64,000 bases of DNA from Candidatus Dojkabacteria bacterium. Its GTDB lineage: Bacteria; Patescibacteriota; Dojkabacteria; B142; OLB20. Position 1 is the first letter of the stretch; each line of letters starts with the position of its first letter. This document shows, in pieces, positions 1-64,000 of the stretch. Location of the stretch: positions 12,000 to 75,999 of the forward strand of contig DAOMOX010000004.1 in the NCBI GenBank assembly GCA_035444565.1. Direction: 5' to 3'. The translations under genes were made by a program, and so were the position numbers. Below the pieces are notes generated by a model. The model searched no databases, had not been told where the DNA came from, and saw only the letters and a list, made by a program, of their open reading frames with translations.

Positions 1-225
1 AACCCTTTCAATTATACATCTGCATATGGTTGGAGATGGGAGAGATGGCATGATGCAATAGACATTTCCTCGACAGCGAACGTTCATGCTTACATATATG
101 CAGCTCATGATGGTTGGTTATATAAAGGTGGAAGTACGAGTCAAGGTTTTTGGAGAAAGATTTGCGAAACGAAAGATAATTGTAACCAAGGAAAATACTC
201 TTTCTACCTTCATCTAGCTGAATAG
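1..225 (+). CDS. 3' end of a CDS that starts upstream of the window; function not assignable
   Basis: Frame 1 is open from position 1 to the TAG at 223-225. It encodes a W/H/D-rich C-terminus (…GWRWERWHDAIDISSTANVHAYIYAAHDGWLYKGG…). There is no start codon, so it is absent from the ORF track. Confidence 0.3.
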   Translation, partial: NPFNYTSAYGWRWERWHDAIDISSTANVHAYIYAAHDGWLYKGGSTSQGFWRKICETKDNCNQGKYSFYLHLAE

Positions 226-398
226 TAAAATCATTTAACTCTTTAATATTTATTGTGCATCTGCCTGAATTAGTATTTGGGAGTTTTGTATATTCAGCTC
301 ATACAAAATTGGATACTCTAGGTTATTTTTCCAAAGATAAATAATTTCAGGATTTCCCCATAATAATTTACTAAACTCTGCATATAGAGTTATTAATC

Positions 399-1412
399 AT
401 GAAAATATTCATCTACGTAATAATAATCTTCACATCATTGCTTTGGGTGACAAACAATTCTTTTGCGTCCGAAGAAAAACCCAAATTGATTATTAATGAA
501 GTTATGCCAAATCCCGTCGGCGACGATTCAAAATACGAGTGGATTGAAATAAAAAATGCATCTTCAGAATCGGTCAATTTAAATCAATGGAAATTCAACG
601 GAATAGCATTACCTGATTTAGAGATTAATTCAAACGAATTTATACTACTCACAAGAGACAAAAGTTCTTTTGAATTATCAAACAAAATGGTGGATTTTTC
701 ATTTAATTTAGTTAACTCAGGAGCAACATTGGTTCTGCTTGAAAATGATACATCTATCGAGCACAAGTTCAGCTATGTACAATCAATCGAAGGAAAAAGT
801 TTCGAGTTGTTAACTGGTGATTGTTCTACTATAGCGATTAATAACCATACGCATACTATGGGTCTTGAAAACACCTCTTGTGATGTAGTCCAAAACCCTA
901 CAGTCACACCTTTTCCTACTGTAATATATTTCACAACATACAATTACCGCGACCTTGTCATATCCGCACTTTCTCCTTATCCTTCTCAGGGTTCTGAATG
1001 GGTGGAAATATCGAACACTACGGGTTCAGAGATAAATTTGAATGGTTGGATAATCAAAGACGAAAGTAACAAATCATTTAAAATTTCAGAGCTAATACTC
1101 AATTCAAATGCAAACACAAGAATATTCCCAACCACAATATCCTTAAACAATGATGGAGATACAATCAATTTATATGATCCACAAAACAAATTAATTGATT
1201 CATACAAATACGGAAAAGTAACTAAAGATCAGGTTGTCTCGGTAAATGATGAGAATCAAATTTCGGAGGATGAAGAAAATATCGTAGATGAAAGAATTCT
1301 AATTGATGTTCCCGAGGTAAGGTCAATAAACACAGAATCTGATATTAAATCGATTTATGAAATACTTAAAAAGCCTATTTTTTATAAAGTCGAAGACTAT
1401 ATCGGAATCTAA
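399..1412 (+). CDS. Secreted lamin-tail-domain (LTD) protein with two LTD repeats
   Basis: N-terminal signal peptide. Two copies of the LTD signature: INEVMPNPVGDDSKYEWIEIKN…LNQWKF and LSPYPSQGSEWVEISNTTGSEINLNGWIIKDESN. Acidic C-terminal tail. Confidence 0.6.
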   Translation: MKIFIYVIIIFTSLLWVTNNSFASEEKPKLIINEVMPNPVGDDSKYEWIEIKNASSESVNLNQWKFNGIALPDLEINSNEFILLTRDKSSFELSNKMVDFSFNLVNSGATLVLLENDTSIEHKFSYVQSIEGKSFELLTGDCSTIAINNHTHTMGLENTSCDVVQNPTVTPFPTVIYFTTYNYRDLVISALSPYPSQGSEWVEISNTTGSEINLNGWIIKDESNKSFKISELILNSNANTRIFPTTISLNNDGDTINLYDPQNKLIDSYKYGKVTKDQVVSVNDENQISEDEENIVDERILIDVPEVRSINTESDIKSIYEILKKPIFYKVEDYIGI

Positions 1413-1413
1413 A

Positions 1414-2271
1414 CTAATTAACTTCCTCTAGACTCATACAGTCATTTAATGATGTATTCCCTACCCTTGTTCTGGTCAAGTTAATCAACATTGCGGGCAT
1501 GTTTAATTTTTCACCAATATCTTCAGCAAGTTGTCTAATATAAGTTCCTTTTGAACTATTTACACGTATTTTGATGTATGGAAATTTTTGAGACTTTGGG
1601 AAACTTGCAAGCTTTTTCTTGAATTCGCCCATTTCTTCAACTTCTATCTCACCTTTCTCTAAAAGCTCAATATCGAATATTTTCACTTTCTTGGAAGGTA
1701 ATTGCAAAGTGAAAGACTTCAAATTTGAGGTTTCAGATTTTGGTGTAAATACTATCCTCTTTCTATTGTTATCATCGATTTCTACATGTTTATCATAGTT
1801 GTTGTCCCTCATAATCACCCTGAGTTTCTTTCCGTCAACTTTAACTGAACTATAAAGTGATACATATTGATCGTATTCGCCTTTGAAATCCATCAAGATT
1901 GAATTAATATCACCCATATCTTTTAGATTGTAACCTGTTTTTACTTCTGTTATATCTCCTTCGGGATCTTGTGTGCTGGTTGCAATTCCAAATATTACTT
2001 GAGTTGTATACTCTTTATCTAAATGCATCAACTTGTCTGATAATTTTGTTGCTTTTCCAATTAGATAAATCATAACTCCATCCGCAAAAACATCCAGGGC
2101 TCCTGCATGTCCAACTTTTTTTGTGTTTAATTTCTTTCTGAGTGCATTCACAAGGTCGTGTGAAGTAATATTTTTGGGTTTATTCAAGGCAACAATTCCA
2201 CTTGGTCTGCCATATTCATCTCTATGTATGATATTTATTTTATAATCGTTGGACATTAAACACTTAACCAA
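1414..2271 (-). CDS. truB: tRNA pseudouridine(55) synthase TruB
   Basis: GHAGALDVFADGVMIYLIGKATK matches the TruB catalytic-Asp motif (E. coli GHTGALDPLATGML). Overall collinear with TruB. Confidence 0.85.
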   Translation of the reverse strand: MVKCLMSNDYKINIIHRDEYGRPSGIVALNKPKNITSHDLVNALRKKLNTKKVGHAGALDVFADGVMIYLIGKATKLSDKLMHLDKEYTTQVIFGIATSTQDPEGDITEVKTGYNLKDMGDINSILMDFKGEYDQYVSLYSSVKVDGKKLRVIMRDNNYDKHVEIDDNNRKRIVFTPKSETSNLKSFTLQLPSKKVKIFDIELLEKGEIEVEEMGEFKKKLASFPKSQKFPYIKIRVNSSKGTYIRQLAEDIGEKLNMPAMLINLTRTRVGNTSLNDCMSLEEVN

Positions 2272-2316
2272 ATTAAACTAGTTATTATAACAGACAAACA
2301 TATTCAGAGTAACTTA

Positions 2317-4488
2317 TCAAAACGTTGGGTATGGTTGGAAATTCTTATGTGTATAGAATTGATAATTAAAATCGGGCTTAGTTGTCTCGGGGCTAATTCC
2401 AGTTATATATAGATTGCCGTCGGTTCTGATTTCAATACCGTTTGGATATTCGAAGGGCGTTGGAGGATATTTAGACGAAGCAAGTTGGAGATACTCCCCT
2501 ACCCAAGGTCTGACAGAAGTTTGACCTGTCGCTCCATATCTCATCGGAGTATTATCATTATTAATGAGCATTCCAGCTACAACTATTTCAGGTGAATACC
2601 CTATGTAGAGTGTTTCTGTTTGATCTTCAGAAGTTCCTGTTTTACCAGCCATATCACGACCATCGAAAGAAAATCCAGGCCCACCTTTATTACCATTTAA
2701 TATGTCGTTAACTAAATAAACTCCTCTAGGATCAGCTACTTGTGTTGTTATAGGTTGATGTTCGTATAAAATTTCACCATTCCTATCAACTATTTTGCTA
2801 ATTACTTCATGTTGTGTGAATTTTCCATTATTTGCGAAAACTGCATAACCCTGCGCATGTTCAATTAATTTTAATTCTCCACCTCCTACTGCTAAAGATA
2901 ATCCATAACCATTCGGATTGTTCATTGTGGTGTAACCCCAGGTTTTCATTTGTTCTATCAAGCTTGTATAGCCAATTTTCTCAAGAAGAATTATCGCAGG
3001 AATGTTCCTCGATTGGACAAGCATATACCTATATGGATGTAGTCCAGAGAATTGCCCATCATAATTTTTCGGAGTGTACTTGCCAATTGTAATAGGAGCA
3101 TCATATACAAGTGTTTCTGGAGTCATTATCCCCCGCATAAATGCATTGTAATAAATCATAGGTTTGAGTGTAGAACCATATGCCTGAAGAGTATCAGGAA
3201 CATTTACTTGGGGTTCATACCTACAATTTAACCCTATTTGACATCCTTCTGGACTAGCCTTGCCAAAGTAGTCGTATGAACCAACCATAGCCAGTACATC
3301 ACCATTTTTAGGGTTTAATACAACCATTGCAGCATTGTCAGCACCAAACTGTTTTCCATATGTGGAGACTGCCTTTTTCACTTGTGATTCCGCTATTCTT
3401 TGATAATCCATGTCTAATGTTGTGTGAATTCTTAATCCTTCGGTCTCGATTTGTTCAAGAGTTAAGGGTTTCCCATCGTTGTAACCATTTTTCTGTAGTT
3501 GCTCTAATGCATAAAATACAAAATGAGGAGCATTTATTCGAAACGATGGATCTTGGTAAGCGATTTCTTCTTTCCGCGCTATTTCAATCATTTCTTTGGT
3601 AAAAAGTTCTGTATCTGGTCCATAAATTTCTAACAAATTATTATTTATGAAATCGAGATTTGATTCTATCTGATTTAATACATAATTCTTGCGTGATTCG
3701 AGTAATTCTTTCGAAATTTCTGGATTTGTTGACTTGGTGGGTGAAAGTATTGATGGATTTTGTGGAATTGAAGCAAGTACAGCCATTTCTGCGAGTGAAA
3801 GTTCTTCAGGTGCTTTTCCGAAATAGAACTTAGATGCTCTAGTTACTCCATAAATATTACTTCCGCTCGGTACAACCGTAAGATACATTTCTAATATCTC
3901 CTCTTTTGATCGTACTTGTTCGATTTTCAAGGCGAGTAACATTTCTTTGATTTTCCTTGCAATTGCAACTTCGTCCGTGAGCGCAGTTTTTCTGATTAGT
4001 TGTTGAGTGATTGTACTACCTCCACAAACGATAGTTCTTTCTTCTAAATATCGAAAACTGCATCTCGCGAGTGCTTCTAAATCAACTCCTTGATGTTCAA
4101 AAAATCTTAAATCTTCTGCAGCCAGATAAGTCCATATTATTTGTGGAGGAATAGTCTCGAGATCAACTGGGTCTCTATCTTCATTATCAAAAACTCTATA
4201 GAGTAGTTCTCCATTTCTATCGTAAATTTCGGTGGCGGTTTGCTTCCGTCCAAATGGTTTATCGGGACTTGGAAGGTCTTTTGAGACGTTCTGAAGATAT
4301 TTCAGTGATGCAATAAATGAAAAGATAGTTACTGATGAAATAATGACAAAAAGAAGTACCAATAATCTGCTTATTGTGTCCCTCTTGGTAATTTTTCGAT
4401 TTGTTTTAAAATTTTTGGGGGTGCGTTTTGATCTAACCTTTTCTTTTTTGCTTAAATTCTTAATTTTGATTGATTTCTTTTGAGTCAT
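2317..4488 (-). CDS. Class A penicillin-binding protein (PBP1A-type; glycosyltransferase GT51 + transpeptidase)
   Basis: N-terminal TM anchor. GT51 motifs EDLRFFEHQGVD and GGSTITQQL. Transpeptidase motifs STLKP (SxxK) and KTGT. Confidence 0.9.
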   Translation of the reverse strand: MTQKKSIKIKNLSKKEKVRSKRTPKNFKTNRKITKRDTISRLLVLLFVIISSVTIFSFIASLKYLQNVSKDLPSPDKPFGRKQTATEIYDRNGELLYRVFDNEDRDPVDLETIPPQIIWTYLAAEDLRFFEHQGVDLEALARCSFRYLEERTIVCGGSTITQQLIRKTALTDEVAIARKIKEMLLALKIEQVRSKEEILEMYLTVVPSGSNIYGVTRASKFYFGKAPEELSLAEMAVLASIPQNPSILSPTKSTNPEISKELLESRKNYVLNQIESNLDFINNNLLEIYGPDTELFTKEMIEIARKEEIAYQDPSFRINAPHFVFYALEQLQKNGYNDGKPLTLEQIETEGLRIHTTLDMDYQRIAESQVKKAVSTYGKQFGADNAAMVVLNPKNGDVLAMVGSYDYFGKASPEGCQIGLNCRYEPQVNVPDTLQAYGSTLKPMIYYNAFMRGIMTPETLVYDAPITIGKYTPKNYDGQFSGLHPYRYMLVQSRNIPAIILLEKIGYTSLIEQMKTWGYTTMNNPNGYGLSLAVGGGELKLIEHAQGYAVFANNGKFTQHEVISKIVDRNGEILYEHQPITTQVADPRGVYLVNDILNGNKGGPGFSFDGRDMAGKTGTSEDQTETLYIGYSPEIVVAGMLINNDNTPMRYGATGQTSVRPWVGEYLQLASSKYPPTPFEYPNGIEIRTDGNLYITGISPETTKPDFNYQFYTHKNFQPYPTF

Positions 4489-4704
4489 ATACTAATTTTG
4501 AAGCAGTCAACTTTATGAAGTAAAAGTAACATCCAATCCTCGGGGAGTGTTGAAAGTTGTGGGTTATCTAATTATATGATAAGCCATAAAATTCAAAATT
4601 GTCAAAGAGAAAATCGGTAAAAATACTAAGACACTTTAGGCGGGTAAAGGCTCTTTATGGGTTCTAAATTGAGGTATCTTTGTATAGTTTGATAATATGA
4701 TTAT

Positions 4705-6135
4705 ATGAATTTTAGAAAATTACTAAAACAGGATTTTATTATTACTTTTGTAATATTAGTTTTACTAGGTATTGGGAGCTTAGTGATTTTTTCAACAACA
4801 TATAACACAGAAGGCGCAGATCTCTTAAATAAACAAATTATATTAATAACTATAGGTCTGGTAATCTACTTCGCTCTTATTTTAATCGATATCGATTGGT
4901 TTAAAGTTTTCAGTATCCAATTAATACTATATCTAATAATTATTGCGACTTTACTGTATGCAGTTTTATTTGGATCCACCATTGCTGGTACAAATCGGTG
5001 GATTGATCTCGGATTTTTTGCATTTCAGCCATCAGAGTATTCAAAAGTATTAATCATTATGTTTATTTCACTAATATTTAGTAGTGAAAATCTCCCTCTG
5101 AAAGAAAATTTAAAAGAAATACAAAGTAGATTTCAGAAAGAGTATGGTTTAAAAAATAATTTTAAAGAAACTCTCAAAAAAATAGCTAACGACCGAGAGT
5201 TTCGAGGACTATTCTATGTCGCATTATATGTATTCCCTATTGTCATATTGACTTTTATTCAACCATCACTCGGCAACACTATCATAATTATAGGTTTAAC
5301 ATTTTTCACATTATTTTTCTCAACAAAATATCAAACACAAATTCTGAAAATATTAATTTTAGGACTATTAACGTTTCTATTTATTAGAAATTTTATAAGC
5401 TTTGATACCGGAACAGCGTCGTTTTCATTTTCAACAAACATCAATAATTTATATTTTTTAATTATTACAGTTCTATTATTTTTACTTTTGGCATATTTTA
5501 TGAAAGTCAAATGGTGGGTAGTATTAGGTGTGGTTTTGACAACGACAATTTTCTTGTTTGGTTCAATCTTTGCTTGGAATCAACTATTAGGAAATTATCA
5601 AAGAGAACGTGTACTTACTTTTATCGAAGGTCCTGAAGCAGACCCGCTAGGGAGTGGTTACCAGATAATTCAATCTAAGATTGCAATTGGCTCTGGTCAA
5701 TTATTTGGAAGAGGCTTTTTACAAGGAACTCAAAGTAGTCTCCACATATTGACCCAGGCACATACGGATTTTGCCTTTGCTTCGATGAGTGAACAATTCG
5801 GATTTATTGGTGCGTTATTGTTATTATCAACATATCTAACACTATTATTTAGAATATTAAAGATTGCGAAAGAAACAAAAAGTGATTTTGGAAGAAATAT
5901 GTCTTTTGGAGTTGTTGGATTATTACTAATACATATTTTTATTAATATTGGTATGAATCTCGGTAAATTACCAGTTACAGGTATTCCACTCCCTTTGGTC
6001 AGTTATGGAGGTAGCTCAGTTCTTATGACTTTGATTGTCTTAGGATTAATACAATCTGTTCATGCGTCACGTCGTCCCGTTGACATGGCAGACAGTTTGA
6101 TGTTAACATCCTTAGCAGGGAATAAATCCGAGTAG
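4705..6135 (+). CDS. SEDS-family peptidoglycan polymerase (RodA/FtsW-like), divergent from the class A PBP
   Basis: Multi-TM. C-terminal SEDS signature GSGYQIIQSKIAIGSGQLFGRG…LPVTGIPLPLVSYGGSS. Carries a charged insertion of about 100 aa in the middle. Confidence 0.85.
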   Translation: MNFRKLLKQDFIITFVILVLLGIGSLVIFSTTYNTEGADLLNKQIILITIGLVIYFALILIDIDWFKVFSIQLILYLIIIATLLYAVLFGSTIAGTNRWIDLGFFAFQPSEYSKVLIIMFISLIFSSENLPLKENLKEIQSRFQKEYGLKNNFKETLKKIANDREFRGLFYVALYVFPIVILTFIQPSLGNTIIIIGLTFFTLFFSTKYQTQILKILILGLLTFLFIRNFISFDTGTASFSFSTNINNLYFLIITVLLFLLLAYFMKVKWWVVLGVVLTTTIFLFGSIFAWNQLLGNYQRERVLTFIEGPEADPLGSGYQIIQSKIAIGSGQLFGRGFLQGTQSSLHILTQAHTDFAFASMSEQFGFIGALLLLSTYLTLLFRILKIAKETKSDFGRNMSFGVVGLLLIHIFINIGMNLGKLPVTGIPLPLVSYGGSSVLMTLIVLGLIQSVHASRRPVDMADSLMLTSLAGNKSE

Positions 6136-6205
6136 ATTTTAATATTTCATTGGAAAATTTATCGGTTTGAACTAGATTTTACTTAATTTCCCTAAATGAA
6201 TATAA

Positions 6206-6520
6206 ATGGAAAAATTCGCAGTAATAAAGGTAAATAATTCTCAATACAAAGTATCAGAAGGTGATGTGATTGAAGTTGACAAACTTGCTGGTAAAGCTGG
6301 AGACAAATTAAAATTCAATGAAGTCTTGTTAAAGGCAGAAAAAGATAATGTTGTTGTCGGAACACCTATAATCAAAGATTCTGAAGTTAGTGTTGAAATT
6401 ATCGAACAATTTAAGGGAGAAAAAGTAGAAAGTTTGACTTATAAAGCGAAAGCTAGAACCAGAAGAAGATTTGGTAGCAGAAAAGAACTAACTAAACTTA
6501 AAATTCTTAAAATTAACTAA
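6206..6520 (+). CDS. rplU: 50S ribosomal protein L21
   Basis: [27 protein letters not shown]… is typical L21. Immediately upstream of rpmA. Confidence 0.95.
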
Positions 6521-6837
6521 TGGCACATACAAAGGCACAAGGAGCAGCAAATAGAACAGTAAATATTGTTGGAAAAAGACTTGGTATTAAAAAATATGCA
6601 GGTCAAGTTGTACGATCCGGTAATATTCTTGTGAGACAGAGAGGTACGAAATTCCACCCAGGAGTTAATACCAAGATGGGAAAGGATTTCACTATTTTCG
6701 CAACCGCAGAAGGAGTCGTTAGATTCAGAAATATGACAGGTGCTCATAGAGCTCAGAAATATATCGATGTAGTTATCGAAGAAGTAAAAAAAACCGTCAA
6801 AAAAGCTCCAGCTGCAAAAAAGAAGGCTACAAAATGA
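6520..6837 (+). CDS. rpmA: 50S ribosomal protein L27
   Basis: [31 protein letters not shown]…GTKFHPG is canonical L27. Confidence 0.95.
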
Positions 6838-6866
6838 CATTAAATTGTCATATTCCCTTTATTGTT
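6834..6866 (+). terminator. Candidate intrinsic terminator downstream of rpmA
   Basis: Hairpin ATGACA-TTAAAT-TGTCAT (6834-6851) overlaps the rpmA TGA stop and is followed by T-rich ATTCCCTTTATTGTT. Confidence 0.4.
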
Positions 6867-6886
6867 AGATAATAACCTTATTAACA

Positions 6887-7474
6887 TTGCATATTGTGAA
6901 TTCACTCTCATTAAAACGTGATAAAAATATTATTAGGCTTATTGTTGGTCTAGGTAATGTTGGAGAAAAATATTCACATACTAGACATAATGCAGGTTTT
7001 CTTTTTATAGATTACCTTGTTCACTTTTATCTAAAAAGCAAGGGATTTGATTCTGAACCTCAAGAAAATAAATCATACAAAATATATGATTTTCAGAATT
7101 TGGATATTGTTTGTATAAAGCCCTCGTTGATGATGAACCGATCAGGCGAGGCACTTATGGAATATATTAAATACAAGGATTATTCACTTTCGGAAATTTT
7201 GGTTGTTCACGATGATCTCGATATTGCCTTAGGCAAATATAAACTACAAATTTCAAAATCCCCTAAATTACATAATGGAATATCCTCAGTCGAGAGAATA
7301 CTTGCAGATAAAGAATTTTACAGATTAAGAATTGGGGTCGAGAATAGAAAAGGTGTTCCAATTCCGGGATTATCTTATGTCTTGAAAAAATTTAACGATG
7401 AAGAATTAGGTCAACTTGACTTAGTTTTTAATGACTTCCTTTGCAACGAACTTTCAATCAACTCGATAAATTAG
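6887..7474 (+). CDS. pth: Peptidyl-tRNA hydrolase
   Basis: LIVGLGNVGEKYSHTRHNAGFLFIDYL matches the Pth N-terminal motif (GLGNPG..Y..TRHN.G). Confidence 0.85.
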   Translation: MHIVNSLSLKRDKNIIRLIVGLGNVGEKYSHTRHNAGFLFIDYLVHFYLKSKGFDSEPQENKSYKIYDFQNLDIVCIKPSLMMNRSGEALMEYIKYKDYSLSEILVVHDDLDIALGKYKLQISKSPKLHNGISSVERILADKEFYRLRIGVENRKGVPIPGLSYVLKKFNDEELGQLDLVFNDFLCNELSINSIN

Positions 7475-8576
7475 CGTTTTCAATTAAATCTGGATCGAAT
7501 AACCCTTCATTTTGTTTATGGATTTTTTTATTAGTTCCTCCAAAGTTTCTATTTCTTGCAGCATAATCCAGAATTGCCCGTTTAAAATGCATTGCGTCAA
7601 AATCTGGGAAATAAACGTTTGTAAAGTATAATTCAGCATAAGCTGACTCGTATGCCATTATTCCGCTAGTTCTTATTTCTCCAGATGTTCTAATTATCAA
7701 GTCGGGTTCTGGGATATCATGCGTGTCCAAGTAGTTCTTGAATGTGTCTTCATCGATTACTTTAACTTTCTCAGCAATAATTTTATTAATCGCTCTGACG
7801 ATATCATCTCTTCCGTTGTAGTCTAGACAAAGTTGAAAATTTAGTAAATCATTTGCTTTTGTTTCTTCAGTGAAGTCATTTAATATTTTCATTATATCTT
7901 TGGGTAATCGGTCCTTTCTACCAATATGTCGGAAACGGATTCCTTCCTCCATAAATTTCCCCAACCATGTTGAGTATGAGTTTCTAATCAGATTAAAGAT
8001 TTCATTTATCTCTCTCTCATCTCGACTCCAGTTTTCTGTCGAGAATGCCCAGAAGCTGAGATACTCAACCCCAATTTCTCTGCACTCGTCGAAAATCTCG
8101 TTTAGTCGCTCGAATTTTACAGCTTTCCTGTGACCGACCCATGGTAGCCAACCTTGTTCCCTAGCCCATCTGCGATTTCCATCAGCAATAATTGCTACAT
8201 GGGTGGGAATTTGATTTTCTTTATCAAGTTTTAAGATTTCATTAGTGAGGATTTCCTTGCTAAGGTTATAAATGCTATTAGCTTCATCAGCTAAAAATGA
8301 TTTCTCTTTTTTAATTTTAAATTTTCCAAACTTCTCTTTCGGATTTTGCCACTCGAAGCTCATACCTTTGATCTTGGCAGGAAAAAATCCCTTTTGGCAC
8401 CAATTGAGGAATTCGTTCAGGCACTGTTCTTCTCCTTGTACATAAATTACCAAACCATCATCTCCGAATTTCTCGACAGAACCTTTTAATTTAAGCTCGT
8501 TTGCTAAATTAGCGAGTCTTCTGCGAAAATTTACACCTTGGATTCTACCGTACAGTTTTATTTTTAATTGTTTCAT
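7458..8576 (-). CDS. uppS: Acylphosphatase-like domain fused to undecaprenyl-diphosphate synthase (UppS)
   Basis: The N-terminal ~90 aa carry acylphosphatase motifs (YGRIQGVNFRR, GSVEKFGDDGLVIYVQGEE). The remainder is cis-prenyltransferase: HVAIIADGNRRWA, GVEYLSFWAFSTENWSR. Confidence 0.8.
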   Translation of the reverse strand: MKQLKIKLYGRIQGVNFRRRLANLANELKLKGSVEKFGDDGLVIYVQGEEQCLNEFLNWCQKGFFPAKIKGMSFEWQNPKEKFGKFKIKKEKSFLADEANSIYNLSKEILTNEILKLDKENQIPTHVAIIADGNRRWAREQGWLPWVGHRKAVKFERLNEIFDECREIGVEYLSFWAFSTENWSRDEREINEIFNLIRNSYSTWLGKFMEEGIRFRHIGRKDRLPKDIMKILNDFTEETKANDLLNFQLCLDYNGRDDIVRAINKIIAEKVKVIDEDTFKNYLDTHDIPEPDLIIRTSGEIRTSGIMAYESAYAELYFTNVYFPDFDAMHFKRAILDYAARNRNFGGTNKKIHKQNEGLFDPDLIENANLSS

Positions 8577-8663
8577 ATTATTTCTTAATCAACCAATTAT
8601 AAACTACAAAGATGTTATTATGTCACAAAACAAAATATAATAGTAAGAACAATCGTTTAAATC

Positions 8664-10148
8664 TTGAAAAAGCTCTCATATAAAATACAGAGTTTCCTAA
8701 AAAATCAATACTTATTGATTCTATTACTAGTAGTTCTGATATTTCAACTATTTGGTTTTGTTTATATCAATATCTATCCTGTCTACCAATTAAAAAATAG
8801 TGTTGATGAATTAAACAGAGGACTTACCTATCAGAATTTGGAGAAATGGCTCAAAGCATATGCTATTGTTTCAACTGATAGCCCCCCTCTTAGCGAAGAA
8901 ATGAATAAAAATGCATTGATTTATTCATTTATCAATTACATCCAATCACTTGATGAAAATAATAAAAAAATATTTATAGAATTACCAACATTAGATGTAA
9001 TCAGCATTGAGGAATATGACAGGGAGATAGACCCGCCTATTGAATACATTACTAGCAATCGCATTCCTCAAGGGGAAAGAGTAATAGCAGATAATGGTGA
9101 AAAATATCTCCAAAATGAAACACACGTTATATTTGAAAATGGGACACTTATTGTTGTAGGTAACATTGAAGATGTAAAATCACCGAAAAAAGTTCTTTAC
9201 GGAAATCTACCTAGAGAACAATTTAGGGCAGATTTAACAAATGAGCTTTTAGCTATACAAAATGAGACTGAAATTCTAACCGATTATTTTGATGAAACAG
9301 TTAGAGGTTCAGACACACTTAAAAAGCTGAAATTCCAAGATCTCAACCTGGATTTTAATCAAGATGAGAAAGTAATTTCAGGTGAAATCAGTTTAATAGA
9401 TACTAAATGCGCTAGTAATTATAACCTCAAGTATGGTTATCAAATTGATATTGATAGATATACAATCTACGATTTGACGAATCTCGAATTGAAAGACTGT
9501 AGTGTTGTTCAATCATTCTCCCAACCGAAAGAAACCAAAATGTTGACATGTTCTGATTGTAAATACGCTCCTGTAGATAAAACTTATTTCCTTCCAAGCA
9601 CTTATGCTCCAAGTTTGGTTTCAACTAATTTACCCGGTGGTGGATATTTGACGAGCGAAACTGTAGTCGCACTAAATCAAATTGCTGTTGAATTGAAAAA
9701 ACAAGATGTGAATGTCTATGTAACATCAGCTTTTAGATCCTATCAACAACAACAAGAAGCGTTCAATTATTGGGTGAATAGAGAATTAGCCACGGGTTTG
9801 GATTTACAAACTGCAAGAGCAAAGGCAAATATATACTCGGCATTTCCAGGTCACTCTGAACATCAACTTGGAACTACACTTGATATTCGTTGTGAAGATT
9901 GTAGTGCTTTTTCGAAAGATGTAGCAAGCAACCCTGTTTATCAATTTTTACAAGAACATGCTCATAAATATGGATTTGTAATCTCCTACCCTGCTGGGAA
10001 ACAACACCTCACAGGATACACTTATGAACCATGGCATATCCGATACATTGGAGTTGAACTAGCAACTGAATTATTTAACAGAAATTATCAAAGTTCAACA
10101 AACAGCGAGTATCTTACAAAATTCCTCATAGAAAAAGGAATGTATTAA
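8664..10148 (+). CDS. Membrane-anchored protein with C-terminal M15 (VanY-like) D-Ala-D-Ala carboxypeptidase domain
   Basis: N-terminal TM. C-terminus SAFRSYQQQQEAF…FPGHSEHQLGTTLDIR…YEPWHIRYIG matches the LAS/M15B zinc-peptidase signature. The N-terminal ~300 aa are unassigned. Confidence 0.7.
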   Translation: MKKLSYKIQSFLKNQYLLILLLVVLIFQLFGFVYINIYPVYQLKNSVDELNRGLTYQNLEKWLKAYAIVSTDSPPLSEEMNKNALIYSFINYIQSLDENNKKIFIELPTLDVISIEEYDREIDPPIEYITSNRIPQGERVIADNGEKYLQNETHVIFENGTLIVVGNIEDVKSPKKVLYGNLPREQFRADLTNELLAIQNETEILTDYFDETVRGSDTLKKLKFQDLNLDFNQDEKVISGEISLIDTKCASNYNLKYGYQIDIDRYTIYDLTNLELKDCSVVQSFSQPKETKMLTCSDCKYAPVDKTYFLPSTYAPSLVSTNLPGGGYLTSETVVALNQIAVELKKQDVNVYVTSAFRSYQQQQEAFNYWVNRELATGLDLQTARAKANIYSAFPGHSEHQLGTTLDIRCEDCSAFSKDVASNPVYQFLQEHAHKYGFVISYPAGKQHLTGYTYEPWHIRYIGVELATELFNRNYQSSTNSEYLTKFLIEKGMY

Positions 10149-10188
10149 CAACATTTTGTTATAATCAACCTGCCATTTAATAAATATT

Positions 10189-11292
10189 ATGCAAGAAGTA
10201 AGAGATAAAATTAAAATTCTTGAACAGAGAATTAGTGATATTAAAAAAAAGAAGAATCCAGAAGCATTGGAATCCAAGTTAGAAGTAGTAAAAGCACAGT
10301 CCTCTCAGGAAGATTTGTGGAATAACCAGGAAAATGCACAGAAAATTATGAAGACTTTGAGTACTTTGGAAGGTGATATTGAAATGTTGAATAAAAATGA
10401 TGAAGAGCTTGAGGAGATTAAGTTGATGCTGGAAATGGTTGAGGACAAAGATAATACTCCAGGTGAACCTGATCCAGAAGTTTGGCAAGAAATCATAGAT
10501 ATGTGCAATACACTGGATAAAAAGCTAGATAAAATTGAAATCACGACATATTTACACGGAAAATATGATGAAAATGATGCGATTTTATCAATTCATGCTG
10601 GGCAAGGTGGTACGGAAGCAAATGATTGGTCAGAAATGCTTATGCGTATGTATCTAAAATATTTCCAGAAGCAGGGTTTCGAAACTGAAATTACCAATAT
10701 TATTAAAGGCAATGAAGCAGGTATTGGAACTGTAACAATTGAAGTCAAAGGTAGATTTGCGTATGGATATTTGAAACACGAACATGGAACACACAGATTA
10801 GTGCGAGTATCACCATTTAATGCTCAAGGTCTGCGTCAAACATCTTTCGCACTTGTAGAAGTAATGCCAATAATCGAAGATGACTTCGAAGTAAACTTAA
10901 AACCCGAAGATATTGAGTTTGCGGCAGTCCGTTCCTCAGGAGCAGGAGGTCAAAATGTAAATAAAGTGGCTACTGCGGTGAGGTTAACACATATACCAAC
11001 GGGTATAGTGGTAGCATGTTCCGTCGAGAGAAGTCAGTTGAGAAACAAAACGTCCGCAATGAATATGTTGAGAGGTAAACTTTTCCAGATTGAAATGGAA
11101 AGGCAGTCTAAAGAAAAAAGTAGTCTGAAAGGAGAACACAAAATTGCAGGCTGGGGAAATCAAATTAGAAATTATGTGTTACATCCATACAAACTTGTAA
11201 AAGATTTAAGAACAAACACTGAGAGCCAACATCCTGAATCAGTCCTAGATGGTGGATTAGAGGAATTTATTGAGGCTGAGATTAAATTATAA
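10189..11292 (+). CDS. prfB: Peptide chain release factor 2
   Basis: Has the SPF motif ([16 protein letters not shown]) and the GGQ motif ([13 protein letters not shown]). The ORF is continuous, with no programmed +1 frameshift. Confidence 0.9.
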
Positions 11293-11739
11293 ATTTTTCC
11301 AGTTATCTTCGTAATCTGAGATTTTTTTCAATCTTCTGATATGTCTTTCTTCTCCTGAGAAATCTGTGTTTAGCCAAGCAGTAATGATAGGGAAATCTTC
11401 GTCTTCTTCAAAAGTCATATCATCGAGGACCAAAATATTAGTGTCATCGTCCTCTCTAGCTTTTACTGCATGTTCTATGGATTCTGCGTATCCTGCACGT
11501 ACGCCCTTAACTTTGTTGCATGCTACACACACTCCGATACCTGATCCACATAAAATAATGCCTTTTGCATTTTCTTTTACAACTAACTCTCCGAGCATAA
11601 ACGCGTAATCAGGGTAATCATCATCTGGGTCATATTCTTTTGCCCCTATATCTATAAACTCGATATTGGACAAATCTAAGAAATGTTTTAGCTTTTCTTT
11701 TTCATCAAAACCTCTGTGGTCAGCAGCAATATATAGCAT
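11287..11739 (-). CDS. rpiB: Ribose-5-phosphate isomerase B (RpiB/LacAB family)
   Basis: [11 protein letters not shown]…[22 protein letters not shown] is typical RpiB. Confidence 0.85.
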
Positions 11740-11782
11740 ACCTGTAATTAAACTATAATTATAAATCTATTCTAACAGAATT

Positions 11783-12478
11783 TTATTCTATTGTTAAAAA
11801 TTGACCAGGTACAATCAATGCCTGACTTCCATCGGCTAGAAAACCTATCGAATCAGAATTATTCGCTAAAATTGTTGTCCATTGTGAACCATCTCCATAG
11901 ACGGCTTCTGCGATCTCCCAAAGTGTATCACCAAGTTTAACCTGATAAGTTCCAGTACTGATATCCCCTTTTACATAATCTGTAGCTCTCCAAACTCCTG
12001 TTTGGTTAATAGTTGTTTGTATTTGAGTGGACTTTGTTTGTGCTGTTTCGGTTGTTGAGTCATCTCTTCTTGTAGAATTTCCACCTGCAATTTTTCCATC
12101 TTCATCCTCATCGGTACTATCTTTGTCACCGTCTCCTTCATCATCACTATTTTCACTATCTTCTGAATCTTCGTTTTCACTGTTGTCGTTTTCGTCATCT
12201 TCTTCGCCATCGTTATTTTCTTCTGCAACCTCTTCGTTCCTATCAAAGACATCAGGAAGATTGATACTCACTCGGTCAGATATCAATGGGTAAATAATGA
12301 ACCCAATACCAGCCAGAATAAAAACTCCTCCCAATAACTTGAGTACCCATGGTTTAATTCTTAATTTGGAATTTTCCATATCTTTGATTACCGATTTTTC
12401 AAACTCTTTTGGGTTTGGCGTGTCTTTTTTTGGGGTAGGAGCGGTTTTCTGTTTAACCTTTACAGAATTCTTGGCCAT
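11783..12478 (-). CDS. Membrane-anchored LysM-domain protein with a long acidic (D/E/S-rich) linker
   Basis: N-terminal TM. Low-complexity acidic stretch. C-terminal LysM: YQVKLGDTLWEIAEAVYGDGSQWTTILANN. Confidence 0.7.
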   Translation of the reverse strand: MAKNSVKVKQKTAPTPKKDTPNPKEFEKSVIKDMENSKLRIKPWVLKLLGGVFILAGIGFIIYPLISDRVSINLPDVFDRNEEVAEENNDGEEDDENDNSENEDSEDSENSDDEGDGDKDSTDEDEDGKIAGGNSTRRDDSTTETAQTKSTQIQTTINQTGVWRATDYVKGDISTGTYQVKLGDTLWEIAEAVYGDGSQWTTILANNSDSIGFLADGSQALIVPGQFLTIE

Positions 12479-12660
12479 TTTTAGTAATATGAAAATTAAA
12501 GTCTCGGGGCAGAAACAATATGTTTAAATATAACTTAATTTTACTACTGTTTGCAAGTAAAGCGATATATATTCTTAAGTAGTTTATGTTTTCTTGCTAA
12601 AGAGAGCTTAAATTGTTAAAATCAGGGCTATTCATTTAGATAATTCAATATTAAAACAAG

Positions 12661-12927
12661 ATGGCAAATACAAGTTCTGCAAAAAAAGCGATAAGAGTTA
12701 GCGCTAGAAAGAAAAAAGTAAATTCAATCAATAAAGAAAATTACAGAACTGCAAAAAAAGCAGTTTTAAAGGCTGTCTCAGATAACAAACCAGCACAAGC
12801 GAAGAAGTTATTAGTGAAGGCATATAGTGCGCTAGATACGGCATCAAAGAAGAAAACTCTTCACAAGAATACAGTATCAAGATACAAGTCTAGACTTGCA
12901 ACTCAAGTAAACAAGATTTCTAAATAA
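12661..12927 (+). CDS. rpsT: 30S ribosomal protein S20
   Basis: MANTSSAKKAIRVSARKKKVN…, basic, 88 aa. Confidence 0.9.
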   Translation: MANTSSAKKAIRVSARKKKVNSINKENYRTAKKAVLKAVSDNKPAQAKKLLVKAYSALDTASKKKTLHKNTVSRYKSRLATQVNKISK

Positions 12928-12996
12928 ACATTGAATTTAGTCAACTTTCATTTTGTCTGATTTACTGATACTATTTCATATTGACTATGTTTTATT

Positions 12997-13527
12997 ATGA
13001 AAGTAACTAATCTCCCCATTACTCCAATCGTTGCTATTATTATTAGTAAACTTTTAGGAATTATCTTTGCGTCGATAGTATTTGGAATAAGCTTCGAATT
13101 TAATGGAATTTTATCGTTGTTTGGTCTAGGAAATCTCGATAATCAGACAGATATGATATTACTCTCCTCCTACTCTGATTTGTTTATGTTCACTATTATT
13201 AGTTTGATCTTGGTAATAAGTCTGATGATGCATTCTAAAAATGAAAAAAAGCAAATTAGTAAGGAAGATTTAGACAAATATCTAACATCAAATCAAAAGA
13301 ACACAATATTGGTAGCAAATAAATTATATGGGAGTGCACTCTATTGGTTAATTTCAATATGGTTAACAAACTTGTATGTACTTTTTAATACATTGACAGG
13401 TAAAACATATCTGTGGATTTATCTCTTAGTCTTGATGTTAACAGTTTCACTCACATTATATTTTTATTATGATCTTAAGCGAGAAATACATCTCGCTAAG
13501 ACAAAAGTTTTTAATAACGATTTATGA
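12997..13527 (+). CDS. Hypothetical integral membrane protein
   Basis: Four predicted TM segments. No recognisable motif. Confidence 0.4.
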   Translation: MKVTNLPITPIVAIIISKLLGIIFASIVFGISFEFNGILSLFGLGNLDNQTDMILLSSYSDLFMFTIISLILVISLMMHSKNEKKQISKEDLDKYLTSNQKNTILVANKLYGSALYWLISIWLTNLYVLFNTLTGKTYLWIYLLVLMLTVSLTLYFYYDLKREIHLAKTKVFNNDL

Positions 13528-14630
13528 AAGCAGATAGCGTAAAGATTGAAATTACTCTAAAGTCCCTGATTCTGATTTTGATATTTATTCTGGGAATTAC
13601 TGCGCTGTGGGAACTTAGGTTGGTTTTTATCTTTCTATTCTTTTCTTTCATAGTAAATTCTGCACTTAGGGCCTATGTAGATTATTTTCAAACGAAGAGA
13701 ATACCAAGGATTGCTTCTACGGTTTTTATTTTCCTGACATTATTCCTAATATTAAGTCTGATGACAGTTACGGTATTTAGCGAGACAGTGGAACAATTCA
13801 AAAACCTTGTTATGCTTATGCCTCAGCTTCTTACAAATATTTTATCGGAACTATTTTTAATATTCCCTTGGCTGAAAGACTTGATAGATCTACAAGAATT
13901 CAAAACTCAATTTTTAGATGAATTAACGAGTGCAGGAGGCATTTTCTCATCCGGAATATCAAGTGCTTATAATATCTTGAATTCAGCAATCACAACATTG
14001 GGAGGTGTCGTTACGATAACCATGCTTTCAATTTATATGTTGGTTAGAAAACAAGAAATCTATTCAAGTCTGATTAATTTTCTACCAATTTCAAATCGTC
14101 AAAAACTTAAATACAATAAAAAATTGATGCTTGTAGAAGAGAAACTGGGAGAATGGGTTCGAGCACAGTTGTTTATGATGGGTTTCATTGGTGTTTTGAC
14201 ATGGGTTGGTCTAGTCACACCATCAATCTTCTTTGAGAGTTACCAAATGAATCAGTATGCACTTCCAATCTCTTTCATTGCAGCTATCTTAGAAGCAATT
14301 CCAACTTTGGGCCCTATTGCAACTGCAGTTATCGCAATTATAATTGCTTTGGGGTCAGGTTCTAGTCTGGGTACTGTCATCTTTATTGTCATCTTGTTCT
14401 ATTTAATCCAACAACTTGAAGCAACTCTAATATTCCCAAATGTTATGGCAAAAGTCGTTGGTGTGGACCCTATTGTTACAATCGTTAGTGTAATCGGAGC
14501 ATACATATTATTTGGAATCGTTGGAGCAATATTTGTAGTTCCTTTAATTGCTGTAATGAGAATCTTACTCGGTAATGAAATAAACAACCTGGTTGAACAA
14601 CACATGAACGATAGCCCAGAGGAGGTTTAG
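13524..14630 (+). CDS. AI-2E family transporter (PerM/UPF0118)
   Basis: Multi-TM. Conserved AILEAIPTLGPIATAVIAIIIAL and IQQLEATLIFPNVMAKVVGVDPIVTIVSVIGAYILFG match the AI-2E signature. Confidence 0.7.
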   Translation: MKADSVKIEITLKSLILILIFILGITALWELRLVFIFLFFSFIVNSALRAYVDYFQTKRIPRIASTVFIFLTLFLILSLMTVTVFSETVEQFKNLVMLMPQLLTNILSELFLIFPWLKDLIDLQEFKTQFLDELTSAGGIFSSGISSAYNILNSAITTLGGVVTITMLSIYMLVRKQEIYSSLINFLPISNRQKLKYNKKLMLVEEKLGEWVRAQLFMMGFIGVLTWVGLVTPSIFFESYQMNQYALPISFIAAILEAIPTLGPIATAVIAIIIALGSGSSLGTVIFIVILFYLIQQLEATLIFPNVMAKVVGVDPIVTIVSVIGAYILFGIVGAIFVVPLIAVMRILLGNEINNLVEQHMNDSPEEV

Positions 14631-16759
14631 TTTGTAAGTTTCTTCCCAGTTAGTTTTTCGTATAAATCTCTCATCTCACTTGCTAATTCGAACTCCATCA
14701 TATCGGCATAAACAAGCATCTGCGTATGGATTTCTTCAAGTAAGTCGGTTCTTTGTTTTTTGTCTAGAATTGTAAAACTTTCTGCACGTTTATAGAAATT
14801 CTCGTCTTGAACTTTACTGCTTAATTCTTCTTTTTTGTCTTTTCCTACTAATTGTGTACGAATTTCTTTCTGGATGCTTTTTGGTGTGATTCCGTGTTCA
14901 ATATTATATTTATTTTGGATTTCTCTTCTTCTCCTTGTTTCTGAAATCGCATAATGCATACTATCAGTTACTTTGTCGCTATACATGATGACATTGCCTT
15001 CTTGGTGCCTTGCTGCTCTTCCAACAATTTGTATTAAACTTGGACCAGTTCTCAAAAAGCCTTCTTTATCAGCATCTAAAATTGCAACCAATGAAACTTC
15101 AGGTAGATCCAAACCTTCTCGGAGTAGATTTACACCCACTAAAACATCAAATTTACCAAGTCGAAGATTTTTTAGAATTTCAACTCTGTCCAAAGAATCA
15201 ACATCAGAGTGGATATAGGAAACCGAAATGCTTACATCTTTTAAATAAGTAGTCAGATCTTCTGCCATTCGTTTGGTAAGAGTTGTGACAAGCACCCGTT
15301 GTCCCTTCTTGATTGTGTTCTGGATGCGTATCAACAAATCATCAATTTGGTTTCTAGCTGTGAAATTTTTCTGCAAAACCTCCATATCTAAATATTTTCG
15401 TTTCAAGACTGCCGATTTGAGTTTCTCCAAGTTTGAACTTAAATCAGGATACAACTCAATCAATGGATCCAATAAACCAGTAGGTCGAATAAGTTGTTCT
15501 ACAAAACCTCCATAGTTTTTAGGAAGTTCGGATGAATTTGTTTTTCTTGAAGATTTCTTACTCAAATCTAGCTCAAACTCCCTAGGAGTCGCTGAAACGT
15601 ACACTACTTGGTTTATTCTTTCGTAAAACTCTTCAATTTTAAGCGGACGGTTATCCATAGCCGCTCTAAGCCTAAATCCATAATCTACGAGCACTTCTTT
15701 TCTAGCTTTATCACCGTTATACATCCCTTTTACCTGTGGTAGTGTCATATGTGATTCATCAACAAACAAAAGCCAATCATCTGGAAAGTAATCAAGTAAA
15801 GTAGAAGGTGGAGAACCTGGTTTTCTATTATCAATATACCTCGAATAATTTTCAATTCCTGAACAGTACCCAAGTTGTTCAAGCATTTCTATGTCATAAT
15901 TCACCCGCTCATTAAGTCTGTGTGCTTCTAAATCTTTTCCCCTCTCCTTCATAATTGCCACTTCTTTTTCCAAGTCTTCTTTGATTTTGGGTATTACAAG
16001 TTTTAGTGATTCGAATGGAGTAACAAAATGTTTGGCAGGAAATATTTTAAATTCTTCAAGTCGTTGAACAACTTCCCCTGTGATTGGATTAATTAATTTT
16101 AATGCCTCTATCACATCTCCGAAGTATTCAACTCTAAGTGCGAAATTCTCGGAGGCAAGAAAAACATCTAAAATATCACCTCTGATTCTAAATAATCCTG
16201 AATAGAAGTCGTACTCGCTACGCTCATACTGCATATCGTTTAGATGAGTTAGTAGTTTGGACCTTTGGTAAGAATCGCCTACTTTTAAAGTTCTACTTAG
16301 AGAAAGATAGTCATCAGGATTTCCAAGACCATAAATACAAGAAACTGATGCAACAATAATTGTATGCTTACCACTAAGTAAGGATTGCGTTGCTGCGTTT
16401 CTATATCGTTCAATTACTTCATTTAGAGTCGATTCCTTTGCAATGTAAAGGTCTCTTCTAGGAATATATGCCTCAGGCTGGTAATAATCATAGTAAGAAA
16501 CGAAATATTCCACAGCGTTCTCGGGGAAGAATTCTTTAAATTCAGAATATAATTGAGCGGCTAATGTTTTATTATGTGCTAATACTAAAGTAGGCTTTTG
16601 GAGATTTTGAATAATATTTGCCATTGTGAATGTCTTTCCAGATCCTGTAACCCCTATTAATGTTTGATTTTCTAAGCCAACTTCCAAGCCTTTCGACAAA
16701 ATGTCTATTGCTTGGTGTTGGTCACCTGCTGGCTTGTATTCTGAATGTAATTTAAACAT
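14627..16759 (-). CDS. uvrB: Excinuclease ABC subunit B
   Basis: Walker A GVTGSGKTFTMAN, helicase motifs and a C-terminal UVR domain. Collinear with UvrB. Confidence 0.95.
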   Translation of the reverse strand: MFKLHSEYKPAGDQHQAIDILSKGLEVGLENQTLIGVTGSGKTFTMANIIQNLQKPTLVLAHNKTLAAQLYSEFKEFFPENAVEYFVSYYDYYQPEAYIPRRDLYIAKESTLNEVIERYRNAATQSLLSGKHTIIVASVSCIYGLGNPDDYLSLSRTLKVGDSYQRSKLLTHLNDMQYERSEYDFYSGLFRIRGDILDVFLASENFALRVEYFGDVIEALKLINPITGEVVQRLEEFKIFPAKHFVTPFESLKLVIPKIKEDLEKEVAIMKERGKDLEAHRLNERVNYDIEMLEQLGYCSGIENYSRYIDNRKPGSPPSTLLDYFPDDWLLFVDESHMTLPQVKGMYNGDKARKEVLVDYGFRLRAAMDNRPLKIEEFYERINQVVYVSATPREFELDLSKKSSRKTNSSELPKNYGGFVEQLIRPTGLLDPLIELYPDLSSNLEKLKSAVLKRKYLDMEVLQKNFTARNQIDDLLIRIQNTIKKGQRVLVTTLTKRMAEDLTTYLKDVSISVSYIHSDVDSLDRVEILKNLRLGKFDVLVGVNLLREGLDLPEVSLVAILDADKEGFLRTGPSLIQIVGRAARHQEGNVIMYSDKVTDSMHYAISETRRRREIQNKYNIEHGITPKSIQKEIRTQLVGKDKKEELSSKVQDENFYKRAESFTILDKKQRTDLLEEIHTQMLVYADMMEFELASEMRDLYEKLTGKKLTN

Positions 16760-17945
16760 TTTTATTTTCTCGAACTATTTTTTCCATAAATTGTGAGTAG
16801 AAATGAAGATTATGAATGCTCGCAAGTCTGTAACCACTTCCCTCACCTATTTTTAATAAATATCTGAGATATGCTCTGGAAGTAGTTTTGCAAGTGTGAC
16901 AACCACAACTACTATCTAGTGGACTTTCATCATATTCATAACGTGTATTCGATAAATGTAATACTGAGTAATTATCATATTCTTTATCACCAATTTCATT
17001 ATTAACGTAAATATATCCATGTCTTGCATTTCTGGTGGGTAATACAGTGTCGAACAAGTCCCATCCTACAGAAATCGCAAACCTCAGATTATCAGGGGTA
17101 CCTACTCCGAGCGCGTATCTAAGTTTATCTTTAGGCATTGATTCTGCTAGGAATTGTAGAAGTTCTTTATAAAATCCACCTTCGTGTGAATAGTCCCATG
17201 TTCGCTTCAGTTGTAATGGCAGTCCTCCAAGTCCATAAATGTCAAATCCCACCTCTACAAGTGCTTCTAGGCTGATTTTTCGGTATTCAAAATTGCTTCC
17301 TCCTTGTACTACAGCAGTCAATAATGGCCTTTTTACTTTAGGATTATTAAAATCATCTTCTGATAAATTATTTAATTCTAGAAACATTTTCTTAGATCTT
17401 TTGGCCCAATCGGTTGTACGTTCTACAGATCTTTTGATGTCAGTAAGGCTCGCATTTTCGAGTACTGGCTCGTCGAGCACTACTCTGATATCAGAGCCGA
17501 TTTTGGCTTGGATCTGTTGTGATGTTTCTGGAGATAGGAATTTATACTGTCCAGATTCATAATCAACAAAACTGCATCCTGCATCAGTTATTTTATTTTT
17601 CACATTTGGCCTTCTAGCGATCAAAGAAAATACTTGAAAACCACCACTGTCAGTTAAGACTGGTTTATCCCAGCCAGTAAGTTTGTGGAAACCGCCAAGT
17701 TTTGCAATTTTTTCACTCCCAAGTTTTTGCTCAAGATGAAGTGTATTAGTGACAATAGCATTTATACCAGTTTCTTCTAGGTCTTTAAAACTCATATTGC
17801 TAATTGTTCCGTACGTTGCGTCGGGCATAAAAACTGGAAAATTCAAATCACCATGAGCCGTTTCAATTTTACCTTTTCTTAAACTTCTATCATTTTCATC
17901 GAAATTGATCATCAATTTATTATTAATTCGTAAAGTTTTGCCCAC
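16752..17945 (-). CDS. tgt: Queuine tRNA-ribosyltransferase (tRNA-guanine transglycosylase)
   Basis: Zinc site CGCHTCK…RAYLRYLLK. Collinear with Tgt. Confidence 0.9.
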   Translation of the reverse strand: MGKTLRINNKLMINFDENDRSLRKGKIETAHGDLNFPVFMPDATYGTISNMSFKDLEETGINAIVTNTLHLEQKLGSEKIAKLGGFHKLTGWDKPVLTDSGGFQVFSLIARRPNVKNKITDAGCSFVDYESGQYKFLSPETSQQIQAKIGSDIRVVLDEPVLENASLTDIKRSVERTTDWAKRSKKMFLELNNLSEDDFNNPKVKRPLLTAVVQGGSNFEYRKISLEALVEVGFDIYGLGGLPLQLKRTWDYSHEGGFYKELLQFLAESMPKDKLRYALGVGTPDNLRFAISVGWDLFDTVLPTRNARHGYIYVNNEIGDKEYDNYSVLHLSNTRYEYDESPLDSSCGCHTCKTTSRAYLRYLLKIGEGSGYRLASIHNLHFYSQFMEKIVRENKNV

Positions 17946-18691
17946 TGAACCAATGTCAATTCACTAGCTCGTGATTTTTCTGACAATCCAAGTTTAATAA
18001 GTGCTTCGACAATTTTGTCTTTGCCATATTCCTTAAGATTACTGGCTAAAATCTTTCTTGGTGAAGAAAAGCCGATTCTAATTAGTCTCCATAAGTCTTT
18101 AGAATTAATATTATTCTCTGCAATATTTGAGAATGTGATTATTTGGCCATCTACTTTTGGTTTTGGTGTGAAGTATATTGAAGGTACGACTTTTGAAAGT
18201 TTTATGTCTGAATGTAAACTCGCAAAATTACTTAGAATCGTAGATTTTGGGGCCTTAGCTGAATATTCTTTTGCGACTTCTTTTTGTATGATTAAACTAA
18301 TTTGAACAGGTTTGTGAGTATTTGTCAGTAGATTATAAATAATCCTCTTTGAGATATTATAAGGTAATGAGCCAATCACTTTGTATGGTTGTTTTGCTGT
18401 AATCTCAGAAAAGTCAATTTCAAGAACATCTTGATGAATTATTTTAACTTGATTATTAAACTTGTCTGTTAGGTATGGTATAAGACTGTCGTCTTTTTCT
18501 ATAAGTATTAGCTTATTTGTTCTCTTTAAAATCTCTTCTGTAACATATCCTTTACCAGGTCCAATTTCAATCACCAACTCATCATTCTTTATTTCGAGAC
18601 TATCAACCAATTCATTGATATATTTTTTATTGTTAAGGAAATTTTGCCCAAGACTTTTCTTGAAGTGATGAGAGTAGTAGTCATTATTCAT
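17912..18691 (-). CDS. rsmA: 16S rRNA (adenine1518/1519-N6)-dimethyltransferase
   Basis: SLGQNFLNNKKYINELV…VIEIGPGKGYVT is the KsgA/RsmA SAM-binding motif. Confidence 0.9.
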   Translation of the reverse strand: MNNDYYSHHFKKSLGQNFLNNKKYINELVDSLEIKNDELVIEIGPGKGYVTEEILKRTNKLILIEKDDSLIPYLTDKFNNQVKIIHQDVLEIDFSEITAKQPYKVIGSLPYNISKRIIYNLLTNTHKPVQISLIIQKEVAKEYSAKAPKSTILSNFASLHSDIKLSKVVPSIYFTPKPKVDGQIITFSNIAENNINSKDLWRLIRIGFSSPRKILASNLKEYGKDKIVEALIKLGLSEKSRASELTLVQWAKLYELIIN

Positions 18692-21600
18692 TGTAGATAT
18701 ATTTTTTCACAGTAGTGATAAACTCTGGAGATACTCTGACGAATCTTTCGATACTTTTTTTTGCACCCAAATCTCCATATATTATTGTTAATTTAATATT
18801 TCCGGGGTTTTGAATTATAGCTTTTTTGATCTCCATAAGTCTAGATTTATCCTTCTCTCTTGATATATCGATGCTTAGCTGGTCTTGTTTATCAATATCA
18901 CTTGCATCTGCCATATCATCAACGATTAAACTGAATTCATCATTCCTGAAATTTACAGATGCTTGCACAAATACAGACCTATTTTCAACCAAGAAATTAT
19001 TCACCTTCTCAAAAGCATCCGGGAAAACAACCGCCCCACCTTTACCTTCCATGTCTTCAATATCCAGGAAAGCCATTGGCTTAGAGCCTTTTTTTGTATA
19101 TATTTTTTTTACTTTTGAAATCAATACAATAATTTTTATTTTGGTGCCTGATTTCATTTTTTGTGCTTGACGCAAATCTATAAATTTATTGAGTAAAATC
19201 ACATCTGAGAAAGCTTCTAACGGATGTTTGCTCAGATAAATGCCCAACAATTCTTTCTCCCAACCAGTTTTTTCTTTGTCAGTTTCTTGAGGTAGTAGAG
19301 GTAATGGAGTAGCTGGAGTTTCAGTTTCCTCGCTTGAAATGCCAAATAAAGTTGATTGACCTCCTTTTAGGGCTTCTTCACTTCGTTGTATTTTGGTATA
19401 CACGATTGGTGCAACCTCAATCAGTTGTGTTCTCGAACCAAACTCGTCAAGCGCTCCTACTTTGATTAGATTTTCTAGGTCTTTTTTTGTGAGTCCATGG
19501 GTTCCCACTTTGGTGATTAAATCATCAAGGTTTTTAAATTCGCCTTTTTTATTTCGAGCTTCCACAATATTCTCAAGTGATTTAGTTGAAACACCTTTTA
19601 CCCCGCCCATTCCAAAACGAATCTCTTTGTCACCTTCGATAATAAATTCCAAATGACTTTTGTTAATGTCAGGTGGTAGTAGTTTGATTTTCATGTTCTT
19701 CGCCTCTTTCAGATCACGCTCAAGTTTATCGATTGAGTTAATGTCGGTTTCCATCAATCCAGCTAAAAATTCCAAAGGATGATGTGTTTTTAAATATGCT
19801 GTTTGATAAGCAATCATTGAATAGCAAGCGCTGTGTGACTTATTGAAACCGTAATCAGCGAAGGGTTCTAGATAAGAAAATATTTTTTCAGCAGTTTTTT
19901 TATCTCTTTTGTTTTTAACTGCCCTCTCAAAAAATAATTCTTTTTCTTTTGCCATTACTTCTGGTTTTTTCTTACCCATAGCTCTTCTAAGCATATCGGC
20001 TTCTCCAAGTGAGTAGTTTGCGAATTCCACAGCTATGTTGATGACTTGCTCTTGATAAATCGCAAATCCGAAAGTGGTCTTCAGGATTGGCTCGAGGCTA
20101 GGATGAATGTAATCAATTTCTTGTTCTCCTCTTTTGCGTAAAATATAGTCTGGGATGTATTTCATTGGTCCTGGTCTATACGCTGCATTCAAAAACACCA
20201 GGTCTTCAAATTCAGTTGGTTTCAAATCACGTAAGTATTTTTTCATTCCTTCTGATTCAAACTGAAAGATTCCTGTGGTATCTCCTTTTTGAAATAATTC
20301 GTAGGTTTTCTTATCTTCTAGGCTGATTGAAGATAAGTCTAAATCAATATTTTTTGTTTGTTTGATCTTTTTTAAAGTATTTTGGATTACGGTAAGATTA
20401 GAGAGACCTAGGAAATCGAACTTCATTAATCCTAAATATTCGATATTGTGACCTTCTACTTGAGTTATAAGTTTGTCTCCTCGTACTTCTTTTTGTATTG
20501 GAACATAATCTGTAATCGGGGTCGGTGTTACTAAATATCCACAGGCATGGATTGATACGTGTCTAGCAATGTTTTCAAGTTTTTCAACGTATTTAGCTAA
20601 TTCTTCAAGCTGAGTGGAACCTTTAATAATTTCATCAAACTCCTCGACTTCATCACGCATTTTTTGAATGGTATGTACCCTACCAAATTTTACGATTACC
20701 ATTTTCGACAGTCTATCTGCGATTTGCAAATCTATGCCCATTACTCTTGCAACGTCTCGAATCGCGGCTTTCGTTTTTAATCTTCCAAATGTTCCAATAA
20801 AGCTGGTGTTTTCATGACCATACTTTTTGCTCATGTAATGAAACAATTCATCACGTCTATCATCTTGGAAATCAATATCAAAATCAGGTGGTGATGGTCT
20901 TTCCGGATTTAAGAATCTCTCAAAAATCAGTCCAAATTTGAATGGGTCCAAATCTGTTATACCAAGTATGTACGCAACTACACTACCAGCCCCAGAACCT
21001 CTTCCTGGTCCTACCAATATACCTTGGCTCCTCGCCCACGTAACATAATCTTCTACAACCAAGAAATAGTCGTTGTAACCTTTGTTATTGATTATTTCTA
21101 ATTCGTAATCAATACGTTCTTGCAGTTCTTTTGTTAACTCAGAATAGCGGTTTTTAAGAGAATCCATTACTTTCTTTCTCAAAGAATCTTTCGTTTTTTC
21201 AGGTGAGAGTTTTAAGTCATATTTAGGTTGTACTCTTTCGAATAAAATGTCGTATTTTTCAACAGAATCAGCAATTTTTTGTGTATTCTCGAGAGCTTCA
21301 GGATAATCTGGAAAGAGCTTTGCTAGCTCATCTTGGCTTTTAATATAAAACTCGGTGGAGGAGTATTGACGACGTGCTGGATCTTCAAGTTTTTTCCCAT
21401 CACTAATACACCAGACAATTTCTTGGACTTTATGGTCTTCTTTTTCAATATAATGTGTGTCACAAGTAGCAACATAAGGTAATTTAAGTTTTTTGGCAAT
21501 TTCTACTTGTTTCTCAACTAAATCTTCTGCTTCTTTAATTCCGTTCCTTTGTAGTTCAATATACACATCATCAACACTACTTTGTAAAAATTTTATCCAT

Positions 21601-22073
21601 TTAATTGCCTTTTGTTCATCACCAGCCATTAGATATTTATTAAAATTGCTACCTAGGCAACCGCTTAATGCAATCAAACCTTTTCCATATTTTTCGATTA
21701 ATTCTCTATCCGCTCGAGGTTTATAATAAAAACCTTCCATAAAAGCGTGAGATACTAGTTTTAGGAGATTATGATATCCTTCTTTGTTTTTCGCTAACAG
21801 TGTCAAGTGATATCTTTTATCATCAATTCCTGGTGTTTTATCGAATCTGGTTCTCTCGGCAACGTATATCTCGCAACCAATGATAGGCTTGATTCCTTGG
21901 TAATTGCATTCTTGCCAAAATTCAAATGCTCCATACATCACACCATGATCGGTAAGTGCTGCAGAGTTCATTCCGTAGGATTTTACTTTTCCAACATATG
22001 CAGGAATTTTGGCTACTCCATCCAGTAGTGAATATTCGGAATGTGCATGTAAATGTATGAAATTCTGGCTCAT
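18684..22073 (-). CDS. dnaE: DNA polymerase III alpha subunit
   Basis: PHP domain start MSQNFIHLHAHSEYSLLDG. 1129 aa, collinear with DnaE. Stop overlaps the rsmA start. Confidence 0.95.
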   Translation of the reverse strand: MSQNFIHLHAHSEYSLLDGVAKIPAYVGKVKSYGMNSAALTDHGVMYGAFEFWQECNYQGIKPIIGCEIYVAERTRFDKTPGIDDKRYHLTLLAKNKEGYHNLLKLVSHAFMEGFYYKPRADRELIEKYGKGLIALSGCLGSNFNKYLMAGDEQKAIKWIKFLQSSVDDVYIELQRNGIKEAEDLVEKQVEIAKKLKLPYVATCDTHYIEKEDHKVQEIVWCISDGKKLEDPARRQYSSTEFYIKSQDELAKLFPDYPEALENTQKIADSVEKYDILFERVQPKYDLKLSPEKTKDSLRKKVMDSLKNRYSELTKELQERIDYELEIINNKGYNDYFLVVEDYVTWARSQGILVGPGRGSGAGSVVAYILGITDLDPFKFGLIFERFLNPERPSPPDFDIDFQDDRRDELFHYMSKKYGHENTSFIGTFGRLKTKAAIRDVARVMGIDLQIADRLSKMVIVKFGRVHTIQKMRDEVEEFDEIIKGSTQLEELAKYVEKLENIARHVSIHACGYLVTPTPITDYVPIQKEVRGDKLITQVEGHNIEYLGLMKFDFLGLSNLTVIQNTLKKIKQTKNIDLDLSSISLEDKKTYELFQKGDTTGIFQFESEGMKKYLRDLKPTEFEDLVFLNAAYRPGPMKYIPDYILRKRGEQEIDYIHPSLEPILKTTFGFAIYQEQVINIAVEFANYSLGEADMLRRAMGKKKPEVMAKEKELFFERAVKNKRDKKTAEKIFSYLEPFADYGFNKSHSACYSMIAYQTAYLKTHHPLEFLAGLMETDINSIDKLERDLKEAKNMKIKLLPPDINKSHLEFIIEGDKEIRFGMGGVKGVSTKSLENIVEARNKKGEFKNLDDLITKVGTHGLTKKDLENLIKVGALDEFGSRTQLIEVAPIVYTKIQRSEEALKGGQSTLFGISSEETETPATPLPLLPQETDKEKTGWEKELLGIYLSKHPLEAFSDVILLNKFIDLRQAQKMKSGTKIKIIVLISKVKKIYTKKGSKPMAFLDIEDMEGKGGAVVFPDAFEKVNNFLVENRSVFVQASVNFRNDEFSLIVDDMADASDIDKQDQLSIDISREKDKSRLMEIKKAIIQNPGNIKLTIIYGDLGAKKSIERFVRVSPEFITTVKKYIYNE

Positions 22074-22106
22074 AAAACAGAAGAGTATTTTAACCTTGGG
22101 TAAAAA

Positions 22107-22117
22107 AAGTATACCTA
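22107..22117 (-). promoter_or_regulatory. Candidate operator TAGGTATACTT, 34 nt upstream of the dnaE start
   Basis: The minus strand reads TAGGTATACTT. The identical 11-mer sits at the lexA start at 49630-49640. Confidence 0.3.
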
Positions 22118-22147
22118 ATGAGATACTTTATAATCAAAAAATTCGAA

Positions 22148-22789
22148 TCAAATACTACTTGCAACTTTTAACATATTCTTCGAATGAAGCTCCCAGTTGT
22201 GTTGTCCGTATGCTCTTGATAGTGCAACAAAATCCCAACCATATCGTGCAGCATATTGCCTAGAAACTTTTGGTACTAAATCTTTAAACGCAACTTCATA
22301 TGAAGGATATTTCCTTCCATTTAAATAACCAAAACAATTATATGCGAATGATTGTCTACACGAACCCGATTCTATAGTCATAATAGCTAACAAAACACGA
22401 TAGTCGGCATTGTTTTGATCAGAAAGATCTACAATAATTGTAGCAATTTCTTCATTTGCTACAGGTGAATTTACTCTTTTAAGGTAAGCGAGTGTACGAT
22501 TTACTTTCTCTTCAAGTTCTTTCCTTCTCGCTTCAACCTTGGCTTGTTCCTCTTGAAATTGGTTAAGGCTCTCCTGAGCTTCAATATAGATTTCTCTTTC
22601 AGGCTTAGGAATATACGTTTTTGTTACTGGAGAGTTAAAATTATAGTTATATAGGTGAATGTTATCTGCATTGGCAGTGTTTTTTTCGGGTATAAATGCG
22701 AATGAAATTGTCGAAATTAATATTGCAAAGACAATAAAATATCGCCCAAGAATTGAAAGTCTAACGTTTGTATTTCTATTTATTTTCAC
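22148..22789 (-). CDS. Secreted protein with coiled-coil region and C-terminal glucosaminidase-like (PF01832-like) peptidoglycan hydrolase motif
   Basis: Signal peptide. AIMTIESGSCRQSFAYNCFGY resembles the lysozyme-like LESGwG…N.FG motif. Confidence 0.45.
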   Translation of the reverse strand: MKINRNTNVRLSILGRYFIVFAILISTISFAFIPEKNTANADNIHLYNYNFNSPVTKTYIPKPEREIYIEAQESLNQFQEEQAKVEARRKELEEKVNRTLAYLKRVNSPVANEEIATIIVDLSDQNNADYRVLLAIMTIESGSCRQSFAYNCFGYLNGRKYPSYEVAFKDLVPKVSRQYAARYGWDFVALSRAYGQHNWELHSKNMLKVASSI

Positions 22790-22925
22790 TTAGATAGGCA
22801 ATAAGTCAAAACACTAAAATCATACTAAATATTGCGATTAAACAATATATCAGATATGAATTTTACTTGCAATTCCACGTATAGTAAGGAATAATGGTTT
22901 GTTATTCATTTTTTAAATTTTATTA

Positions 22926-23804
22926 ATGAAAGTAAATACAGCAATTATTACTGCCGCGGGATTTGGTACAAGATTTCTACCTATTGTAAAGGAAATTCCG
23001 AAAGAGATGTTACCCATTGTTGATAAACCAATTATTCAATATGTAGTTGAAGAATGTCTAGATGCAGGTATTGAGAAAATCATTATCGTAGTTAGAGAGG
23101 GAAATAATGTAATAAAAAACTACTTCAATAAATCTGTACCAGAGGTGAGAGACTTACTAGCGAGTGTTGGCAAGGAAAAAAGATTTCAAGAAGTTGAAAG
23201 ATTAATGACTTACGAAGGAATTGAAATTATTACTCAGAGAACTGATCTCCCATACGGAAACGGTTCTCCAGTTTTATCGGCAATGCCATATATTGAGAAA
23301 GATAGACCTTTCGCAGTACTATTTGCAGATGATTTGATACTTTCAAGGGGTAAAAGCGGAATTGCGCAACTGCTCGAATATTTTGAGAATTCGGATGTAG
23401 ATGGCGTAATTAGTGCTCAGTCTGTCGAACACAGCAAGGTAAATAAATATGGGATTATCAAAGCGAAAGACGTAATCGATGACCATCATGGTCAGGTGGA
23501 TTTTATTGTTGAGAAACCTGAACCAGAGAATGCACCTAGTGATTTAGTCACTTATGGAAGATATGTCTTACCATACAGAGCTATGGATCTTCTAGCCGAG
23601 GTTCACACAGGTTTAGACAATGAATTGTGGTTGCCAGATGTTAATCATCAAATCGCACAAACCGGAAAACTTATGTATAAGGTGATTGATGGAGATTGGT
23701 ACACTACTGGAGATCCTTCGAATTACTTTGAAGCATTGACAAGATTTTATCTTGCAAATGATGAATATAAGGATAAAGTTAAGTCTTTCTTAGAGAATTT
23801 GTAA
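22926..23804 (+). CDS. galU: UTP--glucose-1-phosphate uridylyltransferase
   Basis: AIITAAGFGTRFLPIVKEIPKEMLPIVDKPIIQYVVEE is the canonical GalU N-terminus. Confidence 0.85.
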   Translation: MKVNTAIITAAGFGTRFLPIVKEIPKEMLPIVDKPIIQYVVEECLDAGIEKIIIVVREGNNVIKNYFNKSVPEVRDLLASVGKEKRFQEVERLMTYEGIEIITQRTDLPYGNGSPVLSAMPYIEKDRPFAVLFADDLILSRGKSGIAQLLEYFENSDVDGVISAQSVEHSKVNKYGIIKAKDVIDDHHGQVDFIVEKPEPENAPSDLVTYGRYVLPYRAMDLLAEVHTGLDNELWLPDVNHQIAQTGKLMYKVIDGDWYTTGDPSNYFEALTRFYLANDEYKDKVKSFLENL

Positions 23805-23814
23805 CTTAGAATGT

Positions 23815-24981
23815 TTAGAGGAGTTTTTTAATTTCTTCGACAATGTTTTTAGTTGCGTCTAATTTGATGTAGCTTTTTGACTTCTCTCTGGCTGAACTGA
23901 GACTATTACCCAGTAAATCTTCGTTTTTATTATACGCATTTAAGACTTTATTGAGTGCATTAAAGATTTCAATAGGTGGCATTTCATCATACTGTTCAAT
24001 TACCAATCCTAAGCCCGTCTCCTCAAGCATTTTCGCATTTTTTAACTGTTCGTTATTCGATGCCCAGGGAATGGGGATCAAAACACTTAATTTTCCATGT
24101 AAAAGAAGCTCTGAAACAGCATTCGCACCTGCTCGAGATAAAACTATGTCTGCTGAATTTAAATAATTTGCATATTCTTCAAAGTAAGCATTTTCTTTTA
24201 CGACATATCTATTTGCGAGTTCGTTCCCAAGCTTTGACTTTGTTTCAATTGCCTTCCGATAATCATGCGTCAAAGTCGAGTTTCCTGTTAAGTGGACAAC
24301 GTTGGTAATTTTTAATAAGTCGGGAAGTATTTTTAAGAGTCTCCAGTTAATTGTGTTTGATCCTTGATTCCCTCCCACTACTAAGAGAAAAGGTAAATCA
24401 TTTTGGAAATACTTTGTTTTATGTGTTTTTGGGAATAGTTCTTCTCTTATAGGAAGACCGGTGTAAACTGACTTCTCTTTAGGAAAAAATTTGAGAGAAT
24501 TCTCCCAAGAGACACATACTGTATTAGCAAATTTTGAGATGAGTTTATTTGTGAGTCCAAGAACTACTGTTTGTTCGTGAGTAATGGATTTTATACCAAT
24601 CATCTTTGCGATAAATACAACTGGAAGAGCCAAATGGCCGCCAAATGAAACGACAATTGCTGGTTTGTGTTTGGTTAATACTTGTAGTGACTTAATGAAA
24701 CCATAAGGAATTAAAATCAGGTTTTGTAGAGCCGGGATTATAGTTCTGAGCGTATATTTACGCCATAGTTTCCCCGCTTTTAAAGTAATAAAGGGAGTAT
24801 TGGTTTTCTGAACGATTTGATATTCCAGGCTTACATTTTTATTTCTGGTTTGAGCATATTTCGTCCCAATCCAAATAATATCATCAAAACCTTGGGCCTT
24901 TAATTCATTGAGTACTGCGAGAGCAGGAGTTAGATGTCCCCCAATTATCGCTATCTTTTTATTTTGAATTTCTTTTCTCAT
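23815..24981 (-). CDS. murG: UDP-N-acetylglucosamine--N-acetylmuramyl-(pentapeptide) pyrophosphoryl-undecaprenol N-acetylglucosamine transferase
   Basis: KIAIIGGHLTPALAV… N-terminal glycine-rich motif, GT28 fold. Downstream of ftsW-like gene in dcw-type order. Confidence 0.85.
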   Translation of the reverse strand: MRKEIQNKKIAIIGGHLTPALAVLNELKAQGFDDIIWIGTKYAQTRNKNVSLEYQIVQKTNTPFITLKAGKLWRKYTLRTIIPALQNLILIPYGFIKSLQVLTKHKPAIVVSFGGHLALPVVFIAKMIGIKSITHEQTVVLGLTNKLISKFANTVCVSWENSLKFFPKEKSVYTGLPIREELFPKTHKTKYFQNDLPFLLVVGGNQGSNTINWRLLKILPDLLKITNVVHLTGNSTLTHDYRKAIETKSKLGNELANRYVVKENAYFEEYANYLNSADIVLSRAGANAVSELLLHGKLSVLIPIPWASNNEQLKNAKMLEETGLGLVIEQYDEMPPIEIFNALNKVLNAYNKNEDLLGNSLSSAREKSKSYIKLDATKNIVEEIKKLL

Positions 24982-25609
24982 TGATTTTATTTGATAGCAT
25001 TATAAATGAAATATGCATCAATAGGTTAATTATAATTACAAGTACGAAAACCTCGAAAAACAATTCCTGCGGAAAAAATTTGATTAAGTTTGAAGATTCT
25101 GGGTTTAACAACCAATAATCGTTTTGAAAAGCGACCTTGTGAGCAAGTGTGAAGAAAAAATCGAAATCCAAGTAGATTATGAAACTAATAATGATGGAAA
25201 GAGATATATAGATTATGCTAAGTCTTCTTACCAGATTAAAATTTATTTTAACTTTTTTGTTTTTGTAAATTCCATATACAGAAATAAGTGAAATTACATA
25301 TACAAAATAAATTCCTGTGAGAATATTTTCCACATCGTATAAATGGAGAATATCTTCGTTAGAATAAAAATTAATGTCTAATTCATCTGAGAAAGGCGAT
25401 AAGTTCAAAAGTAGGCTCCTGAATTTTTCATTTACTACTTCTTTATCTATTGAACTATCTTTAAATTCTCCATACACACCATAATCCTCAAATCTATAAA
25501 TGTAATAATGCGATGCGTTAGCAAAGAATATTAATGGTGTAAGCAGAAATATTATTCCAATTAATAAAGAAAATATGTAGGTGTTTAATCGAATATGTTT
25601 GTTATCCAT
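24959..25609 (-). CDS. Hypothetical integral membrane protein between ftsW and murG
   Basis: Three to four TM segments. No motif recognised. Confidence 0.4.
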   Translation of the reverse strand: MDNKHIRLNTYIFSLLIGIIFLLTPLIFFANASHYYIYRFEDYGVYGEFKDSSIDKEVVNEKFRSLLLNLSPFSDELDINFYSNEDILHLYDVENILTGIYFVYVISLISVYGIYKNKKVKINFNLVRRLSIIYISLSIIISFIIYLDFDFFFTLAHKVAFQNDYWLLNPESSNLIKFFPQELFFEVFVLVIIINLLMHISFIMLSNKINEKRNSK

Positions 25610-26877
25610 TTTTTAGGGTTGATTTGCGAAAGTTTTGAAGATTTCTGACCTCTTCGTTTACTCCTTACTTCTTTTACTCTATTGCTGACTACTCTTTTCT
25701 TCCCATCTTTATTTGATCTACTAATATTTAATAATAGTCCAATGGCTGTTAAATTAACTATCGTGGAACTTCCACCATAACTTATAAATGGTAATGTGTT
25801 TCCATTTATTGGAATGAGGGCTACATTAGAAGCAATGTGTAGAGTAGCCTGTATTGTTATCCATATTGTGATGGATGTAGCAAGTAAGAAGCCGAGTTTG
25901 TCCGGGGCTCTTTTCGCAATTACAAATCCGCGATAAAGTAAAAAAAAGAAGCCAGAAATTAATATAACAGAACCAAGAAAACCGAATTCTTCAGCAAAAA
26001 TTGCGAAGATTGTATCACTAAAGGCAGTATCTCCAAGATAGTGAAATTTTTGACGCGATTCTCCAAATCCTACCCCCATAAGTCCTCCAGATGACACTGC
26101 AACTAAAATTTGTTTTAATTGATAACCCGCACCATAAGGGTCTTGAATTGTAGAATTAACCCAAAAGTCTTTCCAGTTAATGAATCTTTCAAGTCGATAC
26201 GAAGCAGTTTGAGTTGCAATTCCAAACAATGTCATGATAAGCATGAAAATCGAACCTGAACCAAGCAAGTGCAACAAATCGTTGCCAGCAATAAAGTATA
26301 CAAGAACGCTTGTAGCACCTAAGATTATAGTAGTATCAAGGTCAGGTTCTAAAAGAATTAGAAATGAAACAACCGATAACAATAACAAAAACGGCAAAAG
26401 GTCTTTGATAAAATGATTTTTAATATTTTCTTTTGTGATACGGCTAGATTCTTTTCTACTTGCAAGCCAGGAAGATAGATAAATCAAGAAAACTAGTTTG
26501 GCAATTTCGGAGGGTTGTATGTCGAAGAATCCTAGGTCAATCCATCGTTTGATTGGACTACCAATGTTAATGACCAGTACCGATATTAATAATATAATTG
26601 CGGCTCCTAGAAGAAATGGCGCTAGTTTGGGTAATATTCTGTAATTTATTCTATATGCGACATATCCGGTAAAGAGTCCAATCGCAATCCAAATAATCTG
26701 TCTTATGAAATAATGCTGTGGTTCAAAGCCTTGTTTCGTGGCGACGATAACACTTCCACTGTATACCATTACAGAGCCAAAAGCTGTAAGTAAACTAACT
26801 GTTGAAAAAAGTGGGAAATCAAGATGTTTGTTAACGGTTTTTTCTCTCCTAAATGAAAGCATTTTAGTTAAGTGCAA
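25585..26877 (-). CDS. ftsW: SEDS-family protein, FtsW-like (second paralog)
   Basis: RWIDLGFFDIQPSEIAKL and C-terminal SEDS motifs. Lies immediately upstream of murG. Confidence 0.85.
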   Translation of the reverse strand: MHLTKMLSFRREKTVNKHLDFPLFSTVSLLTAFGSVMVYSGSVIVATKQGFEPQHYFIRQIIWIAIGLFTGYVAYRINYRILPKLAPFLLGAAIILLISVLVINIGSPIKRWIDLGFFDIQPSEIAKLVFLIYLSSWLASRKESSRITKENIKNHFIKDLLPFLLLLSVVSFLILLEPDLDTTIILGATSVLVYFIAGNDLLHLLGSGSIFMLIMTLFGIATQTASYRLERFINWKDFWVNSTIQDPYGAGYQLKQILVAVSSGGLMGVGFGESRQKFHYLGDTAFSDTIFAIFAEEFGFLGSVILISGFFFLLYRGFVIAKRAPDKLGFLLATSITIWITIQATLHIASNVALIPINGNTLPFISYGGSSTIVNLTAIGLLLNISRSNKDGKKRVVSNRVKEVRSKRRGQKSSKLSQINPKKWITNIFD

Positions 26878-26925
26878 TTATTAACTATAAATATACTATA
26901 ATATCCTACCAAATATTGATTTCTT

Positions 26926-27171
26926 ATGGTAACAATTGATCCCGCAATAAATATTTCAGAGTTAGCGCTCAGATATCCTGAAGTTGTTGATTTCCTTATA
27001 TATGAATATGGGTTTCACTGCATTGGTTGCTTTGTGTCAGAGTTCGAAAGCCTCGAAGAAGGAGCCAGCGTGCACGGAATTATAGGTGAAGATTTTGACA
27101 ATATGATGAAACAAATCGAAGAAATCATAAACAAGAAAGATCAAAAATCAGATTCTTCTGTTTCCTCATAA
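26926..27171 (+). CDS. DUF1858-type small redox-disulfide domain protein
   Basis: 81 aa. YGFHCIGCFVSEF…LEEGASVHGI matches DUF1858 (hybrid-cluster-protein-associated redox disulfide domain). Confidence 0.55.
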   Translation: MVTIDPAINISELALRYPEVVDFLIYEYGFHCIGCFVSEFESLEEGASVHGIIGEDFDNMMKQIEEIINKKDQKSDSSVSS

Positions 27172-27362
27172 GTCGCTTTGATTTCTTTTATTTTTAACTC
27201 GATTGAAGTTAGTTCTTTTTTAATCTCCACTGCTAATTTCGAGGCTTCCTCGTATTTCTTAACAGCTTCATCTAAATCCAGGTCGTCTTGATTTGTGAAG
27301 AAATTACTTAGCTTCTCTAATTTATTTATCTTCTCTTGTAATGTAGGTTTTTTATTTGGCAT
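27141..27362 (-). CDS. xseB: Exodeoxyribonuclease VII small subunit
   Basis: 73 aa coiled-coil. LQEKINKLEKL…LDEAVKKYEEASKL matches XseB. Confidence 0.8.
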   Translation of the reverse strand: MPNKKPTLQEKINKLEKLSNFFTNQDDLDLDEAVKKYEEASKLAVEIKKELTSIELKIKEIKATYEETEESDF

Positions 27363-27381
27363 TTATGAATATTTAATTAAT

Positions 27382-28638
27382 TTATATTACTTTTGTATTG
27401 AGATTGCCATCACGAACTTTTAGGGTAAGTAAATCGTTTGTCTTGGTACCTTTCACACTCGTGATGATATTTCCTTTTGAATTTTTAATAATCGCATAAC
27501 CTTTTTGAACTATTTTCTCGGGATTAAGATTTTCAATTGTACTTTGCATGTGCAATACGTCATTTAGCAACTGTGTGATTCTGTAACTGAAATTTGATAA
27601 TTCGTGAGTGCTCTTCTCTAAAGTGTTTTGGAAATTCGAAATATTTATAAAAATTTTTGATTCAAAATCTACATCATAGCTACTAACCTGATATTTGTAA
27701 TTGTTTAATATCAAAAGAACTTTCTCGAATATATTTATTCCGGAAATTTTATTTATATTTAGATTGATAATTTCTTGGATTTGCAAATAAATCTGGTCTG
27801 CTTGTAGTTCTATACTTTTAATAAAATTTGTGTGGTTCACAACGATATAGTAAGCAGCTTGTGAAGGTGTTGAAGCTCTAACATCCGAGACAAGCTCAGC
27901 GATGGATTCATCTCTTTCATGCCCTACTGCAACTAGTGTGGGGGTTTTGCTTGCAAAAATTGCTTTAGAAATCTTTTCGTCATTAAACGAACTCAGGTCC
28001 TCCAGGCTACCTCCTCCACGAATCATAACAATACAGTCGTAACCTTTATTTTGAGCAATTTGTAGCGCAGAGAGTATTTCACCTACCGAATGTTTTCCTT
28101 GTACTGAAACCGGATAAAAATCAATACTAATACCCGTATTATTCTCCTTAAGTATCTTAAGAAAATCGCTTTCTGCGGCAGAACTTTTTGCTGTTATTAA
28201 AGCAATGTTTTTTATGAGTGCTGGAAGTGGTCTTTTTCGTGTTGGATCGAATAGTCCTTCTTTTTCTAATTGGTCTTTAAGTAACTCAAGTGCTTTTGCA
28301 AGTGCTCCTGCCCCAATAGGTAATATCTTATATATTGATACACTGAATTTCCCGTAAGGAGAATAAAGTTGTGGAACACCCCAGATGGCTACCTCCATTC
28401 CAATTTCTATCATATTGATTCCTTGGATTCTTGGGGCGTATCCGCTGACGTTCAATATTGCCTGTTTATATTTGTCTTTTAGGACAAGATTTACACCACC
28501 ACGTTTAGAGATGTTCATTTCGGTAATTTCGCCTTCAACAATTACCTCACCTATAGATTGTAGTTGCAGATTTATTAGCTCGTTGAACTGATCAACGCTG
28601 ACTCTGATACTCTCTGAAAATAAGCTTTGTTGTGACAT
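27382..28638 (-). CDS. xseA: Exodeoxyribonuclease VII large subunit
   Basis: N-terminal OB-fold and catalytic domain. Collinear with XseA. Immediately upstream of xseB. Confidence 0.9.
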   Translation of the reverse strand: MSQQSLFSESIRVSVDQFNELINLQLQSIGEVIVEGEITEMNISKRGGVNLVLKDKYKQAILNVSGYAPRIQGINMIEIGMEVAIWGVPQLYSPYGKFSVSIYKILPIGAGALAKALELLKDQLEKEGLFDPTRKRPLPALIKNIALITAKSSAAESDFLKILKENNTGISIDFYPVSVQGKHSVGEILSALQIAQNKGYDCIVMIRGGGSLEDLSSFNDEKISKAIFASKTPTLVAVGHERDESIAELVSDVRASTPSQAAYYIVVNHTNFIKSIELQADQIYLQIQEIINLNINKISGINIFEKVLLILNNYKYQVSSYDVDFESKIFINISNFQNTLEKSTHELSNFSYRITQLLNDVLHMQSTIENLNPEKIVQKGYAIIKNSKGNIITSVKGTKTNDLLTLKVRDGNLNTKVI

Positions 28639-28724
28639 ACTTGTAATATGACTAGATTCTATTATAATCTAGGGTAACTTTTAATAAAAAGTACTTCTCT
28701 CTCTTTAGTTATTAATTATACTCC

Positions 28725-30842
28725 ATGACAATTGAAGAAAAACTAAATTTAGTTATAAAAGGTTTCTCAAATTTACATGTAGAACAGAAATACAAAGACA
28801 GCGCATTGAAACACATTGAACATTGGTTAACTAATGAGGATTTTATTGATTATCAGCCCCAAATTGACTATTTAATCGAATCTGAAAAGTGGGACTTATT
28901 GCTTGATGCGTTCTACCAAATAATTCCATTTGGAACAGGAGGTAGACGGGGACCTGTTGGAGTTGGACCAAATAGAATAAATGTTTGGACCATTCAGGCT
29001 TCCGCACAAGGTCATAGTCAATATTTACTAAAACAATTCGGAGAAGAAGCAAAAGAAAGAGGAATTGTAATTTCGTATGATGTTAGAGCATATCTTAAAG
29101 AAGGTGAATATGATGACAAAAGGCCAAATCCTGTAAAAGGATTAAGTTGCAAAGATCTAGCCAAAAAAGCGTCAGAGGTATATAGCGCAAATGGAATAAA
29201 AGTTTTTCTATTTAGTGATTACACTCCTACACCTGAACTTTCTTTTATGGTTAGAAATTTAAATGCAGTTTCAGGGAATATGATAAGTGCAAGTCATAAT
29301 CCACCAGAGCATAATGGTCAAAAAGTATTTAATGATACTGGGGGCCAACTTATTCCTCCTTACGATCAAGAATTAGTGGATACTGTAGTAAACGAAGTGA
29401 GGGAAATCAAATCAATGGATTTTCAGGAAGCAATTGATAAAAGACTTGTGGTATATGTCTCGGAAAAAGATCATCGTAAGTATTTGGACGCGGTTAAAGA
29501 GATTTCTCTGAATCACAAATATAGAGGCATTAAAATATTTTACAGTCCATTTCACGGGACAGCATACAAAATCATCCCTCAAGTTTTTCGTGAATTAGGA
29601 TTTCATGTTACCTCTGATAATATCTCAAGTGAACCCGATCCTAGATTTTCTAGCATTACCTTCAATATTCCTAACCCAGAAGTACAAGAATCTTTCCTTA
29701 ATTTAGTTCCTTCTGCTGATGGAAGCGAATCAGATATTATATTAGCATCTGATCCAGACGCAGATCGAATAGGGATAATGTCCAAAGAAAAAGATAACTG
29801 GAAATTCTATAATGGAAATGAAATTGGAGTATTAATTACAGATTATCTACTTTCAGAACTCAAAGCCAATAATAAATTAAAACCAACTAATATCTTATTA
29901 AAAACAGTTGTTACAACAAATTTGATAACTGTTTTAGCTGAAAGATATGGTGTGAAAATCACAGGTGATTTGCTCGTAGGGTTTAAATATATCGGAGAGA
30001 TAATGGATAATTTGCAAGTTTCTGGGAAAATTTCGGATTTCTTACTTGGTGTAGAAGAAAGTCATGGATACACTGCCGGTAATTATATCCGTGAAAAAGA
30101 TGCATTGGTTGCAGGTATCCTACTTTCCGAATTAGCATCGAAATTAAAAGGTGAAGGTAAAACGTTGGCTCAATATTTGGATCAAATTTATGAAGAAAAT
30201 GGATATTTCTTAAACTACCTTACAGAGATAAGGCTTCCTGGTGCCGAGGGAATGTCTTCAATTGCTAAAATCCAGAACAATTTAAGAGAGGAAAGACCCA
30301 TCAAAATCGGAGAATTCGAAGTTGAAAAATTAACCGATAGATGGGATGGTGAAGATTTTGTTTCTGCAACAGATAAAGAATCTAGAAACGTATTGATAAT
30401 TAATTTTAAAACAGACGAAAACTACCATCAACTACAAGCAATTGTTAGACCTTCGGGAACTGAACCTAAGCTTAAGACGTATTTCGAAATCGGGGTAAAG
30501 GCAAACCCTGATAAATCTCTAGAGGAGCTAAAGGCTATGGCGGAAGAAATGCGAGAAAGATTAGAAAAAGCTGTTTTGAAATACTGTTATAAGATTATCG
30601 GGATTGATTTTCCTGATAGAGGTTTCTTGCTCTTTTGGCAACTTCCTGCTTGGGATAAATTAAAGTACTTCGAAGTCGAGCCTAAAATTGCAGAACTAAA
30701 GTCAATCCAAGATCCATTTAGAAGAAAGGCTGAATTAGACAAGTTACTTACCTTCCTTGGAGCAGATCCTGTAAAGAAAATTGACAAAGCCTTCATTGCC
30801 AAATATCAAACAGGGGTTATTGATTATCTAGACCTAAGTTAA
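28725..30842 (+). CDS. Phosphoglucomutase/phosphomannomutase (alpha-D-phosphohexomutase) with ~120-aa C-terminal extension
   Basis: Active-site SASHNPPEHNGQKVF and the four-domain layout of PGM/PMM. At 705 aa it is longer than usual. Confidence 0.85.
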   Translation: MTIEEKLNLVIKGFSNLHVEQKYKDSALKHIEHWLTNEDFIDYQPQIDYLIESEKWDLLLDAFYQIIPFGTGGRRGPVGVGPNRINVWTIQASAQGHSQYLLKQFGEEAKERGIVISYDVRAYLKEGEYDDKRPNPVKGLSCKDLAKKASEVYSANGIKVFLFSDYTPTPELSFMVRNLNAVSGNMISASHNPPEHNGQKVFNDTGGQLIPPYDQELVDTVVNEVREIKSMDFQEAIDKRLVVYVSEKDHRKYLDAVKEISLNHKYRGIKIFYSPFHGTAYKIIPQVFRELGFHVTSDNISSEPDPRFSSITFNIPNPEVQESFLNLVPSADGSESDIILASDPDADRIGIMSKEKDNWKFYNGNEIGVLITDYLLSELKANNKLKPTNILLKTVVTTNLITVLAERYGVKITGDLLVGFKYIGEIMDNLQVSGKISDFLLGVEESHGYTAGNYIREKDALVAGILLSELASKLKGEGKTLAQYLDQIYEENGYFLNYLTEIRLPGAEGMSSIAKIQNNLREERPIKIGEFEVEKLTDRWDGEDFVSATDKESRNVLIINFKTDENYHQLQAIVRPSGTEPKLKTYFEIGVKANPDKSLEELKAMAEEMRERLEKAVLKYCYKIIGIDFPDRGFLLFWQLPAWDKLKYFEVEPKIAELKSIQDPFRRKAELDKLLTFLGADPVKKIDKAFIAKYQTGVIDYLDLS

Positions 30843-30847
30843 ATAGG

Positions 30848-30873
30848 TGTATATTGTAAATTGACAATATACA
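30848..30873. promoter_or_regulatory. Perfect 10-bp inverted repeat TGTATATTGT-N6-ACAATATACA between PGM and the helicase-nuclease gene
   Basis: Seen directly in the sequence. Either a weak terminator for the PGM gene or an operator for the downstream gene. Confidence 0.35.
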
Positions 30874-30888
30874 AAACTGGCTTATGCT

Positions 30889-33800
30889 TTGATTTGTTCG
30901 ATAGGCTATAATTACACATATTATCTTAATATTTTGGATAAATTCACCGAGGAATACGCTAGATTAAACAAAGAACAAAAAGAAGCTGTTGATACAATAG
31001 AAGGGCCAGTTATGGTAATTGCAGGACCTGGAACTGGTAAAACACAAACTCTGGCACTCCGAATTGCGAATATTCTCAAAATCACTCAAGTAAATCCTTC
31101 AAATATTCTCTGTCTGACTTTCACTGATAATGGAGCGGTTGAAATGCTTTCTAGGCTAACTTCATTTATCGGAACCGATGCATACAAAGTCAAAATAAGC
31201 ACTTTCCATTCTTTCTGTGAATTTGTAATGCAAAGCAATTTAGAGAAATTTCCACAGCTTGTCGATAATTCACAAAGTATAGACGAGACAGACAAAATTA
31301 AAATTATTCTAGAAATTTTGTCTAAATTATCTGTAAATGATCCTCTTCGCAACATAAAAAATGAAGGTCTTTATGCAAAGGACATTATTCAAAGTATATC
31401 TAAATTAAAAAAAGAAGGTATATCTGTTGAAGACCTCAGAATAATTATAGATAAAGAGAAAACATATTTTGAAAAAACCAGTGAATACTACGAAGAATTT
31501 TTAAAACTAAGATCAAACACTATAAAAACTGAAGATGTTGAGAAATTGAGGATTAATCTTTTGGATAAAGCAGATAAGAATAATATCTACACTAAAGGTG
31601 TCATCGAGATATTAGAGGAATATACAATTGAAGATAGGAATCAAATTAAGGCTGGAATCAAGAAAATCTATACTCGACTTAGTAGTGCAAATTATTTCGA
31701 AAAACTGGAGTCACTTTTAGGTATTTTTGAGAAGTACCAAAATGCACTTCTTGAGAAGAATCAATACGATTATGAAGATATGATAATGTTTGTATTGGAG
31801 AAGCTTACTCAGGACGAGGAACTTCTGGTATCGCTTCAAGAGCAGTTTCAATATATTCTAGTGGATGAATACCAAGATACAAATTCGGCTCAGAATGAAT
31901 TGATATATCTTTTGAGTTCGTATTTTGAAAGTCCAAACCTATTCGTGGTGGGAGATGATGATCAATCAATCTTCAAATTTCAAGGGGCGTCATTAGAAAA
32001 TATCCTTCAATTTACTAAACGTTTTTCGAATGCAAAAATCGTAACACTTCGGAATAACTATCGAAGTCAGCCAAACGTGCTTAAGGCTTCAAGAGATATA
32101 ATCACACAATCAGAAAATCGACTTGAAGATGAGTTCGAAGGAGTGAATAAAGATTTGGTGCCGATGTCCAAACTCCAGGAAAATAAAATAGAACTTAAAA
32201 TCTACCCAAGTTTTGAAGTTGAAGCAGAATACATAGCACAATCTATCAAAGAACTACTCAAGGAAAACAATCCAAGCGATATCGCTGTAATTATGAGTAC
32301 GAACCGACAGATGGATTTGTACGCAGAGACACTTACTAGACACAAAATCCCTCACTCTGTTTCGAAAACAGGAAATCTTCTTAATTCCGAACACATCAAT
32401 AACTTCCTTTTGATATTGGAATACGTTGACAATCCTATGGATGACCAGATATTAGCCAGAATCTTGTATATGCCATATTGGGGATTTGATAATTTGGATT
32501 TGTATAAACTTTTCAGACATTGTTCGCAAAACAAAAAAGATTACGTGAAATGTATTTTGAGTGAATATGAGCTAACCGAGTCTGGAGTCCAAGATCACCA
32601 GAAATTTATCGAATTTGGAAACTTATTGTCAGATTTTCAGAACAAATACCAAAATCTACATCCTGCACAACTAATCCCAATTCTACTCGAAGAAACTGGT
32701 GTCTTGAAGTACCTTTTGGACAAGACTGAGAATTATCAGGAATTAGTAAAATTCAATAATCTTTATACATTCCTCAAAAATCACATCAAATTGGACAAGA
32801 ATTTCAATATTAAAAATTATTTAGAAAACATTCAAATAGCTAGAGATTACAATATTGAATTGATGTCGGAAAAAAACTTAATTGATGACTCAAGAGTTAG
32901 TGTTTTAACTGTTTATAAAGCGAAGGGCTTAGAGTTTAAGCACGTATTCATCCCCACATTAACTGAGGGGGAATGGGAGAAAAAACGTGGTGCAGAAAAG
33001 ATTAAATTACCTCGGAGTATTAACAAAGAGGATTATTCGACGAACGATCTTGATGAGAAAATCAGAGTATTTTTTGTTGCTATAACAAGAGCTAAAGAGA
33101 ATATTTATCTTTCATATCCAAATTATTCCGAATCTGGCAAAGAAAATCGTCCAAGTATGTTTACAAGTTCTATCAACGAAGAACTGATTGAAAAAGTCGA
33201 AGTGAAAATTGACGAAGAGTTACATAAAAAACTGATTCTATCGAATTTAACTACTTCCGAGAAACCATTTACGTCTACGGGTGCAGATTATCTAAAAGTT
33301 TTCTTGGATAACTTTGTATTAAGTCCTACCTCGTTCAATAGCTATAGAAAATGCCCACATTGTTTCTTCATTAATACAATTCTTCGACTCCCTGAGGCAA
33401 TGAGTACAAATCTGGCTTACGGTAATGCGATACATAACACATTGAAAAATTATCTTAGCAAATACAAAAGAACTAAGAATATTCCTACCTTGGAGTTTCT
33501 GAGGGATGATTTTAAAGCTTCTCTCCACAAACAATTTCTTACCGAAGGAGACATTGAGGATTTATTCACCCTGGGAATTAAAAACCTAGAAGAGTTTTAC
33601 GAGAATGAATTAATAAAAATTAAAGAAACATCTCTTCCAGAAATGAATTTCAGGACTTACAAAATCAGGGTGGGAGATGTACCTGTGAAAGGTATGATTG
33701 ATAGAATTGACTTTGTTGATGAACTTGGAGGTGTAGTTGATGTGATTGATTACAAAACTGGGAGAGCAGGTACCGATAATGTTAGTGTAAAAAACCGTGG

Positions 33801-34077
33801 CGACTATTATGTGCAGTTATTGTTTTATAAATTGCTTATACAAAACTTCCCTAAATATAATTGGAAGGTGAATTCTGGAAAAATCGTATATGTTGACCTT
33901 GATAATACTAATAAATCACAAGATGAGAAGGTTTTTGATTTGCCAGACGAAGATATCGAATGGTTGAAATTAGAAATCAAGAATGTCTATGATTCGATAA
34001 TGAATTTAGAATTCTCTAGGAAAAATACTAAAAATTGTTATAATCAGGAGCTCCATAATATAAATTTTGTTTTTTAA
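30889..34077 (+). CDS. UvrD/PcrA-like superfamily-1 helicase fused to C-terminal PD-(D/E)XK (Cas4/AddB-like) nuclease
   Basis: N-terminus LNKEQKEAVDTIEGPVMVIAGPGTGKTQTLA (Walker A). VGDDDQSIF (motif II). C-terminus CPHCFF…DRIDFVDELGGVVDVIDYKTG…YYVQLLFYKLL…KNCYN (nuclease plus Cys cluster). The true start is probably a few codons inside the ORF-track start. Confidence 0.8.
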   Translation: MICSIGYNYTYYLNILDKFTEEYARLNKEQKEAVDTIEGPVMVIAGPGTGKTQTLALRIANILKITQVNPSNILCLTFTDNGAVEMLSRLTSFIGTDAYKVKISTFHSFCEFVMQSNLEKFPQLVDNSQSIDETDKIKIILEILSKLSVNDPLRNIKNEGLYAKDIIQSISKLKKEGISVEDLRIIIDKEKTYFEKTSEYYEEFLKLRSNTIKTEDVEKLRINLLDKADKNNIYTKGVIEILEEYTIEDRNQIKAGIKKIYTRLSSANYFEKLESLLGIFEKYQNALLEKNQYDYEDMIMFVLEKLTQDEELLVSLQEQFQYILVDEYQDTNSAQNELIYLLSSYFESPNLFVVGDDDQSIFKFQGASLENILQFTKRFSNAKIVTLRNNYRSQPNVLKASRDIITQSENRLEDEFEGVNKDLVPMSKLQENKIELKIYPSFEVEAEYIAQSIKELLKENNPSDIAVIMSTNRQMDLYAETLTRHKIPHSVSKTGNLLNSEHINNFLLILEYVDNPMDDQILARILYMPYWGFDNLDLYKLFRHCSQNKKDYVKCILSEYELTESGVQDHQKFIEFGNLLSDFQNKYQNLHPAQLIPILLEETGVLKYLLDKTENYQELVKFNNLYTFLKNHIKLDKNFNIKNYLENIQIARDYNIELMSEKNLIDDSRVSVLTVYKAKGLEFKHVFIPTLTEGEWEKKRGAEKIKLPRSINKEDYSTNDLDEKIRVFFVAITRAKENIYLSYPNYSESGKENRPSMFTSSINEELIEKVEVKIDEELHKKLILSNLTTSEKPFTSTGADYLKVFLDNFVLSPTSFNSYRKCPHCFFINTILRLPEAMSTNLAYGNAIHNTLKNYLSKYKRTKNIPTLEFLRDDFKASLHKQFLTEGDIEDLFTLGIKNLEEFYENELIKIKETSLPEMNFRTYKIRVGDVPVKGMIDRIDFVDELGGVVDVIDYKTGRAGTDNVSVKNRGDYYVQLLFYKLLIQNFPKYNWKVNSGKIVYVDLDNTNKSQDEKVFDLPDEDIEWLKLEIKNVYDSIMNLEFSRKNTKNCYNQELHNINFVF

Positions 34078-34495
34078 TATGAAAAAAGATCAGGTTCTTG
34101 TACAGTTCGATTTCGATGAAAACTACGCGACAGTAGTAGATTTGATATGTTTCAATCTGGGAATTGATAGTGGTAAATATTTCCGAAATAACGCTGATGC
34201 TGAAAAGTATTTGATGATAATGAGTCGTGAGAAAAGCTATCCTGACATTGCTTTGATATCTAGTTATCTTGGGAAAGGAAGCCAGGATGGTAGAAATTTA
34301 GCTGAAAAACTACGGCAAGTTAGTCCGAATACAAAAATTATCGCCTACACTGCTGACGATGAAGCAGATTGGGGAGATTACTTAGCAATTAAATCCTCTG
34401 ATGGTCAAGAGCATTCGTTAATTGCAATTTTATCGAAATTGACAGGGAAGGAATTTAATTTTGATAACTCGAAAAATTCTAATCAGGAGAGTTGA
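34067..34495 (+). CDS. Hypothetical protein, possibly a degenerate CheY-like receiver fold
   Basis: Overlaps the helicase stop by 11 nt. DIALISSYLGKGSQDGRNLAEKLRQVSPNTKIIAYTADDE loosely resembles a receiver domain but lacks clear acidic-pocket residues. Confidence 0.35.
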   Translation: MFFNMKKDQVLVQFDFDENYATVVDLICFNLGIDSGKYFRNNADAEKYLMIMSREKSYPDIALISSYLGKGSQDGRNLAEKLRQVSPNTKIIAYTADDEADWGDYLAIKSSDGQEHSLIAILSKLTGKEFNFDNSKNSNQES

Positions 34496-34519
34496 ATTAG
34501 CTTTTGAACGCAAAACATC

Positions 34520-34771
34520 TCAAACAGGCCAGTGGCTAACTAAAATTGTAGGATTAAAAAACGCCATTTTCCCAGATGCGATCAATAAAGCACCTGTAAG
34601 TGTTTGTTTATCAACTTCAACAACTATTTCTTCGTTTTTTCTGATAGCCTGTGGTTCAACACTCGAAGCTATTAAAGACTTACCATGCCTTACGTATGCA
34701 AAAGCTCTTTCATTCATTGTTAGATCTGTATTCAAAGGCGCATTTGCTAATATTGAAATCTCTGGCTCCAT
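34520..34771 (-). CDS. Small hypothetical protein (83 aa)
   Basis: Chosen over the overlapping + strand ORF 34461-34787 on composition only. No motif. Confidence 0.2.
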   Translation of the reverse strand: MEPEISILANAPLNTDLTMNERAFAYVRHGKSLIASSVEPQAIRKNEEIVVEVDKQTLTGALLIASGKMAFFNPTILVSHWPV

Positions 34772-35145
34772 ATTTTTCAGAATTTAAGTTTAAATAATTG
34801 ATAACTCCCATAAAAAGAAACAAGATGATAATATCACGGAACAGCCCTCGAGTCAATGTGTTTGGAATAATATGGTAAAGTTTATATTATCAAACTAACT
34901 CGATTAATTAATTAGCAAATAAAAAAATATCTCTGGATTATCCAGAGGATTTCTTTACTATAATAGACGAACCCGAATTGTGTTGATCTTGAAAGAGTTA
35001 TCGGTGATAACTCGAATAGTAAAAACGCTATTTTTCCCTCGGAAGAGGGGATTTCTCGCATTCATTTACCAAACGGTATTTCATTGGAAACCACCACCTA
35101 GAGATCCGTCCCGCCATGTGTTTGAGGCGGGATCAGTCAGGGAAA

Positions 35146-36405
35146 TTATATAACCAATAACGGTATTTCCATCTCGTCCAAACTCATCCCTCCATGAGTC
35201 CCTTTATTATTGTGGAGAGGTAAAAGCGGGTGGTCCCAGAATACAGTTGTATCAGGGTCGGTTATTATCATTAAATCACCAATATGCTCTATGAACTTTT
35301 GGCTGGGTTTGGTATTCCCATAAAAACCACTTTCTATTGCTTCTACTTTGGTGAGTACCAACGCATGATATCCGAGTAACTGTTTAATTTTTTCTTTAGC
35401 AATTTCAACGAATTCTGCTTTTAAATATAAATAGTAGTGTCTAATCGAGCCATCACTAATTAGTTTAACTCCATCAGCATTCGTTCTAACCCAATCTTCG
35501 AGTTCTGGGATTTCCCTATTTAGCATAATTGTCTTTTTCATATCAAACTGTGTATGACCGTGATCGGCTGTAATCAATATCAAAGTGTCCTCCGGGGTAT
35601 TTTTTACTAGATTCTCGTAAATTTCATTCAAAGTTTTATCGGTTAAATGTGCAATTTCTTCAGAGTGAGGACCAAAAACATGTGAATTTTTATCTATGTC
35701 ATCGAAATAGACATAAAAGTAGTTTTTACCTTCGGATTGCTGAATTCTTTTATTAACATATTGTAATCCCTCTATAAAATTTTGATATCCAAATATATTT
35801 CTAATGTTTGAAATCTTTTTATTGTAATTGCTTTTCGCGTAGGTGTTTAAAATTACAAGATGAGACTCTATGTCTGACTCGTGAAGTCTTTCATAAAAAT
35901 TTCCTTTGTTTAAAATAAAATCGAAATCTTCAGAATTCAAAGTTCCTTTGTATTGATAAGGTTCTATGTAGACATAAGGAAGTGGCCTAACCAGTGCGTC
36001 AAGCTCTGGTACAAAATAACTCCAACCTATTACCCCTGTATCTAGCGAAGTCAGACCAGTATTCATGCAGGTGACACAATTTGCGGTAGTAGATGGAAAA
36101 ATTGCTGTCAGTTTGGATATTATTCCCTTTTGATCTATATGTTTCAATGTTGGGTGAGTGTTTATATTATCTTCAATCAAGTTCCATCCCATCGCATCTA
36201 CTAAAATTACCACCACATTTGTATATTTTGAGAGCTCTTTAGGAAGCGTGTCCGAAGGTAATATTATTTGATTGCTTTTACCGGTAAGGATTTTTTCAAC
36301 TGTTGCCGGAATATTTCCAAAACAATATGAATCGTAGAGAGGTTTCCGAAATCCTTCTCTTACCAAACTCGAATCTACTGCTGTTATTGATTTTTGATTT
36401 ACCAT
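35146..36405 (-). CDS. Alkaline-phosphatase-superfamily protein (nucleotide pyrophosphatase/phosphodiesterase or metalloenzyme-mutase-like)
   Basis: Metal-site motifs VVILVDAMGWN and ITADHGHT are typical of the AP/NPP/iPGM superfamily. Confidence 0.6.
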   Translation of the reverse strand: MVNQKSITAVDSSLVREGFRKPLYDSYCFGNIPATVEKILTGKSNQIILPSDTLPKELSKYTNVVVILVDAMGWNLIEDNINTHPTLKHIDQKGIISKLTAIFPSTTANCVTCMNTGLTSLDTGVIGWSYFVPELDALVRPLPYVYIEPYQYKGTLNSEDFDFILNKGNFYERLHESDIESHLVILNTYAKSNYNKKISNIRNIFGYQNFIEGLQYVNKRIQQSEGKNYFYVYFDDIDKNSHVFGPHSEEIAHLTDKTLNEIYENLVKNTPEDTLILITADHGHTQFDMKKTIMLNREIPELEDWVRTNADGVKLISDGSIRHYYLYLKAEFVEIAKEKIKQLLGYHALVLTKVEAIESGFYGNTKPSQKFIEHIGDLMIITDPDTTVFWDHPLLPLHNNKGTHGGMSLDEMEIPLLVI

Positions 36406-36539
36406 TATTAAGTAAAACAGATTTGATTATATAGCGAAAAATTGAAAGAAGATAGTTATTCTATTTGTAGAAAATTAAATTACGTATCTTTGATTAATAT
36501 TTAATTTACGTTCATAATAGAAATAATAAATATTGTTAT

Positions 36540-37340
36540 ATGGCAATTTCTGTTTCTATACCTAATACACCTAAGACTAAAAAGGAGAATATTATTGCGA
36601 CTTATAATTTGCATAAATATTTCTATACAGGTGTTGGCGAAACCCAAGTTCTGCATGGAATAGATTTGGAAATTAAAAGAGGTGAATTTATCATCATATT
36701 TGGACCATCTGGCTCAGGTAAATCTACCCTTCTCCATTCAATGATTGGACTAGAAAGTCCTACCAAAGGTAGAGTTGAGTTATTTAATCAGGATCTTTAT
36801 GCTCAAAATGAAGACGAAAGATCAATGACTAGATTGGAGAAAATTGGAATTATGTACCAACAACCAATATGGGTAAAAGCAATGAATGTAGCTCATAATG
36901 TAGCCTTACCATTAAATTTGCTAGGTACTCCACATAGAGAAGCTATGAAAATTGCCGAGGAAAAATTGAAAAGCTATGCTATGGATAAGTGGGCTAAATA
37001 TAAACCAACTGAGTTATCCTCTGGACAACAGCAAAAGATTTCATTGATACGTGCTTTAATTACAGAGCCGGAGATACTAATCGCTGACGAGCCTACTGGT
37101 AATCTTGATATAGATTCGAGCAAGAGATTAGTTGAAGGTTTGAAAGAACTTAATATTATCGGTAGGACCGTGATAGTAGTCACACACGATTTACAATATC
37201 TATCCTACGCAGATAGAACTTTCTATATTAAAGATGGTAACCTAGCTGGAATTTATATGCAGGATGAGACAAAAGAACTGATAGACGATGTTCTAAACAA
37301 AGGTAAATCAATATTTAAATTAGAAAAAACTGCTAAATGA
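36540..37340 (+). CDS. ABC transporter ATP-binding protein (MacB/LolD/FtsE-like)
   Basis: Walker A GPSGSGKSTLLH, signature LSSGQQQKISLIRAL, Walker B ILIADEPTGNLD. Confidence 0.9.
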   Translation: MAISVSIPNTPKTKKENIIATYNLHKYFYTGVGETQVLHGIDLEIKRGEFIIIFGPSGSGKSTLLHSMIGLESPTKGRVELFNQDLYAQNEDERSMTRLEKIGIMYQQPIWVKAMNVAHNVALPLNLLGTPHREAMKIAEEKLKSYAMDKWAKYKPTELSSGQQQKISLIRALITEPEILIADEPTGNLDIDSSKRLVEGLKELNIIGRTVIVVTHDLQYLSYADRTFYIKDGNLAGIYMQDETKELIDDVLNKGKSIFKLEKTAK

Positions 37341-38863
37341 ATTTAGAAGAATTAAAATCAAGATTTGGTCCAATATTTGAAACGCTATTTAGCTCTGTCT
37401 TTATAGAGATTACTATCATCTTAATAGTGATTATGTTGGTAGTGATAAATATTCAGAGGTTTAGACGATATAGGATTAAAGTCTCTTTAATTGATCTACT
37501 CTACATTGCTGGTGTTAACCTAATGGTTCGTAGAACAAGAACAATAGTAACTATAGTGGGTATGTCGATAGGTATAGCTTCGATTGTATTTCTAGTTTCT
37601 ATCGGCTATGGGATGCAGGACTTGGTGATTTCAGAAGCAACCAGGCTGGAAGAGTTGAAACAAGTGCAAGTATCAACCCAAGCTGGAAGCAAATTAAGAT
37701 TGAACGATACGGTTTTAGCTGATTTAAAGAAGATCCCTAATGTCCAAAAGACTCTGCCGGTAGTTGCTATAGTCGGTGACATGTCTTACAAACAATCAAA
37801 TGCCGCTATTCCGGTTTATGGGGTGACAACAGATTATCTCAAAGAATCAGCAATCCAACCTGTTTATGGAGAACTCTTTGAAAGTAATGAGACTTATTAC
37901 GAAGTTAAACAAGCTGAGAATTTAACAGAAGTGAATGAAACAAAGAATACAGAAAGTGCAAACTTACTGGAAAATCCAGTAGAAGTTTCCGAAGGTGAGG
38001 AGTTTATCGAACTTGATACAGAAAATACAGATGGAGAGAAAATTGACGTTGATGAAATAAATTTGCCAAATACTGCTTTAAAAGAAATCGTTATGAATAG
38101 ATCCGCAATCGAGATTATTGGATTGCCTTTTGATGACGCTGTCGGAGAAAACGTAAGTCTTGCTTTTACTGTCACAAACCAACATCTCAATAGAGAAGGA
38201 ATAAAAGTTGTTTCATTACCAGAAAATTTCACTATTGTAGGAGTACTCTCTGATAACTCGGAACCAGCAATCTACACGCCTTTCTTTAATTTGAGAACAT
38301 TAGGAGTTGTGAATTTTACAGAAGTCCGAATAATCACCGATGATCAAAATAATGTGCAAAGAATTAGAGAACAAGTTGAAGCGCAAGGTTATCTCACTAC
38401 ATCCGTTCAGGATACAGTTGCAGAAATTGAACAATTGTTTAGTAGCGTGAGGATTGGGTTAGGACTAATTGGAGCATTTGGTTTAGCTATCGCTTCACTC
38501 GGAATGTTTAACACATTGACAGTTTCTCTTCTTGAGCGAACAAAAGAAATCGGTCTGATGAAGACTATAGGTATGAAATCTGCGGAAGTTCGTCTATTAT
38601 TCCTTATTGAGTCATTGTTAATGGGTTTCCTAGGAGGTGTGTCGGGCTTGATGTTGGGTTACTTAGGAGGGAAATTAATCAGTTTGATATTAACCTCATA
38701 TTCTATTAGTAAAGGTGGTAATGCTATAAGCGTGAGCAGTATTCCTTTCACATTCGTCTTCTTGGTAATTGCATTATCTATCATGGTGGGATATTTGACA
38801 GGATTATTCCCCGCTAGAAGAGCTACAAAAATTTCTGCACTAAATGCTCTTCGTTACGAATAA
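37337..38863 (+). CDS. ABC transporter permease of the MacB/FtsX (type VII) family with large extracytoplasmic domain
   Basis: TM1 is followed by a ~300-aa extracytoplasmic domain with an acidic insertion. C-terminal FtsX-like 3-TM bundle LERTKEIGLMKTIGMKSAEVRLLFLIESLLMGFLGG. Start overlaps the ATPase stop. Confidence 0.85.
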   Translation: MNLEELKSRFGPIFETLFSSVFIEITIILIVIMLVVINIQRFRRYRIKVSLIDLLYIAGVNLMVRRTRTIVTIVGMSIGIASIVFLVSIGYGMQDLVISEATRLEELKQVQVSTQAGSKLRLNDTVLADLKKIPNVQKTLPVVAIVGDMSYKQSNAAIPVYGVTTDYLKESAIQPVYGELFESNETYYEVKQAENLTEVNETKNTESANLLENPVEVSEGEEFIELDTENTDGEKIDVDEINLPNTALKEIVMNRSAIEIIGLPFDDAVGENVSLAFTVTNQHLNREGIKVVSLPENFTIVGVLSDNSEPAIYTPFFNLRTLGVVNFTEVRIITDDQNNVQRIREQVEAQGYLTTSVQDTVAEIEQLFSSVRIGLGLIGAFGLAIASLGMFNTLTVSLLERTKEIGLMKTIGMKSAEVRLLFLIESLLMGFLGGVSGLMLGYLGGKLISLILTSYSISKGGNAISVSSIPFTFVFLVIALSIMVGYLTGLFPARRATKISALNALRYE

Positions 38864-38955
38864 ACTTCTACGAAAAAAGTTCATTTTCCTTCGAAAGAAG
38901 GAATCTCTCCCGAATGTATTCTCAAGTAAATTCCATAAAAATCATATAATAGAGA

Positions 38956-38983
38956 TCCCTGATCAAGTCAGGGAAATTTTTAG
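38956..38983 (+). terminator. Hairpin plus T-run between the ABC permease and the giant gene
   Basis: TCCCTGA-TCAAG-TCAGGGA followed by AATTTTTAG. It lies ~10 nt upstream of the annotated start of the giant ORF. Confidence 0.4.
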
Positions 38984-38993
38984 TTGAATTGAT

Positions 38994-41900
38994 TTGAAAT
39001 GTTTCTCAAAAAAAGTTAAATTATATAAACCAATTTCACTAATAATGCGCGTTTCGCGTCCTAATAAAAGCTTGCAGAGAATGCATCGAGACTATTCTCG
39101 TATATTTCGTATACGGAAGAATTTCATACGCAAAAAACTTAAACAAATCTCCAAATTTTTGTTCTTCAAGAAGATAACATTAGCTAGGTGGCAGTTGAAT
39201 ACTTTTACTGTCATGATGCTATCTCTTGGATTTGTCCTTGGCACCTATGCGATGGTTATGGAATTAGTCCCGATTCTGAGGGCTCTCGATGAAACTAGTT
39301 ATACTTTAGTTCAAGGAGGAGATGGTGAATTAACTTCTGGTAGTGGAACTGACGTTGTGATTTCAGCTTCCGCAGTGTCTTTGGGAAAAGACGATAACTG
39401 GTTTGATATGGGCTGGAACCTGAAGAGACAGTTGACTATCAAAAATCTATCAGCAATCACACTTCCTTCAAATACTCCTATTCAATTAACATTAAACACA
39501 AAGGAATTATTTGATGCTTCTAATATTCAGAATGACTGTGATGATCTTAGAGTTATTTATTCTACTGGGGTGGGCAACCATACAGAACTAGCTAGAAGCT
39601 ACTATAAAGCAAGTGGTGCCACGGATTGTTCTGATTCTACTGCGACTGTAGTCACATTCCCAATTCAAGCGGAGCTGACTGCTGGTGCAACAAGCAGCAA
39701 TTACTATTTATACTATAAAAATTCAGGTGCGACTAACCCTGGTTTTGGTGATAATGGCTATAACATAGGCGACGCTGAGGCAACCATGGTCTGTCCGTTT
39801 AATGGTTCGACGACTTGTGTGGATGGTGAGACACCAAGCACTGCAACTGGAGCTTTAAGATTTTCGGGAGGGAGTGCGATTGAAACAGATGGTGCTTGGG
39901 ATAATCCTGATAAAATCACTGGACCGACATTGCCTTCAGTTTCGCAATACACAATAGAGTTCTTTGTCAAAAATAATGGTAACTTTAATTCGTATGCAGG
40001 AATTTACGGAGGGTGGGGTGGTTTTGACGCAAATGATATAAATACTGGAGGCAGTGTAAATGGAATGTTGTTAAATCCTGGTTCGCTAGGTCTGATAGGA
40101 TTAACAGTAAATCACTCTAGTGGTCAATGGGTTCATTTAGCATTCGTTTATGATGGAGTAAATTATTCTGTTTATGAGAATGGTAATAGGATTTACTATA
40201 CACCAAAGACCTTCAGTATTTCAGCCCAAGGGTTCTATCTGGGTGCTAGGAATAGCTACCGAGGATTCAAGGGTCTATACGATGAATTTAGAATTTCCAA
40301 TATTGCAAGGTATTCAGGGAGTTTTACAACCCCAACATCTAACTTCACTGCCGATGCAAATACTTTAGTTTTGTATCATTTTGATGAAAATGGAGATGAT
40401 TTACGAAATACAGGTAAAGCTTATGATTCGAGTGGAAATGGATATCATGGAACAATCTCAGGAGCGAAATACACTTCAAACACCCTCGGTATTTATCAGG
40501 GTACAGCTACTCCTATAAAGACACAAAATATTTTTACTCACGAAGGGGTTCTGTTGGAAGAAGGGGCTACCAATCTAATTACAAATCCGAGTTTTGAAAA
40601 TACAACTTACAACCTAAATTGGGGTAATAGTTTCTTCAATTACAACAACACCTTGGATACCTTTACTGCTTCTATAACTAAAAGAAATAGTGCTGGTCCA
40701 TTTACGTCTGGTGTGATACTACAAGATGATTACGGAGATACCAGTAGTTTGACTTCTGATCAGTTGTCTTTTTCACACGGAACAACTTTGTGGGGAGATT
40801 TTTCAAATAGTAGTGATGATGACCAAGGGACATTAGTTTTCTGGTGGACTCCTGAATATAGTTCTTCCACGATGAATACTGGAAGTACTATGTTTATGGA
40901 AATGCGTTCTTCAAGTAATTTTACATATAACTGGGTAGATGATAAATTTTACCTTGGGGGTTCTCCAATTGGCACTTATGATTTTTCCGCAGGACAGACA
41001 TATTTAGTCGTCTTACGTTGGGATAAAGATAATAATATAATTGCAAATACTGCAAATCTTTCAATAGACAATGTAAGCATAGGAGATGCATCATCATCTG
41101 GACATGTTTGGGAAGATGATTGGGGCTCAACTAATTTATGGGCATTTGATGGTGTAGTCGAAGGTATGACAGTTTACCGAAGACCACTTTTCGATGGATT
41201 GTATGGTATTGACATGGGAACCGGAGATGAAATTGAACAGATTTATAATGCTGGTGCAGGTAAAGATCCTACTTTGATAACAGGAAGTTGGGACGTAGTT
41301 TTTGCAATGCCAACTAACTCTGATAACGGTGTTATTACAACTGGGACAGGGAATGCATGGAGTCATCCACATCAATTAAACCTCCTATATACAAATTCAA
41401 CTAATACGGGTGGTTATATGTTAAATGGTGATTATAGTATTGATAATTGGACTGGTATTGCTAGTCCTCAATCAATCAGTGCATTAAGCACTGTTGAAAA
41501 AATTTATTCTGGTGGTTATAAGATAGAATCAAATTTAATAAATCAAGGTATTTCAAGAAGCTTTGCAGCATCAAGCGGAGGCGATTATGTAATTAGGGCG
41601 ATTGGAAATTCAGATGGAACCTGTACTCCAGTTGTTAAAATTTTACGAGCTGATGGAATTACGGAGATTACAAGTAAGGTGGGAACATCTCTATCAACAA
41701 AAAGCTCGCCAGAAGTATATATCTTCACTTGGGAATCTCCAGCGCTTGAAGATAATATTATCCAACTTCTGAATACCAACAGTAGTGGTATTTGTTATTG
41801 GCATCAAGCTGAGGTTTATAATAACTTGTTTAATAATCCTTCTTTAGAATCTGGAGCAGGCGACCCATGGATACCTACCAGTTGGTGGAATGCAAACATT

Positions 41901-44900
41901 CCTGTCGGGGGGACTCAGCAAGAAACAACTATAGTGCACAGCGGTCAATCATCAATTAAACACAACCTAAACTCACTAAACACTTCAATAGGAACAAATC
42001 TAAATACAAATCCTCCTACAGGAAGTTACTTTGTAGTCGGAGGACACTTTTACGGTGTACCAAATGGTAACGGTAAAAATCAACTTAGTGCCCATAATTA
42101 TTCAGATTTACAACATCAGCCATTACAAAGGCAGTTATTGGGTTTAAAGATAGCTGAATGGCACCATACAGTAGGTGTATATCGGAAGGCACAGGGAAGT
42201 AACACAATTTGGGGTGTAGGTTTAATTGAGGGAACAGGAGTTCATCCAGTATATTCTGACGATCTGTATGCTATTTCTTTGAGTGATGTCTCCCTCAATG
42301 TGAGTCCTGCGAGTGAAGTTAATAGTACAGAAACGACAGGTATAAGGGTTGATGGAAGAGATGTGCTAAGTCAACCCATAACGGGCTTATCAGCTGATAA
42401 AGGACTTGTAAAGTTTAAGTTCACTCCGAGACATAGCTTTAGTATTGCAGATAAGTTCGGAGTAGCAAATCCAGTTATTGTTACACTTACATATGATGGA
42501 AATAGCTATATTAAAATTCAAAAGCAAGACCCAACGACGCTTCGAATGATTGTAAAATTTAATGATAGCCAATCTCTAAATCTTGATTGGAATAACGCTA
42601 TTTTAAATGCTGGCACATCTTATGACTTTGAGATACGTTATTATTCAGGTGGAACTATTAGTTTATCGGTTAATGGAGAAGTAAAAGCGATAGCTTCTGG
42701 TGCCACAAATTTCGCTAACGTTCCAAATACAGCGTATTTTGGTTCTGATGGAGGTGCGAATGTCTATGACTCAACTATTAATAGTTTTGTTTCTTTAACA
42801 CCTACAGAAAATCTAACACAATCAAATCTAAAATTTGGGACAAGGAGTCTTAAACTAGTGAATAGTGGAGCTTCACCGGACGAATATGTAACGGACTTTA
42901 CCTCTACGACGAATGCAGCACATACAGTTAGTGCATATATTTTCAATGCGACCTCTGGGGATATTGGAGAAGCAGTAAGCACCTCTGTCGCACAAATAAT
43001 TTTAGATGGAGAATTACAAACGACTCAGTACGAGGATGCTGGAGGAGGTTGGTGGAGGTTGTTAAGTAGGATAAATAAAATTTATGGAGATTATCCAACT
43101 ACTAATATGGATTCTGACCAAGGCCTTTTCACAGGTACATCAAACAGGCTTCTTTCACAAAGCATTAAACCAACCCAAAACCTTCAAACAGTTCAGGTTG
43201 TAATTCCTTTGAAAAAGGTAGGTGCTGGAACTCCTACAACTACCCATTATCAAGTTCGTATCAATACAGATATTGGTGGAGCTCCATCCGGGACTCTTCC
43301 TCCCGGTGGACATTCTTCTTGTATAGCAGTAACTACAAGTACCTCTTATCAAAATATAAGTTTTACTATACAAACAAGTCTCGCAGCTAATACAACATAT
43401 CATTTGGTATTAACCCCATACGTAAATAGTAACTGTAGCACTTTGCAAACAACCGCTGATCCTACAAACTACATAGCATGGGGATATGATGGATCAACTT
43501 CAAGTTACCTACCTGGTGAGAGATCGATATACGATGGAAGCACTTGGACCCAACAAACCTCAAAAGATCATATTTTCACACTGTACACCGGGAGGACTAT
43601 GGTTGTTGGTTTACGTGTTATGCCAGGTAAAAGTGTTTATATGGATGGGGTGCAGGTTGTAAGTTCTACTTCTCTTTCTAACCCATTGCCTCATACTTAC
43701 ACAGATGGTAGTCTGGGTGCTGGTTATGGATGGACCGGGGAAGAACACAACTCTACAAGTACTCGAACACGAGACTCTCTATACTATCCCGTTCAAGACT
43801 CTTTTGGTCCTACTTCGGGAACAGTGAGCTTTTGGTTTAAACCATACAGGCCATTTGGAAGCGGATATGATCAGTCTGCTCAACACTGGATATATTCTTC
43901 ACATACAACTCAGGGTTCACAATCCTCGGTAAGTGCTTATGTTGATAGTGGGAGAAATTTAAACTTTAGGTTGGCAAATGATGCAAACCAAGTTTTTGAT
44001 ATAAGTCAGGGACCCTGGAGTGCAGGAATATTTCAAGTACAAAAATGGCACAATATGGTACTTGTTTGGGATGGGACAAAGTTCAGCGCATATATAAATA
44101 ATGTATTGTATGGAGAAATTAACTATACAGGTACACTGACAATTAATAACGCCAATATGGGCATAGGGTCTACTTCAGGATGGGCTCCAGCTTTTGGAAC
44201 AATCTCGGATTTCAGAATCTATAACAACTCATTAGATGTAAATGAAGTAGGATACCTCTATCAATCCGGCCTCTCTACGCACACCCAAAGTGATATCGAT
44301 GATAAGAAATACAAAACTACTGCCGATTATGAATCTGGAGTACTTGATCTCGGGAATGCTGGACAATGGGGGAACTCACCAAATTTGTTGATTACTGAAG
44401 CTTTAAACGGAAATACCATCAATTACCAAACTCGGAGTTCAGAGGATAACCTCGTATGGTCTGATTATGCTGCCGTTAGCGGTGACACACCTAATCTAAC
44501 GATTTCAAGCCCTCCAAAAAGATATCTACAGGTAAAGGCAACTTTGAATTCACCAAACCAAAACACGACTCCTGAGTTTAATGGTGCACAAATCAATTAC
44601 GTTCAAGATGCAATACCACCAGAGGTTAACGCTACAGAAACAACTATGAAAAGAACAGTCTCTGGGGATACTATAATAGAAAATAACTTTTCAAATTCTC
44701 AAGCTCCGTATTTCAGCTGGGTTGAGGGTGGAGATGATGCCGATGGGTCTGGACTTCGTGGATATTGTTTATATTTAGGTCCAGACATTGCGGGAAATCC
44801 AGCAAATGATAAAGGACTTTTGGGTTCAAGTCCTGGTTCAACTGCAAATACGACGTGTCCTTTTGTGGTAACTACAAATTCCATTGATTTTGCAAATACA

Positions 44901-47213
44901 AATCTAAGAGGAAACACATGGTTACAATCAACTACTGATCCATATTACATAGTTATCAGGGCTGTTGATAATACTGGAAATGTTTACGACCTAGAGCCAG
45001 AAATATTCGGCTTCAAGTTTGATAACACTCCTCCTACTAATCCTAGCGGTTTATTTGCCCCTGCCAGTTACCAGAGATCTTTCGATAGTTTTGTAATATC
45101 ATGGCCAGCCGATGGGACAAATATGGCTCAAGACACACATTCATTAGTAAAAGGTTTCCAATACAAACTTGGTACAAACGGTACTTGGTATGGAGGTGGA
45201 CACACCGGAGATCAAGATTGTAATGACGTTTTGACAACAAATACCTACGCGCTTGATGCCAACTTCGATAACCTACCGTCTGGAGAAACTCCGTTTTATC
45301 TTAGGACTCTTGACTATGCGTGTAATACATCCGCTTCGGCAATTTCGGCAATCTTAAAATACAACTCGACTGCACCGTCAGCTCCGCGAGATCTGTCGGT
45401 TACTCCAGTAACTAACGATAAAAATGAGTTCTCTTTTACTTGGTTGACCCCAGAAATATACCAGGGAGCGGAATCCAACTTGTCATATTGTTACACAGTT
45501 AATACTCTTCCTACGTCTGGTACTTGTATTTTTACAAGCAGTAAATCATTAAATCCTGATGCATTTGCAACACAACCTGGAGAAAATACATTCTATGTAG
45601 TAAGTCGTGATGAGGCCTCAAATATTAACTATGGGGATTATGCATCAATAAAATTCTACGCCAACACATCAGCCCCTGGTGTTCCTAGAAATTTAGATGT
45701 TGCAGATATTTCTGTTAAAACAACTAAAAACTGGAGACTGACCGTATCGTGGGACGAACCAGAAGACTTAGGTGCTGGAGTTGCAAAATACTTTATCTAT
45801 AGATCATTTGCTGAAAATGCTAATTGTAGTGAAAACTTCTCTTTATTTGGAAAAGTTGGAGAAACTGCTGGAGGCTCTTATGTTGACACAAATCTTCAAC
45901 AAAAAGATCATTTCTATTGTGTGAGAGCATGCGATTCGACAAATAACTGTTCTGCAGTGTCTTCGACGGGTAGTAACTTCCCTGATGGTAAATTTACTAG
46001 TCCTGCGATACTTGAATCAGCCCCTGTTGTAAGTAGTGTTTCAACAAGAAGTGCGAGGATTAGCTGGATAACAGATCGAGATTCAGACTCAAGAATTTCA
46101 TATGGATTGGCAAGCAATGATTATTTCAAAGAAGAAGTTGGAAATTCAGAGCAACGAATTGATCATGATTTGATACTTACAAATCTAGAGCCTGGAACAA
46201 CATACTATTTCCAAGCTAAATGGACAGATGAAGATGGAAACTTAGGATTATCCGACGAATATACATTTAAAACTGCACCACCCCCAAGTGTGAAGGATGT
46301 TGTGGTCAGTAGTGTTGGCATTAGTACTGCAGTTATCAACTTCACGACGACTGGTTCATCAAAGGTAAACTTCCTCTATGGTACTTCCGTAAGTTTTGGA
46401 TCAAGTAAAGAAATCGCAACTAGTCCTCTTGAGTCAAGATACACTACCCTACTTGATGGTTTATCAGAAGGAAGTAAGTATTATTTCAGAGTTGATACTG
46501 AAGATGACGAAGGCTATGTTTATGAAGGTACTGTTCTTGATTTCAATACATTGCCACAACCAAAATTATCGAATGTGCGAATTCAACAAGTGAAAAATGC
46601 TGCTCAACCAACAGTCTTAGTCTCCTGGGAATCAAACACAGAAGTCACCTCTGTGGTTAGTTTATTCCCTGAGGGTAAAGCAGATTTGATTAGAGAGGAA
46701 GTTAATTTAGATTTAAAAGGTGGCGAACATCAGATGATTATTCGTGGGCTGTTACCGAATACTGTGTATGAGTTATTAGTTAAGGGGTCTGATAAATTAG
46801 GAAATCAAGCAACATCAACTGCACAGAGAATAACAACTGCAACTGATACTAGACCTCCTGCAATTTCAAACGTACAGATTGAAGCTGGTAAAGGTAATGT
46901 TACTGATAGTTCTCAATTCATAGTTACATGGACAACAGACGAGCCCACCACTTCACAAGTTGAATATGGAGAAGGTACAGGTAGTAGCTATCCACAGAGA
47001 TCACAATTGGATAGCAATTTTACACTTGATCACACCATCGTAATTTCTGGTTTAGCACCTGGAAAGGTTTACCATTTGAGAGCAGTTTCAACTGACGATG
47101 CAGAGAACACAACATACTCTCTAGACTATGTCGCAATTACTCCAAAAGAGTCTAATAGTGCAATAGAGCTTGTGATTAGTAGCTTGTCTAGGGTGTTCTC
47201 CTTCCTGAGATAA
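38994..47213 (+). CDS. Giant (2739 aa) TM-anchored cell-surface protein: DUF2341-like, multiple LamG/ConA-like jellyrolls, CBM4/9-like modules, FN3 domains and four C-terminal PAP-N/FN3-like repeats
   Basis: Basic N-terminus then TM ([19 protein letters not shown]). DUF2341-like aa ~130-255 (…[12 protein letters not shown]…[11 protein letters not shown]). LamG-like TIEFFVKNN…[19 protein letters not shown] and [12 protein letters not shown]…[19 protein letters not shown]…[11 protein letters not shown]-like [21 protein letters not shown]3 [14 protein letters not shown]…FSFTWL and [11 protein letters not shown]…[10 protein letters not shown]. Four ~95-aa repeats [17 protein letters not shown]…[28 protein letters not shown]…[24 protein letters not shown]…[26 protein letters not shown]…[16 protein letters not shown]. 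Confidence 0.8.
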
Positions 47214-47216
47214 ATT

Positions 47217-48506
47217 TCATCGACTGCCTATAACCGGAATCTCCTCCCACCTTGTAGTATATCTCGGTGAACGAAGTGCCTGTTCTTTGATTGGATTCAA
47301 GAAAACCATTTGATTCGCATACTTAACTGTGCCTTTTCCCCAGATAGAGTTGAGTTTATCAAACGATTTCATAAGGATTCTCTGTTTTATATCTTCTTGA
47401 GGATTTGGGGTAGTGAAAATGTTTTGTTGGTATTCGCCTTTATTGTAGAAATTCTCCAAAAACACCCCTGCCCTTTTGTATTTGTATCCTGAGCGGAAAA
47501 TCTGCCTCAGGCCATTGAGCGCATTCTTCGTCAAGAGTGGTGTGTAATCGGTAGGTGTTTCGAGTTTTATCAAGTATGAATTAGAGTATCGTCCTTCGGG
47601 GGTAAATCTATCTGTTGTAAGGAAAACCCAAATCCTGGATGTTACTGAACCCTGTGCTCTTAGGCTTCTGGAGGCACTATCGGTGAAGCGTGCTACCGCT
47701 TGAGCGACTTGGTTGTATTCGGTGTAAGCTTTCTTGAACGTACGGCTACAGAGTATGCCTTTTTTCGAGCTACGATGTGGGTTGATTGGGTAACATCGAA
47801 TACTATGGAGTTCAAGCCAGGTACGTTCGAGCATAACTCCATATTCTTGTCGAAGTAGATGTCTATCAGCTTTGAGGAGGCTTGGGATGTCTGCAATATC
47901 AAAAATCTTTAATCTTCTAGCAATACGTCCTCCTATTCCCCAAATGTCATCAATGTCGAGATGTTTTAAATATTCAATATGTCTATAGTCGGTAATGTCA
48001 TTTATCTGATAAACCCCATCATTTTCGATGAATTTCTTGGCGATTTTGTTAGCAAGTTTGGCTAAGGTTTTGGTGTTTGCTAGTCCGATTGAGATTGGAA
48101 TACCTGTCCAGCGATAAATTGTCTCTTTCATTTCTATTGAGTTCCGAAGCATTCTCTGTGGTGACGTTATAGGAATTCGTAGAAATGCCTCATCAATAGA
48201 ATATATCTCAATTTCCTGACAAAACTCATGTAGTGAACGAAATACTCTCTCTGACATATCCTGATAAAGTGTAAAGTTTGCGGAGCGCACAGCGACGTTG
48301 TTCTCGATAAATCGATCTTTCCATTCAAATAGAGGAGCTCCCATGGGGACTCCCATGGCTTTCAATTCGTTTGATCTGGCGATGACACATCCGTCATTAT
48401 TAGAGAGAACCGCTGTCGGGCGATTACGGAGTGTCGGATCAAAGACTCTCTCGCAAGAAACATAGAAATTATTGCAGTCGACGATACCATAAATATCGGA
48501 AGACAT
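47217..48506 (-). CDS. umuC: Y-family translesion DNA polymerase, UmuC-like (Pol V catalytic subunit)
   Basis: IYGIVDCNNFYVSCERVFDPTLRNRPTAVLSNNDGCVIARSNELKAMGVPMG aligns closely with E. coli UmuC (MFALCDVNAFYASCETVF…VVVLSNNDGCVIARN). Confidence 0.85.
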   Translation of the reverse strand: MSSDIYGIVDCNNFYVSCERVFDPTLRNRPTAVLSNNDGCVIARSNELKAMGVPMGAPLFEWKDRFIENNVAVRSANFTLYQDMSERVFRSLHEFCQEIEIYSIDEAFLRIPITSPQRMLRNSIEMKETIYRWTGIPISIGLANTKTLAKLANKIAKKFIENDGVYQINDITDYRHIEYLKHLDIDDIWGIGGRIARRLKIFDIADIPSLLKADRHLLRQEYGVMLERTWLELHSIRCYPINPHRSSKKGILCSRTFKKAYTEYNQVAQAVARFTDSASRSLRAQGSVTSRIWVFLTTDRFTPEGRYSNSYLIKLETPTDYTPLLTKNALNGLRQIFRSGYKYKRAGVFLENFYNKGEYQQNIFTTPNPQEDIKQRILMKSFDKLNSIWGKGTVKYANQMVFLNPIKEQALRSPRYTTRWEEIPVIGSR

Positions 48507-48976
48507 CAGAGTTCATGAATATTGTAGGCAACTACACCCCATATCTCGAAGTCGTTCTCCGGAGTAATACGATAAAGTGTGGATCTGGTATTCCAGGGCG
48601 TCAAATATGTGATGTGTTTAGATATTAATATCTTTTTGATTAATAATTCACCATCTAGGCTCACGACAACGATTGATTTATCTGTAATGGGTAATGAACG
48701 ATCCACTACAAGTAAATCTCCTTTGTGGATTCCCCATTTTCTCAAGTCATTATCCCCTGCTTTCATAAAAAATGTACTGGAAGGCTTTTTAATAAGATAT
48801 GACTGAATATCGAGTTTTAGGTCAGATTCGTTTCGAATAGGAGTCGAAAAAGCTACTGTAGAAAGTTCGAGATCCTTTCGAGATTCATTTTTCTGTTCTT
48901 CGTACAATCTAGTCGAACGGAAGTCCTCCTGATAGTCTAAGAATGTTGTTTCGGGTGCGTAGATATTATTCTGCAT
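48506..48976 (-). CDS. umuD: UmuD-like S24-fold protein with substituted nucleophile (GDND instead of GDSM) and no Ala/Cys-Gly cleavage site
   Basis: KAGDNDLRKWGIHKGDLLVVDRS…VVVSLDGELLIKKI aligns with UmuD [21 protein letters not shown]…AAVDGEFTVKKL. The Lys is conserved and the Ser is Asn. Start shares 48506 with the umuC stop and the other end overlaps the lexA stop. Confidence 0.7.
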   Translation of the reverse strand: MQNNIYAPETTFLDYQEDFRSTRLYEEQKNESRKDLELSTVAFSTPIRNESDLKLDIQSYLIKKPSSTFFMKAGDNDLRKWGIHKGDLLVVDRSLPITDKSIVVVSLDGELLIKKILISKHITYLTPWNTRSTLYRITPENDFEIWGVVAYNIHEL

Positions 48977-49628
48977 GTTTGGTTGAGAAATTAGGGTTAT
49001 CTAAAACTGCTACGACTTTGCCGTAGATATCTGTATCTCCTAGAGAAGATGCATCTAGGTAGAATGGTTTGTGTCGTGTGTTGGTGGACTCTGGGTAAAG
49101 TACCACGATGTTTCGGTCTTTTTTGATAGTTTTGATAGTTGCGCAGTTATCGATAATTGCTAAAACAACATCGCCATTTTTGATATCAACGTTTTTTGCT
49201 ATGACTGCATACTTGCCATCCTCGAGTGTTCCTCCATCAACTTCACGCATGTTCATAGAATCTCCTTTTATCATAAGGGCGAAGACGTCCTTGGTGACTG
49301 GAAGGAGACTGCGATTAATACGTAAATAGCCAAGTTGTTGTTCCTGGGCTATCACCATAGGTGCTCCAGCATTTGCATAGCCGAGGATATTTACATCTAT
49401 AAACATCTGTCCGGACTGTGTTTCCCGAAGAGTTATACCTCGGGACGACGAAGATCGATTTATCAATCCTTTTTTCTCAAGTGCTTGTAGATGTTTAACG
49501 ACTGCTCTGCGAGTGATACCAAGTGCTCGCTCCATCTCTGTAAGTGTGGGTGCTTGGCCAGTTTCGATAATGAAGGACTTTATAAGGGATAGTATTTCGT
49601 TTTGTCTTGTGGTTATGGTATGTGTCAT
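48966..49628 (-). CDS. lexA: LexA repressor (wHTH + S24 autopeptidase, intact)
   Basis: Likely start is the second Met (MTHTITTRQNEILSLI…). The ORF-track start at 49685 would translate the upstream repeat region. wHTH LTEMERALGITRRAVVKHLQALEKKGLI. Cleavage site ANAGAP, GDSM and IKTIKK are conserved. Confidence 0.8.
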   Translation of the reverse strand: MTHTITTRQNEILSLIKSFIIETGQAPTLTEMERALGITRRAVVKHLQALEKKGLINRSSSSRGITLRETQSGQMFIDVNILGYANAGAPMVIAQEQQLGYLRINRSLLPVTKDVFALMIKGDSMNMREVDGGTLEDGKYAVIAKNVDIKNGDVVLAIIDNCATIKTIKKDRNIVVLYPESTNTRHKPFYLDASSLGDTDIYGKVVAVLDNPNFSTKHAE

Positions 49629-49629
49629 A

Positions 49630-49673
49630 TAGGTATACTTAATATACTTAAAATGGTATACAAGGTATACAAG
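49630..49673. promoter_or_regulatory. Repeat-rich candidate LexA operator region at the lexA start: TAGGTATACTT, (TATACTTAA)x2, (GTATACAAG)x2
   Basis: Three GGTATAC cores plus tandem direct repeats directly abut the lexA ATG. The 11-mer TAGGTATACTT recurs upstream of dnaE. Confidence 0.35.
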
Positions 49674-49741
49674 AATGTCAAGCAATTAATATAATTTTAT
49701 GAACTTTAATATTGGAAGATTGAAGTACTAAGTTATCTAAG

Positions 49742-50071
49742 TTAGATATATTTCTCACCGAGTTTCTTGTGATTCTTGCCCCAAGTAGACATTGAAACTA
49801 AAACAGGTCTTAGAGTTTTCCCGTAAGGAGTGATTGAATATTCAACCTTTGGTGGGATCACGGGAAATATCTTTCGCTTTATGAGTCCATCTTTTTCAAG
49901 TTCACGTAACTGCGATGTAAGCATTTTTTGTGTAATACCGGTGATTTCTTTCTGTAATTCACTAAATCTTAGAGTTTTTTGATCAAGATGCCACAGAAGA
50001 AGTGGTTTCCACTTTCCTCCTATTACTTTCAAAGTAATATTTACCGGGTTATCACTGTTGCAGACTCTCAT
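49742..50071 (-). CDS. HxlR-family (MarR-like wHTH) transcriptional regulator
   Basis: TLKVIGGKWKPLLLWHL…LRFSELQKEITGITQKMLTSQLRELEKDGLIKRKIFPVIPPKVEYSITPYG is the HxlR/DUF24 signature. Start trimmed to the internal Met (ORF track extends to 50167 and would overlap the divergent neighbour). Confidence 0.75.
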   Translation of the reverse strand: MRVCNSDNPVNITLKVIGGKWKPLLLWHLDQKTLRFSELQKEITGITQKMLTSQLRELEKDGLIKRKIFPVIPPKVEYSITPYGKTLRPVLVSMSTWGKNHKKLGEKYI

Positions 50072-50192
50072 TTGACGAATATTAGTATATATAATGTAAG
50101 TATAGCATATAAAAGTAAGTACTTGTATTAAATATAACATATCTTGTATGGTGTTTGTATCCTTCATTACTTTATTTATTATTTATATAACT

Positions 50193-50801
50193 ATGTGGAA
50201 CAAAATAGCGGATGATGCAACAATTATGAAAACAGTAAAAGCTTTAGAAGCCAACCAATTTTTAGTCACAGTGGTAAATAATGCCATTGAAGCAAAAAAG
50301 GAAATCGAAACATTAATCCCAGCAGGCTCACAGGTAATGCAAATGAGTTCGGAGACATTAGATAATACAGGAATTTCCGATATGATTAATTCAGATAACT
50401 TTGATGCAATTAAACCAAAATTGTGGGCAAAAGGTGAGAATGCACTCTCTCCTCAAGAGAAAGCTATTGCAGCAAACTTGGCTAAATATTCAGTCGGGAG
50501 TCTACAAGCCATCACAGGAAATGGAGAATTAGTAATTGCTTCAAACACAGGGAGTCAGATGGCTGCTTATGTTTATGGGTCAGAAAAAGTAATATTCGTC
50601 GTAGGTGCTCAGAAACTAGTTAAAGATATTGATGCAGCTATGAAGAGGATTTATGGTCACGTTTTACCTCTTGAAAGTGAACGAGTGAAAAAAGCTTACG
50701 GTATGGAGAAAAGTAATGTAAGTAAGTTGTTAATAATCAATAAAGAGACACAACCTGAAAGAATTCATATAGTAATCGTTAAAGAGAGTCTCGGGTTCTA
50801 A
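50193..50801 (+). CDS. LUD-domain (LutC/YkgG-like) protein
   Basis: MWNKIADDATIMKTVKALEANQFLVTVVNNAIEAKKEIETLIPAGSQVMQMSSETL matches the LUD (lactate-utilisation) domain layout. Start trimmed to the internal Met. Divergent from the HxlR regulator. Confidence 0.55.
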   Translation: MWNKIADDATIMKTVKALEANQFLVTVVNNAIEAKKEIETLIPAGSQVMQMSSETLDNTGISDMINSDNFDAIKPKLWAKGENALSPQEKAIAANLAKYSVGSLQAITGNGELVIASNTGSQMAAYVYGSEKVIFVVGAQKLVKDIDAAMKRIYGHVLPLESERVKKAYGMEKSNVSKLLIINKETQPERIHIVIVKESLGF

Positions 50802-50845
50802 AACTTTCATACAAAATAATTTTTTGCTAAACTATTGCACATTAT

Positions 50846-51109
50846 TTGTTAAACTTTAATAAAATGGCTGGTAAAGAAGGTGGAGATAATCCAAACCATG
50901 TATGGGAGAAAAGGAATGTAACAACTGGAGAAGAACCAATAGAAGTATCCGAACAGCAAAGGGCATTCGAAAATAGAATAAATGATATACCTGAAGATGA
51001 GTGGAACCAGGATCCTCAGCAAGCCTATGGTCGTGCAGTTGTAGGCGATTTAGACGAAAAATTTAACCACAAAATCAAAAATGAAAGAGGAAGAACTGAC
51101 TCCGTATAA
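50846..51109 (+). CDS. Small hydrophilic hypothetical protein
   Basis: 87-aa acidic ORF overlapping the pip start. No motif. Confidence 0.25.
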   Translation: MLNFNKMAGKEGGDNPNHVWEKRNVTTGEEPIEVSEQQRAFENRINDIPEDEWNQDPQQAYGRAVVGDLDEKFNHKIKNERGRTDSV

Positions 51110-52019
51110 CAACGGCTACATCCAAGTTAGCGATAAGCACAAACTCTACTACCACCAATACGGAAATCCCGAAGGTGAAGTCGTGCTTCAAATTCATGGT
51201 GGACCAGGGTCAAACTCAAAACCAAAACATGTCAATCCGTATGATTTGAAACGTTTTAGAGTAGTGCTTTTTGATCAAAGAGGTTGTGGTAAGTCAGAAC
51301 CTGCTGGTTTACTTGAAGAAAATACTACGACAGATACAGCTGAGGATATTGAGAAACTTAGAGAGTACCTAAAGATTGAAAAATGGTACATTCATGGACC
51401 GAGTTGGGGGTCAACCATAGCGTTGCTGTATGCTCAAAAACATCCTGAAACTGTAAAGAAATTATTATTAAGAGGGGTTTTCTTGGCATCAAAAGCAGAA
51501 AATGATTGGCTCTTTAAGTACGGTGCCAATCAACTATTTCCTGATAAATTTGAAGATTTGATGAATATTATCCCAAGTGATAAAAGAGAAGATTATTTAG
51601 AATATTTATATGAAATCGCAAAAGTTAATAATAAAGAACTAAAAGAAAAGTTATTTACAAACTTTGGGAAGTGGGAGGGTTCAATTCTTAGTTTGTTCCC
51701 CGAAGAAGATGAAGCAAGTGAAGTTGATATCGAGAAAGAAATTGTATCATCATCAATAATGCTTCATTATTCAGTTAACCATTATTTCCTCGAAGACGAA
51801 GAAATATTAAAGGATGAAAATATCCAAAAGTTAAAAGATATTCCCATGGTGATAGTAAATGGCAGGTACGACATTGTCACACCGATTATTTCTGCTTGGA
51901 AGTTGCATAAGGCACTCCCCCACTCGTTTTTAGATATTGTCCACCTAGCTGGTCATCATGGAAGTACAGACATTGAGATGGTGAAGGCGATACAGAAGTG
52001 GATTGATTTCGACTTCTGA
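51081..52019 (+). CDS. pip: Proline iminopeptidase (S33 family)
   Basis: HGGPGSNSKPKHVNPYD…LFDQRGCGKSEP…GPSWGSTIALLYA are canonical prolyl aminopeptidase motifs. Confidence 0.85.
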   Translation: MKEEELTPYNNGYIQVSDKHKLYYHQYGNPEGEVVLQIHGGPGSNSKPKHVNPYDLKRFRVVLFDQRGCGKSEPAGLLEENTTTDTAEDIEKLREYLKIEKWYIHGPSWGSTIALLYAQKHPETVKKLLLRGVFLASKAENDWLFKYGANQLFPDKFEDLMNIIPSDKREDYLEYLYEIAKVNNKELKEKLFTNFGKWEGSILSLFPEEDEASEVDIEKEIVSSSIMLHYSVNHYFLEDEEILKDENIQKLKDIPMVIVNGRYDIVTPIISAWKLHKALPHSFLDIVHLAGHHGSTDIEMVKAIQKWIDFDF

Positions 52020-52054
52020 GTTTATCCTGTGGCTTGTGCCACCCGGAGGTCATC

Positions 52055-52304
52055 CCGTGGTTTAACCACGGGATCCTGAGCTTTCCTGATTAGTACGTTT
52101 GAGAGGATATACGGGACTCCGTGGTCCCTCCCTTTCGGCAGGGCAGGCAAGCAAGGAGAGACAGCGCGAGGTTCGTTCTCCTTAGTCTTCCCGTGGCTTG
52201 ACCACGGGAACCCGAGCTTTCCTGACTAGCACGTGTGAAAGAATATACGGGACTCCGCGGTCCCTCCCTTTCGGCAGGGCAGGCAAGCACGGAGAGACGG
52301 CAGG
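52055..52304. repeat. Two tandem ~135-bp GC-rich (~60%) highly structured repeat units (A 52055-52189, B 52190-52304) plus a partial hairpin copy at 52025-52045
   Basis: Direct alignment of the two units gives roughly 85-90% identity, with substitutions concentrated in hairpin loops (CCCGTGG-TTTAA-CCACGGG versus CCCGTGG-CTTGA-CCACGGG; GGGAC-TCCGTG-GTCCC versus GGGAC-TCCGCG-GTCCC). The region lies between convergent 3' ends. Confidence 0.7.
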
Positions 52305-52312
52305 TATGGATA

Positions 52313-54070
52313 TTAACTAATTGCACCACTAGACTGAAGCTCCCATAAGTACTTGTAAATTCCATTTTCGCGGTGAATCAAATCTCTGTGATTACCTTCT
52401 TCAACGATTTGGCCTTTATCGAAAACGAGGATTCTATCAACTTTTTCAATTGTTGAGAGTCTGTGTGCAATTACTATAGTTGTTTTATCTGCTGAAAGTT
52501 CCCAGAATGCTTGTTGGATTTCACGCTCGGAAATAGAATCTAGGTTACTCGTTGCTTCATCGAGGATGATTATAGGTGCCTCTTTAATGAATGCCCGAGC
52601 TATTGCTAATCGCTGTTTTTGACCACCTGAGAGTTTGACTCCTCTTTCTCCAATTTCAGTTTCGTATTTTCTAGGGAGCTGAGTAATGAAACTGGTCAAG
52701 TAGGCCTTTCTCGAGGCTTGATCTAATTGATCTGCTGAGTATTTCCCGGCATTTCCATAACCGATGTTATAACCAATAGTGTTATTGAATAATGAAGCCT
52801 CCTGAGGTACCATAGCGATTAATTTCCGTAGTGATTGTTTAGGGATATCTTTGATGTTTACACCATTTATAAAAATATCTCCTGTAGTCGGGTCAAAAAA
52901 TCGCATCAACAATTTCACAATTGTAGTCTTTCCTACACCAGAATGTCCTACAAGTGCGACAGATTCACCTTCACGGATTGTGAGGTTTAAGTTGTTAAAA
53001 ATTGGTCTTTTTTCATCATATCCGAAAGTTAGATTTCGAAATTCAATCTCCAACTTGCCATCTTTATCATCCAGTAACTTTTGGTTTTCGGACGATATTC
53101 GTTTAAATTTATCAACAACAGTAATTTCTTCATCCAATATACTCATATAAGACTTTAGATCTTCATAATTTTTTGCAAGTTCACGGAATTGGAATACAAG
53201 ATATTTTATTTTTGGGTAAAACGTATTGGCGAAAGATATTGCAAGAATAAAGTCTCCTGCGTTTATTACACCATTTACTAAATCCACTATCGCTACAATT
53301 ATCGTTATTAGAAAAGCAAAATTGCTAATTCCACCATTACTCAAATCAATTACTCTGAATGTCTTAGCGTAGTTAATACAATCGTGATACCACTTATCAA
53401 CAACTTTGGAAAATCGTTTTTGCTCGTATTTCTCATTGGCAAAGTATTTAACTGAGTCAAATGCAATCATATTGTCAACAATTTGGGAATTAACATCGTC
53501 CTCAGTCCTATTTAAAACCTTTCTTTTGTTTACATTGTTCTTTACCGTGAAGTACATGACTGTTGCATTTACAAAGAATGCGATTACTGTGATGATTATT
53601 AGTTTAGGATAGATTGTTGAGTAGATTGCCACTATAATTACGAAGTCGAATACTACACGAGACATCCAAATATTAAGCTCATCATAAAAAGAAAAAAACG
53701 CCCCTTCTCCTCTTTTGAAAATGCTAATTAATTTACCTGAAGATTTATTTGCATGATAGCTGAAATCTAAATCATGTAAGTGTCTGAGTACGTCTTTCTT
53801 TAGCTTCGCTGCTGCTCCAAAAAGTGCAAAATCAGAGATGTACATCGTGAATGTGTCACCAAGATATGTGACCAAAACAATCGATGATATGAGTAAAATT
53901 GATCTGTATAAAAATTCGGTTTCTCCCTCAAGAGCAAAATTAACAACATCACGGAATAAAAGTGGCAGTATGTTACTTAAAATTGCCATGAAAATATTCA
54001 AAATCGTGGCAGTGACAAAGAAATACTTAAATTTCCAAACGTATCTGTAAAATTTACCTAAGATTTTCAT
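52313..54070 (-). CDS. ABC exporter, fused TMD-NBD (MsbA/type I exporter-like)
   Basis: Six-TM N-domain. Walker A GHSGVGKTT, signature LSGGQKQRLAIARAF, Walker B IIILDEATSNLD. Confidence 0.9.
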   Translation of the reverse strand: MKILGKFYRYVWKFKYFFVTATILNIFMAILSNILPLLFRDVVNFALEGETEFLYRSILLISSIVLVTYLGDTFTMYISDFALFGAAAKLKKDVLRHLHDLDFSYHANKSSGKLISIFKRGEGAFFSFYDELNIWMSRVVFDFVIIVAIYSTIYPKLIIITVIAFFVNATVMYFTVKNNVNKRKVLNRTEDDVNSQIVDNMIAFDSVKYFANEKYEQKRFSKVVDKWYHDCINYAKTFRVIDLSNGGISNFAFLITIIVAIVDLVNGVINAGDFILAISFANTFYPKIKYLVFQFRELAKNYEDLKSYMSILDEEITVVDKFKRISSENQKLLDDKDGKLEIEFRNLTFGYDEKRPIFNNLNLTIREGESVALVGHSGVGKTTIVKLLMRFFDPTTGDIFINGVNIKDIPKQSLRKLIAMVPQEASLFNNTIGYNIGYGNAGKYSADQLDQASRKAYLTSFITQLPRKYETEIGERGVKLSGGQKQRLAIARAFIKEAPIIILDEATSNLDSISEREIQQAFWELSADKTTIVIAHRLSTIEKVDRILVFDKGQIVEEGNHRDLIHRENGIYKYLWELQSSGAIS

Positions 54071-54072
54071 AG

Positions 54073-54648
54073 TTATATACTAATTGAGTCTTCAAATGTG
54101 CCATTCGAAGTATCGGATACATTTTTGTCTGTTGTCTTTTTATTATCTTGCTCTTTTTTCTCTGTAGCTGGCTTTTTTCTAGCAATTAGAATTAGTATCA
54201 AATTGGCGAATAAGGATATGAATATAGAAGAGTTTAAAAGAACTAATATAGACGTTGCTAATGATTTTTCAATATCTTTGGAAAATAGAAAATCTACCTC
54301 AAAAATAAACAATCCTGTTAAATAATAAAATGTAATTACATAGTATGCTACTAAACAGAAAATAATCGATGCAGTCGAAATGATAGGAACTAGAATATAA
54401 TTGAATCTTCTATTAAATAATCTAGAATACTTGAATATATACCCAACAATGAGCCAGGTGAATATGTTACTTATAATAAAAAAAGAAATTGAAACGTATA
54501 GATTATCAAATCCTCCTCGTATCATTAGAAGAGGTTCTTCTTCAATAAAAACACCCAAGAGATTATAAGCGACCACGAGAATGGTTAATAATACTCCAGG
54601 TAGAAAGACTTTAGTCAAAGTAAATAATGATTTCAAAAAGTTTCGCAT
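54073..54648 (-). CDS. Hypothetical membrane protein with charged C-terminal tail
   Basis: Four to five TM segments. No motif. Confidence 0.4.
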   Translation of the reverse strand: MRNFLKSLFTLTKVFLPGVLLTILVVAYNLLGVFIEEEPLLMIRGGFDNLYVSISFFIISNIFTWLIVGYIFKYSRLFNRRFNYILVPIISTASIIFCLVAYYVITFYYLTGLFIFEVDFLFSKDIEKSLATSILVLLNSSIFISLFANLILILIARKKPATEKKEQDNKKTTDKNVSDTSNGTFEDSISI

Positions 54649-56606
54649 TCGCCTTTTACTTTAATTTGATTTGTTTGGATAAATTTGTTGATTTCACTAA
54701 TAATAAGTGGATCAATTTCTTTTTTGTCTGGTGTGTAATTTATTAAGATCGGTTCTGTCGTCAAACCATTACATTCACCGTATTCTAGTACTAATTTTTT
54801 AAGTATAGAAATTTCATTCCAATTTGTATCATTACATTCAAAAATTTTATGTGATTCCTCGATTGTTCTAACTTCTTGAGACCAAAGATTGTTTGGATAT
54901 AGAGTTATTGTAAAAGCATTCATCTCAATAGATGAAAATTGATTTCTATTTTCAATAAAACTCTGGTTAAGACTTCTCGAATAATGATTAATATCTATAT
55001 TATTAATTGGTTGACCTTTCGAATAGACTACATTTGCGGTTTCAATGTATTTATCTAACGAAGTAACAGGATCAGTTGATATAGAAAAATTGCTAATACC
55101 ATTGGTTATGATACTATCAATTTGCTTCTTTTCGGTTATAATATCTAGATTGTCAGTTTGTTTACAATTTGTGTATTTCGATTCAAATTTCGAGTAATCG
55201 TCAATAATTCTCAATAATTCCGCAACATCTAAATTAATAGCGGTATTTGGGTTTTCGATTACTAAATAATCTTTTTCAGAAATTTCTTCTGAATAAATTC
55301 TTTTCATTTCTACCTTGATTTCTTCGTTAAGTTTGTCGGTATTTGATTTCAAAGTGTTAATCTTCTCAGTAGCGTATTCTTTACACTGATCTAAGGCTGA
55401 GGTCATAGATGTAATATTTTTCCTAAGTACAGTGTCTGTTTCTTTGAGCTGGCTAACATATTCATTATATTTATTGATTTTCGGTTTAATCTCATTTTGT
55501 TCGTCATTTAATTTGGATATTTGGTCATTATTACTTCGAATATTTTGGGCTAATAGGTCAATCATCACCGATTTTGAAATTTCAGAAGCATTTATTTTTA
55601 CAATAGAATCTTTTTTATCAATTATGTTTAAAGATTTATCTTGTATTAACCGAACTTCGGCATCACTGTTGTTTAGTAATTTGAGGAATTGGAAAAATTC
55701 GTCTTGATCTTCAAATGCATACCATGTGTTTTTATCATCCAGACTTAAAGAAATCATTTTATCGTCCTTAACAGTCTGCATCTGTGCTCCATAGAAATTA
55801 TAAGTCTGTAAAGTTGTTAATGCTTGGTAATCTTCGTTTAAATCTCTTTGTAGTATCGCAATTTCTTGTTGCTCAGTAGTTTTTTTAGATTTTAAAAATT
55901 GTAAATCTTGCATAATTTTTTTCGTTTCTTCCCCTAGGTCAATATTCTCTTTGCTTAGTTTAGTTATAATCTCATCAGATTCTGTAAGTTTTAAGGAGGA
56001 TGTATTATAAATAGAGGTAAGACTATCCGTATATGTTCTTACTTTGTCATAACTTTCGTTTATGTATTTAGTTGAGGAAGTAATGGTTTGTAAGGAAGGA
56101 GATTCACATTGGATAGATCCATTCAGAACTCCATCGATTATATTCAAATTAATCTTATCATCCAAGATATTATTAATTGCATCAATATTCATGTAATATT
56201 CTCTTTCTTTGGCACAGTTATTAATGTATCTATTCAATTCTGTTTCAAAGTCCTCTGTTATTTCTGCTAAATCTTCAAGTTTTTTCAATTTAGATGTTAT
56301 CTCAGTTGTATCATCTAGGAATCTCTGTCCATCCTTGGAATTACTAAATGATTGACAAGCTAAATTAGCTGATTCTACTAATGTTACAAAGGTCGTAAAT
56401 TCATCCTTATTTACCTGATCTTTTTCGTCGAGAGTAGATATCTTAGAAGTTTCAATATTGTTGTATTGGATTTTAAGCTCACTTAAAAGTGGTAAGTAAT
56501 TATTCCCTTCAAATTCAGTTATTGACAGGGAGTTAACCTTCGTTTGAAGTGAGGAGATACCAAAAAATATCATGATTATGAAAGTTAATACTCTTGCTAA
56601 TTTCAT
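54633..56606 (-). CDS. Secreted 657-aa coiled-coil-rich, Asn-rich protein with eight spaced cysteines
   Basis: Signal peptide MKLARVLTFIIMIFFGISSLQT. Long heptad-like stretches. Cysteines in LACQ, NNCAKE, IQCESP, DQCKEY, TNCKQT, FECNDT, GECNGL, GECETF. Confidence 0.5.
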   Translation of the reverse strand: MKLARVLTFIIMIFFGISSLQTKVNSLSITEFEGNNYLPLLSELKIQYNNIETSKISTLDEKDQVNKDEFTTFVTLVESANLACQSFSNSKDGQRFLDDTTEITSKLKKLEDLAEITEDFETELNRYINNCAKEREYYMNIDAINNILDDKINLNIIDGVLNGSIQCESPSLQTITSSTKYINESYDKVRTYTDSLTSIYNTSSLKLTESDEIITKLSKENIDLGEETKKIMQDLQFLKSKKTTEQQEIAILQRDLNEDYQALTTLQTYNFYGAQMQTVKDDKMISLSLDDKNTWYAFEDQDEFFQFLKLLNNSDAEVRLIQDKSLNIIDKKDSIVKINASEISKSVMIDLLAQNIRSNNDQISKLNDEQNEIKPKINKYNEYVSQLKETDTVLRKNITSMTSALDQCKEYATEKINTLKSNTDKLNEEIKVEMKRIYSEEISEKDYLVIENPNTAINLDVAELLRIIDDYSKFESKYTNCKQTDNLDIITEKKQIDSIITNGISNFSISTDPVTSLDKYIETANVVYSKGQPINNIDINHYSRSLNQSFIENRNQFSSIEMNAFTITLYPNNLWSQEVRTIEESHKIFECNDTNWNEISILKKLVLEYGECNGLTTEPILINYTPDKKEIDPLIISEINKFIQTNQIKVKGECETF

Positions 56607-56684
56607 CTCTACAATATGGCAGTGATTAATTAATAGTATAGTTACAACACTAATCTATGTAAAGTTGGAATACATGTTGGAGTA

Positions 56685-57314
56685 TTAATTAACTTGTGTC
56701 TGTAATTCGGCAAGTGTAGGACTCCCAAACCATCGTCTGATTTCGTTGCCATTACTATCAACTTGGATGAGCGTGTGTTGATAAGTAACCCCATATTTTG
56801 TTTTCAATGTAGTAGAAGTATCATAATCTACTCTAAGAATTGCTAAATTTGAGGGAATACTTGATATATTGTTACGAATATCGAGTTCCAGCGCTTTACA
56901 AGTCGGGCACCAACTAGCAGCAAAAAATAACACAGCTTTGTTACCTGTGGTTGATTGTAATTTCTCCAATGAATAATTAGTGTAATTTCCAAGAGCCTCA
57001 TCTGAGTTCAGATCAGAACCTTCTGTTGGGTCTATTGGCATTCCTGATTGGTCACTTACCACCGTCTCGGTTGGTATAACTTCTAGTTCTTCTTCTATGT
57101 TGTCGTCTGAATCAGAAAATAGAAATTTATAACCTAATAGCCCTATTATGGCAATCACTACAATGACAGCCAGAATTATTACAGGTTTGGAAACTGCTGG
57201 GGGTTTCTTGGTTGGTGTTTTATCATTTGGATTTGGTGTAGATGGTACTGGAGTTTGTAGAGTTTCGCTGGTATTTGAAACCAAAGTATTGTCAGCGTTT
57301 TGAAAATCGTCCAT
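56685..57314 (-). CDS. Membrane-anchored thioredoxin-fold protein (TlpA/ResA-like thiol:disulfide oxidoreductase)
   Basis: Pro/Thr-rich N-region, TM, then AVLFFAASWCPTCKALE with the WCPTC active site. Confidence 0.7.
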   Translation of the reverse strand: MDDFQNADNTLVSNTSETLQTPVPSTPNPNDKTPTKKPPAVSKPVIILAVIVVIAIIGLLGYKFLFSDSDDNIEEELEVIPTETVVSDQSGMPIDPTEGSDLNSDEALGNYTNYSLEKLQSTTGNKAVLFFAASWCPTCKALELDIRNNISSIPSNLAILRVDYDTSTTLKTKYGVTYQHTLIQVDSNGNEIRRWFGSPTLAELQTQVN

Positions 57315-57375
57315 AATAGGATTTAATTATAACTACATATAGTATTCACTATTTTATATCTTTAACACAAGTAAT

Positions 57376-57828
57376 ATGAGCAAAATTCTTGTATCTTTCG
57401 CTACAATGTCTGGAAATACCGAAAGAGTTGCACAGTATATTAACTCAGAACTTCCAAAGATCTCCCCAGAAACTCAAGTCTCGCTTGTAAATATGATGGA
57501 ATTAACCGAAGAACTTTTTAATGAGCACGATTTGAATATTTTGGGTTCATCTACATGGACGGATGGAGAATTTAACCCTATCTCGGAGGAGTTCTTTAAT
57601 AGATTTAGTGCTTCTACTATTGACTTGAATGGCATCAAGTTTGCTATTTTTGGACTTGGAGAATCTTATTATCCAGAATTTTGCACTGTGGTTGAGAAAA
57701 TGGAAAATGTTATAAAATCAAAAAATGGATTAATTGTTACAGAAAGTTTAAAACTTGATGGATATGTCGATGATAATATGCTGCACAGCGTGGGAGAGTG
57801 GTTGAATCAGTTTGTAAATACTATTTAG
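57376..57828 (+). CDS. Flavodoxin (short-chain)
   Basis: [22 protein letters not shown] is the flavodoxin FMN-phosphate loop (S/T-x-T-G-x-T). Confidence 0.8.
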
Positions 57829-58204
57829 ACTTAAAACTTAAGCTAGCAGAATTAATACAATATCTTTTCCCTGTAGGATTTGGGCCGTCATCAAAAAGAT
57901 GACCTAAATGTGCACCACAATTCTTGCATTGAACCTCAAGCCTATCCATTCCGTGTGAATTATCTACTTGGATATTAATATTTTCATTACTTAATACATC
58001 GTAGAAACTCGGCCATCCTGAGCCTGAGTCGAACTTTGTGTCGGAGGAAAATAGTTCGCTATCACAAACCAAACAATTATAAATTCCGTGCTTATCATTA
58101 TGTAGATATTTCCCAGTAAAAGGCATTTCGGTACCTTTTTCTACGACAATTTTGTACTCTTCCTCACTAAGTAGCTTTTTAAGTTCTTCTTTCGATTTAT
58201 TCAT
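57821..58204 (-). CDS. msrB: Peptide-methionine (R)-S-oxide reductase
   Basis: CLVCDSELF…GWPSFYD…[16 protein letters not shown] shows two CxxC zinc motifs plus the catalytic region. Confidence 0.9.
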
Positions 58205-58721
58205 TGTAAATATAATAAGTTATAGATGTTTCTCCATCCGAAGTTATGTCATTACTAGATACTAATATTTGAATATTTTTTCCAGGTCTATTTGCAGTTA
58301 TCTGCGTCCTAGAAGTATCTTCATTACTCACATCGACGGAGGTTATATTCTCCCAACCTAATATGGGTAAATCTTTCTCTAAAGCAAATGTTAAGTAAGT
58401 ATATGCCTCTTTGATGTTCAATCTTAGGACATTGCCTTCATAGTCATCCAGATTACATTCACCTTCAATTGATATTAGTTCTTCGTATGTAGGGAGTTCT
58501 GATTCGATACTGGCTAATGTTGTTTCAATTTGCTCAACATTGCATAACAATTCTTCTTCGACTATTGTCGGAATCGCAACTGTTGGTTCAACTTGCTGTG
58601 TTCCTTCAATTTTGAATTTTTTATTGCTTATGAAGAACATCACTAAGGTGGCTAGTATTAAAAATAAAAGCACAGGAAAAATCTGTTCTATTCTTCTAGA
58701 AATGTTTTGGTTTGACGACAT
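58197..58721 (-). CDS. Hypothetical signal-anchored protein
   Basis: N-terminal TM, acidic extracytoplasmic region. No motif. Confidence 0.4.
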
Positions 58722-58731
58722 AGTTGTAAAT

Positions 58732-59298
58732 CTAGTAAATTCTTTCTCTGTATATTATTTCTGTTGTTCCTGTGGGTAGTTGGTCTCCTGAATGTCTAAT
58801 GTCTACAATTAATTCGCGACCCTCTTTCTGCGCATTCAGTAATTTATATCCTGCATACCCATAAGGACCGGTATCTTCGAAACTTGAGACAGCCCATTTC
58901 TCATCGGCTACGTTAGTTCCGAAGAAGCTAACGACATCATCGAATTCATCCGTAGTCGTTAAGCGAACCTCGTAACTATCACTATCGTTTGGAGAGCATT
59001 CCACATATGTCAAAGTTGAGTTTACATAGAATGGTATGTCATCAGGCCAGTTTGCAGGTAACTGGTCACTTGCGACAATTGAACATTCTTCTGATCTTCT
59101 GACAGGTGTTGGCAGTGTTTGTTCTTGTTCTGTAATAGCGGTTTCATTAACTTCCTCAATAACATCACTGGATCTATTTGTGTCTTCTTTGGTACAACCA
59201 ACCAATAAAATAAGCGAAAGAAATGATATTGCGAGGAATTTCATATGACGAGTGATAATAAGTATATATATGATAATTGTATTTCGGCTATTTTTCAA
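58732..59298 (-). CDS. Putative lipoprotein
   Basis: Internal start MKFLAISFLSLILLVGC gives a lipobox (LVGC). Acidic mature region. Confidence 0.5.
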   Translation of the reverse strand: MKNSRNTIIIYILIITRHMKFLAISFLSLILLVGCTKEDTNRSSDVIEEVNETAITEQEQTLPTPVRRSEECSIVASDQLPANWPDDIPFYVNSTLTYVECSPNDSDSYEVRLTTTDEFDDVVSFFGTNVADEKWAVSSFEDTGPYGYAGYKLLNAQKEGRELIVDIRHSGDQLPTGTTEIIYRERIY

Positions 59299-60007
59299 TA
59301 GTGGTGAGTGGTCGGTTCAGATATTGTAGTCTTAGATTTTCTGGAAACCTTTCAATTGCATACCTTAACATGGTTCTAGGCATTGACTTGTAATGCTTGT
59401 CGAGGAATTCTCTTTCGATTGATATATCCCTCTTTCCAATCTCTCTTAACATCCATCCAACGGCCTTATGAATCAAGTCGTGTTCATGTTGAAGTAGATT
59501 TTCTGCAATTTGTATTGTCAAATCATATTTGTTTTTTGCTATGTAATGCGATGTTGCAATGATTGAAATTCTTTGCTCCCACAAATCTCTTGAATGTGAT
59601 AATTTTATGAGTAAGTTCTAATTACGATCTTCAAGATATTCCCCTAAAATCCTTGCGCTAGAGTCTACTAAGTCCCAATTGTTTATATATCTAGTGTTTT
59701 TCAAATAGAAATCAATAATTCCTTTCCTTATTTTATCTTCTTTCGAAAATTTGAATTTATTAACCAAAATTATCAGAGCGGTTAATCGATGCTCATGATA
59801 TTTACTTTCTAATACTTTTTGCAGTTCTTCAAGAGGAATAGAATTGAACCTTTTTGCAATTATTCTTTGTTGAGGGACAGTTAATCCTAGAAATACATCC
59901 CCTTCTCCATATTCTCCTTTTCCGGTTTTAAAAAATCTTTGAGAATGTTTTGCCCTTATAGGGTCTACTTGTATACTCAATTCCGCGATTAAATGTTTAG
60001 CTGTCAT
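59288..60007 (-). pseudogene. DNA alkylation repair (AlkD-like HEAT-repeat glycosylase) gene interrupted by a single in-frame TAG at 59618-59620
   Basis: ORFs 59618-60007 and 59288-59584 are in the same frame. Translation continues …EDRN*NLLIKLSHSRDLWEQRISIIATS…, matching the conserved AlkD core (…LWERRIAIVST…) on both sides of the stop. Confidence 0.65.
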
Positions 60008-60504
60008 ATTATAGATTTAGAAAAATTAGAGACTTTCCCATCTTTATCAAAAATACATTTCATAAAAAACACTTTTTCATCAACAATATCTTGGAATGAG
60101 TAATTTAAATCGTCAACTAATTCTAATTCATGATTTATTATTTGTTCGCTTTTTAACCATAAAAACTCACCATCCTCTGTTTTATTTCCAAGTGGAAGGA
60201 ATTCATCGTTTACTTTAAACTTGAAGATGCAGATAATCCAATCATCATCAGAACCCTTTTCTAGTATATCCATTCCACAGAAATTGAGATCCTTTTCAGT
60301 GATGATTAATCCAGTTTCTTCCTCAGTTTCTCTAATTGCCGCATCTACAAAATTTTCACCCAATTCAAGTTTTCCGCCAATTCCATTTAATTTATCAGGG
60401 TCAACTTTAGTGTTCGAATTCCTTTTTAGGAAAAGATACTTATCGTTGTGATAAATAAAAACTGTAACTGCTTTTATTCCAACTCTTTTGTAGTAATTTT
60501 TCAT
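60004..60504 (-). CDS. NUDIX hydrolase
   Basis: Nudix box GGKLELGENFVDAAIRETEEETGL. Confidence 0.8.
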   Translation of the reverse strand: MKNYYKRVGIKAVTVFIYHNDKYLFLKRNSNTKVDPDKLNGIGGKLELGENFVDAAIRETEEETGLIITEKDLNFCGMDILEKGSDDDWIICIFKFKVNDEFLPLGNKTEDGEFLWLKSEQIINHELELVDDLNYSFQDIVDEKVFFMKCIFDKDGKVSNFSKSII

Positions 60505-61133
60505 AATATTTTATCAATTTCTTTTAATAGTTCTTTAGATTCGAGAATTCTTGTATGACCTACAATGTCAAGCTGAATATTTTTCGCATTTTTGAGTTTC
60601 AAGCTACTGTTAGGAATTACCATATTATCAAACCTTGGGTAGATATTTATGATTTTGTCAGTTTTAAATTTATTTATTTGTTTTAATAATTCACTTTTGG
60701 GTTTAATTTCATTTAAACTGATTTTCTGAAAGTAACCGAAGATAGAACCTTTATGTGGCGTTGAGATATTTATTACATTAATAATTCTATCGTTATATTT
60801 CTCTAGTAAAATTCTTGAGATTAGACCACCTTTACTGTGAGAAATAATACTAAAATTATTTAAATTTCGATTATCTATGTATTCTGAAATGTTGTCTACA
60901 ATTTTATTAATTGGATCACGTGTTTTAAATACAGGGAAATGAATTCTGTATCCATGTTTATTAAAATAGTCTGCAATTGTTTTTAGAGATGTCCAAATAC
61001 CATTAATCCCAATAATCATGATGATGTCACCTTTCTCACCAATTTGGTAATATTCGGGAATCGGCTTATGAAAACCAACAACTTTATGTTTAAGGATAAG
61101 GTAATATTCTTGAATTAAATTTATTATTAGCAT
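60501..61133 (-). CDS. Alpha/beta-hydrolase, lipase/esterase-like (PGAP1/LCAT-like)
   Basis: Nucleophile elbow IISHSKGGL (GxSxG). Confidence 0.6.
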   Translation of the reverse strand: MLIINLIQEYYLILKHKVVGFHKPIPEYYQIGEKGDIIMIIGINGIWTSLKTIADYFNKHGYRIHFPVFKTRDPINKIVDNISEYIDNRNLNNFSIISHSKGGLISRILLEKYNDRIINVINISTPHKGSIFGYFQKISLNEIKPKSELLKQINKFKTDKIINIYPRFDNMVIPNSSLKLKNAKNIQLDIVGHTRILESKELLKEIDKIL

Positions 61134-61163
61134 ATAGAATCGGTTTTATGGAGCAGGATACAA

Positions 61164-61191
61164 TCCCTCCCTAGATTAATCTAGGGAGGGA
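61164..61191. promoter_or_regulatory. Perfect 12-bp GC-rich inverted repeat TCCCTCCCTAGA-TTAA-TCTAGGGAGGGA downstream of tRNA-Gly
   Basis: Seen directly. Lies between the tRNA 3' end and the start of the hydrolase gene. Possible terminator or processing hairpin. Confidence 0.35.
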
Positions 61192-61219
61192 TAAACTCGC
61201 ATAGATTATTGTAAATAAA

Positions 61220-61293
61220 AAGCGGCGAACCGGAATCGAACCGGCGACCTTCTCCTTGGGAAGGAGACATTCTACCAACTGAACTACCGCCGC
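61220..61293 (-). tRNA. tRNA-Gly (anticodon CCC)
   Basis: Minus-strand sequence GCGGCGGTAGTTCAGTTGGTAGAATGTCTCCTTCCCAAGGAGAAGGTCGCCGGTTCGATTCCGGTTCGCCGCT folds as a cloverleaf: 7-bp acceptor, D-loop AGTTGGTAGA, anticodon loop TTCCCAA, T-loop GGTTCGATTCC. CCA is not encoded. Confidence 0.85.
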
Positions 61294-61454
61294 ACTTAAT
61301 TTCTAACAGTATTACCTCTATACTAATCCTGCATTTTTGTAATTATAATACAATATCCTTGTGTAAGAAATAATGAACTAATTTTCTAATAAACAAAGTT
61401 CTTGTATCATTTAATTCCAAAGTATATTATATAAAAACATATTAACTACATCTA

Positions 61455-61706
61455 TTGGATAATATATTTTGCCTTCAAGCCTTAACAGACTATAAATATT
61501 TTGAAGTTTCAATTACAGGAATTGTTGCTATCATATTAGTAATGATTCTATTGGTTAAGGTTAAACTTACTTCTAATCTTCAAAAAGCTCTGATGTATTC
61601 TGTTATCCTCGCATTAATTATACTCACGTTTGAAATTGAAACTGCGACTAATAGTGACAGTTGCATAGACTTTCTTCAGCATTTTAAGTTCACTTTATTT
61701 GGTTGA
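61455..61706 (+). CDS. Small hypothetical membrane protein
   Basis: 83 aa with two hydrophobic segments. Weak. Confidence 0.25.
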   Translation: MDNIFCLQALTDYKYFEVSITGIVAIILVMILLVKVKLTSNLQKALMYSVILALIILTFEIETATNSDSCIDFLQHFKFTLFG

Positions 61707-61781
61707 GCCCCGGAAATTATTCGATAATGAGTATTTATATTTAACTATCCTAGTAAGATCAAAACTTTTGAATCAAAATCA

Positions 61782-62303
61782 ATGACTACTTACCATATGT
61801 CTACTATTGCAACATTCGCCGGGGGTTGTTTCTGGTGTACTGAAGCTATTTTCCAGCATATTGATGGTGTTCTGAAAGTCACTCCTGGATATTCAGGTGG
61901 TGATATAGAAAATCCGACTTATAATCAAGTTTCTACCGGAGAAACAGGTCATGCTGAAGCAGTGCAGATTGAATTTGATCCTATAATTGTTGATTTTGAA
62001 CATTTGTTAAAAGTTCATTTTGAAACCCATGACCCTACAACATTGAATCAACAAGGTAACGATATCGGAACACAGTACAGATCCATTGTCTTCTATCATA
62101 ATGAAAAACAACTTGTAATAATCATTAAAGTATTAAAAAGTCTGAAGTTTGAAAAACCTATTGTTACTGAAGTTAAAAAATTCGAAAAGTTTTATGAGGC
62201 TGAGGATTACCATAAAAATTATTATAATAACCATAAGAATCAACCATACTGTCAGATTATAATTACGCCAAAGTTGGAAAAGGTGTTCGGTAAAAATGAT
62301 TAA
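61782..62303 (+). CDS. msrA: Peptide-methionine (S)-S-oxide reductase
   Basis: ATFAGGCFWCTEAIF is the canonical MsrA active site GCFWC. Confidence 0.9.
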   Translation: MTTYHMSTIATFAGGCFWCTEAIFQHIDGVLKVTPGYSGGDIENPTYNQVSTGETGHAEAVQIEFDPIIVDFEHLLKVHFETHDPTTLNQQGNDIGTQYRSIVFYHNEKQLVIIIKVLKSLKFEKPIVTEVKKFEKFYEAEDYHKNYYNNHKNQPYCQIIITPKLEKVFGKND

Positions 62304-62317
62304 AATTACTGTGAAAA

Positions 62318-63079
62318 TTAATTATTGAGATTTTCAAGAATTAAATCGTTCACAAAACTCGGATTCTCCAAATTACTCATGTGCCCACTTTTTGGAACTA
62401 AACGATACTCAGAATTTTCTATTTTTTCGTGCATATATTGACCGATATTTTTGAAATATTCTAAATCGTGCTCTCCAACTAAGATTTGAGTTGGGCATGT
62501 AATTTCGTGGAGTCTATCTTTCGCATCCGGGATTACTAGTTCGTATTTGTTGCCGTTCAACCAGTGCCAACCTGAATAATCATCAAGAATGGTCTTTAAT
62601 TTGTTTGAAATCTCATTGTTTATATTCGTATATTCGAAGACATCATGAGATAGCCATTGCTCTTTGGCTTTTTGCATATCTTCATCAACTCTGATGGAAA
62701 AATCTACTGTACTTTTATAACCTCCAAGAGAAGAATCAAGTACTGTCAAAGTTTTTACAAATTTGGGGTGTTCTAAAGTAAAATCTATAGCGACCCTCCC
62801 TCCCATAGAAAGTCCTACCAAATGTACTTGTTTAAGTTCAAGTTGATTTAGTAATTGAAGAAGATCGTCGTGGTGAGAATAGTCTTGATTTGGAATAGAA
62901 GATTTACCATATCCTCGTAAATCATAAACCAACACATTAAAATCTGATGAAAATTCTTCAACTTGTGGTTCCCACATGCGATGGTCGAGAGAAAATCCAT
63001 GAAGAAAAACAAGCGTTTCCTGTGATTTCACAGCTAAATATTGATAGTAAATATCACCTTTGTAATTAAAATTACTCAT
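62318..63079 (-). CDS. Alpha/beta-fold hydrolase
   Basis: HGFSLDHRMW, nucleophile elbow LVGLSMGG, C-terminal His. Confidence 0.8.
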   Translation of the reverse strand: MSNFNYKGDIYYQYLAVKSQETLVFLHGFSLDHRMWEPQVEEFSSDFNVLVYDLRGYGKSSIPNQDYSHHDDLLQLLNQLELKQVHLVGLSMGGRVAIDFTLEHPKFVKTLTVLDSSLGGYKSTVDFSIRVDEDMQKAKEQWLSHDVFEYTNINNEISNKLKTILDDYSGWHWLNGNKYELVIPDAKDRLHEITCPTQILVGEHDLEYFKNIGQYMHEKIENSEYRLVPKSGHMSNLENPSFVNDLILENLNN

Positions 63080-63998
63080 TATCGAAGAAATAATTCTTTA
63101 AATCGTTATAATCAAATCTACCATAATATTTATCGAATTTCTCCGAGTCTTTGAGAGATATTTTTCCTACAAATAACTTCAATATCTCCTCTTGATTTAA
63201 TTTCGCAATGTTCTGCGACTGAGCGAAATACATAGCGGGTTTTAATATATCTCCAGGCTTTGATGTGTCTACAAAACCGAACTTATGTCTCGATGACCTG
63301 TGCCATGCGAGTTCTGGTTCGAAACCTAAAGAGATGAAATAATTGTAAACTTCCCTTAGAGATGAATTCATACCTACCTTGCTAGCCATATATTCTGCTG
63401 AATGTTGATAAAGCGAATAATTGTCTTTGGTGACAAGATCCTGTAGATAAGTGGCTAACCCTTCTTCGGTCGCTAGATAATAATCACTCCTCGGGATATT
63501 GTTGTATATTCCGTTCTCATATCTCAATATGTGTGTTATTTCGTGTTTCACTTCACTCTCAATACTAAAGAATTGAAATGAGGCATATTTTGACATCTCT
63601 AAAGTCTTTTTATGACAATTGGGTCTGAAGCTAAAACCATGTTTGTCAACTGTTTTGAAAGAATACTCATAAAGTCCGAATAATTTAAATACTCTCTCAA
63701 ATTCAATTTGTATATAATTTGTATTTCGCACTTCTAATTTTGATGGCCTTCTCGAAAGTATTTGATTTGCTAGGTCGACATATTCCCAATCATACATCTG
63801 AAAGTGTAGTTTTGCGTATTTATGAATTGAATCAATATCTTGAGCTTTGATTGATTTCATCAAATTGAGTTTATCTCCTTGTGTAGTATATTCCACATCT
63901 TGATTTTGCCAATAATATTGAAATTGCGGATCGTACTCGTCAGAAGCAAGGAACTTCTCACGTTCAGTATGTAGATTTAAGGGTGTAATAAACTTCAA
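63072..63998 (-). CDS. DUF1704 / QEGLA-motif family protein, probably 5'-truncated by the window edge
   Basis: ATEEGLATYLQD corresponds to the QEGLA motif region. The ORF runs to within 2 nt of the window end, and its start codon on the track is a non-ATG. Confidence 0.5.
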   Translation of the reverse strand: MKFITPLNLHTEREKFLASDEYDPQFQYYWQNQDVEYTTQGDKLNLMKSIKAQDIDSIHKYAKLHFQMYDWEYVDLANQILSRRPSKLEVRNTNYIQIEFERVFKLFGLYEYSFKTVDKHGFSFRPNCHKKTLEMSKYASFQFFSIESEVKHEITHILRYENGIYNNIPRSDYYLATEEGLATYLQDLVTKDNYSLYQHSAEYMASKVGMNSSLREVYNYFISLGFEPELAWHRSSRHKFGFVDTSKPGDILKPAMYFAQSQNIAKLNQEEILKLFVGKISLKDSEKFDKYYGRFDYNDLKNYFFDNE

Positions 63999-64000
63999 CA

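Follow-up and report, generated by a model that had tools for sequence, protein, structure and literature searches.

A MacB/FtsX-type ABC pair encoded beside a giant secreted protein: a three-gene module and candidate attachment machinery of Patescibacteria

Genes and features of the locus

In the analyzed stretch of 64,000 nucleotides from Candidatus Dojkabacteria (hereafter the window), three open reading frames on the forward strand encode an ABC ATPase, a MacB/FtsX-type permease and a giant protein, at the positions given in an earlier note on this sequence (Table 1). The tight packing described there holds for ATPase and permease, which share a 4-nt ATGA overlap, the only tight packing of the locus, but not for permease and giant: from the permease stop it is 130 nt to the mechanical TTG start and 181 nt to the first ATG (39045). 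This ATG is the probable start, because it is the one used by gene callers in the 97% identical relatives and is conserved in the nearest species representative (L007). A promoter-like site precedes the ATPase gene, within a divergent intergenic region of 134 nt; as consensus scanning yielded no more such sites than in shuffled sequence, it is weak evidence.

Table 1. Features of the module in the window (all on the forward strand)
Feature	Position	Strand	Basis or description
Promoter-like site	36490..36518	+	TTGATT-17-CATAAT, consensus scan
ABC ATPase subunit, 266 aa	36540..37340	+	PF00005, 1.1e-29
Type VII (MacB/FtsX-fold) permease, 508 aa	37337..38863	+	MacB_PCD and FtsX matches
Extra N-terminal hydrophobic helix (TM0), aa 20-44	37394..37468	+	Hydropathy 3.0; helix in model
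Extracytoplasmic domain, aa 109-356, TM1-TM2, MacB size	37661..38404	+	Profile matches, AF2 model
Acidic loop, aa 188-235, predicted disordered	37898..38041	+	pLDDT <50
Intergenic spacer with two hairpins	38864..39044	+	38886-38903; 38956-38974, then T-run; fold z-score -2.0
Promoter-like site in spacer	38994-39022	+	TTGAAA-17-TAAATT, consensus scan
Giant secreted protein	38994..47213	+	Mechanical ORF 2739 aa from TTG; 2722 aa from probable ATG
Long basic N-region, hydrophobic core (aa 71-95), probable signal-peptidase site ILRA↓LDETS	39045..39284	+	Hydropathy, family motif
Fast-evolving head	39285..43064	+	DUF2341-like and LamG domain 1, plus ~900 aa without family match
Diverged DUF2341-like domain, aa 116-260	39339..39773	+	Pairwise alignment to PF10102 domain of P0125
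Laminin_G_3 (concanavalin-like) domain 1	39927..40310	+	Pfam 2.1e-09
Laminin_G_3 domain 2	43791..44249	+	Pfam 2.7e-15
Conserved stalk, ~eight Ig/Fn3-like domains	44571..47159	+	Last four match Pur_ac_phosph_N/fn3
Conserved C-terminal tail, 25 aa, amphipathic helix aa 2723-2734	47136..47210	+	Family consensus

The ATPase has intact Walker A, LSSGQ signature, ADEPT Walker B and H-loop motifs. Its best NCBIfam matches are LolD, FtsE, DarD, DevA and MacB, all far under their cut-offs, in agreement with the FtsE/LolD-like subunit first described. The permease likewise proved to be of the FtsX/MacB type with a large extracytoplasmic domain: its AlphaFold2 model (pLDDT 74) matches MacB (5gko, the best full-length match), LolE (9rld, LolC/E), Spr0695 (5xu1) and YtrF (9o9x), and the isolated periplasmic domains of MacB, LolE and YknZ also match its extracytoplasmic domain. 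The extra N-terminal helix and the acidic insertion noted before are both present. TM0 precedes the canonical elbow helix and TM1 and is kept in the fused ATPase-permease relatives examined, while the acidic loop aligns with the position of a ~150-aa insert in most permease relatives, which matched no Pfam family. More than 569 relatives of this permease were found among GTDB species genomes.

Membership of the permease in LolC/E or a DevC-type clade had been named as a finding that would speak against a dedicated module. As a LolC/E or FtsX member it was rejected, with NCBIfam scores of 23-79 bits against cut-offs of 225-966; DevC models are absent from its matches and a membrane-fusion protein is absent nearby, and this assignment was rejected as well. 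The ABC pair could still be the patescibacterial equivalent of FtsEX, controlling cell-wall remodelling with the big protein as its regulated wall-acting partner; NCBIfam matches include the FtsE and FtsX models, and patescibacterial genome papers annotate "FtsEX" by similarity (PMC11809585). We consider this quite improbable, with FtsX scores of 34-46 bits against cut-offs of 225-255, an FtsE score of 173 bits against 265, and FtsX only at rank 49 among the structural matches to the permease model. Moreover, coiled coil and LytM, CHAP, NlpC and amidase domains were not found in the big protein, whose hypervariable head (see below) is ill-suited to a housekeeping division role.

Conserved linkage of the ABC pair and the giant gene

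The usual order of the module is big protein, ATPase, permease, with genes that overlap or lie 3-20 nt apart. In genome loci anchored on the permease, a giant homologue ends at most 300 nt upstream on the same strand in 58/63 cases and lies within 10 kb in 62/63. Metagenome loci anchored on the stalk of the giant showed the ATPase at most 400 nt downstream in 59/68 and within ~2 kb in 64/68, and long contigs looked up by protein had the same arrangement (3/3). Such an adjacency, seen in well over a hundred independent loci (>120, many lineages), goes far beyond what chance would give. The two ABC subunits are fused in 15/79 loci and separate in the window. No other conserved neighbours of the module were found, including any receptor, chaperone or wall-anchoring gene.

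The window carries the ABC genes first. This permuted order is derived, the usual one being kept in a 75% identical relative, and the linkage persists despite the permutation and different flanking genes. The same genome encodes a second, diverged system (L033; permease 37% identical) that has two big proteins of its own, which argues for cognate pairs. A single locus (L029) has an ABC pair without a giant partner within 10 kb. The locus in the window is one rearranged, enlarged copy of a three-gene module that is widespread in ultrasmall Patescibacteria and of which we found no description in the literature searched. That ABC pair and giant form one dedicated module, suggested in the earlier note from adjacency, is supported by the conserved linkage in both directions, and the contrary findings it had named were looked for and did not overturn it.

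One such finding was a terminator between permease and giant. In this strain, one of the two spacer hairpins is indeed terminator-like, but L007 has a 68-nt gap from which ~110 nt of the window spacer, including both hairpins, are absent, and a terminator scan of L007 gave a single terminator-like match (11637-11650), inside coding sequence and not in the gap. The hairpin and the 130-181 nt separation in the window, together with the abundance of surface-protein genes in these genomes, would suit genes that are neighbours without direct functional interaction. We regard this as very unlikely in view of the overlapping reading frames in the usual arrangement and of a bidirectional synteny across more than 120 loci and many lineages that persists through changes of order and context.

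Gene order also bears on a possible efflux function. The yknX-yknY-yknZ and spr0693-0695 operons encode an extracytoplasmic protein, an ATPase and a permease, an order mirrored by the usual module. By analogy to MacAB or YknXYZ, a small molecule or peptide would be exported, and the big protein would replace the membrane-fusion adaptor as conduit or scaffold. Structural matches to the permease model include Spr0695 and the YknZ domain, and JGI labels permease relatives as "antimicrobial peptide transport system permease". These names are automatic, however, a HlyD/MFP-like domain is absent from the big protein and its neighbourhood, and a conduit built of Fn3 beads and a hypervariable or retroelement-diversified head would make no sense, which renders an efflux pump improbable.

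Stalk, tail and head of the giant protein

Conservation of the giant is confined to its C-terminal ~880 aa, which comprise about eight Ig/Fn3 domains and the amphipathic tail helix. Throughout the phylum the stalk occupies the extreme C-terminus and retains 35-55% identity, with invariant Trp, Tyr and Pro residues and three pairs of Cys. Its AF2 model (pLDDT 88) consists of all-beta beads with structural matches to Fn3/Ig arrays only. Stalk-bearing proteins range from 900 to 6321 aa and comprise 1514 cluster representatives (50% identity, E<=1e-30). The tail follows the consensus TITPKAT-NAL-LVI-NL---FGFL in more than 70 relatives; its helix is modelled as helical at low confidence (~50) and, judged by hydropathy, is too polar for a transmembrane helix. 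No co-variation was seen between the tail and the permease extracytoplasmic insert in their lengths (rho -0.02).

At the N-terminus, hydropathy revealed the single hydrophobic segment of the giant, which had been taken for a signal anchor. The segment is there, but a conserved (I/V/L)FA↓x or AxA-type small-x-small motif follows its core throughout the family (ILRA↓LDETS in the window, and likewise present in close relatives); the segment is therefore probably a Sec signal peptide that is cleaved off, and not a permanent anchor. On the other hand, the core is long (~25 aa) and close relatives conserve it well, and the segment may instead be a permanent N-terminal anchor, in which case the fibre geometry would be inverted. 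As the N-terminus looks cleaved, the tail would be the only conserved terminal feature able to serve as an anchor.

Such a tail could instead be the target of extraction or deployment as in LolCDE or YbbAP. The giant would sit in the outer leaflet via its C-terminal amphipathic helix or an uncleaved N-terminal segment, and the ABC, as a catalytic sorter, would pull this segment from the membrane by ATP and hand the protein over to the wall or surface layer, or release it. E. coli PBP5 is held at the membrane by a C-terminal amphipathic helix, and the tail of the giant is amphipathic without being a transmembrane helix. Furthermore, LolC/E fits the permease model no less well than MacB, a recognition handle might just as well be provided by the N-terminal segment and its conserved motif, the order of substrate first and machine second is compatible, and type VII systems extract hydrophobic groups from the outer leaflet (PMC12646458). 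A catalytic sorter would, however, be expected to serve many clients, whereas almost all big proteins have an adjacent ABC of their own, and two diverged ABC pairs are maintained in the genome that has two systems; in addition, no conserved nearby gene would provide a downstream receptor, chaperone or wall anchor. We therefore hold extraction to be possible, but rather unlikely.

In contrast to the stalk, the head, enlarged to ~1,700 aa in the window, evolves fast: it is 51% identical to those of L007/L004, versus 97% for the permeases of the same strains. A blastn search over 39839-44298 gave no match, and no conservation of the head was found in distant relatives. The giant had been described as a DUF2341/LamG protein. 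In the HMM searches suggested for the locus, MacB_PCD, FtsX and two Laminin_G_3 domains were matched, but a direct Pfam search of the giant gave no DUF2341 match, even at E<=1. What stands is a diverged alignment of the DUF2341-like region to the P0125 domain (31% identity, E 3e-13), which itself scores 1.5e-31 on PF10102.

In 13 related loci, the module adjoins a diversity-generating retroelement. The variable repeat clearly falls within the head in five of them (L071, L083, L077, L069, L072), and mismatches between template and variable repeats are almost all at template adenines. Three of the four retroelement-locus heads scanned have a Pfam match to FGE-sulfatase, a C-type-lectin-like fold usual in retroelement targets. 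No reverse transcriptase or template repeat was found in the window. The difference between head and permease identity and the retroelements of related loci, aimed at the head where the repeat could be placed, make the adhesin-like role proposed for the giant more likely.

Proposed mechanism and known systems

Characteristically, the function of a type VII ABC system is set by the extracytoplasmic partner on which it acts (PMC12646458). Our best explanation, held tentatively at a little under an even chance, is that the tail is where the ABC grips or handles the fibre, a contact that we infer. The big protein would be exported by Sec and its signal peptide removed; the C-terminal helix and last Fn3 domains would then be held by the extracytoplasmic domain or outer-leaflet groove of the permease dimer, and the rod (~30 nm by our own estimate) would reach out through the wall with the lectin-like head. 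The permease would transmit ATP binding and hydrolysis from the ATPase, as in FtsEX, LolCDE and MacB, and the resulting mechanical work would hold, re-orient or release the tethered fibre. The head would bind a ligand outside the cell, for which glycans on the surface of a partner or host cell are the most plausible candidates.

Besides the linkage, the conserved stalk and tail and the variable head described above, the MacB fold with its full-size extracytoplasmic domain, the intact ATPase motifs, and the LamG and DUF2341-like lectin folds in the head support this explanation. Against it speak the low model confidence of the tail helix, the missing co-variation of tail and insert, a cleavage deduced from the motif only, the terminator-like hairpin and promoter-like site between permease and giant in this strain, and the partnerless L029. 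Read in this way, the giant would add a new class of partners to those of type VII ABC mechanotransmission, and the module is a strong, testable candidate for patescibacterial cell-attachment machinery.

Mtd and TvpA are variable proteins of diversity-generating retroelements with C-type-lectin folds. The heads of related loci resemble them in the adenine-directed variable repeat and FGE-sulfatase matches, whereas the window, without reverse transcriptase or template repeat, has a head of LamG and DUF2341-like domains. The papers found contain no description of such a head joined to a conserved Fn3 stalk and an ABC pair. Type I adhesin operons such as LapA/LapBCE, SiiE and MpIBP combine an HlyB-type exporter, MFP and TolC with an adhesin that has RTX repeats and no N-terminal Sec signal. 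They share with the module a giant repetitive adhesin beside a dedicated ABC and a conserved C-terminal element, but here the ABC is of the MacB type and the N-terminus of the Sec type, and MFP, TolC and RTX were not found.

MacAB-TolC, YknXYZ and Spr0693-0695 are similar in the MacB fold, in an extracytoplasmic protein gene ahead of ATPase and permease and, for MacB, in the fusion of the two subunits seen in some loci outside the window; the module differs in having no membrane-fusion protein fold and no outer-membrane channel. LolCDE-LolA and YbbAP-TesA are close structural matches, and in the module, too, a hydrophobic or amphipathic handle on the client could be the element acted on. Patescibacteria are monoderm, and have here no LolA- or TesA-like protein but a client of 900 to >6000 aa encoded beside each ABC. 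Co-location in genomes is part of the evidence for the YbbAP-TesA partnership (PMC12646458), as it is for this module.

FtsEX with EnvC, PcsB, CwlO or RipC differs in several respects: the window permease carries an additional N-terminal helix and an extracytoplasmic domain of full MacB size, and the pair fails the FtsX/FtsE models; the FtsEX partners are coiled-coil hydrolases or activators and not a rod of about eight Fn3 domains with a variable lectin-like head; and the module genes are almost always adjacent. Common to both are the ABC fold class and, probably, that no substrate is moved across the membrane. As proposed here, they would also share a secreted partner that the extracytoplasmic domain captures via a helical element, and an ATP-driven conformational change that drives this partner.

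The ABC pair and its assignment

The three genes of the locus were confirmed as co-directional on the plus strand, spanning 36540-47213 of the window. The tiny gaps described in the earlier note hold for the ATPase and permease genes, which overlap by 4 nt, but not for the permease and giant genes, which are separated by 130 nt up to the TTG of the ORF and by 181 nt up to the first ATG.

Coordinates of features at the window locus and at related loci (window coordinates unless a locus is named)
Feature	Location	Strand	Evidence or remark
ABC ATPase, 266 aa	36540-37340	+	PF00005, 1.1e-29
Permease, 508 aa	37337-38863	+	PF02687 (FtsX) 7.1e-18; PF12704 (MacB_PCD) 5.1e-16
Spacer segment missing in L007, ~110 nt	38866-38975		includes both hairpins
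First spacer hairpin	38886-38903
Second spacer hairpin	38956-38974		followed by T-run, then promoter-like site
Giant, 2739 aa from mechanical TTG	38994-47213	+	ORF
First ATG of giant	39045	+	start picked by gene callers in 97%-identical relatives; conserved in L007
Diverged head	39285-43064	+
SOS-type cassette	47217-49685	-	convergent with giant gene (3-nt gap)
L007, permease-giant spacer, 68 nt	11528-11595		neither hairpin present
L033, two tandem Fn3-stalk proteins, ~1420 aa	327-4589; 4588-8868
L033, fused ATPase::permease with TM0	8909-11302
L021, fused ATPase::permease with TM0	8909-11269
L068, fused ATPase::permease with TM0	9047-11317
L022, fused ATPase::permease with TM0	8768-11338
L014, fused ATPase::permease with TM0	8816-11380
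L102, two family members	6514-13290		metagenome
L071, template vs variable repeat	2391-2506 vs 5352-5467
L083, template vs variable repeat	2896-3014 vs 5470-5588
L069, template vs variable repeat	1897-2021 vs 5174-5298
L072, template vs variable repeat	2163-2278 vs 5478-5593

The ATPase retains its catalytic motifs (Walker A, LSSGQ signature, ADEPT Walker B and H-loop) and, in line with its earlier description as FtsE/LolD-like, finds its nearest NCBIfam models in LolD, FtsE, DarD, DevA, YbbA and the MacB nucleotide-binding domain, with every score far under the curated cut-off (LolD, 183 bits vs 308; FtsE, 173 bits vs 265). The permease scored 23-79 bits on the MacB, ADOP, LolC/E and FtsX models, where cut-offs range from 225 to 966; these scores include 34-46 bits for the FtsX models (cut-offs 225-255) and 63 bits for the LolCE model (cut-off 362). 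An AlphaFold2 model of the permease, based on an alignment of 20 homologues (pLDDT 74), comprises a helix at aa 20-44 (TM0), an elbow helix, TM1, a mixed alpha/beta extracytoplasmic domain (aa 109-356) with an unstructured acidic loop (aa 188-235), and three more long helices. Hydropathy and model topology concur on a C-terminal FtsX-type helical bundle and a large extracytoplasmic domain between TM1 and TM2, and the FtsX/MacB-type architecture proposed earlier, including the extra N-terminal helix and the acidic insertion, is thus borne out by Pfam and the model. Comparison of the model with the PDB using Foldseek gave matches to MacB (1.1e-19), LolE (1.6e-19), pneumococcal Spr0695 (4.7e-18) and YtrF from B. 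subtilis (1.5e-15), with LolC also matched and FtsX in 49th place; YtrF is the nearest solved relative by sequence. Because of these domain matches, sub-cut-off NCBIfam scores and structural matches, we classify the predicted pair as a type VII ABC transporter of the MacB kind, to the exclusion of FtsEX, LolCDE and the DevC-type clade.

ATPase and permease are fused in 15/79 related loci, and the fused relatives examined retain a strongly hydrophobic TM0 between the cytoplasmic ATPase and TM1 (five such loci are listed in the table). Some fusions have one hydrophobic segment in this interval and others two. With a single TM0, standard topology can be kept only if the segment is re-entrant or runs within the plane of the membrane, and its retention in fused proteins is topologically awkward. 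Relatives of the permease also carry a ~150-aa insert in the extracytoplasmic domain with a W-x-x-VR ... LGY motif; an SH3b-like reading of this insert was dropped, as Pfam gave no match.

Linkage of the ABC pair and the giant

The link between the ABC pair and the giant, drawn in the earlier note from adjacency, was assessed by scans in both directions and was recovered in 58/63 loci in the forward and 59-64/68 in the reverse direction. The permease family is very large in Patescibacteria: when an alignment of 20 members was run against GTDB genomes, one for each species, more than 569 loci matched; 80 of these were kept with 10-kb flanks, and the count was made on the 63 that had 1.5 kb or more of sequence upstream of the ATPase. 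In the 58 loci, a giant homologue is encoded on the same strand and ends no more than 300 nt upstream (ORFs of roughly 560-2,400 aa, most >1,000); in two of the 63 it lies ~3 kb upstream, and two are divergently oriented. The sole exception is L029 (Dojkabacteria PAT1, JAMQHH010000001.1), whose ATPase/permease pair (35% identical) lacks an Fn3-stalk homologue in the 10 kb to each side and whose only large ORF nearby encodes a class I tRNA synthetase. Two tandem big proteins were found in six permease-anchored loci. Apart from the Fn3 protein, no conserved neighbour (kinase, sortase, hydrolase and MFP were sought) exceeded ~15% of loci, the retroelement cassette excepted.

For the reverse scan, an alignment of the giant's conserved part was compared with metagenomes, yielding 80 loci, 68 of them with at least 1.2 kb downstream. 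An ATPase follows within 400 nt on the same strand in 59/68; in 4/68 it lies within 600 nt and in 1/68 at 2 kb; a second big protein comes next in 1/68, and in 3/68 the 1.8-3.3 kb of downstream sequence present contains no ATPase. All three long contigs found by exact protein show the order big protein, ATPase, permease, with 3-nt gaps or overlaps. The genome of L007, the nearest species representative ("bacterium isolate DTUPAT2"), harbours a second system on another contig of the same MAG (L033, JAJTYI010000004.1), in which two tandem Fn3-stalk proteins precede an ATPase::permease fusion; the permease part of this fusion shares 37% identity with the permease of the window. Coincidental adjacency fits poorly with these observations.

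The usual order of the module (big protein, ATPase, permease) differs from that of the window, where the ABC genes come first; this arrangement is common to the 97% relatives and is, judging from the comparison of loci, derived. A relative with a 75%-identical permease encodes a 2762-aa giant orthologue in the usual order, with an 18-nt gap and unrelated flanking genes, none of which was present when sought within the window. Neither the permutation nor the changed genomic surroundings have therefore broken the linkage.

The earlier note had counted a strong terminator between permease and giant, together with a lack of co-expression, among the findings that would speak against the link. A terminator-like hairpin followed by a T-run is indeed present in the window spacer; in L007, however, the shorter spacer has neither of the two hairpins, and the terminator-like element is thus specific to the strain. 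The segment missing there may be an inserted element of small size or a terminator peculiar to the strain.

Downstream of the giant gene lies an SOS-type cassette encoding a Y-family polymerase (IMS, IMS_C, DUF4113), a UmuD-like S24 peptidase and LexA (LexA_DNA_bind + S24). The G+C content of the giant gene and its 3' neighbours (38001-50000) is 0.37-0.40, compared with 0.29-0.36 over most of the remaining window; this may be due to the protein's richness in Gly, Ser and Thr, or the region may have had a different history.

Stalk, tail and head of the giant

Phylum-wide conservation is limited to the last ~880 aa of the giant (about 1860-2739), which show 35-55% identity to >70 syntenic homologues in matches that always reach the final residue. 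An exhaustive HMMER search for the stalk family returned 1514 cluster representatives at E<=1e-30. Among the best 150 of these 1514, the stalk module lies at or near the extreme C-terminus in almost all full-length proteins, whose lengths range from ~900 to 6321 aa. The AlphaFold2 model of the stalk (36 homologues, pLDDT 88) is a string of about eight beta-sandwich domains followed by a short, low-confidence helix (aa 2723-2734). By fold, it resembled generic Fn3/Ig arrays, for instance titin and cytokine receptors; no enzyme was matched and no functional lead emerged. A PDB sequence search with the stalk gave spurious matches only. Invariant Trp, Tyr and Pro residues together with three pairs of Cys point to a disulfide-bonded extracellular rod. 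The tail, with the family consensus TITPKAT-NAL-LVI-NL---FGFL(GG..) and a corresponding stretch of 25 residues in the window protein, is amphipathic, and its polarity is too high for it to span the membrane as a helix. Across 56 pairs, its length did not covary with that of the permease's extracytoplasmic insert (rho -0.02).

By virtue of the C-terminal module and the adjoining MacB-type pair, both of which are present, the giant is assigned by homology to an unnamed patescibacterial Fn3-stalk family; the names given to the big proteins in databases do not go beyond "fibronectin type III domain-containing", "DUF2341 domain-containing" or "hypothetical". Larger members include P0351 (6321 aa), P0252 (4418 aa) and P0244 (4042 aa), and some oversized proteins match the stalk query in about 20 separate stretches, suggesting numerous additional Fn3 repeats in their stalks or heads.

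At its N-terminus, the giant has a long basic stretch and one hydrophobic core (aa 71-95), previously taken for a signal anchor. In ~60 family members, the core is followed by (I/V/L)FA↓(A/T/S), AxA↓, VYA↓ and similar motifs, a signal-peptidase I-like pattern, and in the window and close relatives by ILRA↓LDETS or RLMA↓LDETS. From this motif we infer a cleaved signal peptide instead of an anchor; if cleavage occurs, the mature giant would have no membrane anchor of its own.

Regarding the domains expected from the earlier note, Pfam detected two Laminin_G_3 domains, along with C-terminal fn3/Pur_ac_phosph_N repeats, whereas DUF2341 (PF10102) gave no direct match even at E<=1. Residues 116-260, however, can be aligned (E 3e-13) to the equivalently placed domain of a relative, for which the PF10102 score is 1.5e-31, and a diverged DUF2341 appears to be a fair description. 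No Pfam family matched aa 440-1600 even at E<=1, and a 'CBM-like' reading of the NPSFE motifs is only an impression.

Comparing the window with its close relatives L007 and L004, the first ~1357 aa of the giant are 51% identical and the last ~1200 aa about 80%, whereas the permeases are 97% and the flanking DNA 85-90% identical; the corresponding DNA (39839-44298) had no blastn match. Such divergence suggests that the head has been under strong diversifying selection or has been replaced by recombination, and we read it as the variable, presumably exposed end of the giant. Since different head types (DUF2341/LamG, lectin-fold, or much larger) occur on a constant stalk and tail, the heads are, as far as homology indicates, interchangeable. 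In one metagenome locus (L102), a typical family member is followed by a much larger one with a head resembling that of the window over aa 55-1365 (34-41% identity); enlarged heads of the window type thus also occur in other lineages.

Thirteen related loci carry a diversity-generating retroelement near the ABC-linked big-protein gene, mostly just upstream, with a PF00078 reverse transcriptase and a small ORF presumably resembling the four-helix-bundle accessory protein of such elements. Each has a template/variable repeat pair with mismatches almost wholly at template adenines (16/16 in L071, 16/17 in L069 and 14/15 in L072). The variable repeat lies clearly within the head in L071, L083, L077, L069 and L072, ~360-460 aa into the stop-to-stop ORF, and at the 5' edge of the big-protein ORF in L050, L079 and L036; L063, L024, L064 and L076 have an opposite-strand reverse transcriptase, and their repeat pairs fall outside the delimited ORF or at its 5' end. 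The remaining locus, L080, is on the same contig as L077. An FGE-sulfatase match covered the variable-repeat region in 3/4 heads scanned with Pfam; this domain has a C-type-lectin-like fold and is usual among targets of diversity-generating retroelements. The window contains no reverse transcriptase or retroelement, and its giant does not qualify as a retroelement target.

Possible function and relation to known systems

Type VII ABC transporters act at the membrane's outer face and have their function set by a partner protein, known partners being EnvC/PcsB, LolA, MacA-TolC, TesA and BceS (PMC12646458). Because it is the invariant neighbour of the ABC pair, the Fn3-stalk protein is likely the partner or client of this transporter. 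In the most economical geometry, which we propose tentatively, the conserved tail would sit at the membrane, gripped by the permease, the fixed-length rod would cross the envelope with the variable head outermost, and the fibre would be held, moved or released through the ATPase cycle. A Lol-like extraction or hand-off, acting on the amphipathic tail or on the N-terminal segment, is the main rival, which we regard as less likely: the one-to-one pairing of ABC and giant, together with the two diverged pairs that coexist in one genome, speaks more for a stoichiometric complex than for a general sorter. Taking the docked-fibre geometry further, the module could constitute an unrecognised, ATP-powered surface organelle of Patescibacteria, with a MacB-type ABC dimer as membrane socket and motor, a rigid fixed-length Fn3 stalk docked by its tail helix, an exchangeable, fast-evolving head (retroelement-rewritten in some lineages), and nucleotide cycling that pushes, tilts or frees the fibre; we regard this extended reading as less likely than not.

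For most Patescibacteria, a life attached to other cells is presumed, and to our knowledge almost nothing is known about the attachment mechanism outside Saccharibacteria. The module, which occurs across hundreds of species and in 1,500 or more protein clusters, at times twice in one small genome, joins a rapidly diversifying lectin-like head to an ATP-driven membrane machine and offers a concrete gene set to seek; it also ties retroelement-driven protein diversification in Patescibacteria to a defined membrane apparatus. If the partnership is true, it would add a new kind of partner to the type VII ABC transporters, whose role the partner defines (PMC12646458). Were the ATP-powered fibre true as well, it would imply energy-controlled seizing and release of host or prey cells, and the type VII ABC systems would gain a fifth functional class, the first with an adhesin partner.

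The portions of the full-text literature covered by our search contain no description of the trio, an absence within that literature and not proof. There, giant DUF2341 proteins are noted in Patescibacteria without an ABC link and genome papers assign 'FtsEX' by similarity (PMC11809585), while Fn3 or concanavalin giant surface proteins and CPR retroelements are treated in general terms only. Relatives of the permease are automatically named antimicrobial-peptide or FtsX-like permeases, and module members may be read as antimicrobial-peptide permeases or as FtsEX, a likely annotation problem.

An FtsEX-like system or an efflux pump fits the locus poorly. Unlike FtsEX proper, the window pair fails the FtsX and FtsE equivalog models, and the coiled coil plus LytM, CHAP, NlpC or amidase module of FtsEX partners was found neither in the giant nor in conserved neighbours; likewise, the pair fails the LolC, LolE and LolD equivalog models of LolCDE. 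MacAB-type tripartite or bipartite pumps have an adjoining HlyD-family membrane-fusion adaptor, whereas none was found here and the giant has no MFP domain. Giant-adhesin operons of type I secretion combine an HlyB-type exporter, an MFP and an RTX/C-terminal-signal substrate without a Sec signal; the window, in contrast, has a MacB-type ABC and a giant with a Sec-type N-terminus and no RTX repeats. With the type VII superfamily, the locus shares the FtsX-type bundle with an extracytoplasmic domain, the three-dimensional match to solved members and a cognate ATPase alongside, which is fused to the permease in part of the relatives. We rate the Fn3-stalk protein as a likely new partner class within known type VII ABC systems.

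Follow-up and report, generated by a model that had tools for sequence, protein, structure and literature searches.

A predicted giant surface protein of a Dojkabacterium combines a hypervariable lectin-like head with a constant stalk and a C-terminal tail linked to MacB/FtsX-type ABC transporter genes

The window, the whole 64,000-nucleotide stretch of Candidatus Dojkabacteria DNA that we analyzed, carries on one strand the genes for an ABC transporter ATPase and its permease, followed by a giant gene. The open reading frame on which the original prediction of a giant surface protein was based is real and uninterrupted (38994..47213, plus strand). The predicted length of 2739 aa holds for the maximal reading frame, whose codons are counted from a TTG, but the true start is probably the ATG at 39045 (M18), which gives 2722 aa, because two close homologues (P0003 and P0004) have as their first residue the Met equivalent to M18 and because a promoter-like site overlaps the TTG. 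The NCBI model of the same protein (P0001) begins only at M74 and thereby loses the N-terminal part of the hydrophobic segment. Residue numbers below are counted from the TTG at 38994. The features of the locus are as follows.

36540..37340, +: ABC transporter ATPase, partner gene 1, 266 aa (Pfam ABC_tran, 104 bits)
37337..38863, +: MacB/FtsX-type (type VII ABC) permease, partner gene 2, 508 aa (Pfam MacB_PCD plus FtsX)
38956..38974, +: terminator-like hairpin between the permease and giant genes, 8-bp stem then AATTTTT (pattern match only)
38994..39022, +: promoter-like site TTGAAA-17-TAAATT (pattern match only), overlapping the TTG of the maximal reading frame
39045..47213, +: giant protein coding sequence from the probable ATG, 2722 aa (2739 aa from TTG 38994)
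39045..39284, +: signal sequence with basic n-region, h-region aa 71-95 and putative signal peptidase I site A97|L98 (from charge, KD and homologue junctions)
39399..39779, +: DUF2341-like beta module, aa ~136-262 (AF2 pLDDT 64-85; profile comparison)
39846..40358, +: first LamG jelly-roll, aa ~285-455, Pfam core 311-440 (PF13385, 38.9 bits)
40359..41288, +: conserved region with a divergent LamG jelly-roll, core aa ~589-754 (hhalign)
41376..42779, +: CBM-like/ConA-like jelly-rolls, roughly three modules, aa ~795-1262 (AF2 pLDDT 70-92, all-beta)
42789..43061, +: small conserved module, aa ~1266-1356 (BLAST segments in P0043-P0059; also in a tail-less subfamily of LamG giants)
43062..43598, +: variable 178-aa insert, aa 1357-1535 (missing from P0002, P0003 and P0004)
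43686..44288, +: second Pfam LamG jelly-roll, aa ~1565-1765, core 1600-1752 (PF13385, 56.9 bits; AF2 model)
44319..45977, +: five FN3/Ig-like beta-sandwich stalk domains, aa ~1776-2328 (AF2 pLDDT mostly 75-90)
46011..47150, +: four tandem Pur_ac_phosph_N-type FN3 repeats, aa 2340-2719 (PF16656, 94.5 bits, four stretches)
47151..47210, +: conserved amphipathic C-terminal tail of 20 residues (family consensus AAFDIIxKNLExxFGFL)

The hairpin and the promoter-like site lie between the permease and the giant gene, so the pair and the giant may not be co-transcribed in the window. We also note that the position of the promoter-like site is consistent with homologues that start at M18. The GC content of the giant gene, described earlier as above the window average, is indeed higher than elsewhere (0.389 vs 0.341), but the excess sits at codon position 2 (0.456 vs 0.315), with GC3 alike (0.271 and 0.283), and is therefore an effect of amino-acid composition. 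The supposed richness in N-x-S/T sequons is explained in the same way: the 46 observed fall within the expectation from shuffled sequences (42 +/- 5.8), so there is no enrichment.

The positive charge ascribed to the N-terminus is pronounced, with 17 K/R and one D/E between residues 18 and 65, and is followed by the sole hydrophobic segment of the protein (aa 71-95, KD 1.83). The original reading of this segment as a transmembrane helix was correct in that there is only one, but a cleavable signal peptide is more likely than a signal anchor, as suggested by a conserved, signal peptidase-like junction of the form Pro ... A|L-x-E-T after the h-region. Among 27 homologues, position -3 of the putative cleavage junction is I, V, L, A or S, and 20 have a Pro between -7 and -3; the A, G or S at -1 was imposed by the search pattern. 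The h-region spans ~25 residues, more than is usual in signal peptides, so the segment may instead be an uncleaved anchor. If the peptide is cleaved, the C-terminus rather than the N-terminus would be the cell-proximal end. The basic n-region and the single hydrophobic segment agree with the outward-facing topology that had been proposed. The 18 cysteines fall into nine near-neighbor pairs along the sequence.

Pfam searches and structure prediction recovered the LamG- and FN3-type folds anticipated from the sequence. In the head, a DUF2341-like module is accompanied by six or seven lectin-type jelly-rolls, of which three or four are LamG and the others CBM-like. The window copy of the DUF2341-like module has no Pfam match and only seven of 26 homologues match PF10102, weakly (best E 1.1e-4); its assignment is borne out by comparison with a profile seeded on the Pfam-validated DUF2341 region of P0167 (hhalign 97.4%, E 1.5e-11). 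Of the several LamG modules proposed, two exceed the Pfam cut-off for Laminin_G_3 (27.6 bits), and the first of these matches the one at aa 1565-1765 in profile comparison (hhalign 97%), as does the divergent third (95%, E 3.8e-8); a fourth, at aa 1101-1262, is weak (23%). In the AF2 model, a helix (aa 1749-1763) comes after the second Pfam LamG. The predicted CBM-like modules likewise have no Pfam match, and are seen in Foldseek comparisons of the AF2 model of aa 96-1270 with tandem CBM22 (4xup), CBM16 (3oea) and a porphyran-binding CBM (8xmz), with TM-scores of 0.68-0.75 normalized to the target (0.75 for 8xmz); these matches, and others to the CBM-like domains of Vip3 and Cry1, hold for the model as a whole, as the matched query residues were not reported. 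The 178-aa insert has no Pfam or PDB match and is 32-36% identical to a module in P0042, P0047, P0049 and L042.

The best-conserved block of the N-terminal half is the region at 40359..41288, which starts with an HFDENGDD...SGNG motif and a second motif of 10 residues, and over much of which AF2 confidence is below 50. Two stretches (aa 456-545 and 724-815) are highly conserved, with invariant D, E and H residues and an invariant AWSHPH, and could house an enzymatic or metal site. Neither the GH16 ExDxxE motif nor HExxH is present in the giant, no catalytic motif was found among those tested, and no catalytic Pfam domain was detected in it or in 64 homologues.

The AF2 model of aa 1540-2739 (pLDDT 77.7) contains nine beta-sandwiches after the LamG domain at aa 1600-1752, a stalk that would be ~30-35 nm long if extended, and its best PDB matches in Foldseek are FN3/Ig chains (ROS1, contactin, gp130, fibronectin 7-10 and the GhpA base). 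The FN3 content thus goes beyond the four C-terminal repeats, with five further FN3-like sandwiches, among which one internal pair (aa 2097-2154 and 2196-2257) is 32% identical. The four repeats, which the original prediction had likened to the purple-acid-phosphatase N-terminal fold at nt ~46014-47153, match Pur_ac_phosph_N/fn3 in four stretches across aa 2346-2739, well above the cut-off of 30 bits. When the repeats are aligned as had been suggested, their pairwise identity is 16-29%, which indicates old, diverged domains, and the first still matches the fourth in profile comparison (hhalign 98.9%). Giant surface proteins of cell-contacting bacteria also include the GhpA 'grappling hook' of Aureispira (PDB 9fly), whose base matches the C-terminal half as an FN3/Ig sandwich chain (E 1.7e-16); the likeness is only that of a generic FN3 chain (TM about 0.14-0.18, 13% identity), and we do not claim homology.

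The protein ends in a short tail found in every homologue that bears the C-terminal half and has an intact C-terminus, with one Phe invariant. AF2 places a helix at aa 2723-2734 with low confidence (pLDDT ~46-48), and with a hydrophobic moment of 0.44-0.50 its amphipathicity is borderline by Eisenberg's criterion. The giant lacks an LPXTG motif as well as a hydrophobic stretch or a basic tail at the C-terminus; it has no RTX repeats, and Pfam domain search detected no wall-binding domain. The conserved terminal helix, and the link to the adjacent ABC transporter described below, go beyond the original account.

The giant had been taken for a lineage-specific protein. Its C-terminal ~950 aa (stalk plus amphipathic terminal helix), which we call the chassis, are common to well over 100 clusters at 50% identity, and members sampled across several Patescibacteria groups are labeled Dojka-, Woese-, Collier- and Shapirobacteria, WWE3 and Saccharibacteria. 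A profile of aa 1540-2739 returned at least 150 representatives (50% identity), all above 885 bits, most of which align to profile positions ~220-1166 in one stretch finishing at their own C-terminus; about 125 of the 140 top representatives that were new in this search carry the tail, judged by motif and by eye. Their heads vary, and include LamG, Kelch, DUF2341 (81 bits) and BclA_C domains. Large Patescibacteria surface proteins with FN3, ConA and DUF2341 domains have already been proposed as host-adhesion candidates (PMC13059738, PMC11809585). Like the giant, they are very long and have fibronectin type III, concanavalin-A-like and DUF2341 domains together with a TM segment or signal peptide; in the available text of these reports, adhesion and host recognition are proposed without experiment, and the domains are listed with no description of a shared ~950-aa stalk, a helix, variable heads or MacB-type linkage. 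Our literature search found no description of this combination of chassis, variable heads and linkage to a MacB-type ABC transporter.

Comparison with near-identical genomes reveals how unevenly the giant evolves. Between the window and L001 or L009, identity is 86-100% for flanking genes, with six of the seven at 95-100%, and 95-97% for the ABC pair (the ATPase 96.6% in L001). The giant itself is a mosaic when aligned with its close relative P0003: the signal and DUF2341 region are 83-89% identical up to aa 217 and 71% beyond, the stalk and tail 87-100%, and the LamG cores 12-19% (19% for the first and 12% for the second, aa 1600-1752). The 178-aa insert is present in the window copy only. 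The jelly-roll head is thus hypervariable between near-identical genomes and the stalk constant.

The two genes upstream encode an ATPase whose best NCBIfam matches are LolD, FtsE, DevA and the MacB ATPase, and a permease with an extracytoplasmic stretch of ~285 aa and five hydrophobic segments, including an additional one at the N-terminus. The nearest solved chains to the permease are YtrF (9o9x, 1.5e-29), MacB, Spr0695 and LolC; the available text on YtrF places it in an operon of B. subtilis that has been linked to adaptation to antibiotic stress and to cell-wall synthesis (PMC12772383). An ATPase and a MacB_PCD/FtsX permease adjoin the giant on the same strand in the window, in L003, L005 (on both sides), L006, L007 and L008, and in L017-L019, L021, L023, L025 and L027, upstream or downstream and often with overlapping stop and start codons. 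Counted after clustering into lineages, in loci chosen for containing giants, the pair is adjacent to 14 of 15 informative tail-bearing giants and to none of a small control of four tail-less LamG giants (Fisher p = 0.0013). Four of five later loci also have it: L085 (labeled Saccharibacteria), L087, L088 (a fused MacB) and L089 (a BclA_C head). L002 and L086 have no adjoining MacB-type pair, and no membrane-fusion or TolC-like genes were adjacent in the loci inspected. Across these loci, adjacency tracks the C-terminal tail regardless of head type and gene order.

On balance, we favor the view that the giant is a Sec-exported modular adhesin with a swappable head, whose base would work with a dedicated ABC complex. 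The parts of this reading differ in strength. That the giant is a surface-exposed binding protein is probable from its sequence; a binding role is plausible because all recognizable modules are extracellular binding or stalk folds, the cysteines fall into near-neighbor pairs, none of the catalytic motifs tested was found and the head is hypervariable. Functional coupling to the ABC pair is likely, judging from gene neighborhoods, and the tail is put forward only tentatively as the coupling element. The long basic signal sequence would direct Sec export and probably be cleaved after Ala97. The head would bind a ligand, most likely a glycan or other envelope component of another cell, and would be exchanged or diversified fast, and the chassis would be held constant because it works with the transporter encoded next door. 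The tail and membrane-proximal stalk may dock onto, or be handled by, the ABC complex, which would anchor the giant at the membrane and/or use ATP hydrolysis on the cytoplasmic side to act on it, in the manner of FtsEX with its extracytoplasmic partners and LolCDE with membrane-tethered proteins. FtsEX with PcsB, EnvC, CwlO or RipC offers a parallel: there too, an ATPase and a permease of the MacB/FtsX superfamily have a genetic link to an extracytoplasmic protein that they do not transport, and the working idea of cytoplasmic ATP hydrolysis acting on an outside partner (type VII ABC 'mechanotransmission') is the same. However, the partner here is a ~2,700-aa lectin/FN3 protein without hydrolase or coiled-coil, with which physical interaction is putative, the extracytoplasmic domain of the permease is larger and varies more across homologues (permease lengths 377-791 aa), and the pairs appear dedicated to giants, outside a cell-division context.

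A plain adhesin held by an uncleaved N-terminal signal anchor, with the FN3 repeats distal and an unrelated ABC transporter (for peptide or antibiotic resistance, for example), seems unlikely. The long h-region after a strongly basic N-terminus, the hairpin and promoter-like site that part the genes in the window, and the ties of YtrF to an antibiotic stress and cell-wall operon are all in keeping with it, yet it is at odds with the tracking of the tail by the ABC pair, with a junction that fits the -3/-1 rule and is preceded by a Pro in most homologues, and with the pairing of a constant C-terminus and a variable binding N-terminus, the polarity seen in stalk adhesins that are anchored at the C-terminus. 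Gram-positive LPXTG/sortase adhesins of the SasG/Aap type share that order of N-terminal signal, binding modules, repetitive beta-sandwich stalk and conserved C-terminal element, but in the giant a short amphipathic helix takes the last place and is linked to an ABC pair rather than to a sortase. Somewhat less probable still is that the ABC complex serves maturation rather than permanent anchoring, as a LolCDE/Aat-style extractor that pulls the signal segment or the tail from the bilayer and passes the giant to the wall, a surface layer or the medium. The linkage evidence serves this reading equally, the permease is related to LolC, LolE and LolF, the ATPase matches LolD best, and MacB-family members engage their substrates on the outer side of the membrane without carrying them through it, as LolCDE and Aat do with tethered proteins on that side of the cytoplasmic membrane. 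All scores here nevertheless fall far short of the equivalog cut-offs (LolD, for example, 183 vs 308 bits), the giant lacks a lipobox, its candidate handle is the amphipathic helix at the C-terminus instead of an acylated N-terminus, and a fully released giant would need to be held on the cell, for which neither LPXTG nor a wall-binding domain was detected. As a group, these bacteria probably lack an outer membrane.

Two further readings take the transporter as an importer or an exporter. That the giant is a secreted exoprotein capturing or degrading glycans for nutrition, its LamG and CBM modules binding polysaccharide from the environment or a host, a conserved block being catalytic and the ABC pair handling the products, appears improbable. 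The matches of the head to CBM-rich glycoside hydrolases (GH101, CBM22 of Xyn10C) and ConA-like folds, and the two conserved blocks with their invariant residues, fit such a role, but the giant has none of the catalytic domains or motifs sought, LamG cores so divergent between near-identical genomes suit recognition better than a housekeeping enzyme, and MacB-type transporters are, to our knowledge, not importers. Very improbable is type I-like secretion, with the C-terminal helix as an uncleaved signal for export by the adjacent ABC transporter. It has precedent in LapA, SiiE and MpIBP, giant repetitive RTX adhesins encoded beside a dedicated ABC transporter and carrying their signal at the extreme C-terminus, where the conserved tail of the giant also lies. 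The giant, in contrast, has its own N-terminal Sec-type signal and no RTX repeats, its transporter is of the MacB/FtsX rather than the HlyB type, without membrane-fusion or TolC-like neighbors, and we know of no transmembrane channel in MacB-type permeases.

The preferred reading, that of an exported adhesin whose base works with its own ABC complex, concerns a tiny and probably symbiotic member of the Patescibacteria, and the linkage between tail and ABC genes offers a testable starting point for asking how these bacteria attach to other cells.

The giant protein is encoded by one uninterrupted reading frame directly downstream of an ABC transporter pair, and residues are numbered here from its first possible start codon, TTG 38994. 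The local arrangement is as follows.

36540-37340, + strand: ABC ATPase (PF00005), directly upstream of the giant gene
37337-38863, + strand: MacB_PCD/FtsX permease (PF02687 and PF12704), directly upstream of the giant gene
38956-38974: terminator-like hairpin preceding the promoter-like site and the TTG, and separating the ABC unit from the giant unit
38994-39022: promoter-like site overlapping the TTG
38994-47213, + strand: giant open reading frame, 2739 codons counted from the TTG

The NCBI model of this protein (P0001, 2666 aa) begins at M74 (39213), inside the sole hydrophobic segment, and so cuts off the first part of that segment together with the basic n-region before it. Because two close homologues, P0003 and P0004, begin at the residue equivalent to M18, and because the promoter-like site overlaps the TTG, the start is probably ATG 39045 (M18), which gives a protein of 2722 aa. 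The high GC content remarked on in the original prediction (0.389 in the gene versus 0.341 elsewhere) disappears as a peculiarity once codon positions are separated: the excess is found at position 2 with none at position 3, and is therefore a result of the Gly/Ser/Thr/Ala-rich composition. With a GC3 of 0.271, against a mean of 0.283 across 14 other genes, the giant gene matches its neighbors, and recently acquired foreign DNA in the form of a compositional island was rejected on that ground. The supposed richness in N-x-S/T sequons was likewise not borne out (46 observed versus 42.1 ± 5.8 across 500 shuffles), and the idea of an N-glycosylated envelope protein based on sequon enrichment was rejected, the count being no higher than composition predicts.

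Residues 18-65 contain 17 K/R and a single D/E and are followed by one hydrophobic segment (aa 71-95), with no others in the protein, so the bulk of the giant should be extracellular, in agreement with the outward topology proposed at the outset. That proposal also included one transmembrane anchor; the single hydrophobic segment stands, but the 'anchor' may instead be a signal that has a long n-region and can be cleaved, since the residues at the junction after it follow the signal peptidase I pattern. Among 27 homologues whose N-termini are intact, this junction consists of a Pro at -7 to -3 (20/27 homologues), I/V/L/A/S at -3, any residue at -2 and A/G/S at -1, followed across the putative cleavage point by L-x-E-[T/S]; the residues at -1 were set by the search pattern, those at -3 and the Pro were not. 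The h-region is long for a signal peptide, and the signal peptidase I-like pattern is conserved alongside it. The 18 cysteines of the protein form nine near-neighbor pairs along the sequence. Checks of the giant for catalytic or anchoring motifs (GH16 ExDxxE, HExxH, RTX, C-terminal LPXTG and PEP) were all negative. The sole match to a sortase motif, LPTSG at aa 2172, lies inside the protein, and a sortase-anchored surface protein was rejected as there is no C-terminal LPXTG with a hydrophobic stretch and basic tail; the C-terminus is an amphipathic helix.

The N-terminal part, or head, was predicted to contain a DUF2341-like module, LamG/ConA-like jelly-rolls and CBM-like modules. Two Laminin_G_3 domains (PF13385) are found above the Pfam gathering cut-off of 27.6 bits, at aa 311-440 (38.9 bits) and aa 1600-1752 (56.9 bits), and a third, at aa ~589-754, is visible by hhalign only (95%, E 3.8e-8); profile-profile comparison of aa 1101-1262 with LamG gave a weak 23%. 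The window's own DUF2341 module (aa ~136-262) has no Pfam match to PF10102 at E <= 1. The label is nevertheless correct, because homologous modules match PF10102 (7 of 26, weakly, with a best E of 1.1e-4) and because the module profile aligns with a validated DUF2341: two members of the same protein family, P0167 and P0188, carry bona fide DUF2341 domains at the same position (81.2 and 56.8 bits; cut-off 23.4), and a profile seeded on the P0167 region matches that of the window module at 97.4% (E 1.5e-11, hhalign). For the CBM-like modules there is similarity of predicted fold but no sequence match to any CBM family in Pfam at E <= 1 over aa 521-1560. The AlphaFold2 model of aa 96-1270 has a mean pLDDT of only 60.9, with confident stretches at aa ~136-245, 375-465, 795-1025 and 1125-1245. 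In Foldseek it resembles a tandem CBM22 (4xup), a CBM16 (3oea, TM 0.68) and a porphyran-binding CBM (8xmz; TM 0.75 to the target, rmsd 3.3 over 141 columns); neurexin LNS arrays and CBM-like domains from Vip3 and Cry1 are further matches. A PDB profile search with aa 505-830 was empty, and a Pfam scan of every member of the alignment of that region returned one weak LamG match and nothing else. A 28-bit match of aa 96-262 to a cytochrome c555 construct in the PDB profile search, with no stretch passing, was treated as spurious.

Three further segments of the head are distinguished by conservation or by their distribution.

40359-40628 (aa 456-545) and 41163-41438 (aa 724-815), + strand: the two blocks in which conservation across the N-terminal half is highest, both with AlphaFold confidence below 50
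43062-43598 (aa 1357-1535), + strand: 178-aa insert present in the window allele and absent from its closest relatives, P0002-P0004

Invariant in the two blocks are [16 protein letters not shown] and AWSHPH and, listed more fully, [40 protein letters not shown], and these regions may serve as a site for interaction, metal binding or catalysis. The insert has no match in Pfam or the PDB and is 32-36% identical to a module of a second subfamily of LamG giants; it has the look of a domain cassette that has passed from one family of giants to another.

The C-terminal region was expected to contain FN3 modules and, at its end, four tandem repeats of the purple-acid-phosphatase-N/FN3 type. Both Pur_ac_phosph_N (PF16656, 94.5 bits in four stretches) and fn3 (PF00041, 55.8 bits) score above their gathering thresholds, and four such units occupy aa 2346-2739. 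When aligned, as the original prediction had suggested, the four repeats are 16-29% identical in pairwise comparisons; they were revealed by tiling the sequence, whereas BLAST of the whole giant against itself returned no repeats. In the AlphaFold2 model of aa 1540-2739 (pLDDT 77.7), the LamG domain is followed by a short helix, then by nine beta-sandwiches and lastly by a helix at aa 2723-2734, and the best PDB matches of the model are FN3/Ig chains. The protein finishes with this amphipathic helix, the tail, ending ...FSFLR.

Giant homologues of 2,400-4,000 aa are common among Patescibacteria metagenome bins. Judged from BLAST segment boundaries, the N-terminal part is conserved, the middle is variable and the C-terminal half (aa 1535-2739) is collinear from end to end in ~37 homologues; the window fragment and its homologues were aligned as trimmed segments. 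A search of 1.84 billion representatives with a profile of aa 1540-2739 yielded no fewer than 150 clusters at 50% identity, each scoring above 885 bits; the majority match profile positions ~220-1166 in a single stretch that runs to their own C-terminus. Inspection by motif and eye places the same amphipathic tail at the end of about 125 of the 140 newly returned sequences, with the consensus A-A-F-D-I-I-x-K-N-L-E-x-x-F-G-F-L and one invariant Phe. The heads of six sampled members differ, and include LamG, Kelch propeller, DUF2341 and BclA_C domains; named members of the family come from Collier-, Shapiro-, Woese- and Dojkabacteria, WWE3 and one Saccharibacteria-labelled MAG. On this sequence evidence, the window giant is a member of a large family built on one conserved stalk-plus-tail chassis with interchangeable heads. 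The second LamG-giant subfamily has N-terminal modules in common with it but ends in LamG (...YNxGAVxFGP), without stalk and tail. Profile searches with the last 120 aa found only short gene fragments at contig ends, which were used as further test loci, and a scan of genome contigs found two loci only. The window contains another long reading frame (18684-22073, - strand, 1129 aa), which is without the tail motif and is unmatched by the ABC ATPase and permease profiles.

How differently the parts of the chassis and head evolve can be seen in two loci from very close relatives, L001 and L009, in which six of seven flanking proteins (UvrD-like helicase, ABC ATPase, permease, UmuC, UmuD and LexA) are 95-100% identical to those of the window and the seventh, a phosphodiesterase-family protein, is 86% identical. 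The giant itself compares with its close counterpart P0003 as follows.

Identity of the window giant to P0003, by region
Signal and DUF2341: 83-89%
First LamG core: 19%
Middle: 30-68%
Second Pfam LamG core (aa 1600-1752): 12%
Stalk and tail: 87-100%

Such apparently fast replacement of jelly-rolls on a frozen stalk is what would be expected of a specificity determinant that faces a partner or enemy. An SOS-type cassette (47217-49685, - strand) directly follows the giant gene and converges on it. It encodes a 429-aa UmuC/DinB-like polymerase with IMS domains, a 156-aa UmuD-like S24 peptidase and a 239-aa LexA, and it is kept in L001 and L009 (96-100% identity). The location of an error-prone polymerase beside a hypervariable surface gene may be a coincidence.

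The ABC pair has the domains of a type VII (MacB/FtsX) system: an FtsX domain, a MacB periplasmic core and a separate ATPase. The nearest solved relatives of the permease are YtrF, MacB, Spr0695 and LolC, and the best family matches of the ATPase are LolD, FtsE, DevA and MacB. The permease has five hydrophobic segments, compared with the canonical four of MacB/FtsX; the extra one, near the N-terminus (aa 21-39), is either the product of a miscalled start codon or an additional helix.

At homologous loci, an ABC pair adjoins the giant gene, downstream more often than upstream and on both sides in L005, and the stop and start codons of giant and ABC genes frequently overlap. L005 has two giants, one Kelch-headed and one LamG-headed, each followed by its own ABC pair, while at L007 (= L010, 1-24697) three tail-bearing LamG giants in tandem share one pair, whose ATPase is a double-cassette protein of 570 aa. 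After clustering at 90% identity, an ABC pair was found within 2.5 kb on the same strand for 14/15 informative tail-bearing giants versus 0/4 informative tail-less LamG giants (Fisher p = 0.0013, with a small control group, n=4), and among loci fetched later as a check an adjacent MacB-type ABC was present in 4/5; as all of these loci were chosen for containing giants, the counts say nothing of the genomic background of MacB pairs. Genetic linkage of the ABC pair to a putative extracytoplasmic partner is thus conserved. The positive check loci are L085 (Saccharibacteria-labelled), L087, L088 (with a fused ATPase-MacB protein) and L089 (with the BclA_C-headed P0204), and the negative one is L086, which together with L002 makes up the two fully flanked loci without an adjacent MacB pair. 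The giant genes at L086 (1574-6459) and L087 (1-6333) are split over two or three consecutive reading frames, which could reflect frameshifts, pseudogenes or assembly errors. At L088, the fused ATPase-MacB gene comes after the tail-bearing giant and lies beside genes for an Lcl_C (C-type-lectin-like) protein, a bAvd-like protein and a reverse transcriptase (RVT_1) at 5402-8254, a set that looks like a diversity-generating retroelement.

The reading we find most likely, with moderate confidence, is that the giant is exported by Sec, that its lectin-type binding head evolves fast while its FN3 stalk stays constant, and that the base of this stalk, C-terminal helix included, works together with a MacB-type ABC complex dedicated to it. 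Cleavage of the signal would make the C-terminus the cell-proximal end, and the polarity would then be the same as that of C-terminally anchored Gram-positive stalk adhesins, the giant having an ABC-linked helix where they have LPXTG. It is unlikely that the protein is instead an N-anchored adhesin with an unrelated ABC neighbor; the long h-region and the terminator-like hairpin that parts the ABC unit from the giant in the window would suit such an arrangement, whereas the conserved signal peptidase I-like junction and the tracking of ABC adjacency with tail-bearing giants argue against it. The negative GH16 and HExxH checks make a glycan-scavenging enzyme a poor candidate, and export by a type I-like system is highly improbable: there is no RTX GGxGxD motif, an N-terminal signal is present, the ABC proteins are of the MacB/FtsX rather than the HlyB type, and there are no MFP/TolC genes nearby, observations that led us to reject a type I-secreted RTX adhesin.

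A MacB-type complex working on the stalk base might dock it stably, actuate it mechanically in the manner of FtsEX, or extract and release the protein as Lol and Aat do; an extractor or release role seems to us rather doubtful. We give a similarly low likelihood to the idea that the cassette is an ATP-powered attachment device, in which the ABC complex would grip the C-terminal helix and the base of a ~30-nm FN3 stalk and relay ATP-driven movements by which the stalk could be extended, retracted, tensioned or released, with exchange of heads among strains changing host or ligand specificity.

Large FN3/ConA/DUF2341 surface proteins have been described in Patescibacteria and proposed as adhesins (PMC13059738, PMC11809585), and DUF2341 is also known attached to MotA/ExbB-like ion-channel subunits (PMC12505986). 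The giant, taken as a surface protein of many domains, belongs to an already known class. The literature searched yielded no published account of the chassis, the tail or the link between giants and MacB/FtsX proteins, an absence that is no proof of novelty, and we rate the combination of chassis, tail and ABC linkage, on in silico evidence, as a variant of known systems in which a type VII ABC transporter has a partner.

Patescibacteria (CPR) account for a large share of bacterial diversity, and in the current view most of them live attached to other microbes. To our knowledge, few of the molecules that establish this contact and give it specificity have been identified; giant surface proteins are regularly put forward as attachment candidates, without an organizing principle. 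The family described here offers one: a single chassis, swappable heads that diverge sharply between near-identical genomes, and a gene almost always accompanied by a MacB-type ABC pair, a cassette that is also present in a Saccharibacteria-labelled MAG (L085). Should the pairing have a mundane cause, the finding shrinks to a well-annotated, ordinary multidomain surface protein. If it reflects a physical complex, the tail, permease and ATPase would offer a defined target, accessible to genetics, for studying attachment in cultivable relatives, and giant adhesin-like proteins would join the partners of type VII ABC transporters. Were the attachment device itself real, host contact by these ultrasmall bacteria would be an energized and regulated process, and the giants would be a new partner class for type VII ABC mechanotransmitters and part of a general attachment machine of Patescibacteria.

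What the first reader, a model, noticed from the sequence alone, without database searches (positions are those of the whole stretch)
47217..49685. lexA / umuD-like / umuC cassette in which the UmuD homolog has lost both the nucleophile serine (GDSM to GDND) and the Ala/Cys-Gly cleavage dipeptide
Three overlapping co-directional genes on the minus strand. LexA retains the A-G cleavage site, GDSM and the KK dyad. The 156-aa UmuD-like protein aligns residue-for-residue with the E. coli UmuD catalytic core and keeps the general-base Lys (LIKKI). It has Asn at the Ser60 position, and the cleavage-site region reads VAFSTP instead of C/A-G. By established S24 mechanism this protein cannot self-cleave. 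It would therefore be a constitutively full-length (or constitutively UmuD-prime-like) accessory subunit for the UmuC-like polymerase. This is a non-canonical way to gate translesion synthesis. Local GC appears higher than the window average, hinting at acquisition.
Basis: partly seen in the sequence, partly recalled or inferred. Interest (0 to 1): 0.7.

Follow-up and report, generated by a model that had tools for sequence, protein, structure and literature searches.

The report
Protease-dead UmuD in lexA-umuDC operon
A Candidatus Dojkabacteria (candidate phyla radiation) genome carries a lexA-umuD-umuC DNA-damage operon in which the UmuD-like subunit, under strong purifying selection, has lost the residues needed for the self-cleavage that normally switches on the error-prone polymerase, so the polymerase is probably controlled by LexA repression alone.

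Summary
Three overlapping minus-strand genes encode a canonical LexA (48966-49628), a 156-aa UmuD-fold protein (48506-48976) and an intact UmuC (47217-48506).

Gly58 aligns with Asp75, Met61 with Leu78, and Cys24-Gly25 with Val41-Ala42. Lys97 is kept as Lys114.

This is neither an error nor decay. All 14 clade members (55-98% identity) share the changes, and dN/dS against the nearest relative is 0.02. The cassette sits in the same chromosomal neighbourhood in the relatives examined, behind a conserved promoter carrying three GTATACC repeats.

The raised GC is real, but it recurs in five relatives, so it does not indicate recent acquisition.

The best reading is a cleavage-independent Pol V accessory subunit gated only by LexA transcription. 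Phage P1 HumD is a precedent: it is pre-truncated and also lacks GDSM.

Other UmuC-linked UmuD homologues (Saccharimonadia, Chitinophagaceae, Terriglobia) also lack the dyad, so this is a new variant of a known kind.

Why a 9-41 residue N-terminal extension is retained is unresolved. Nothing has been tested biochemically.

The parts
49653..49681 (-). sigma-70-type promoter of the operon: -35 TTGACA (49681-49676), 17-nt spacer, -10 TACCAT (49658-49653)
   Evidence: Consensus scan scores 10 of 12. TTGAC and TACCAT are invariant in six related loci whose synonymous sites are saturated (A5).
49655..49670 (-). putative LexA operator O1: GTATACC-TT-GTATACC (equivalently the palindrome GTATAC-N3-GTATAC), lying in the spacer and overlapping the -10
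   Evidence: Perfect match to GTATACNNNGTATAC. It is near-invariant across six loci: one half-site differs by one base in two loci (A5). Three of only six GTATACC heptamers in the 64-kb window lie within 39 bp here. LexA binding is inferred, not tested.
49632..49647 (-). second, weaker operator-like site; its right half GTATACC (49638-49632) is invariant and lies between the -10 and the lexA ATG
   Evidence: One-mismatch match. GTATACC is invariant in six loci while the left half varies.
48966..49628 (-). lexA, 220 aa, canonical self-cleaving repressor: wHTH, Ala87-Gly88, Ser124, Lys166
   Evidence: TIGR00498 at 132.5 bits, above cutoff. Pfam LexA_DNA_bind plus Peptidase_S24. Alignment to E. 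coli LexA structures. Residue coordinates.
48506..48976 (-). umuD-like gene, 156 aa. S24/UmuD' fold, but Val41-Ala42 replaces Cys/Ala-Gly, Asp75 replaces Gly58 and Asp77 replaces Ser60 (codon 48748-48746). Lys114 is kept (codon 48637-48635). Residues 1-39 are a poorly conserved extension.
   Evidence: AF2 core pLDDT is mostly 82-95 and the N-terminus is disordered. The top Foldseek hits are UmuD' and UmuD. dN/dS is 0.020.
48839..48859 (-). conserved arm motif T40-V-A-F-S-T-P46. It is the homologue of UmuD Q23-C-G-F-P-S-P29, the segment that in UmuD' forms the N-terminal arm.
   Evidence: F43 and P46 are invariant across all UmuD homologues aligned. T40 and V41 are conserved within the clade. 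The role of the arm is taken from Pol V models in PMC11791011.
47217..48506 (-). umuC, 429 aa. Catalytically intact Y-family polymerase: D10, D105-E106 in SIDEAF, beta-clamp-like motif QQNIF (360-364), and the C-terminal SPRYTTR/DUF4113 tail that binds UmuD'.
   Evidence: Pfam IMS, IMS_C, IMS_HHH and DUF4113. NF002955 at 343.6 bits.

Best explanation
The cassette is a chromosomal, vertically inherited SOS operon of a Dojkabacteria-type lineage. It encodes a Pol V-like translesion polymerase whose small subunit is a pseudo-protease.

Shown by sequence:
- One promoter with conserved GTATACC repeats drives lexA, umuD* and umuC as overlapping, probably translationally coupled, genes.
- LexA has everything needed for RecA*-stimulated self-cleavage.
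- UmuD* has the UmuD' fold and the conserved F..P arm motif. The scissile bond, the Gly before the nucleophile and the Ser itself are replaced by Val-Ala/Ser, Asp and Asp/Glu.
- UmuC keeps its catalytic carboxylates, its clamp motif and its UmuD'-binding tail.

Inferred:
- DNA damage leads to RecA* and then LexA cleavage, which derepresses the operon.
- UmuD* dimers bind UmuC directly, with no proteolytic maturation step. The delay and irreversibility that UmuD-to-UmuD' cleavage provides in E. coli are absent.
- Activity is shut off when newly made LexA, the first gene of the same transcript, re-represses the promoter.
- The retained Lys114 probably pairs with the conserved acidic residue 77 as a structural salt bridge in the former active-site cleft.
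For: - Operon anatomy and overlaps.
- Conserved promoter and operator across six loci.
- LexA is canonical.
- UmuD* is closest in family and fold to UmuD/UmuD': NF007621 at 95.9 bits against 35 bits for LexA; phmmer to 1i4v/1umu at E of about 1e-15; Foldseek TM 0.78-0.84.
- The whole catalytic apparatus is replaced in all 14 clade members.
- Purifying selection: 7 nonsynonymous against 56 synonymous differences, dN/dS 0.020, comparable to lexA at 0.023 and umuC at 0.044.
- UmuC is intact and keeps the DUF4113 tail.
- lexA-umuD*-umuC is conserved in every clade locus examined.
- Precedent: P1 HumD starts at MGFPSP, also lacks GDSM and keeps the Lys. It is a functional UmuD' substitute (PMC7092418; annotation).
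- The N-terminal extension varies from 9 to 41 residues within the clade, so its length is not constrained.
- Accessory subunits that are not proteases are already proposed for Gram-positive UmuC-like polymerases (YolD/YqjX; PMC6511836, PMC12926913).
Against: - In E. coli, non-cleavable UmuD (S60A) does not support mutagenesis (PMC3901139).
- Current Pol V models place the free N-terminus of one UmuD' arm next to the UmuC active site (PMC11791011). An uncleaved extension might interfere with that.
- No clade member lacks the extension entirely; the minimum is 9 residues.
- The tip of the extension (MQxxxYxxxTxxxxD) is conserved in the long forms, which hints at a function.
- AF2 gives no confident position for residues 1-50, and no complex could be modelled.
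- There is no biochemical or expression evidence.
Confidence: 0.55

Rival explanations
1. UmuD* is a permanent 'full-length UmuD' rather than a UmuD' equivalent. It would bind UmuC (and perhaps the replisome) as a brake or checkpoint or fidelity factor, keeping the polymerase non-mutagenic or slowing replication after damage, as uncleaved UmuD2C does in E. coli.
For: An N-terminal extension is always present, with a conserved tip. E. coli UmuD S60A suppresses mutagenesis, and full-length UmuD with UmuC acts in a checkpoint (PMC3901139). The strand preceding the old cleavage site (L..TV) is conserved, as expected if it still docks in the cleft.
Against: A catalytically intact UmuC is kept under purifying selection in the same translationally coupled operon. 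A subunit that only inhibits it is hard to reconcile with that. The extension shrinks to 9-10 residues in some members. The E. coli clamp and degron motif TFPLF is absent.
Confidence: 0.15
2. Activation still involves freeing the arm, but not by self-cleavage. Either another protease trims the extension, or RecA* binding reversibly displaces the arm from the dead cleft (a non-destructive switch).
For: The arm motif and the residues just upstream of it are conserved. An acidic residue at position 77 and Lys114 are strictly conserved, rather than drifting as in other dyad-less lineages. This suggests the cleft still has a job. Pol V models need a free arm terminus (PMC11791011).
Against: No protease gene is associated with the cassette in any locus. 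The P1-P1' residues Val-Ala/Ser are unsuitable for S24 enzymes such as the co-encoded LexA; this is established S24 specificity, not tested here. No canonical start codon at the V41 codon or in the eight codons before the arm is conserved across the six loci that could give an internally initiated short form. The idea is entirely speculative.
Confidence: 0.15
3. UmuD* acts mainly on LexA. As a protease-dead S24 domain made from the same mRNA, it would heterodimerise with LexA and modulate repression or cleavage.
For: It is co-encoded with lexA and overlaps it by 8-11 nt in all clade loci. S24 domains dimerise through their C-terminal domains (established knowledge).
Against: It is much closer to UmuD than to LexA (96 against 35 bits). 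It is equally tightly coupled to umuC (1-nt overlap in four of six loci, 37 nt in L003 and L073). A related LexA with the same promoter exists without it and without umuC (L130), so UmuD* tracks UmuC rather than LexA.
Confidence: 0.05
4. Residual autoproteolysis using a different nucleophile or a shifted register, or an artefact (sequencing error, wrong frame, pseudogene).
For: Lys114 is retained. Clade-specific invariant Ser and Thr residues exist (S101, S119, T123, T126, S132).
Against: The register is fixed by conserved anchors with identical spacing on both sides. The scissile bond and the Gly of the G-D-S-M turn are also lost. The substitutions are identical in independent assemblies, and the exact protein is seen on 19 contigs. 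dN/dS is 0.02 and the ORF is uninterrupted.
Confidence: 0.03

Closest known systems
E. coli UmuD / UmuD' (Pol V accessory subunit; plasmid homologues MucA, RumA, SamA)
   Same: Same fold and family, with the best sequence and structure matches. The gene lies immediately upstream of umuC. The F..P arm motif and Lys97 are conserved. UmuC keeps its UmuD'-binding tail. Control by LexA.
   Different: No Cys/Ala-Gly bond, no Ser60, no Gly58, no Met61. NF007621 scores 95.9 bits, below the 110 cutoff. lexA itself is the first gene of the operon. The N-terminal 39 residues are unrelated to the UmuD arm and lack TFPLF.
Bacteriophage P1 HumD (NCBIfam NF051876)
   Same: A natural UmuD' homologue that needs no cleavage (PMC7092418; annotation). 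It also lacks the GDSM motif (AADSH-H) while keeping the Lys.
   Different: HumD is genetically pre-truncated and starts at MGFPSP. The Dojkabacteria protein keeps 41 residues before the equivalent point and has Val-Ala in place of the bond. HumD is a solo phage gene that borrows host UmuC. The HumD model scores only 54.5 bits against a 120 cutoff, and no phage protein exceeds 37% identity over at least 70% of the query (about 42% over partial matches).
E. coli UmuD S60A / non-cleavable UmuD mutants
   Same: Full-length UmuD without a nucleophile.
   Different: The laboratory mutant is defective for mutagenesis (PMC3901139). The natural protein is under strong purifying selection with a co-evolving UmuC, so it is presumably functional.
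Bacillus YqjX/YolD accessory proteins of UmuC-like polymerases
   Same: Small non-protease subunits proposed to bind a UmuC-like polymerase through an N-terminal arm (PMC6511836, PMC12926913). Transcriptional control only.
   Different: An unrelated family (PF08863). Here the subunit is a true S24 homologue that has lost catalysis.
Other dyad-less UmuC-linked UmuD homologues seen here (Saccharimonadia; Chitinophagaceae/Sphingobacteriales; Terriglobia)
   Same: A short S24 protein directly upstream of umuC, with Ser and/or Lys replaced. L064 also has lexA upstream.
   Different: The substitutions differ: Ser to Ala/Gly with Lys to Arg, or no recognisable motif. Many keep A/T-G-F-P. Identity to the window protein is 41% or less, so these are apparently independent losses. 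I found no paper describing them.

Membership tests
Peptidase S24 (LexA/UmuD) homologous family, PF00717 | Sequence match above Pfam gathering score, and the S24 beta-fold | tested here: met
   57.3 bits against a cutoff of 23.3. The AF2 core matches UmuD', UmuD and LexA C-terminal domains.
Peptidase S24 as an active autopeptidase | Ser-Lys catalytic dyad | tested here: not met
   Ser60 is replaced by Asp77; Lys is present. The position is Asp or Glu in all 14 clade members.
Peptidase S24 as an active autopeptidase | Scissile Ala-Gly or Cys-Gly bond | tested here: not met
   Val41-Ala42 in the window; mostly Val-Ser in the rest of the clade, with single Ile-Ser and Val-Asn variants.
Peptidase S24 as an active autopeptidase | RecA*-stimulated or alkaline self-cleavage | not testable with these tools
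   Needs purified protein.
UmuD, Pol V autoproteolytic subunit (NCBIfam NF007621) | Score at or above the curated cutoff | tested here: not met
   95.9 bits against a cutoff of 110. It is still the best-scoring family.
UmuD, Pol V accessory subunit (functional sense) | Gene adjacent to and co-directional with a UmuC that carries the C-terminal UmuD'-binding tail | tested here: met
   1-nt overlap with umuC. UmuC has DUF4113 (48.7 bits) and SPRYTTR. The arrangement is conserved in all clade loci.
UmuD, Pol V accessory subunit (functional sense) | Conserved N-terminal arm motif (G-F-P-S-P) that inserts into UmuC | tested here: inconclusive
   F43 and P46 are invariant, while G, P and S are changed to A/S, S/A and T. 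Binding to UmuC could not be modelled.
HumD family (NCBIfam NF051876) | Score at or above cutoff, and a pre-truncated N-terminus starting at the Gly of the cleavage site | tested here: not met
   54.5 bits against a cutoff of 120. 41 residues precede the equivalent position.
LexA (TIGR00498), for the upstream gene | Score at or above cutoff; wHTH plus S24 domain with Ala-Gly, Ser and Lys | tested here: met
   132.5 bits against 110.95. A87-G88, S124, K166.
LexA (functional sense) | Binds an operator in its own promoter | tested here: inconclusive
   Conserved GTATACC repeats overlap the promoter. The published Patescibacteria LexA motif (Sanchez-Osuna et al. 2017) could not be read.
UmuC (NCBIfam NF002955 / Pfam IMS family) | Y-family domains, catalytic Asp/Glu, clamp motif, C-terminal extension | tested here: met
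   Four Pfam domains score above cutoff. D10, D105-E106, QQNIF and SPRYTTR align with E. coli UmuC at 38% identity. NF002955 scores 343.6 bits, below its 431 subfamily cutoff.

The most novel reading that the evidence does not exclude
UmuD* may be a reusable, non-proteolytic switch. The old cleavage strand (L..T-V-A/S-F) would still sit in a dead cleft held together by the conserved Asp/Glu77-Lys114 pair. RecA* binding would release the arm reversibly to activate UmuC. More broadly, autoproteolysis would be a lineage-specific add-on rather than a defining property of Pol V small subunits, having been lost or never fixed in CPR, Chitinophagaceae and Terriglobia lineages.
Probability: 0.12. Interest if true: 0.75.

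Novelty: new variant of a known kind. Interest (0 to 1): 0.45.

Why it matters
UmuD self-cleavage is the textbook post-translational checkpoint that delays error-prone Pol V until late in the SOS response.

This is a natural Pol V-type system, conserved under purifying selection, that has removed the nucleophile, the turn Gly and the scissile bond. It still keeps the arm motif, the Lys and an N-terminal extension. That makes a ready-made test of which UmuD features serve proteolysis and which serve polymerase assembly.

It also shows how small-genome CPR bacteria may simplify control of mutagenesis to a single autoregulated lexA-umuDC transcript.

There is a practical point for annotation. Public records call the exact protein 'S24 family peptidase'; near-identical cluster members are called 'LexA family transcriptional regulator' or 'DNA polymerase V'. 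None of these names flags the loss of the catalytic residues, and the closest NCBIfam name, 'autoproteolytic subunit', would also mislead.

The recurrence of dyad loss in other phyla suggests an overlooked class of UmuD pseudo-proteases.

Tried and rejected
- Alternative register putting Asn76 or another residue at the nucleophile position. Rejected: the spacing to conserved anchors is identical on both sides.
- Sequencing or frame error, or a pseudogene. Rejected by conservation in independent assemblies and dN/dS of 0.02.
- Recent horizontal acquisition, suggested by GC. Rejected: the same GC offset occurs in five relatives, four of which share both flanks of the neighbourhood (L002 and the window share the left flank), and no close phage relatives were found. 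The plasmid collection was not searched. Why the cassette stays GC-richer than its flanks despite saturated dS is unexplained.
- Internal translation start that would give a HumD-like short protein. The V41 codons are GTA, GTC or GTT, and no canonical start codon is conserved near the arm across the six loci; L004 alone has an ATG four codons upstream and L003 a TTG.
- Metagenome scan for the 16-mer operator GTATACCWTGTATACC, meant to define a regulon. The 120 or more hits were almost all chance matches. Only L130 carried the same promoter with a lexA.
- Search for further operator copies in the window. Only chance-level hits turned up, at 22100 and 39100.
- The Patescibacteria SOS regulon paper (Sanchez-Osuna, Barbe, Erill 2017) and the HumD paper (McLenigan 1999) are not held in the library.
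- AF2 monomer prediction gave no confident placement of residues 1-50.
Full report
**What is there**

The minus strand of 47217-49685 carries three co-directional ORFs. The first is a 239-aa TTG-initiated ORF whose LexA homology begins at residue 23. The in-frame ATG at 49628 gives a 220-aa LexA (MTHTITT...), and the lexA genes of L002, L003, L071 and L073 start at the corresponding position.

The second ORF (48506-48976, 156 aa) overlaps lexA by 11 nt. The third (47217-48506, 429 aa) overlaps the second by 1 nt (TGATG).

Family scans give these results:
- LexA: TIGR00498 at 132.5 bits, cutoff 110.95.
- Middle protein: Peptidase_S24 at 57.3 bits. Its best NCBIfam match is the Pol V 'autoproteolytic subunit' model NF007621, at 95.9 bits against a cutoff of 110.
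- Third protein: IMS, IMS_C, IMS_HHH and DUF4113. NF002955 (UmuC) scores 343.6 bits.

The window is contig JAJTYI010000009.1, 'MAG: bacterium isolate DTUPAT2'. Public records name the identical protein 'S24 family peptidase [Candidatus Dojkabacteria bacterium]'.

**The catalytic residues**

phmmer against the PDB aligns residues 42-152 with UmuD' (1i4v, 1umu, 1ay9) and UmuD (8gmt) at E of about 1e-15, with no gap through the catalytic motif. MAFFT with E. coli UmuD and 23 homologues gives the same register. So does an hmmsearch column read-out over 292 domains.

| E. coli UmuD | Window protein |
|---|---|
| Cys24-Gly25 | Val41-Ala42 |
| Gly58 | Asp75 |
| Asp59 | Asn76 |
| Ser60 | Asp77 |
| Met61 | Leu78 |
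| Thr95 | Leu112 |
| Lys97 | Lys114 |

The offset is +17 at the conserved anchors on both sides (P48/P65 and G65/G82). Either way there is no Ser, Thr or Cys.

LexA in the same operon keeps Ala87-Gly88, Ser124 and Lys166.

UmuC is 38% identical to E. coli UmuC over its whole length.

**Not an accident**

A search of 5.8 billion proteins found 12 close relatives at 56-98% identity. After them there is a sharp drop to canonical UmuDs at 44% or less. A profile search of 1.84 billion cluster representatives added one more divergent member, P0121.

All 14 clade members share these features:
- (A/S)T(V/I)(S/A)F(S/A)(T/A)P in place of xAGFPSP (the divergent P0121 reads AKVNFTTP).
- Asp at the Gly58 position.
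- Asp, or once Glu, at the Ser60 position.
- Leu or Met at the Met61 position.
- Lys retained.

In the 108 nearest canonical homologues, Gly58 is 100%, Ser60 97%, Met61 99% and the P1 Ala 94% conserved.

Against the nearest relative (L002, a Ca. Dojkabacteria MAG) the gene shows 7 nonsynonymous and 56 synonymous differences. That gives dN/dS of 0.020, compared with 0.023 for lexA and 0.044 for umuC. Synonymous sites are saturated among the more distant members.

AF2 predicts a confident core for residues 55-156 (pLDDT mostly 82-95) and a disordered N-terminus. The best structural matches are UmuD' and UmuD, with TM 0.78-0.84 normalised to the target.

**Genomic context**

lexA-umuD*-umuC, with the same overlaps, is present in every clade locus examined: L002, L003, L004, L071/L072 and L073/L074.

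Several loci share the same neighbourhood:
- Upstream: a gene of about 650 aa, a gene of about 190 aa, an ABC transporter and an alpha/beta hydrolase.
- Downstream: a 134-aa gene, a UvrD/PDDEXK helicase and PGM.

The window keeps the upstream block (51081-56606). It has HxlR and LUD genes inserted next to lexA. On the other side a 2739-aa surface-protein-like ORF converges on umuC. This is a vertically kept chromosomal cassette, not a mobile one. No phage record holds a close relative; the best matches covering at least 70% of the query are 37% identical or less, and partial matches reach about 42%.

lexA and umuC are the two GC-richest ORFs of the window, and GC3 is 2-3 sd above the mean. However, the same +4 to +10 point excess over the flanks occurs in all five relatives. 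It is a property of the cassette in this lineage, not evidence of recent acquisition. I cannot explain why it persists.

**Regulation**

A sigma-70-like promoter lies upstream of lexA: TTGACA, 17 nt, TACCAT (49681-49653). The -35 element and the -10 hexamer are invariant, and the 16-mer GTATACC(W)TGTATACC near-invariant, in six loci whose coding synonymous sites are saturated.

The 16-mer is equally a GTATAC-N3-GTATAC palindrome. It fills the spacer and overlaps the -10. A third invariant GTATACC lies between the -10 and the start codon. Three of the six GTATACC heptamers in the 64-kb window are in this 39-bp stretch.

This is the expected layout for LexA autoregulation, but binding is only inferred. 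A related LexA with the same promoter occurs without umuD*-umuC (L130). The polymerase genes therefore appear to be appended to a housekeeping-type lexA.

**Mechanism**

[quoted passage not shown] Both are lost here, so self-cleavage is very unlikely.

The F and P of the GFPSP arm are retained, and UmuC keeps its UmuD'-binding tail. In current Pol V models one UmuD' arm inserts between the palm and little-finger domains of UmuC, and an armless UmuD' is inactive (PMC11791011, PMC12926913). I therefore favour a cleavage-independent structural subunit, with LexA repression as the only gate (confidence 0.55).

Phage P1 HumD is a precedent (PMC7092418; annotation). It begins MGFPSP, also lacks GDSM (AADSH-H), keeps the Lys, and substitutes for UmuD'.

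The weak point is the N-terminal extension:
- It is never absent. It ranges from 9 to 41 residues.
- Its tip is conserved in the long forms.
- E. coli non-cleavable UmuD is inactive in mutagenesis (PMC3901139).

No canonical start codon is conserved near the arm across the six loci that could give a short form. The rivals I rank lower are a permanent 'full-length UmuD' brake, trimming by another protease or reversible RecA*-driven arm release, and a LexA-modulating role.

**Comparison and novelty**

The same column read-out on 70 species-representative loci found other UmuC-adjacent UmuD homologues without the dyad:
- Nine Chitinophagaceae/Sphingobacteriales loci: TGFGAA, GDAM, and Lys replaced by Arg.
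- Four Saccharimonadia loci (L059, L061, L063, L064) with neither Ser nor Lys, although some keep AGFPNP. L062 keeps Ser but has His for Lys. L064 also has lexA upstream.
- Two Terriglobia loci: GDGM, and Lys replaced by Arg.

The sample is biased by how it was collected, so frequencies are not meaningful. Loss of catalysis in Pol V small subunits is nevertheless clearly recurrent.

I found no paper describing this. The one paper on the Patescibacteria SOS regulon could not be read.

I classify the finding as a new variant of a known kind. It is a true UmuD homologue turned pseudo-protease, with a conserved acidic residue at the nucleophile position and a retained extension, in a lexA-led operon. 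Interest is moderate: it is a clean, testable natural experiment on what UmuD cleavage is for, not a new kind of system.

Noticed in passing
window 52049-52298: A GC-rich 136-bp unit in 1.8 tandem copies (89% match) fills the gap between the convergent hydrolase and ABC-transporter genes. It folds into strong hairpins (minus strand z = -2.5) and matches no Rfam family. It accounts for the GC peak at 51-53 kb and for the spurious 91-aa ORF at 52090-52365.
   Followed up: partly
proteins P0122-P0128, P0132, P0133, P0144 and others: About 20 proteins of 220-285 aa carry two S24/UmuD domains in tandem. In most of them domain 1 keeps the AGFPSP arm but has a degenerate dyad, while domain 2 lacks the arm and keeps Ser-Lys in all 20 (three of the 20 keep the dyad in both domains). 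This fused 'asymmetric UmuD dimer' mirrors the asymmetric arms in Pol V models.
   Followed up: partly
L025, L028, L029, L031, L032, L034-L037; L059, L061-L064; L065, L066 (around position 6000 in each): UmuC-adjacent UmuD homologues in Chitinophagaceae/Sphingobacteriales, Saccharimonadia and Terriglobia also lack the Ser and/or Lys of the dyad, each with different substitutions. These look like apparently independent losses.
   Followed up: partly
window 47217-49628, and the cassettes of L002, L003, L004, L071, L073: The cassette is 4-10 GC points richer than its flanks in every relative, and GC3 is raised too, even though synonymous sites are saturated between them. The cause is unexplained.
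   Followed up: partly
L064 5230-5275: Upstream of the lexA of a different Saccharibacteria MAG lies GGTGTAGTGGGTGTAGT, a 9-bp-period direct repeat of TGTA. It resembles the window's TTGTATACCTTGTATACC and may be a shared operator architecture.
   Followed up: no
window 38994-47213 (+): A 2739-aa ORF with Laminin_G_3 and FN3 / purple-acid-phosphatase-N-like domains converges on umuC, with only 3 nt between the two stop codons. In relatives this position holds a 134-aa gene and a UvrD/PDDEXK helicase instead.
   Followed up: no
window 49742-50801: Divergent, overlapping HxlR-family regulator (minus strand) and LUD-domain (plus strand) genes lie between the hydrolase gene and lexA in the window. 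They are absent at this position in L002, L071 and L073.
   Followed up: no
L130 1859-2545 (-): A related LexA has the same TTGACA...GTATACCATGTATACCAT promoter but no umuD or umuC downstream.
   Followed up: partly

What the first reader, a model, noticed from the sequence alone, without database searches (positions are those of the whole stretch)
49630..49673. Candidate novel SOS operator: 11-mer TAGGTATACTT shared by the lexA start region and the dnaE-rsmA-tgt-uvrB upstream region
Abutting the lexA ATG are three GGTATAC cores and two tandem direct repeats, (TATACTTAA)x2 and (GTATACAAG)x2. The exact 11-mer TAGGTATACTT recurs on the same coding strand 34 nt upstream of dnaE at 22107-22117. 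There it sits within an imperfect inverted repeat AAAGTATC-N6-GGTATACTTT. dnaE heads a run ending in uvrB, a classic SOS gene. The motif does not match the described LexA boxes (CTGT-N8-ACAG, GAAC-N4-GTTC, and others). It could therefore be a lineage-specific LexA operator. This is inference from co-occurrence; an exact 11-mer shared between two ~100-bp promoter regions is unlikely by chance even in AT-rich DNA.
Basis: partly seen in the sequence, partly recalled or inferred. Interest (0 to 1): 0.6.

Follow-up and report, generated by a model that had tools for sequence, protein, structure and literature searches.

The report
LexA operator repeats at lexA promoter
The GTATACC repeats in front of lexA are almost certainly where this Patescibacteria (Dojkabacteria-type) bacterium's LexA repressor shuts off its own lexA-umuD-umuC operon, but the matching 11-mer upstream of dnaE is just that gene's -10 promoter box, so nothing links dnaE or uvrB to the SOS response.

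Summary
The sequence features are at the stated coordinates. Two parts of the argument fail: the statistics, and the link to dnaE.

**lexA promoter.** lexA is on the minus strand (ATG at 49628) and heads a lexA / umuD-like / umuC-like operon. Its promoter reads TTGACA-N5-GTATACC-TT-GTATACC-AT. The predicted -10 (TACCAT) lies inside the second heptamer. A weaker pair, GTATATT-AA-GTATACC, follows 14 bp downstream.

**Conservation.** This layout is kept in 10 other Dojkabacteria-type lexA promoter loci (LexA 99% to about 47% identical), while the flanking DNA has diverged. Two more keep looser GTATAC repeat arrays.
- About 50 distant lexA promoters lack it.
- The heptamer is about 200 times denser in lexA promoters than in the other 218 kb of related DNA.
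- The tandem pair occurs nowhere else, apart from one chance-level hit.

**dnaE 11-mer.**
- 99.65% of random 113-bp windows share an exact 11-mer with the rest of this 64-kb window.
- The dnaE copy is a single heptamer, in the opposite orientation to the gene.
- It overlaps a predicted TTGATT-18-TATACT promoter.
- In five dnaE orthologues the heptamer is kept in two, its G is lost in two while TATACT stays, and it is absent in one.

**Verdict.** A real lineage-specific LexA autoregulatory operator, with no evidence for a dnaE-uvrB regulon. Novelty is modest. A direct-repeat LexA motif is already reported for Patescibacteria, but I could not read its consensus.

The parts
48966..49628 (-). lexA (220 aa): LexA DNA-binding domain plus S24 peptidase domain, with the Ala87-Gly88 cleavage site, Ser124 and Lys166 retained
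   Evidence: Pfam PF01726 and PF00717. Full-length alignment to E. coli LexA structures, E about 1e-23. These residues are invariant or nearly so in 34 clade members.
48506..48976 (-). umuD-like gene (S24 domain only, 156 aa). It overlaps the lexA stop. It lacks the Ser nucleophile (GDND in place of GDSM) and the Ala/Cys-Gly cleavage site.
   Evidence: Pfam PF00717; alignment A3 with orthologues.
47217..48506 (-). umuC-like Y-family DNA polymerase (429 aa), last gene of the operon
   Evidence: Pfam IMS, IMS_C, IMS_HHH and DUF4113. The lexA-umuD-umuC order is conserved in L100, L102, L104 and L112.
49676..49681 (-). predicted -35 hexamer TTGACA of the lexA promoter
   Evidence: Promoter scan gives TTGACA-17-TACCAT, 10 of 12 matches. 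TTGAC[AT] sits at a fixed distance from the repeats in 9 loci.
49655..49670 (-). Operator O1: perfect tandem GTATACC-TT-GTATACC, which is also a 15-bp dyad GTATAC-N3-GTATAC. It fills the promoter spacer and overlaps the -10.
   Evidence: The pair is present with 0-1 mismatch at the same promoter position in every lexA locus examined with LexA identity from 99% to about 47%.
49653..49658 (-). predicted -10 hexamer TACCAT, formed by the 3' part of the second O1 heptamer plus AT
   Evidence: GTATACC-AT is invariant in 9 aligned promoters.
49632..49647 (-). Operator O2: weaker tandem GTATATT-AA-GTATACC, predicted to cover about +1 to +15 of the transcript and ending 3 nt before the ATG.
   Evidence: A strong GTATACC lies 22-23 bp (14 or 32 bp in some loci) downstream of O1 in the orthologous promoters. 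Its position is fixed relative to the promoter, not to the ATG.
22107..22117 (-). Second copy of the 11-mer, upstream of dnaE. It is not part of the operator system. It contains the predicted dnaE -10 hexamer TATACT (22108-22113), paired with the -35 TTGATT (22132-22137).
   Evidence: Promoter scan gives TTGATT-18-TATACT. In the orthologues, the promoter layout and TATACT are conserved in 4 of 5, and GGTATAC in only 2 of 5.

Best explanation
The GTATACC heptamers at 49632-49670 are the operators through which this bacterium's LexA represses its own lexA / umuD-like / umuC-like operon.

**Anatomy (shown).** Two heptamers 9 bp apart (O1, GTATACC-TT-GTATACC) fill the spacer between a TTGACA -35 and a TACCAT -10, and overlap the -10. 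A second, weaker pair (O2, GTATATT-AA-GTATACC) sits just downstream, over the predicted transcription start and the short leader.

**Mechanism (inferred).**
- A LexA dimer bound at O1, probably helped by a second dimer at O2, blocks RNA polymerase.
- After DNA damage, RecA-stimulated self-cleavage of LexA at Ala87-Gly88 would free the promoter.
- The repressor and a Pol V-like translesion polymerase are then made together.

**The dnaE copy.** It is not an operator. It is the -10 box (TATACT, with a conserved G two bases upstream) of an ordinary sigma-70-type dnaE promoter. It shares the TATAC core by chance in AT-rich DNA.

**Shown:** the anatomy, the conservation, the specificity to lexA promoters, and an intact LexA. 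**Inferred:** that LexA is the protein that binds, the stoichiometry, and the transcription start.
For: **Conserved promoter layout**
- TTGAC[AT]-N5/6-GT[A/G]TACC-N2-GTATACC-AT is invariant in the window, L001-L004, L100, L102, L104 and L021. L112 has the same layout.
- L109 has a variant, GTATACC-AA-GTGTACC. L110 and L020 have looser GTATAC arrays.
- DNA upstream of the -35 is unalignable.
- L001 differs at 9% of lexA nucleotides, yet all three heptamers are intact while neighbouring promoter bases changed.

**Specificity**
- GTATACC/GGTATAC density is 28.2 per kb in 90-bp lexA promoter windows, against 0.14 per kb in the other 218 kb of related DNA.
- GTATACC-N2-GTATACC with up to 2 mismatches occurs only at lexA promoters in 211 kb, plus one hit inside a coding region.
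- GTATAC-N3-GTATAC with up to 1 mismatch occurs only at lexA promoters in 20 loci, plus one hit. By my own estimate about one chance hit is expected.

**Tied to the LexA clade and to lexA itself**
- About 50 lexA promoters of LexA only 29-39% identical have no such cluster.
- Loci where lexA stands alone, without umuDC, still carry the repeats.
- The upstream neighbour differs between loci (hxlR in the window only), so a neighbour-encoded regulator is unlikely.

**Position and protein**
- The promoter scan places O1 between the -35 and the -10.
- LexA is full length, with its cleavage site and Ser/Lys dyad.
- The residues aligned to the E. coli recognition helix differ, which fits a changed specificity (inference).

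**dnaE site**
- It overlaps TTGATT-18-TATACT.
- L105 and L106 have GTTATACT there, yet their lexA promoters on the same contigs (L102, L100) keep the heptamer pairs.
- L114 has no motif at all.
- The last base tells the two apart. lexA heptamers end in C, where a -10 needs its most conserved T. The dnaE element ends in an invariant T.
Against: - No binding data exist; that LexA is the binding protein is inferred from position and co-distribution.
- No second, independent SOS promoter carrying the motif was found. Only the 64-kb window and about 200 kb of related loci could be scanned. recA, uvrA and ruvAB were not available.
- The one umuDC operon found apart from lexA (L111) has no GTATAC. 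It has TATTCGG-N4-TATTCGG instead. That organism's UmuC is only 43% identical and its LexA is unknown.
- It is unresolved whether the pair is read as a direct repeat or as a dyad.
- In the window, L107 and L108, a lone GGTATAC over the dnaE -10 could still give weak LexA binding. This cannot be excluded by computation.
Confidence: 0.8

Rival explanations
1. One reading: TAGGTATACTT is a LexA operator shared by lexA and by the dnaE-rsmA-tgt-uvrB run, so the replicative polymerase and uvrB belong to the SOS regulon.
For: - The exact 11-mer is present at both places.
- The dnaE copy is intergenic and over the promoter.
- GTAAAAAAAGTATACC matches the tandem consensus at 11 of 14 positions.
- uvrB is an SOS gene in many bacteria (established knowledge).
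- GGTATACT is kept in L107 and L108.
Against: - Sharing an 11-mer is the norm in this window.
- Matches to the pair with 3 mismatches are at chance level once the lexA hits are removed.
- The copy is a single heptamer, inverted relative to the gene.
- Its G is lost in L105 and L106 while the -10 stays, although the lexA operators of the same genomes are intact.
- The spacing to the downstream TAC shifts by 1 bp in the 94%-identical L107.
- The motif and the uvrB linkage are both absent in L114.
- No tandem pair lies anywhere in four 15-kb dnaE-uvrB loci.
Confidence: 0.07
2. The conserved heptamers are bound by a regulator other than LexA, or are promoter architecture elements rather than an operator.
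For: - No binding data exist.
- The second heptamer overlaps the -10, so part of its conservation could be due to the promoter.
- No other SOS promoter with the motif was found.
Against: - Promoter spacers are not normally conserved in sequence. The first heptamer and the downstream heptamer lie outside both promoter hexamers and are conserved just as well.
- The heptamers end in C where a -10 needs T.
- The neighbouring genes vary, so there is no conserved candidate regulator other than LexA, which the operon itself encodes.
- The motif follows the LexA clade.
- lexA autoregulation is nearly universal (established knowledge; PMC8565304).
Confidence: 0.1
3. The cluster is a chance low-complexity repeat of AT-rich intergenic DNA with no function.
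For: The window is 34% G+C, and short TATA-like repeats are common.
Against: - A perfect 16-bp tandem has about zero chance expectation.
- It is conserved at the same promoter position in more than 10 genomes whose flanks are unalignable.
- It is about 200-fold enriched.
Confidence: 0.02

Closest known systems
Autoregulated lexA promoters carrying SOS boxes (E. coli lexA with two CTGT-N8-ACAG boxes; Gram-positive GAAC-N4-GTTC)
   Same: The repressor gene's own promoter carries more than one operator. The operators overlap the core promoter and the start of the transcript. The LexA protein has the same two domains, cleavage site and Ser/Lys dyad.
   Different: The consensus is unrelated: there is no match within 1 mismatch to either box. 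The half-sites are heptamers 9 bp apart with a directional trailing C.
Direct-repeat LexA boxes: Alphaproteobacteria GTTC-N7-GTTC, Balneolaeota TTACACATATTTTWTACATA, and the Patescibacteria motif of Sanchez-Osuna et al. 2017 (PMID 28618189, cited as a direct repeat in PMC7739468)
   Same: Both heptamers point the same way (GTATACC-NT-GTATACC-AT), and the organism is a Patescibacterium. A small SOS network centred on a translesion polymerase fits what those papers describe (PMC7739468, PMC8565304).
   Different: - The period is 9 bp rather than 11, and the sequence differs from the Alpha and Balneolaeota boxes.
- The 2017 consensus could not be read here.
- That study validated LexA from a Collierbacteria and a Parcubacteria genome, not from Dojkabacteria.
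- Identity with the published motif is therefore untested.
Bdellovibrio LexA box TTAC-N3-GTAA (PMC8565304)
   Same: The inner core of O1 is ATAC-N3-GTAT, a short dyad with the same N3 spacing and the same TAC/GTA triplets.
   Different: The outermost base of each arm differs, so there is no match within 1 mismatch. Here the conserved block extends to 16 bp, and the flanks are not symmetric.
lexA-linked translesion (mutagenesis) cassettes, umuDC type
   Same: lexA, an S24 UmuD-like gene and a Y-family polymerase with the UmuC-type DUF4113 tail are overlapping or abutting genes behind one promoter.
   Different: In this sub-lineage the UmuD-like protein has lost both the catalytic Ser and the cleavage site. 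The usual RecA-dependent UmuD to UmuD' activation step seems impossible.

Membership tests
LexA (SOS) operator | Lies in or overlaps the promoter of lexA or another SOS gene | tested here: met
   O1 lies between the TTGACA -35 and the TACCAT -10 of lexA-umuD-umuC. O2 lies over the predicted transcript start.
LexA (SOS) operator | Two repeated half-sites suited to a dimer, conserved across orthologous promoters | tested here: met
   GTATACC-N2-GTATACC with 0-1 mismatch is found at a fixed promoter position in all 10 other lexA loci of LexA identity 47-99% that were checked, while the flanks are diverged.
LexA (SOS) operator | The cognate LexA is present and functional (DNA-binding domain, Ala-Gly site, Ser/Lys dyad) | tested here: met
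   Pfam PF01726 and PF00717. A87-G88, S124 and K166 are conserved.
LexA (SOS) operator | The same motif lies upstream of several independent SOS genes (a regulon) | tested here: inconclusive
   - No further site was found near uvrB, dnaE, xseAB or the addA-like gene in the window or in about 200 kb of related loci.
- recA, uvrA and ruvAB were not available.
- A stand-alone umuDC (L111) lacks the motif, but it comes from a distant organism.
LexA (SOS) operator | Sequence-specific binding by LexA, and derepression after DNA damage | not testable with these tools
   This needs a band-shift or footprint assay and expression data.
Described LexA box classes (E. coli, Gram-positive, Alpha, Bdellovibrio, Geobacter, Verrucomicrobia, Leptospira, Cyanobacteria, two Bacteroidetes, Xylella, Balneolaeota) | Match to the class consensus in the lexA promoter | tested here: not met
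   There is no match within 1 mismatch for 11 of 12 patterns. The single Xylella-type hit (1 mismatch) lies next to the hxlR stop, in DNA that L001 lacks.
Patescibacteria LexA-binding motif of Sanchez-Osuna et al. 2017 | Same consensus as the published motif | not tested
   The paper is not held. Only its direct-repeat nature (PMC7739468) and the two source organisms could be retrieved.
   GGTATAC is kept in 2 of 5 orthologues. TATACT and its -35 are kept in 4 of 5. There is no tandem partner.

The most novel reading that the evidence does not exclude
Dojkabacteria LexA may recognise a motif not yet described: GTATACC heptamers in 9-bp tandem pairs, arrayed as two pairs per promoter. Its SOS regulon may have shrunk to one self-contained cassette, lexA plus a Pol V-like polymerase. 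The cassette's UmuD-like subunit can no longer be cleaved, so mutagenesis would be controlled at transcription only.
Probability: 0.4. Interest if true: 0.45.

Novelty: new member of a known kind. Interest (0 to 1): 0.3.

Why it matters
LexA boxes differ between bacterial lineages, and each new one allows the SOS regulon of that lineage to be read from sequence alone. For uncultured, small-genome Patescibacteria this is almost the only route to regulatory information.

A defined operator (GTATACC-N2-GTATACC) gives a direct, testable handle. Complete Dojkabacteria genomes can be scanned with it to see whether the damage response is just a self-regulated translesion cassette.

The negative result matters equally. 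There is no support for SOS control of the replicative polymerase or of uvrB here. An exact 11-mer match inside a 34% G+C window carries no weight on its own.

Tried and rejected
- **Literature.** The 2017 Patescibacteria SOS paper and the 2016 Verrucomicrobia paper are not held. Seven text searches produced no statement of the Patescibacteria consensus. Only its direct-repeat nature and the source organisms were retrieved.\n- **Metagenome scan with a LexA alignment**. A generic S24 pattern dominated it. It returned mostly distant LexA; only L020-L023 are Dojkabacteria-like. The distant loci were reused as negative controls.\n- **Viral-contig scan for GTATACCNNGTATACC**. It gave 120 unrelated hits, many of them coding repeats. 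None had the TTGAC[AT] promoter context, so it says nothing about the regulon.\n- **Stand-alone umuDC promoter (L111) as an independent test**. It has no GTATAC, but the organism is too distant for the result to count either way.\n- **GTATAC depletion.** I considered that the hexamer might be depleted genome-wide as a restriction-site-like palindrome. It is not: 10 observed against 9.8 expected.\n- **hxlR as the regulator.** I considered that the neighbouring hxlR gene encodes the binding protein. Rejected, because hxlR is absent from all related loci that keep the repeats.\n- **Site at 39100-39114.** I considered that it marks a second regulated promoter. It lies inside the likely coding 5' end of the giant ORF, and by my own estimate about one chance hit is expected.

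Full report
**What is at the coordinates**

The window is 34% G+C. Its closest public relative is a Patescibacteria genome bin, JAJTYI01, at about 88% nucleotide identity. The next relatives are labelled Candidatus Dojkabacteria.

lexA lies on the minus strand, with its ATG at 49628 and its stop at 48966. An S24-only umuD-like gene (48976-48506) overlaps the lexA stop. A Y-family, UmuC-type polymerase gene follows (48506-47217).

The LexA protein aligns end to end with E. coli LexA structures. It keeps the Ala-Gly cleavage site and the Ser/Lys dyad.

- three GGTATAC;
- (TATACTTAA)x2;
- (GTATACAAG)x2;
- a second exact TAGGTATACTT at 22107-22117.

The dnaE / rsmA / tgt / uvrB run is real.

One detail is wrong. 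At lexA the 11-mer is on the strand opposite to the gene. At dnaE it is on the gene's own strand. The two copies are therefore inverted relative to transcription.

**Is it more than chance?**

- 99.65% of random 113-bp windows share an exact 11-mer with the rest of this 64-kb window, about ten on average. The lexA upstream region shares ten.
- Outside the lexA promoter, GTATACC occurs three times. Shuffles give 3.75 for the whole window. One of the three is the dnaE copy. The other two lie inside the dnaE and ftsW coding regions.
- GTATAC itself is at its expected frequency.

What is far beyond chance is the cluster at lexA. A perfect GTATACC-TT-GTATACC lies at 49655-49670, and a two-mismatch copy at 49632-49647.

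**What the lexA repeats are**

I collected lexA loci from related genomes:
- L001-L004;
- L100-L104;
- L020-L022;
- L109 and L110;
- L112 and L113.

Read on the lexA strand, the promoter is TTGAC[A/T]-N5/6-GT[A/G]TACC-N2-GTATACC-AT. This holds in the window, L001-L004, L100, L102, L104 and L021, at LexA identities from 99% down to about 47%. L112 has the same layout. Everything upstream of the -35 is unalignable.

The scan tool calls TTGACA-17-TACCAT. The heptamer pair therefore fills the spacer and overlaps the -10.

A further GTATACC lies 22-23 bp downstream of the second heptamer, or 14 and 32 bp in two loci. Its position is fixed relative to the promoter, not to the ATG. It is often paired with a degenerate heptamer 8-10 bp away.

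More distant relatives keep arrays of GTATAC or GTATAT with looser spacing (L109, L110, L020, L022).

In L001, lexA differs at 9% of nucleotides but at only one amino acid. The three heptamers are untouched there, while adjacent promoter bases have changed.

**Specificity**
- Heptamer density is 28.2 per kb in 90-bp lexA promoter windows, against 0.14 per kb in the remaining 218 kb of Dojkabacteria DNA.
- With up to 2 mismatches, the tandem heptamer pair occurs only at lexA promoters, plus one hit inside a coding region.
- With up to 1 mismatch, GTATAC-N3-GTATAC occurs only at lexA promoters in 20 loci, plus window 39100-39114. By my own estimate about one chance hit is expected.
- About 50 promoters of LexA proteins only 29-39% identical have no such cluster.
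- The repeats go with lexA even where umuDC is not adjacent (L109, L110).
- The upstream neighbour differs between loci. hxlR is peculiar to the window.
- None of twelve published LexA box patterns is present in the conserved promoter.

**Most likely mechanism**

LexA represses its own operon by binding the heptamer pairs. O1 would occlude the -10 and the spacer. O2 would cover the transcript start. Self-cleavage after DNA damage would derepress lexA together with the translesion polymerase.

The trailing C of both heptamers and the asymmetric spacer (C-N-T) point to a direct repeat of a 9-bp unit, GTATACCNT. But GTATAC is itself a palindrome, so the pair is also a perfect 15-bp dyad with an ATAC-N3-GTAT core. 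That core is close to the Bdellovibrio TTAC-N3-GTAA box. Which reading LexA uses cannot be settled by computation.

The residues aligned to the E. coli recognition helix differ, as expected for a changed specificity. This is an inference.

**The dnaE copy**

Synteny (hypothetical gene / dnaE / rsmA / tgt / uvrB) is conserved in L105, L106 and L108. L107, a short contig, shows the same upstream gene and the start of the next gene.

The scan tool calls TTGATT-18-TATACT, with the -10 inside the 11-mer.

In the orthologous promoters:
- The -35 and TATACT are kept in all four, with a G two bases upstream of TATACT.
- GGTATACT is kept in L107 and L108. It becomes GTTATACT in L105 and L106.
- L105 and L106 lie on the same contigs as lexA loci L102 and L100, whose operators are intact.
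- The inverted repeat AAAGTATC-N6-GGTATACTTT is not conserved.
- The spacing to the downstream TAC shifts by one base even in the 94%-identical L107.

A fifth orthologue, L114 (63% identical), has neither the motif nor uvrB downstream.

The last base separates the two elements. lexA heptamers end in C, where a -10 needs its most conserved T. The dnaE element ends in an invariant T.

The dnaE match is best read as a -10 box that shares the TATAC core by chance.

**Comparison with what is known, and novelty**

Divergence of the LexA box between lineages, direct-repeat boxes, and small regulons centred on translesion polymerases are all established (PMC8565304, PMC7739468).

A direct-repeat LexA motif has been reported for Patescibacteria (Sanchez-Osuna et al. 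2017). It was validated with LexA from a Collierbacteria and a Parcubacteria genome. I could not read its consensus. The Dojkabacteria motif found here may therefore be the same, a relative, or a new class.

I file it as a new member of a known kind. I put roughly even odds on the consensus being already in print; that estimate is mine and is not derived from any tool result.

**Limits**
- There are no binding or expression data.
- No independent second SOS promoter with the motif was found.
- The stand-alone umuDC locus L111 lacks the motif but belongs to a distant organism.

Noticed in passing
window 48506-48976 (-); also L100:5650-6030, L102:5648-6058, L112:2677-3117: In this sub-lineage the UmuD-like protein has GDND, ADDD or EDND where the catalytic GDSM should be. 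It has VAFSTP or VSFATP where L104 and L111 have the cleavage-site motif SAGFPSP. The Lys is kept. It looks like a UmuD that cannot cleave itself, so the usual RecA-dependent activation of Pol V would be missing.
   Followed up: partly
window 49682-50800: hxlR (49742-50167, -) and a LUD-domain gene (50148-50801, +) are absent from the related genomes L001 and L002. There, about 60 bp replaces these 1.1 kb. One edge of the indel abuts the lexA -35 hexamer.
   Followed up: partly
window about 34800-47213: About 12 kb separates umuC from the 142-aa gene and the addA-like gene. It holds a phosphodiesterase, an ABC/FtsX transporter pair and a 2739-aa ORF. In L100, L102 and L112 those genes directly flank the cassette. 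L001 shares at least the 3' end of the giant ORF.
   Followed up: no
window 39100-39114: GTATATTTCGTATAC is the only near-perfect GTATAC-N3-GTATAC outside lexA promoters in about 250 kb of related DNA. It lies in the basic N-terminal coding part of the 2739-aa ORF. It is probably chance, but its conservation was not checked.
   Followed up: partly
window 48966-49628 versus L001:4001-4660: lexA is 91% identical in DNA but 219 of 220 identical in protein: about 60 nucleotide changes for one amino-acid change. That indicates very strong purifying selection on LexA.
   Followed up: no
L111:4467-4577: A Dojkabacteria-labelled umuD-umuC operon not preceded by lexA has a direct repeat TATTCGG-TTTT-TATTCGG just upstream of umuD, and no GTATAC. 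This may be the operator of a different LexA type.
   Followed up: no
L104:5642-5763: The 120-bp gap between lexA and umuD holds a long inverted repeat (GACCTTCGGT ... ACCGAAGGTC). It could be a terminator or attenuator that uncouples umuDC from lexA in that genome.
   Followed up: no
L114:1-1911: In a WS6 OLB20-like relative, a large gene with HNH_4 and RuvC_III domains (Cas9-like) lies upstream of dnaE, separated from it by an 850-bp stretch with no called gene.
   Followed up: no
window 49714-49728: The short direct repeat AACTTAG-AT-AACTTAG (minus strand) lies just past the hxlR stop. It gives a 1-mismatch match to the Xylella-type LexA pattern. It sits in DNA absent from L001, so it is probably fortuitous.
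   Followed up: no
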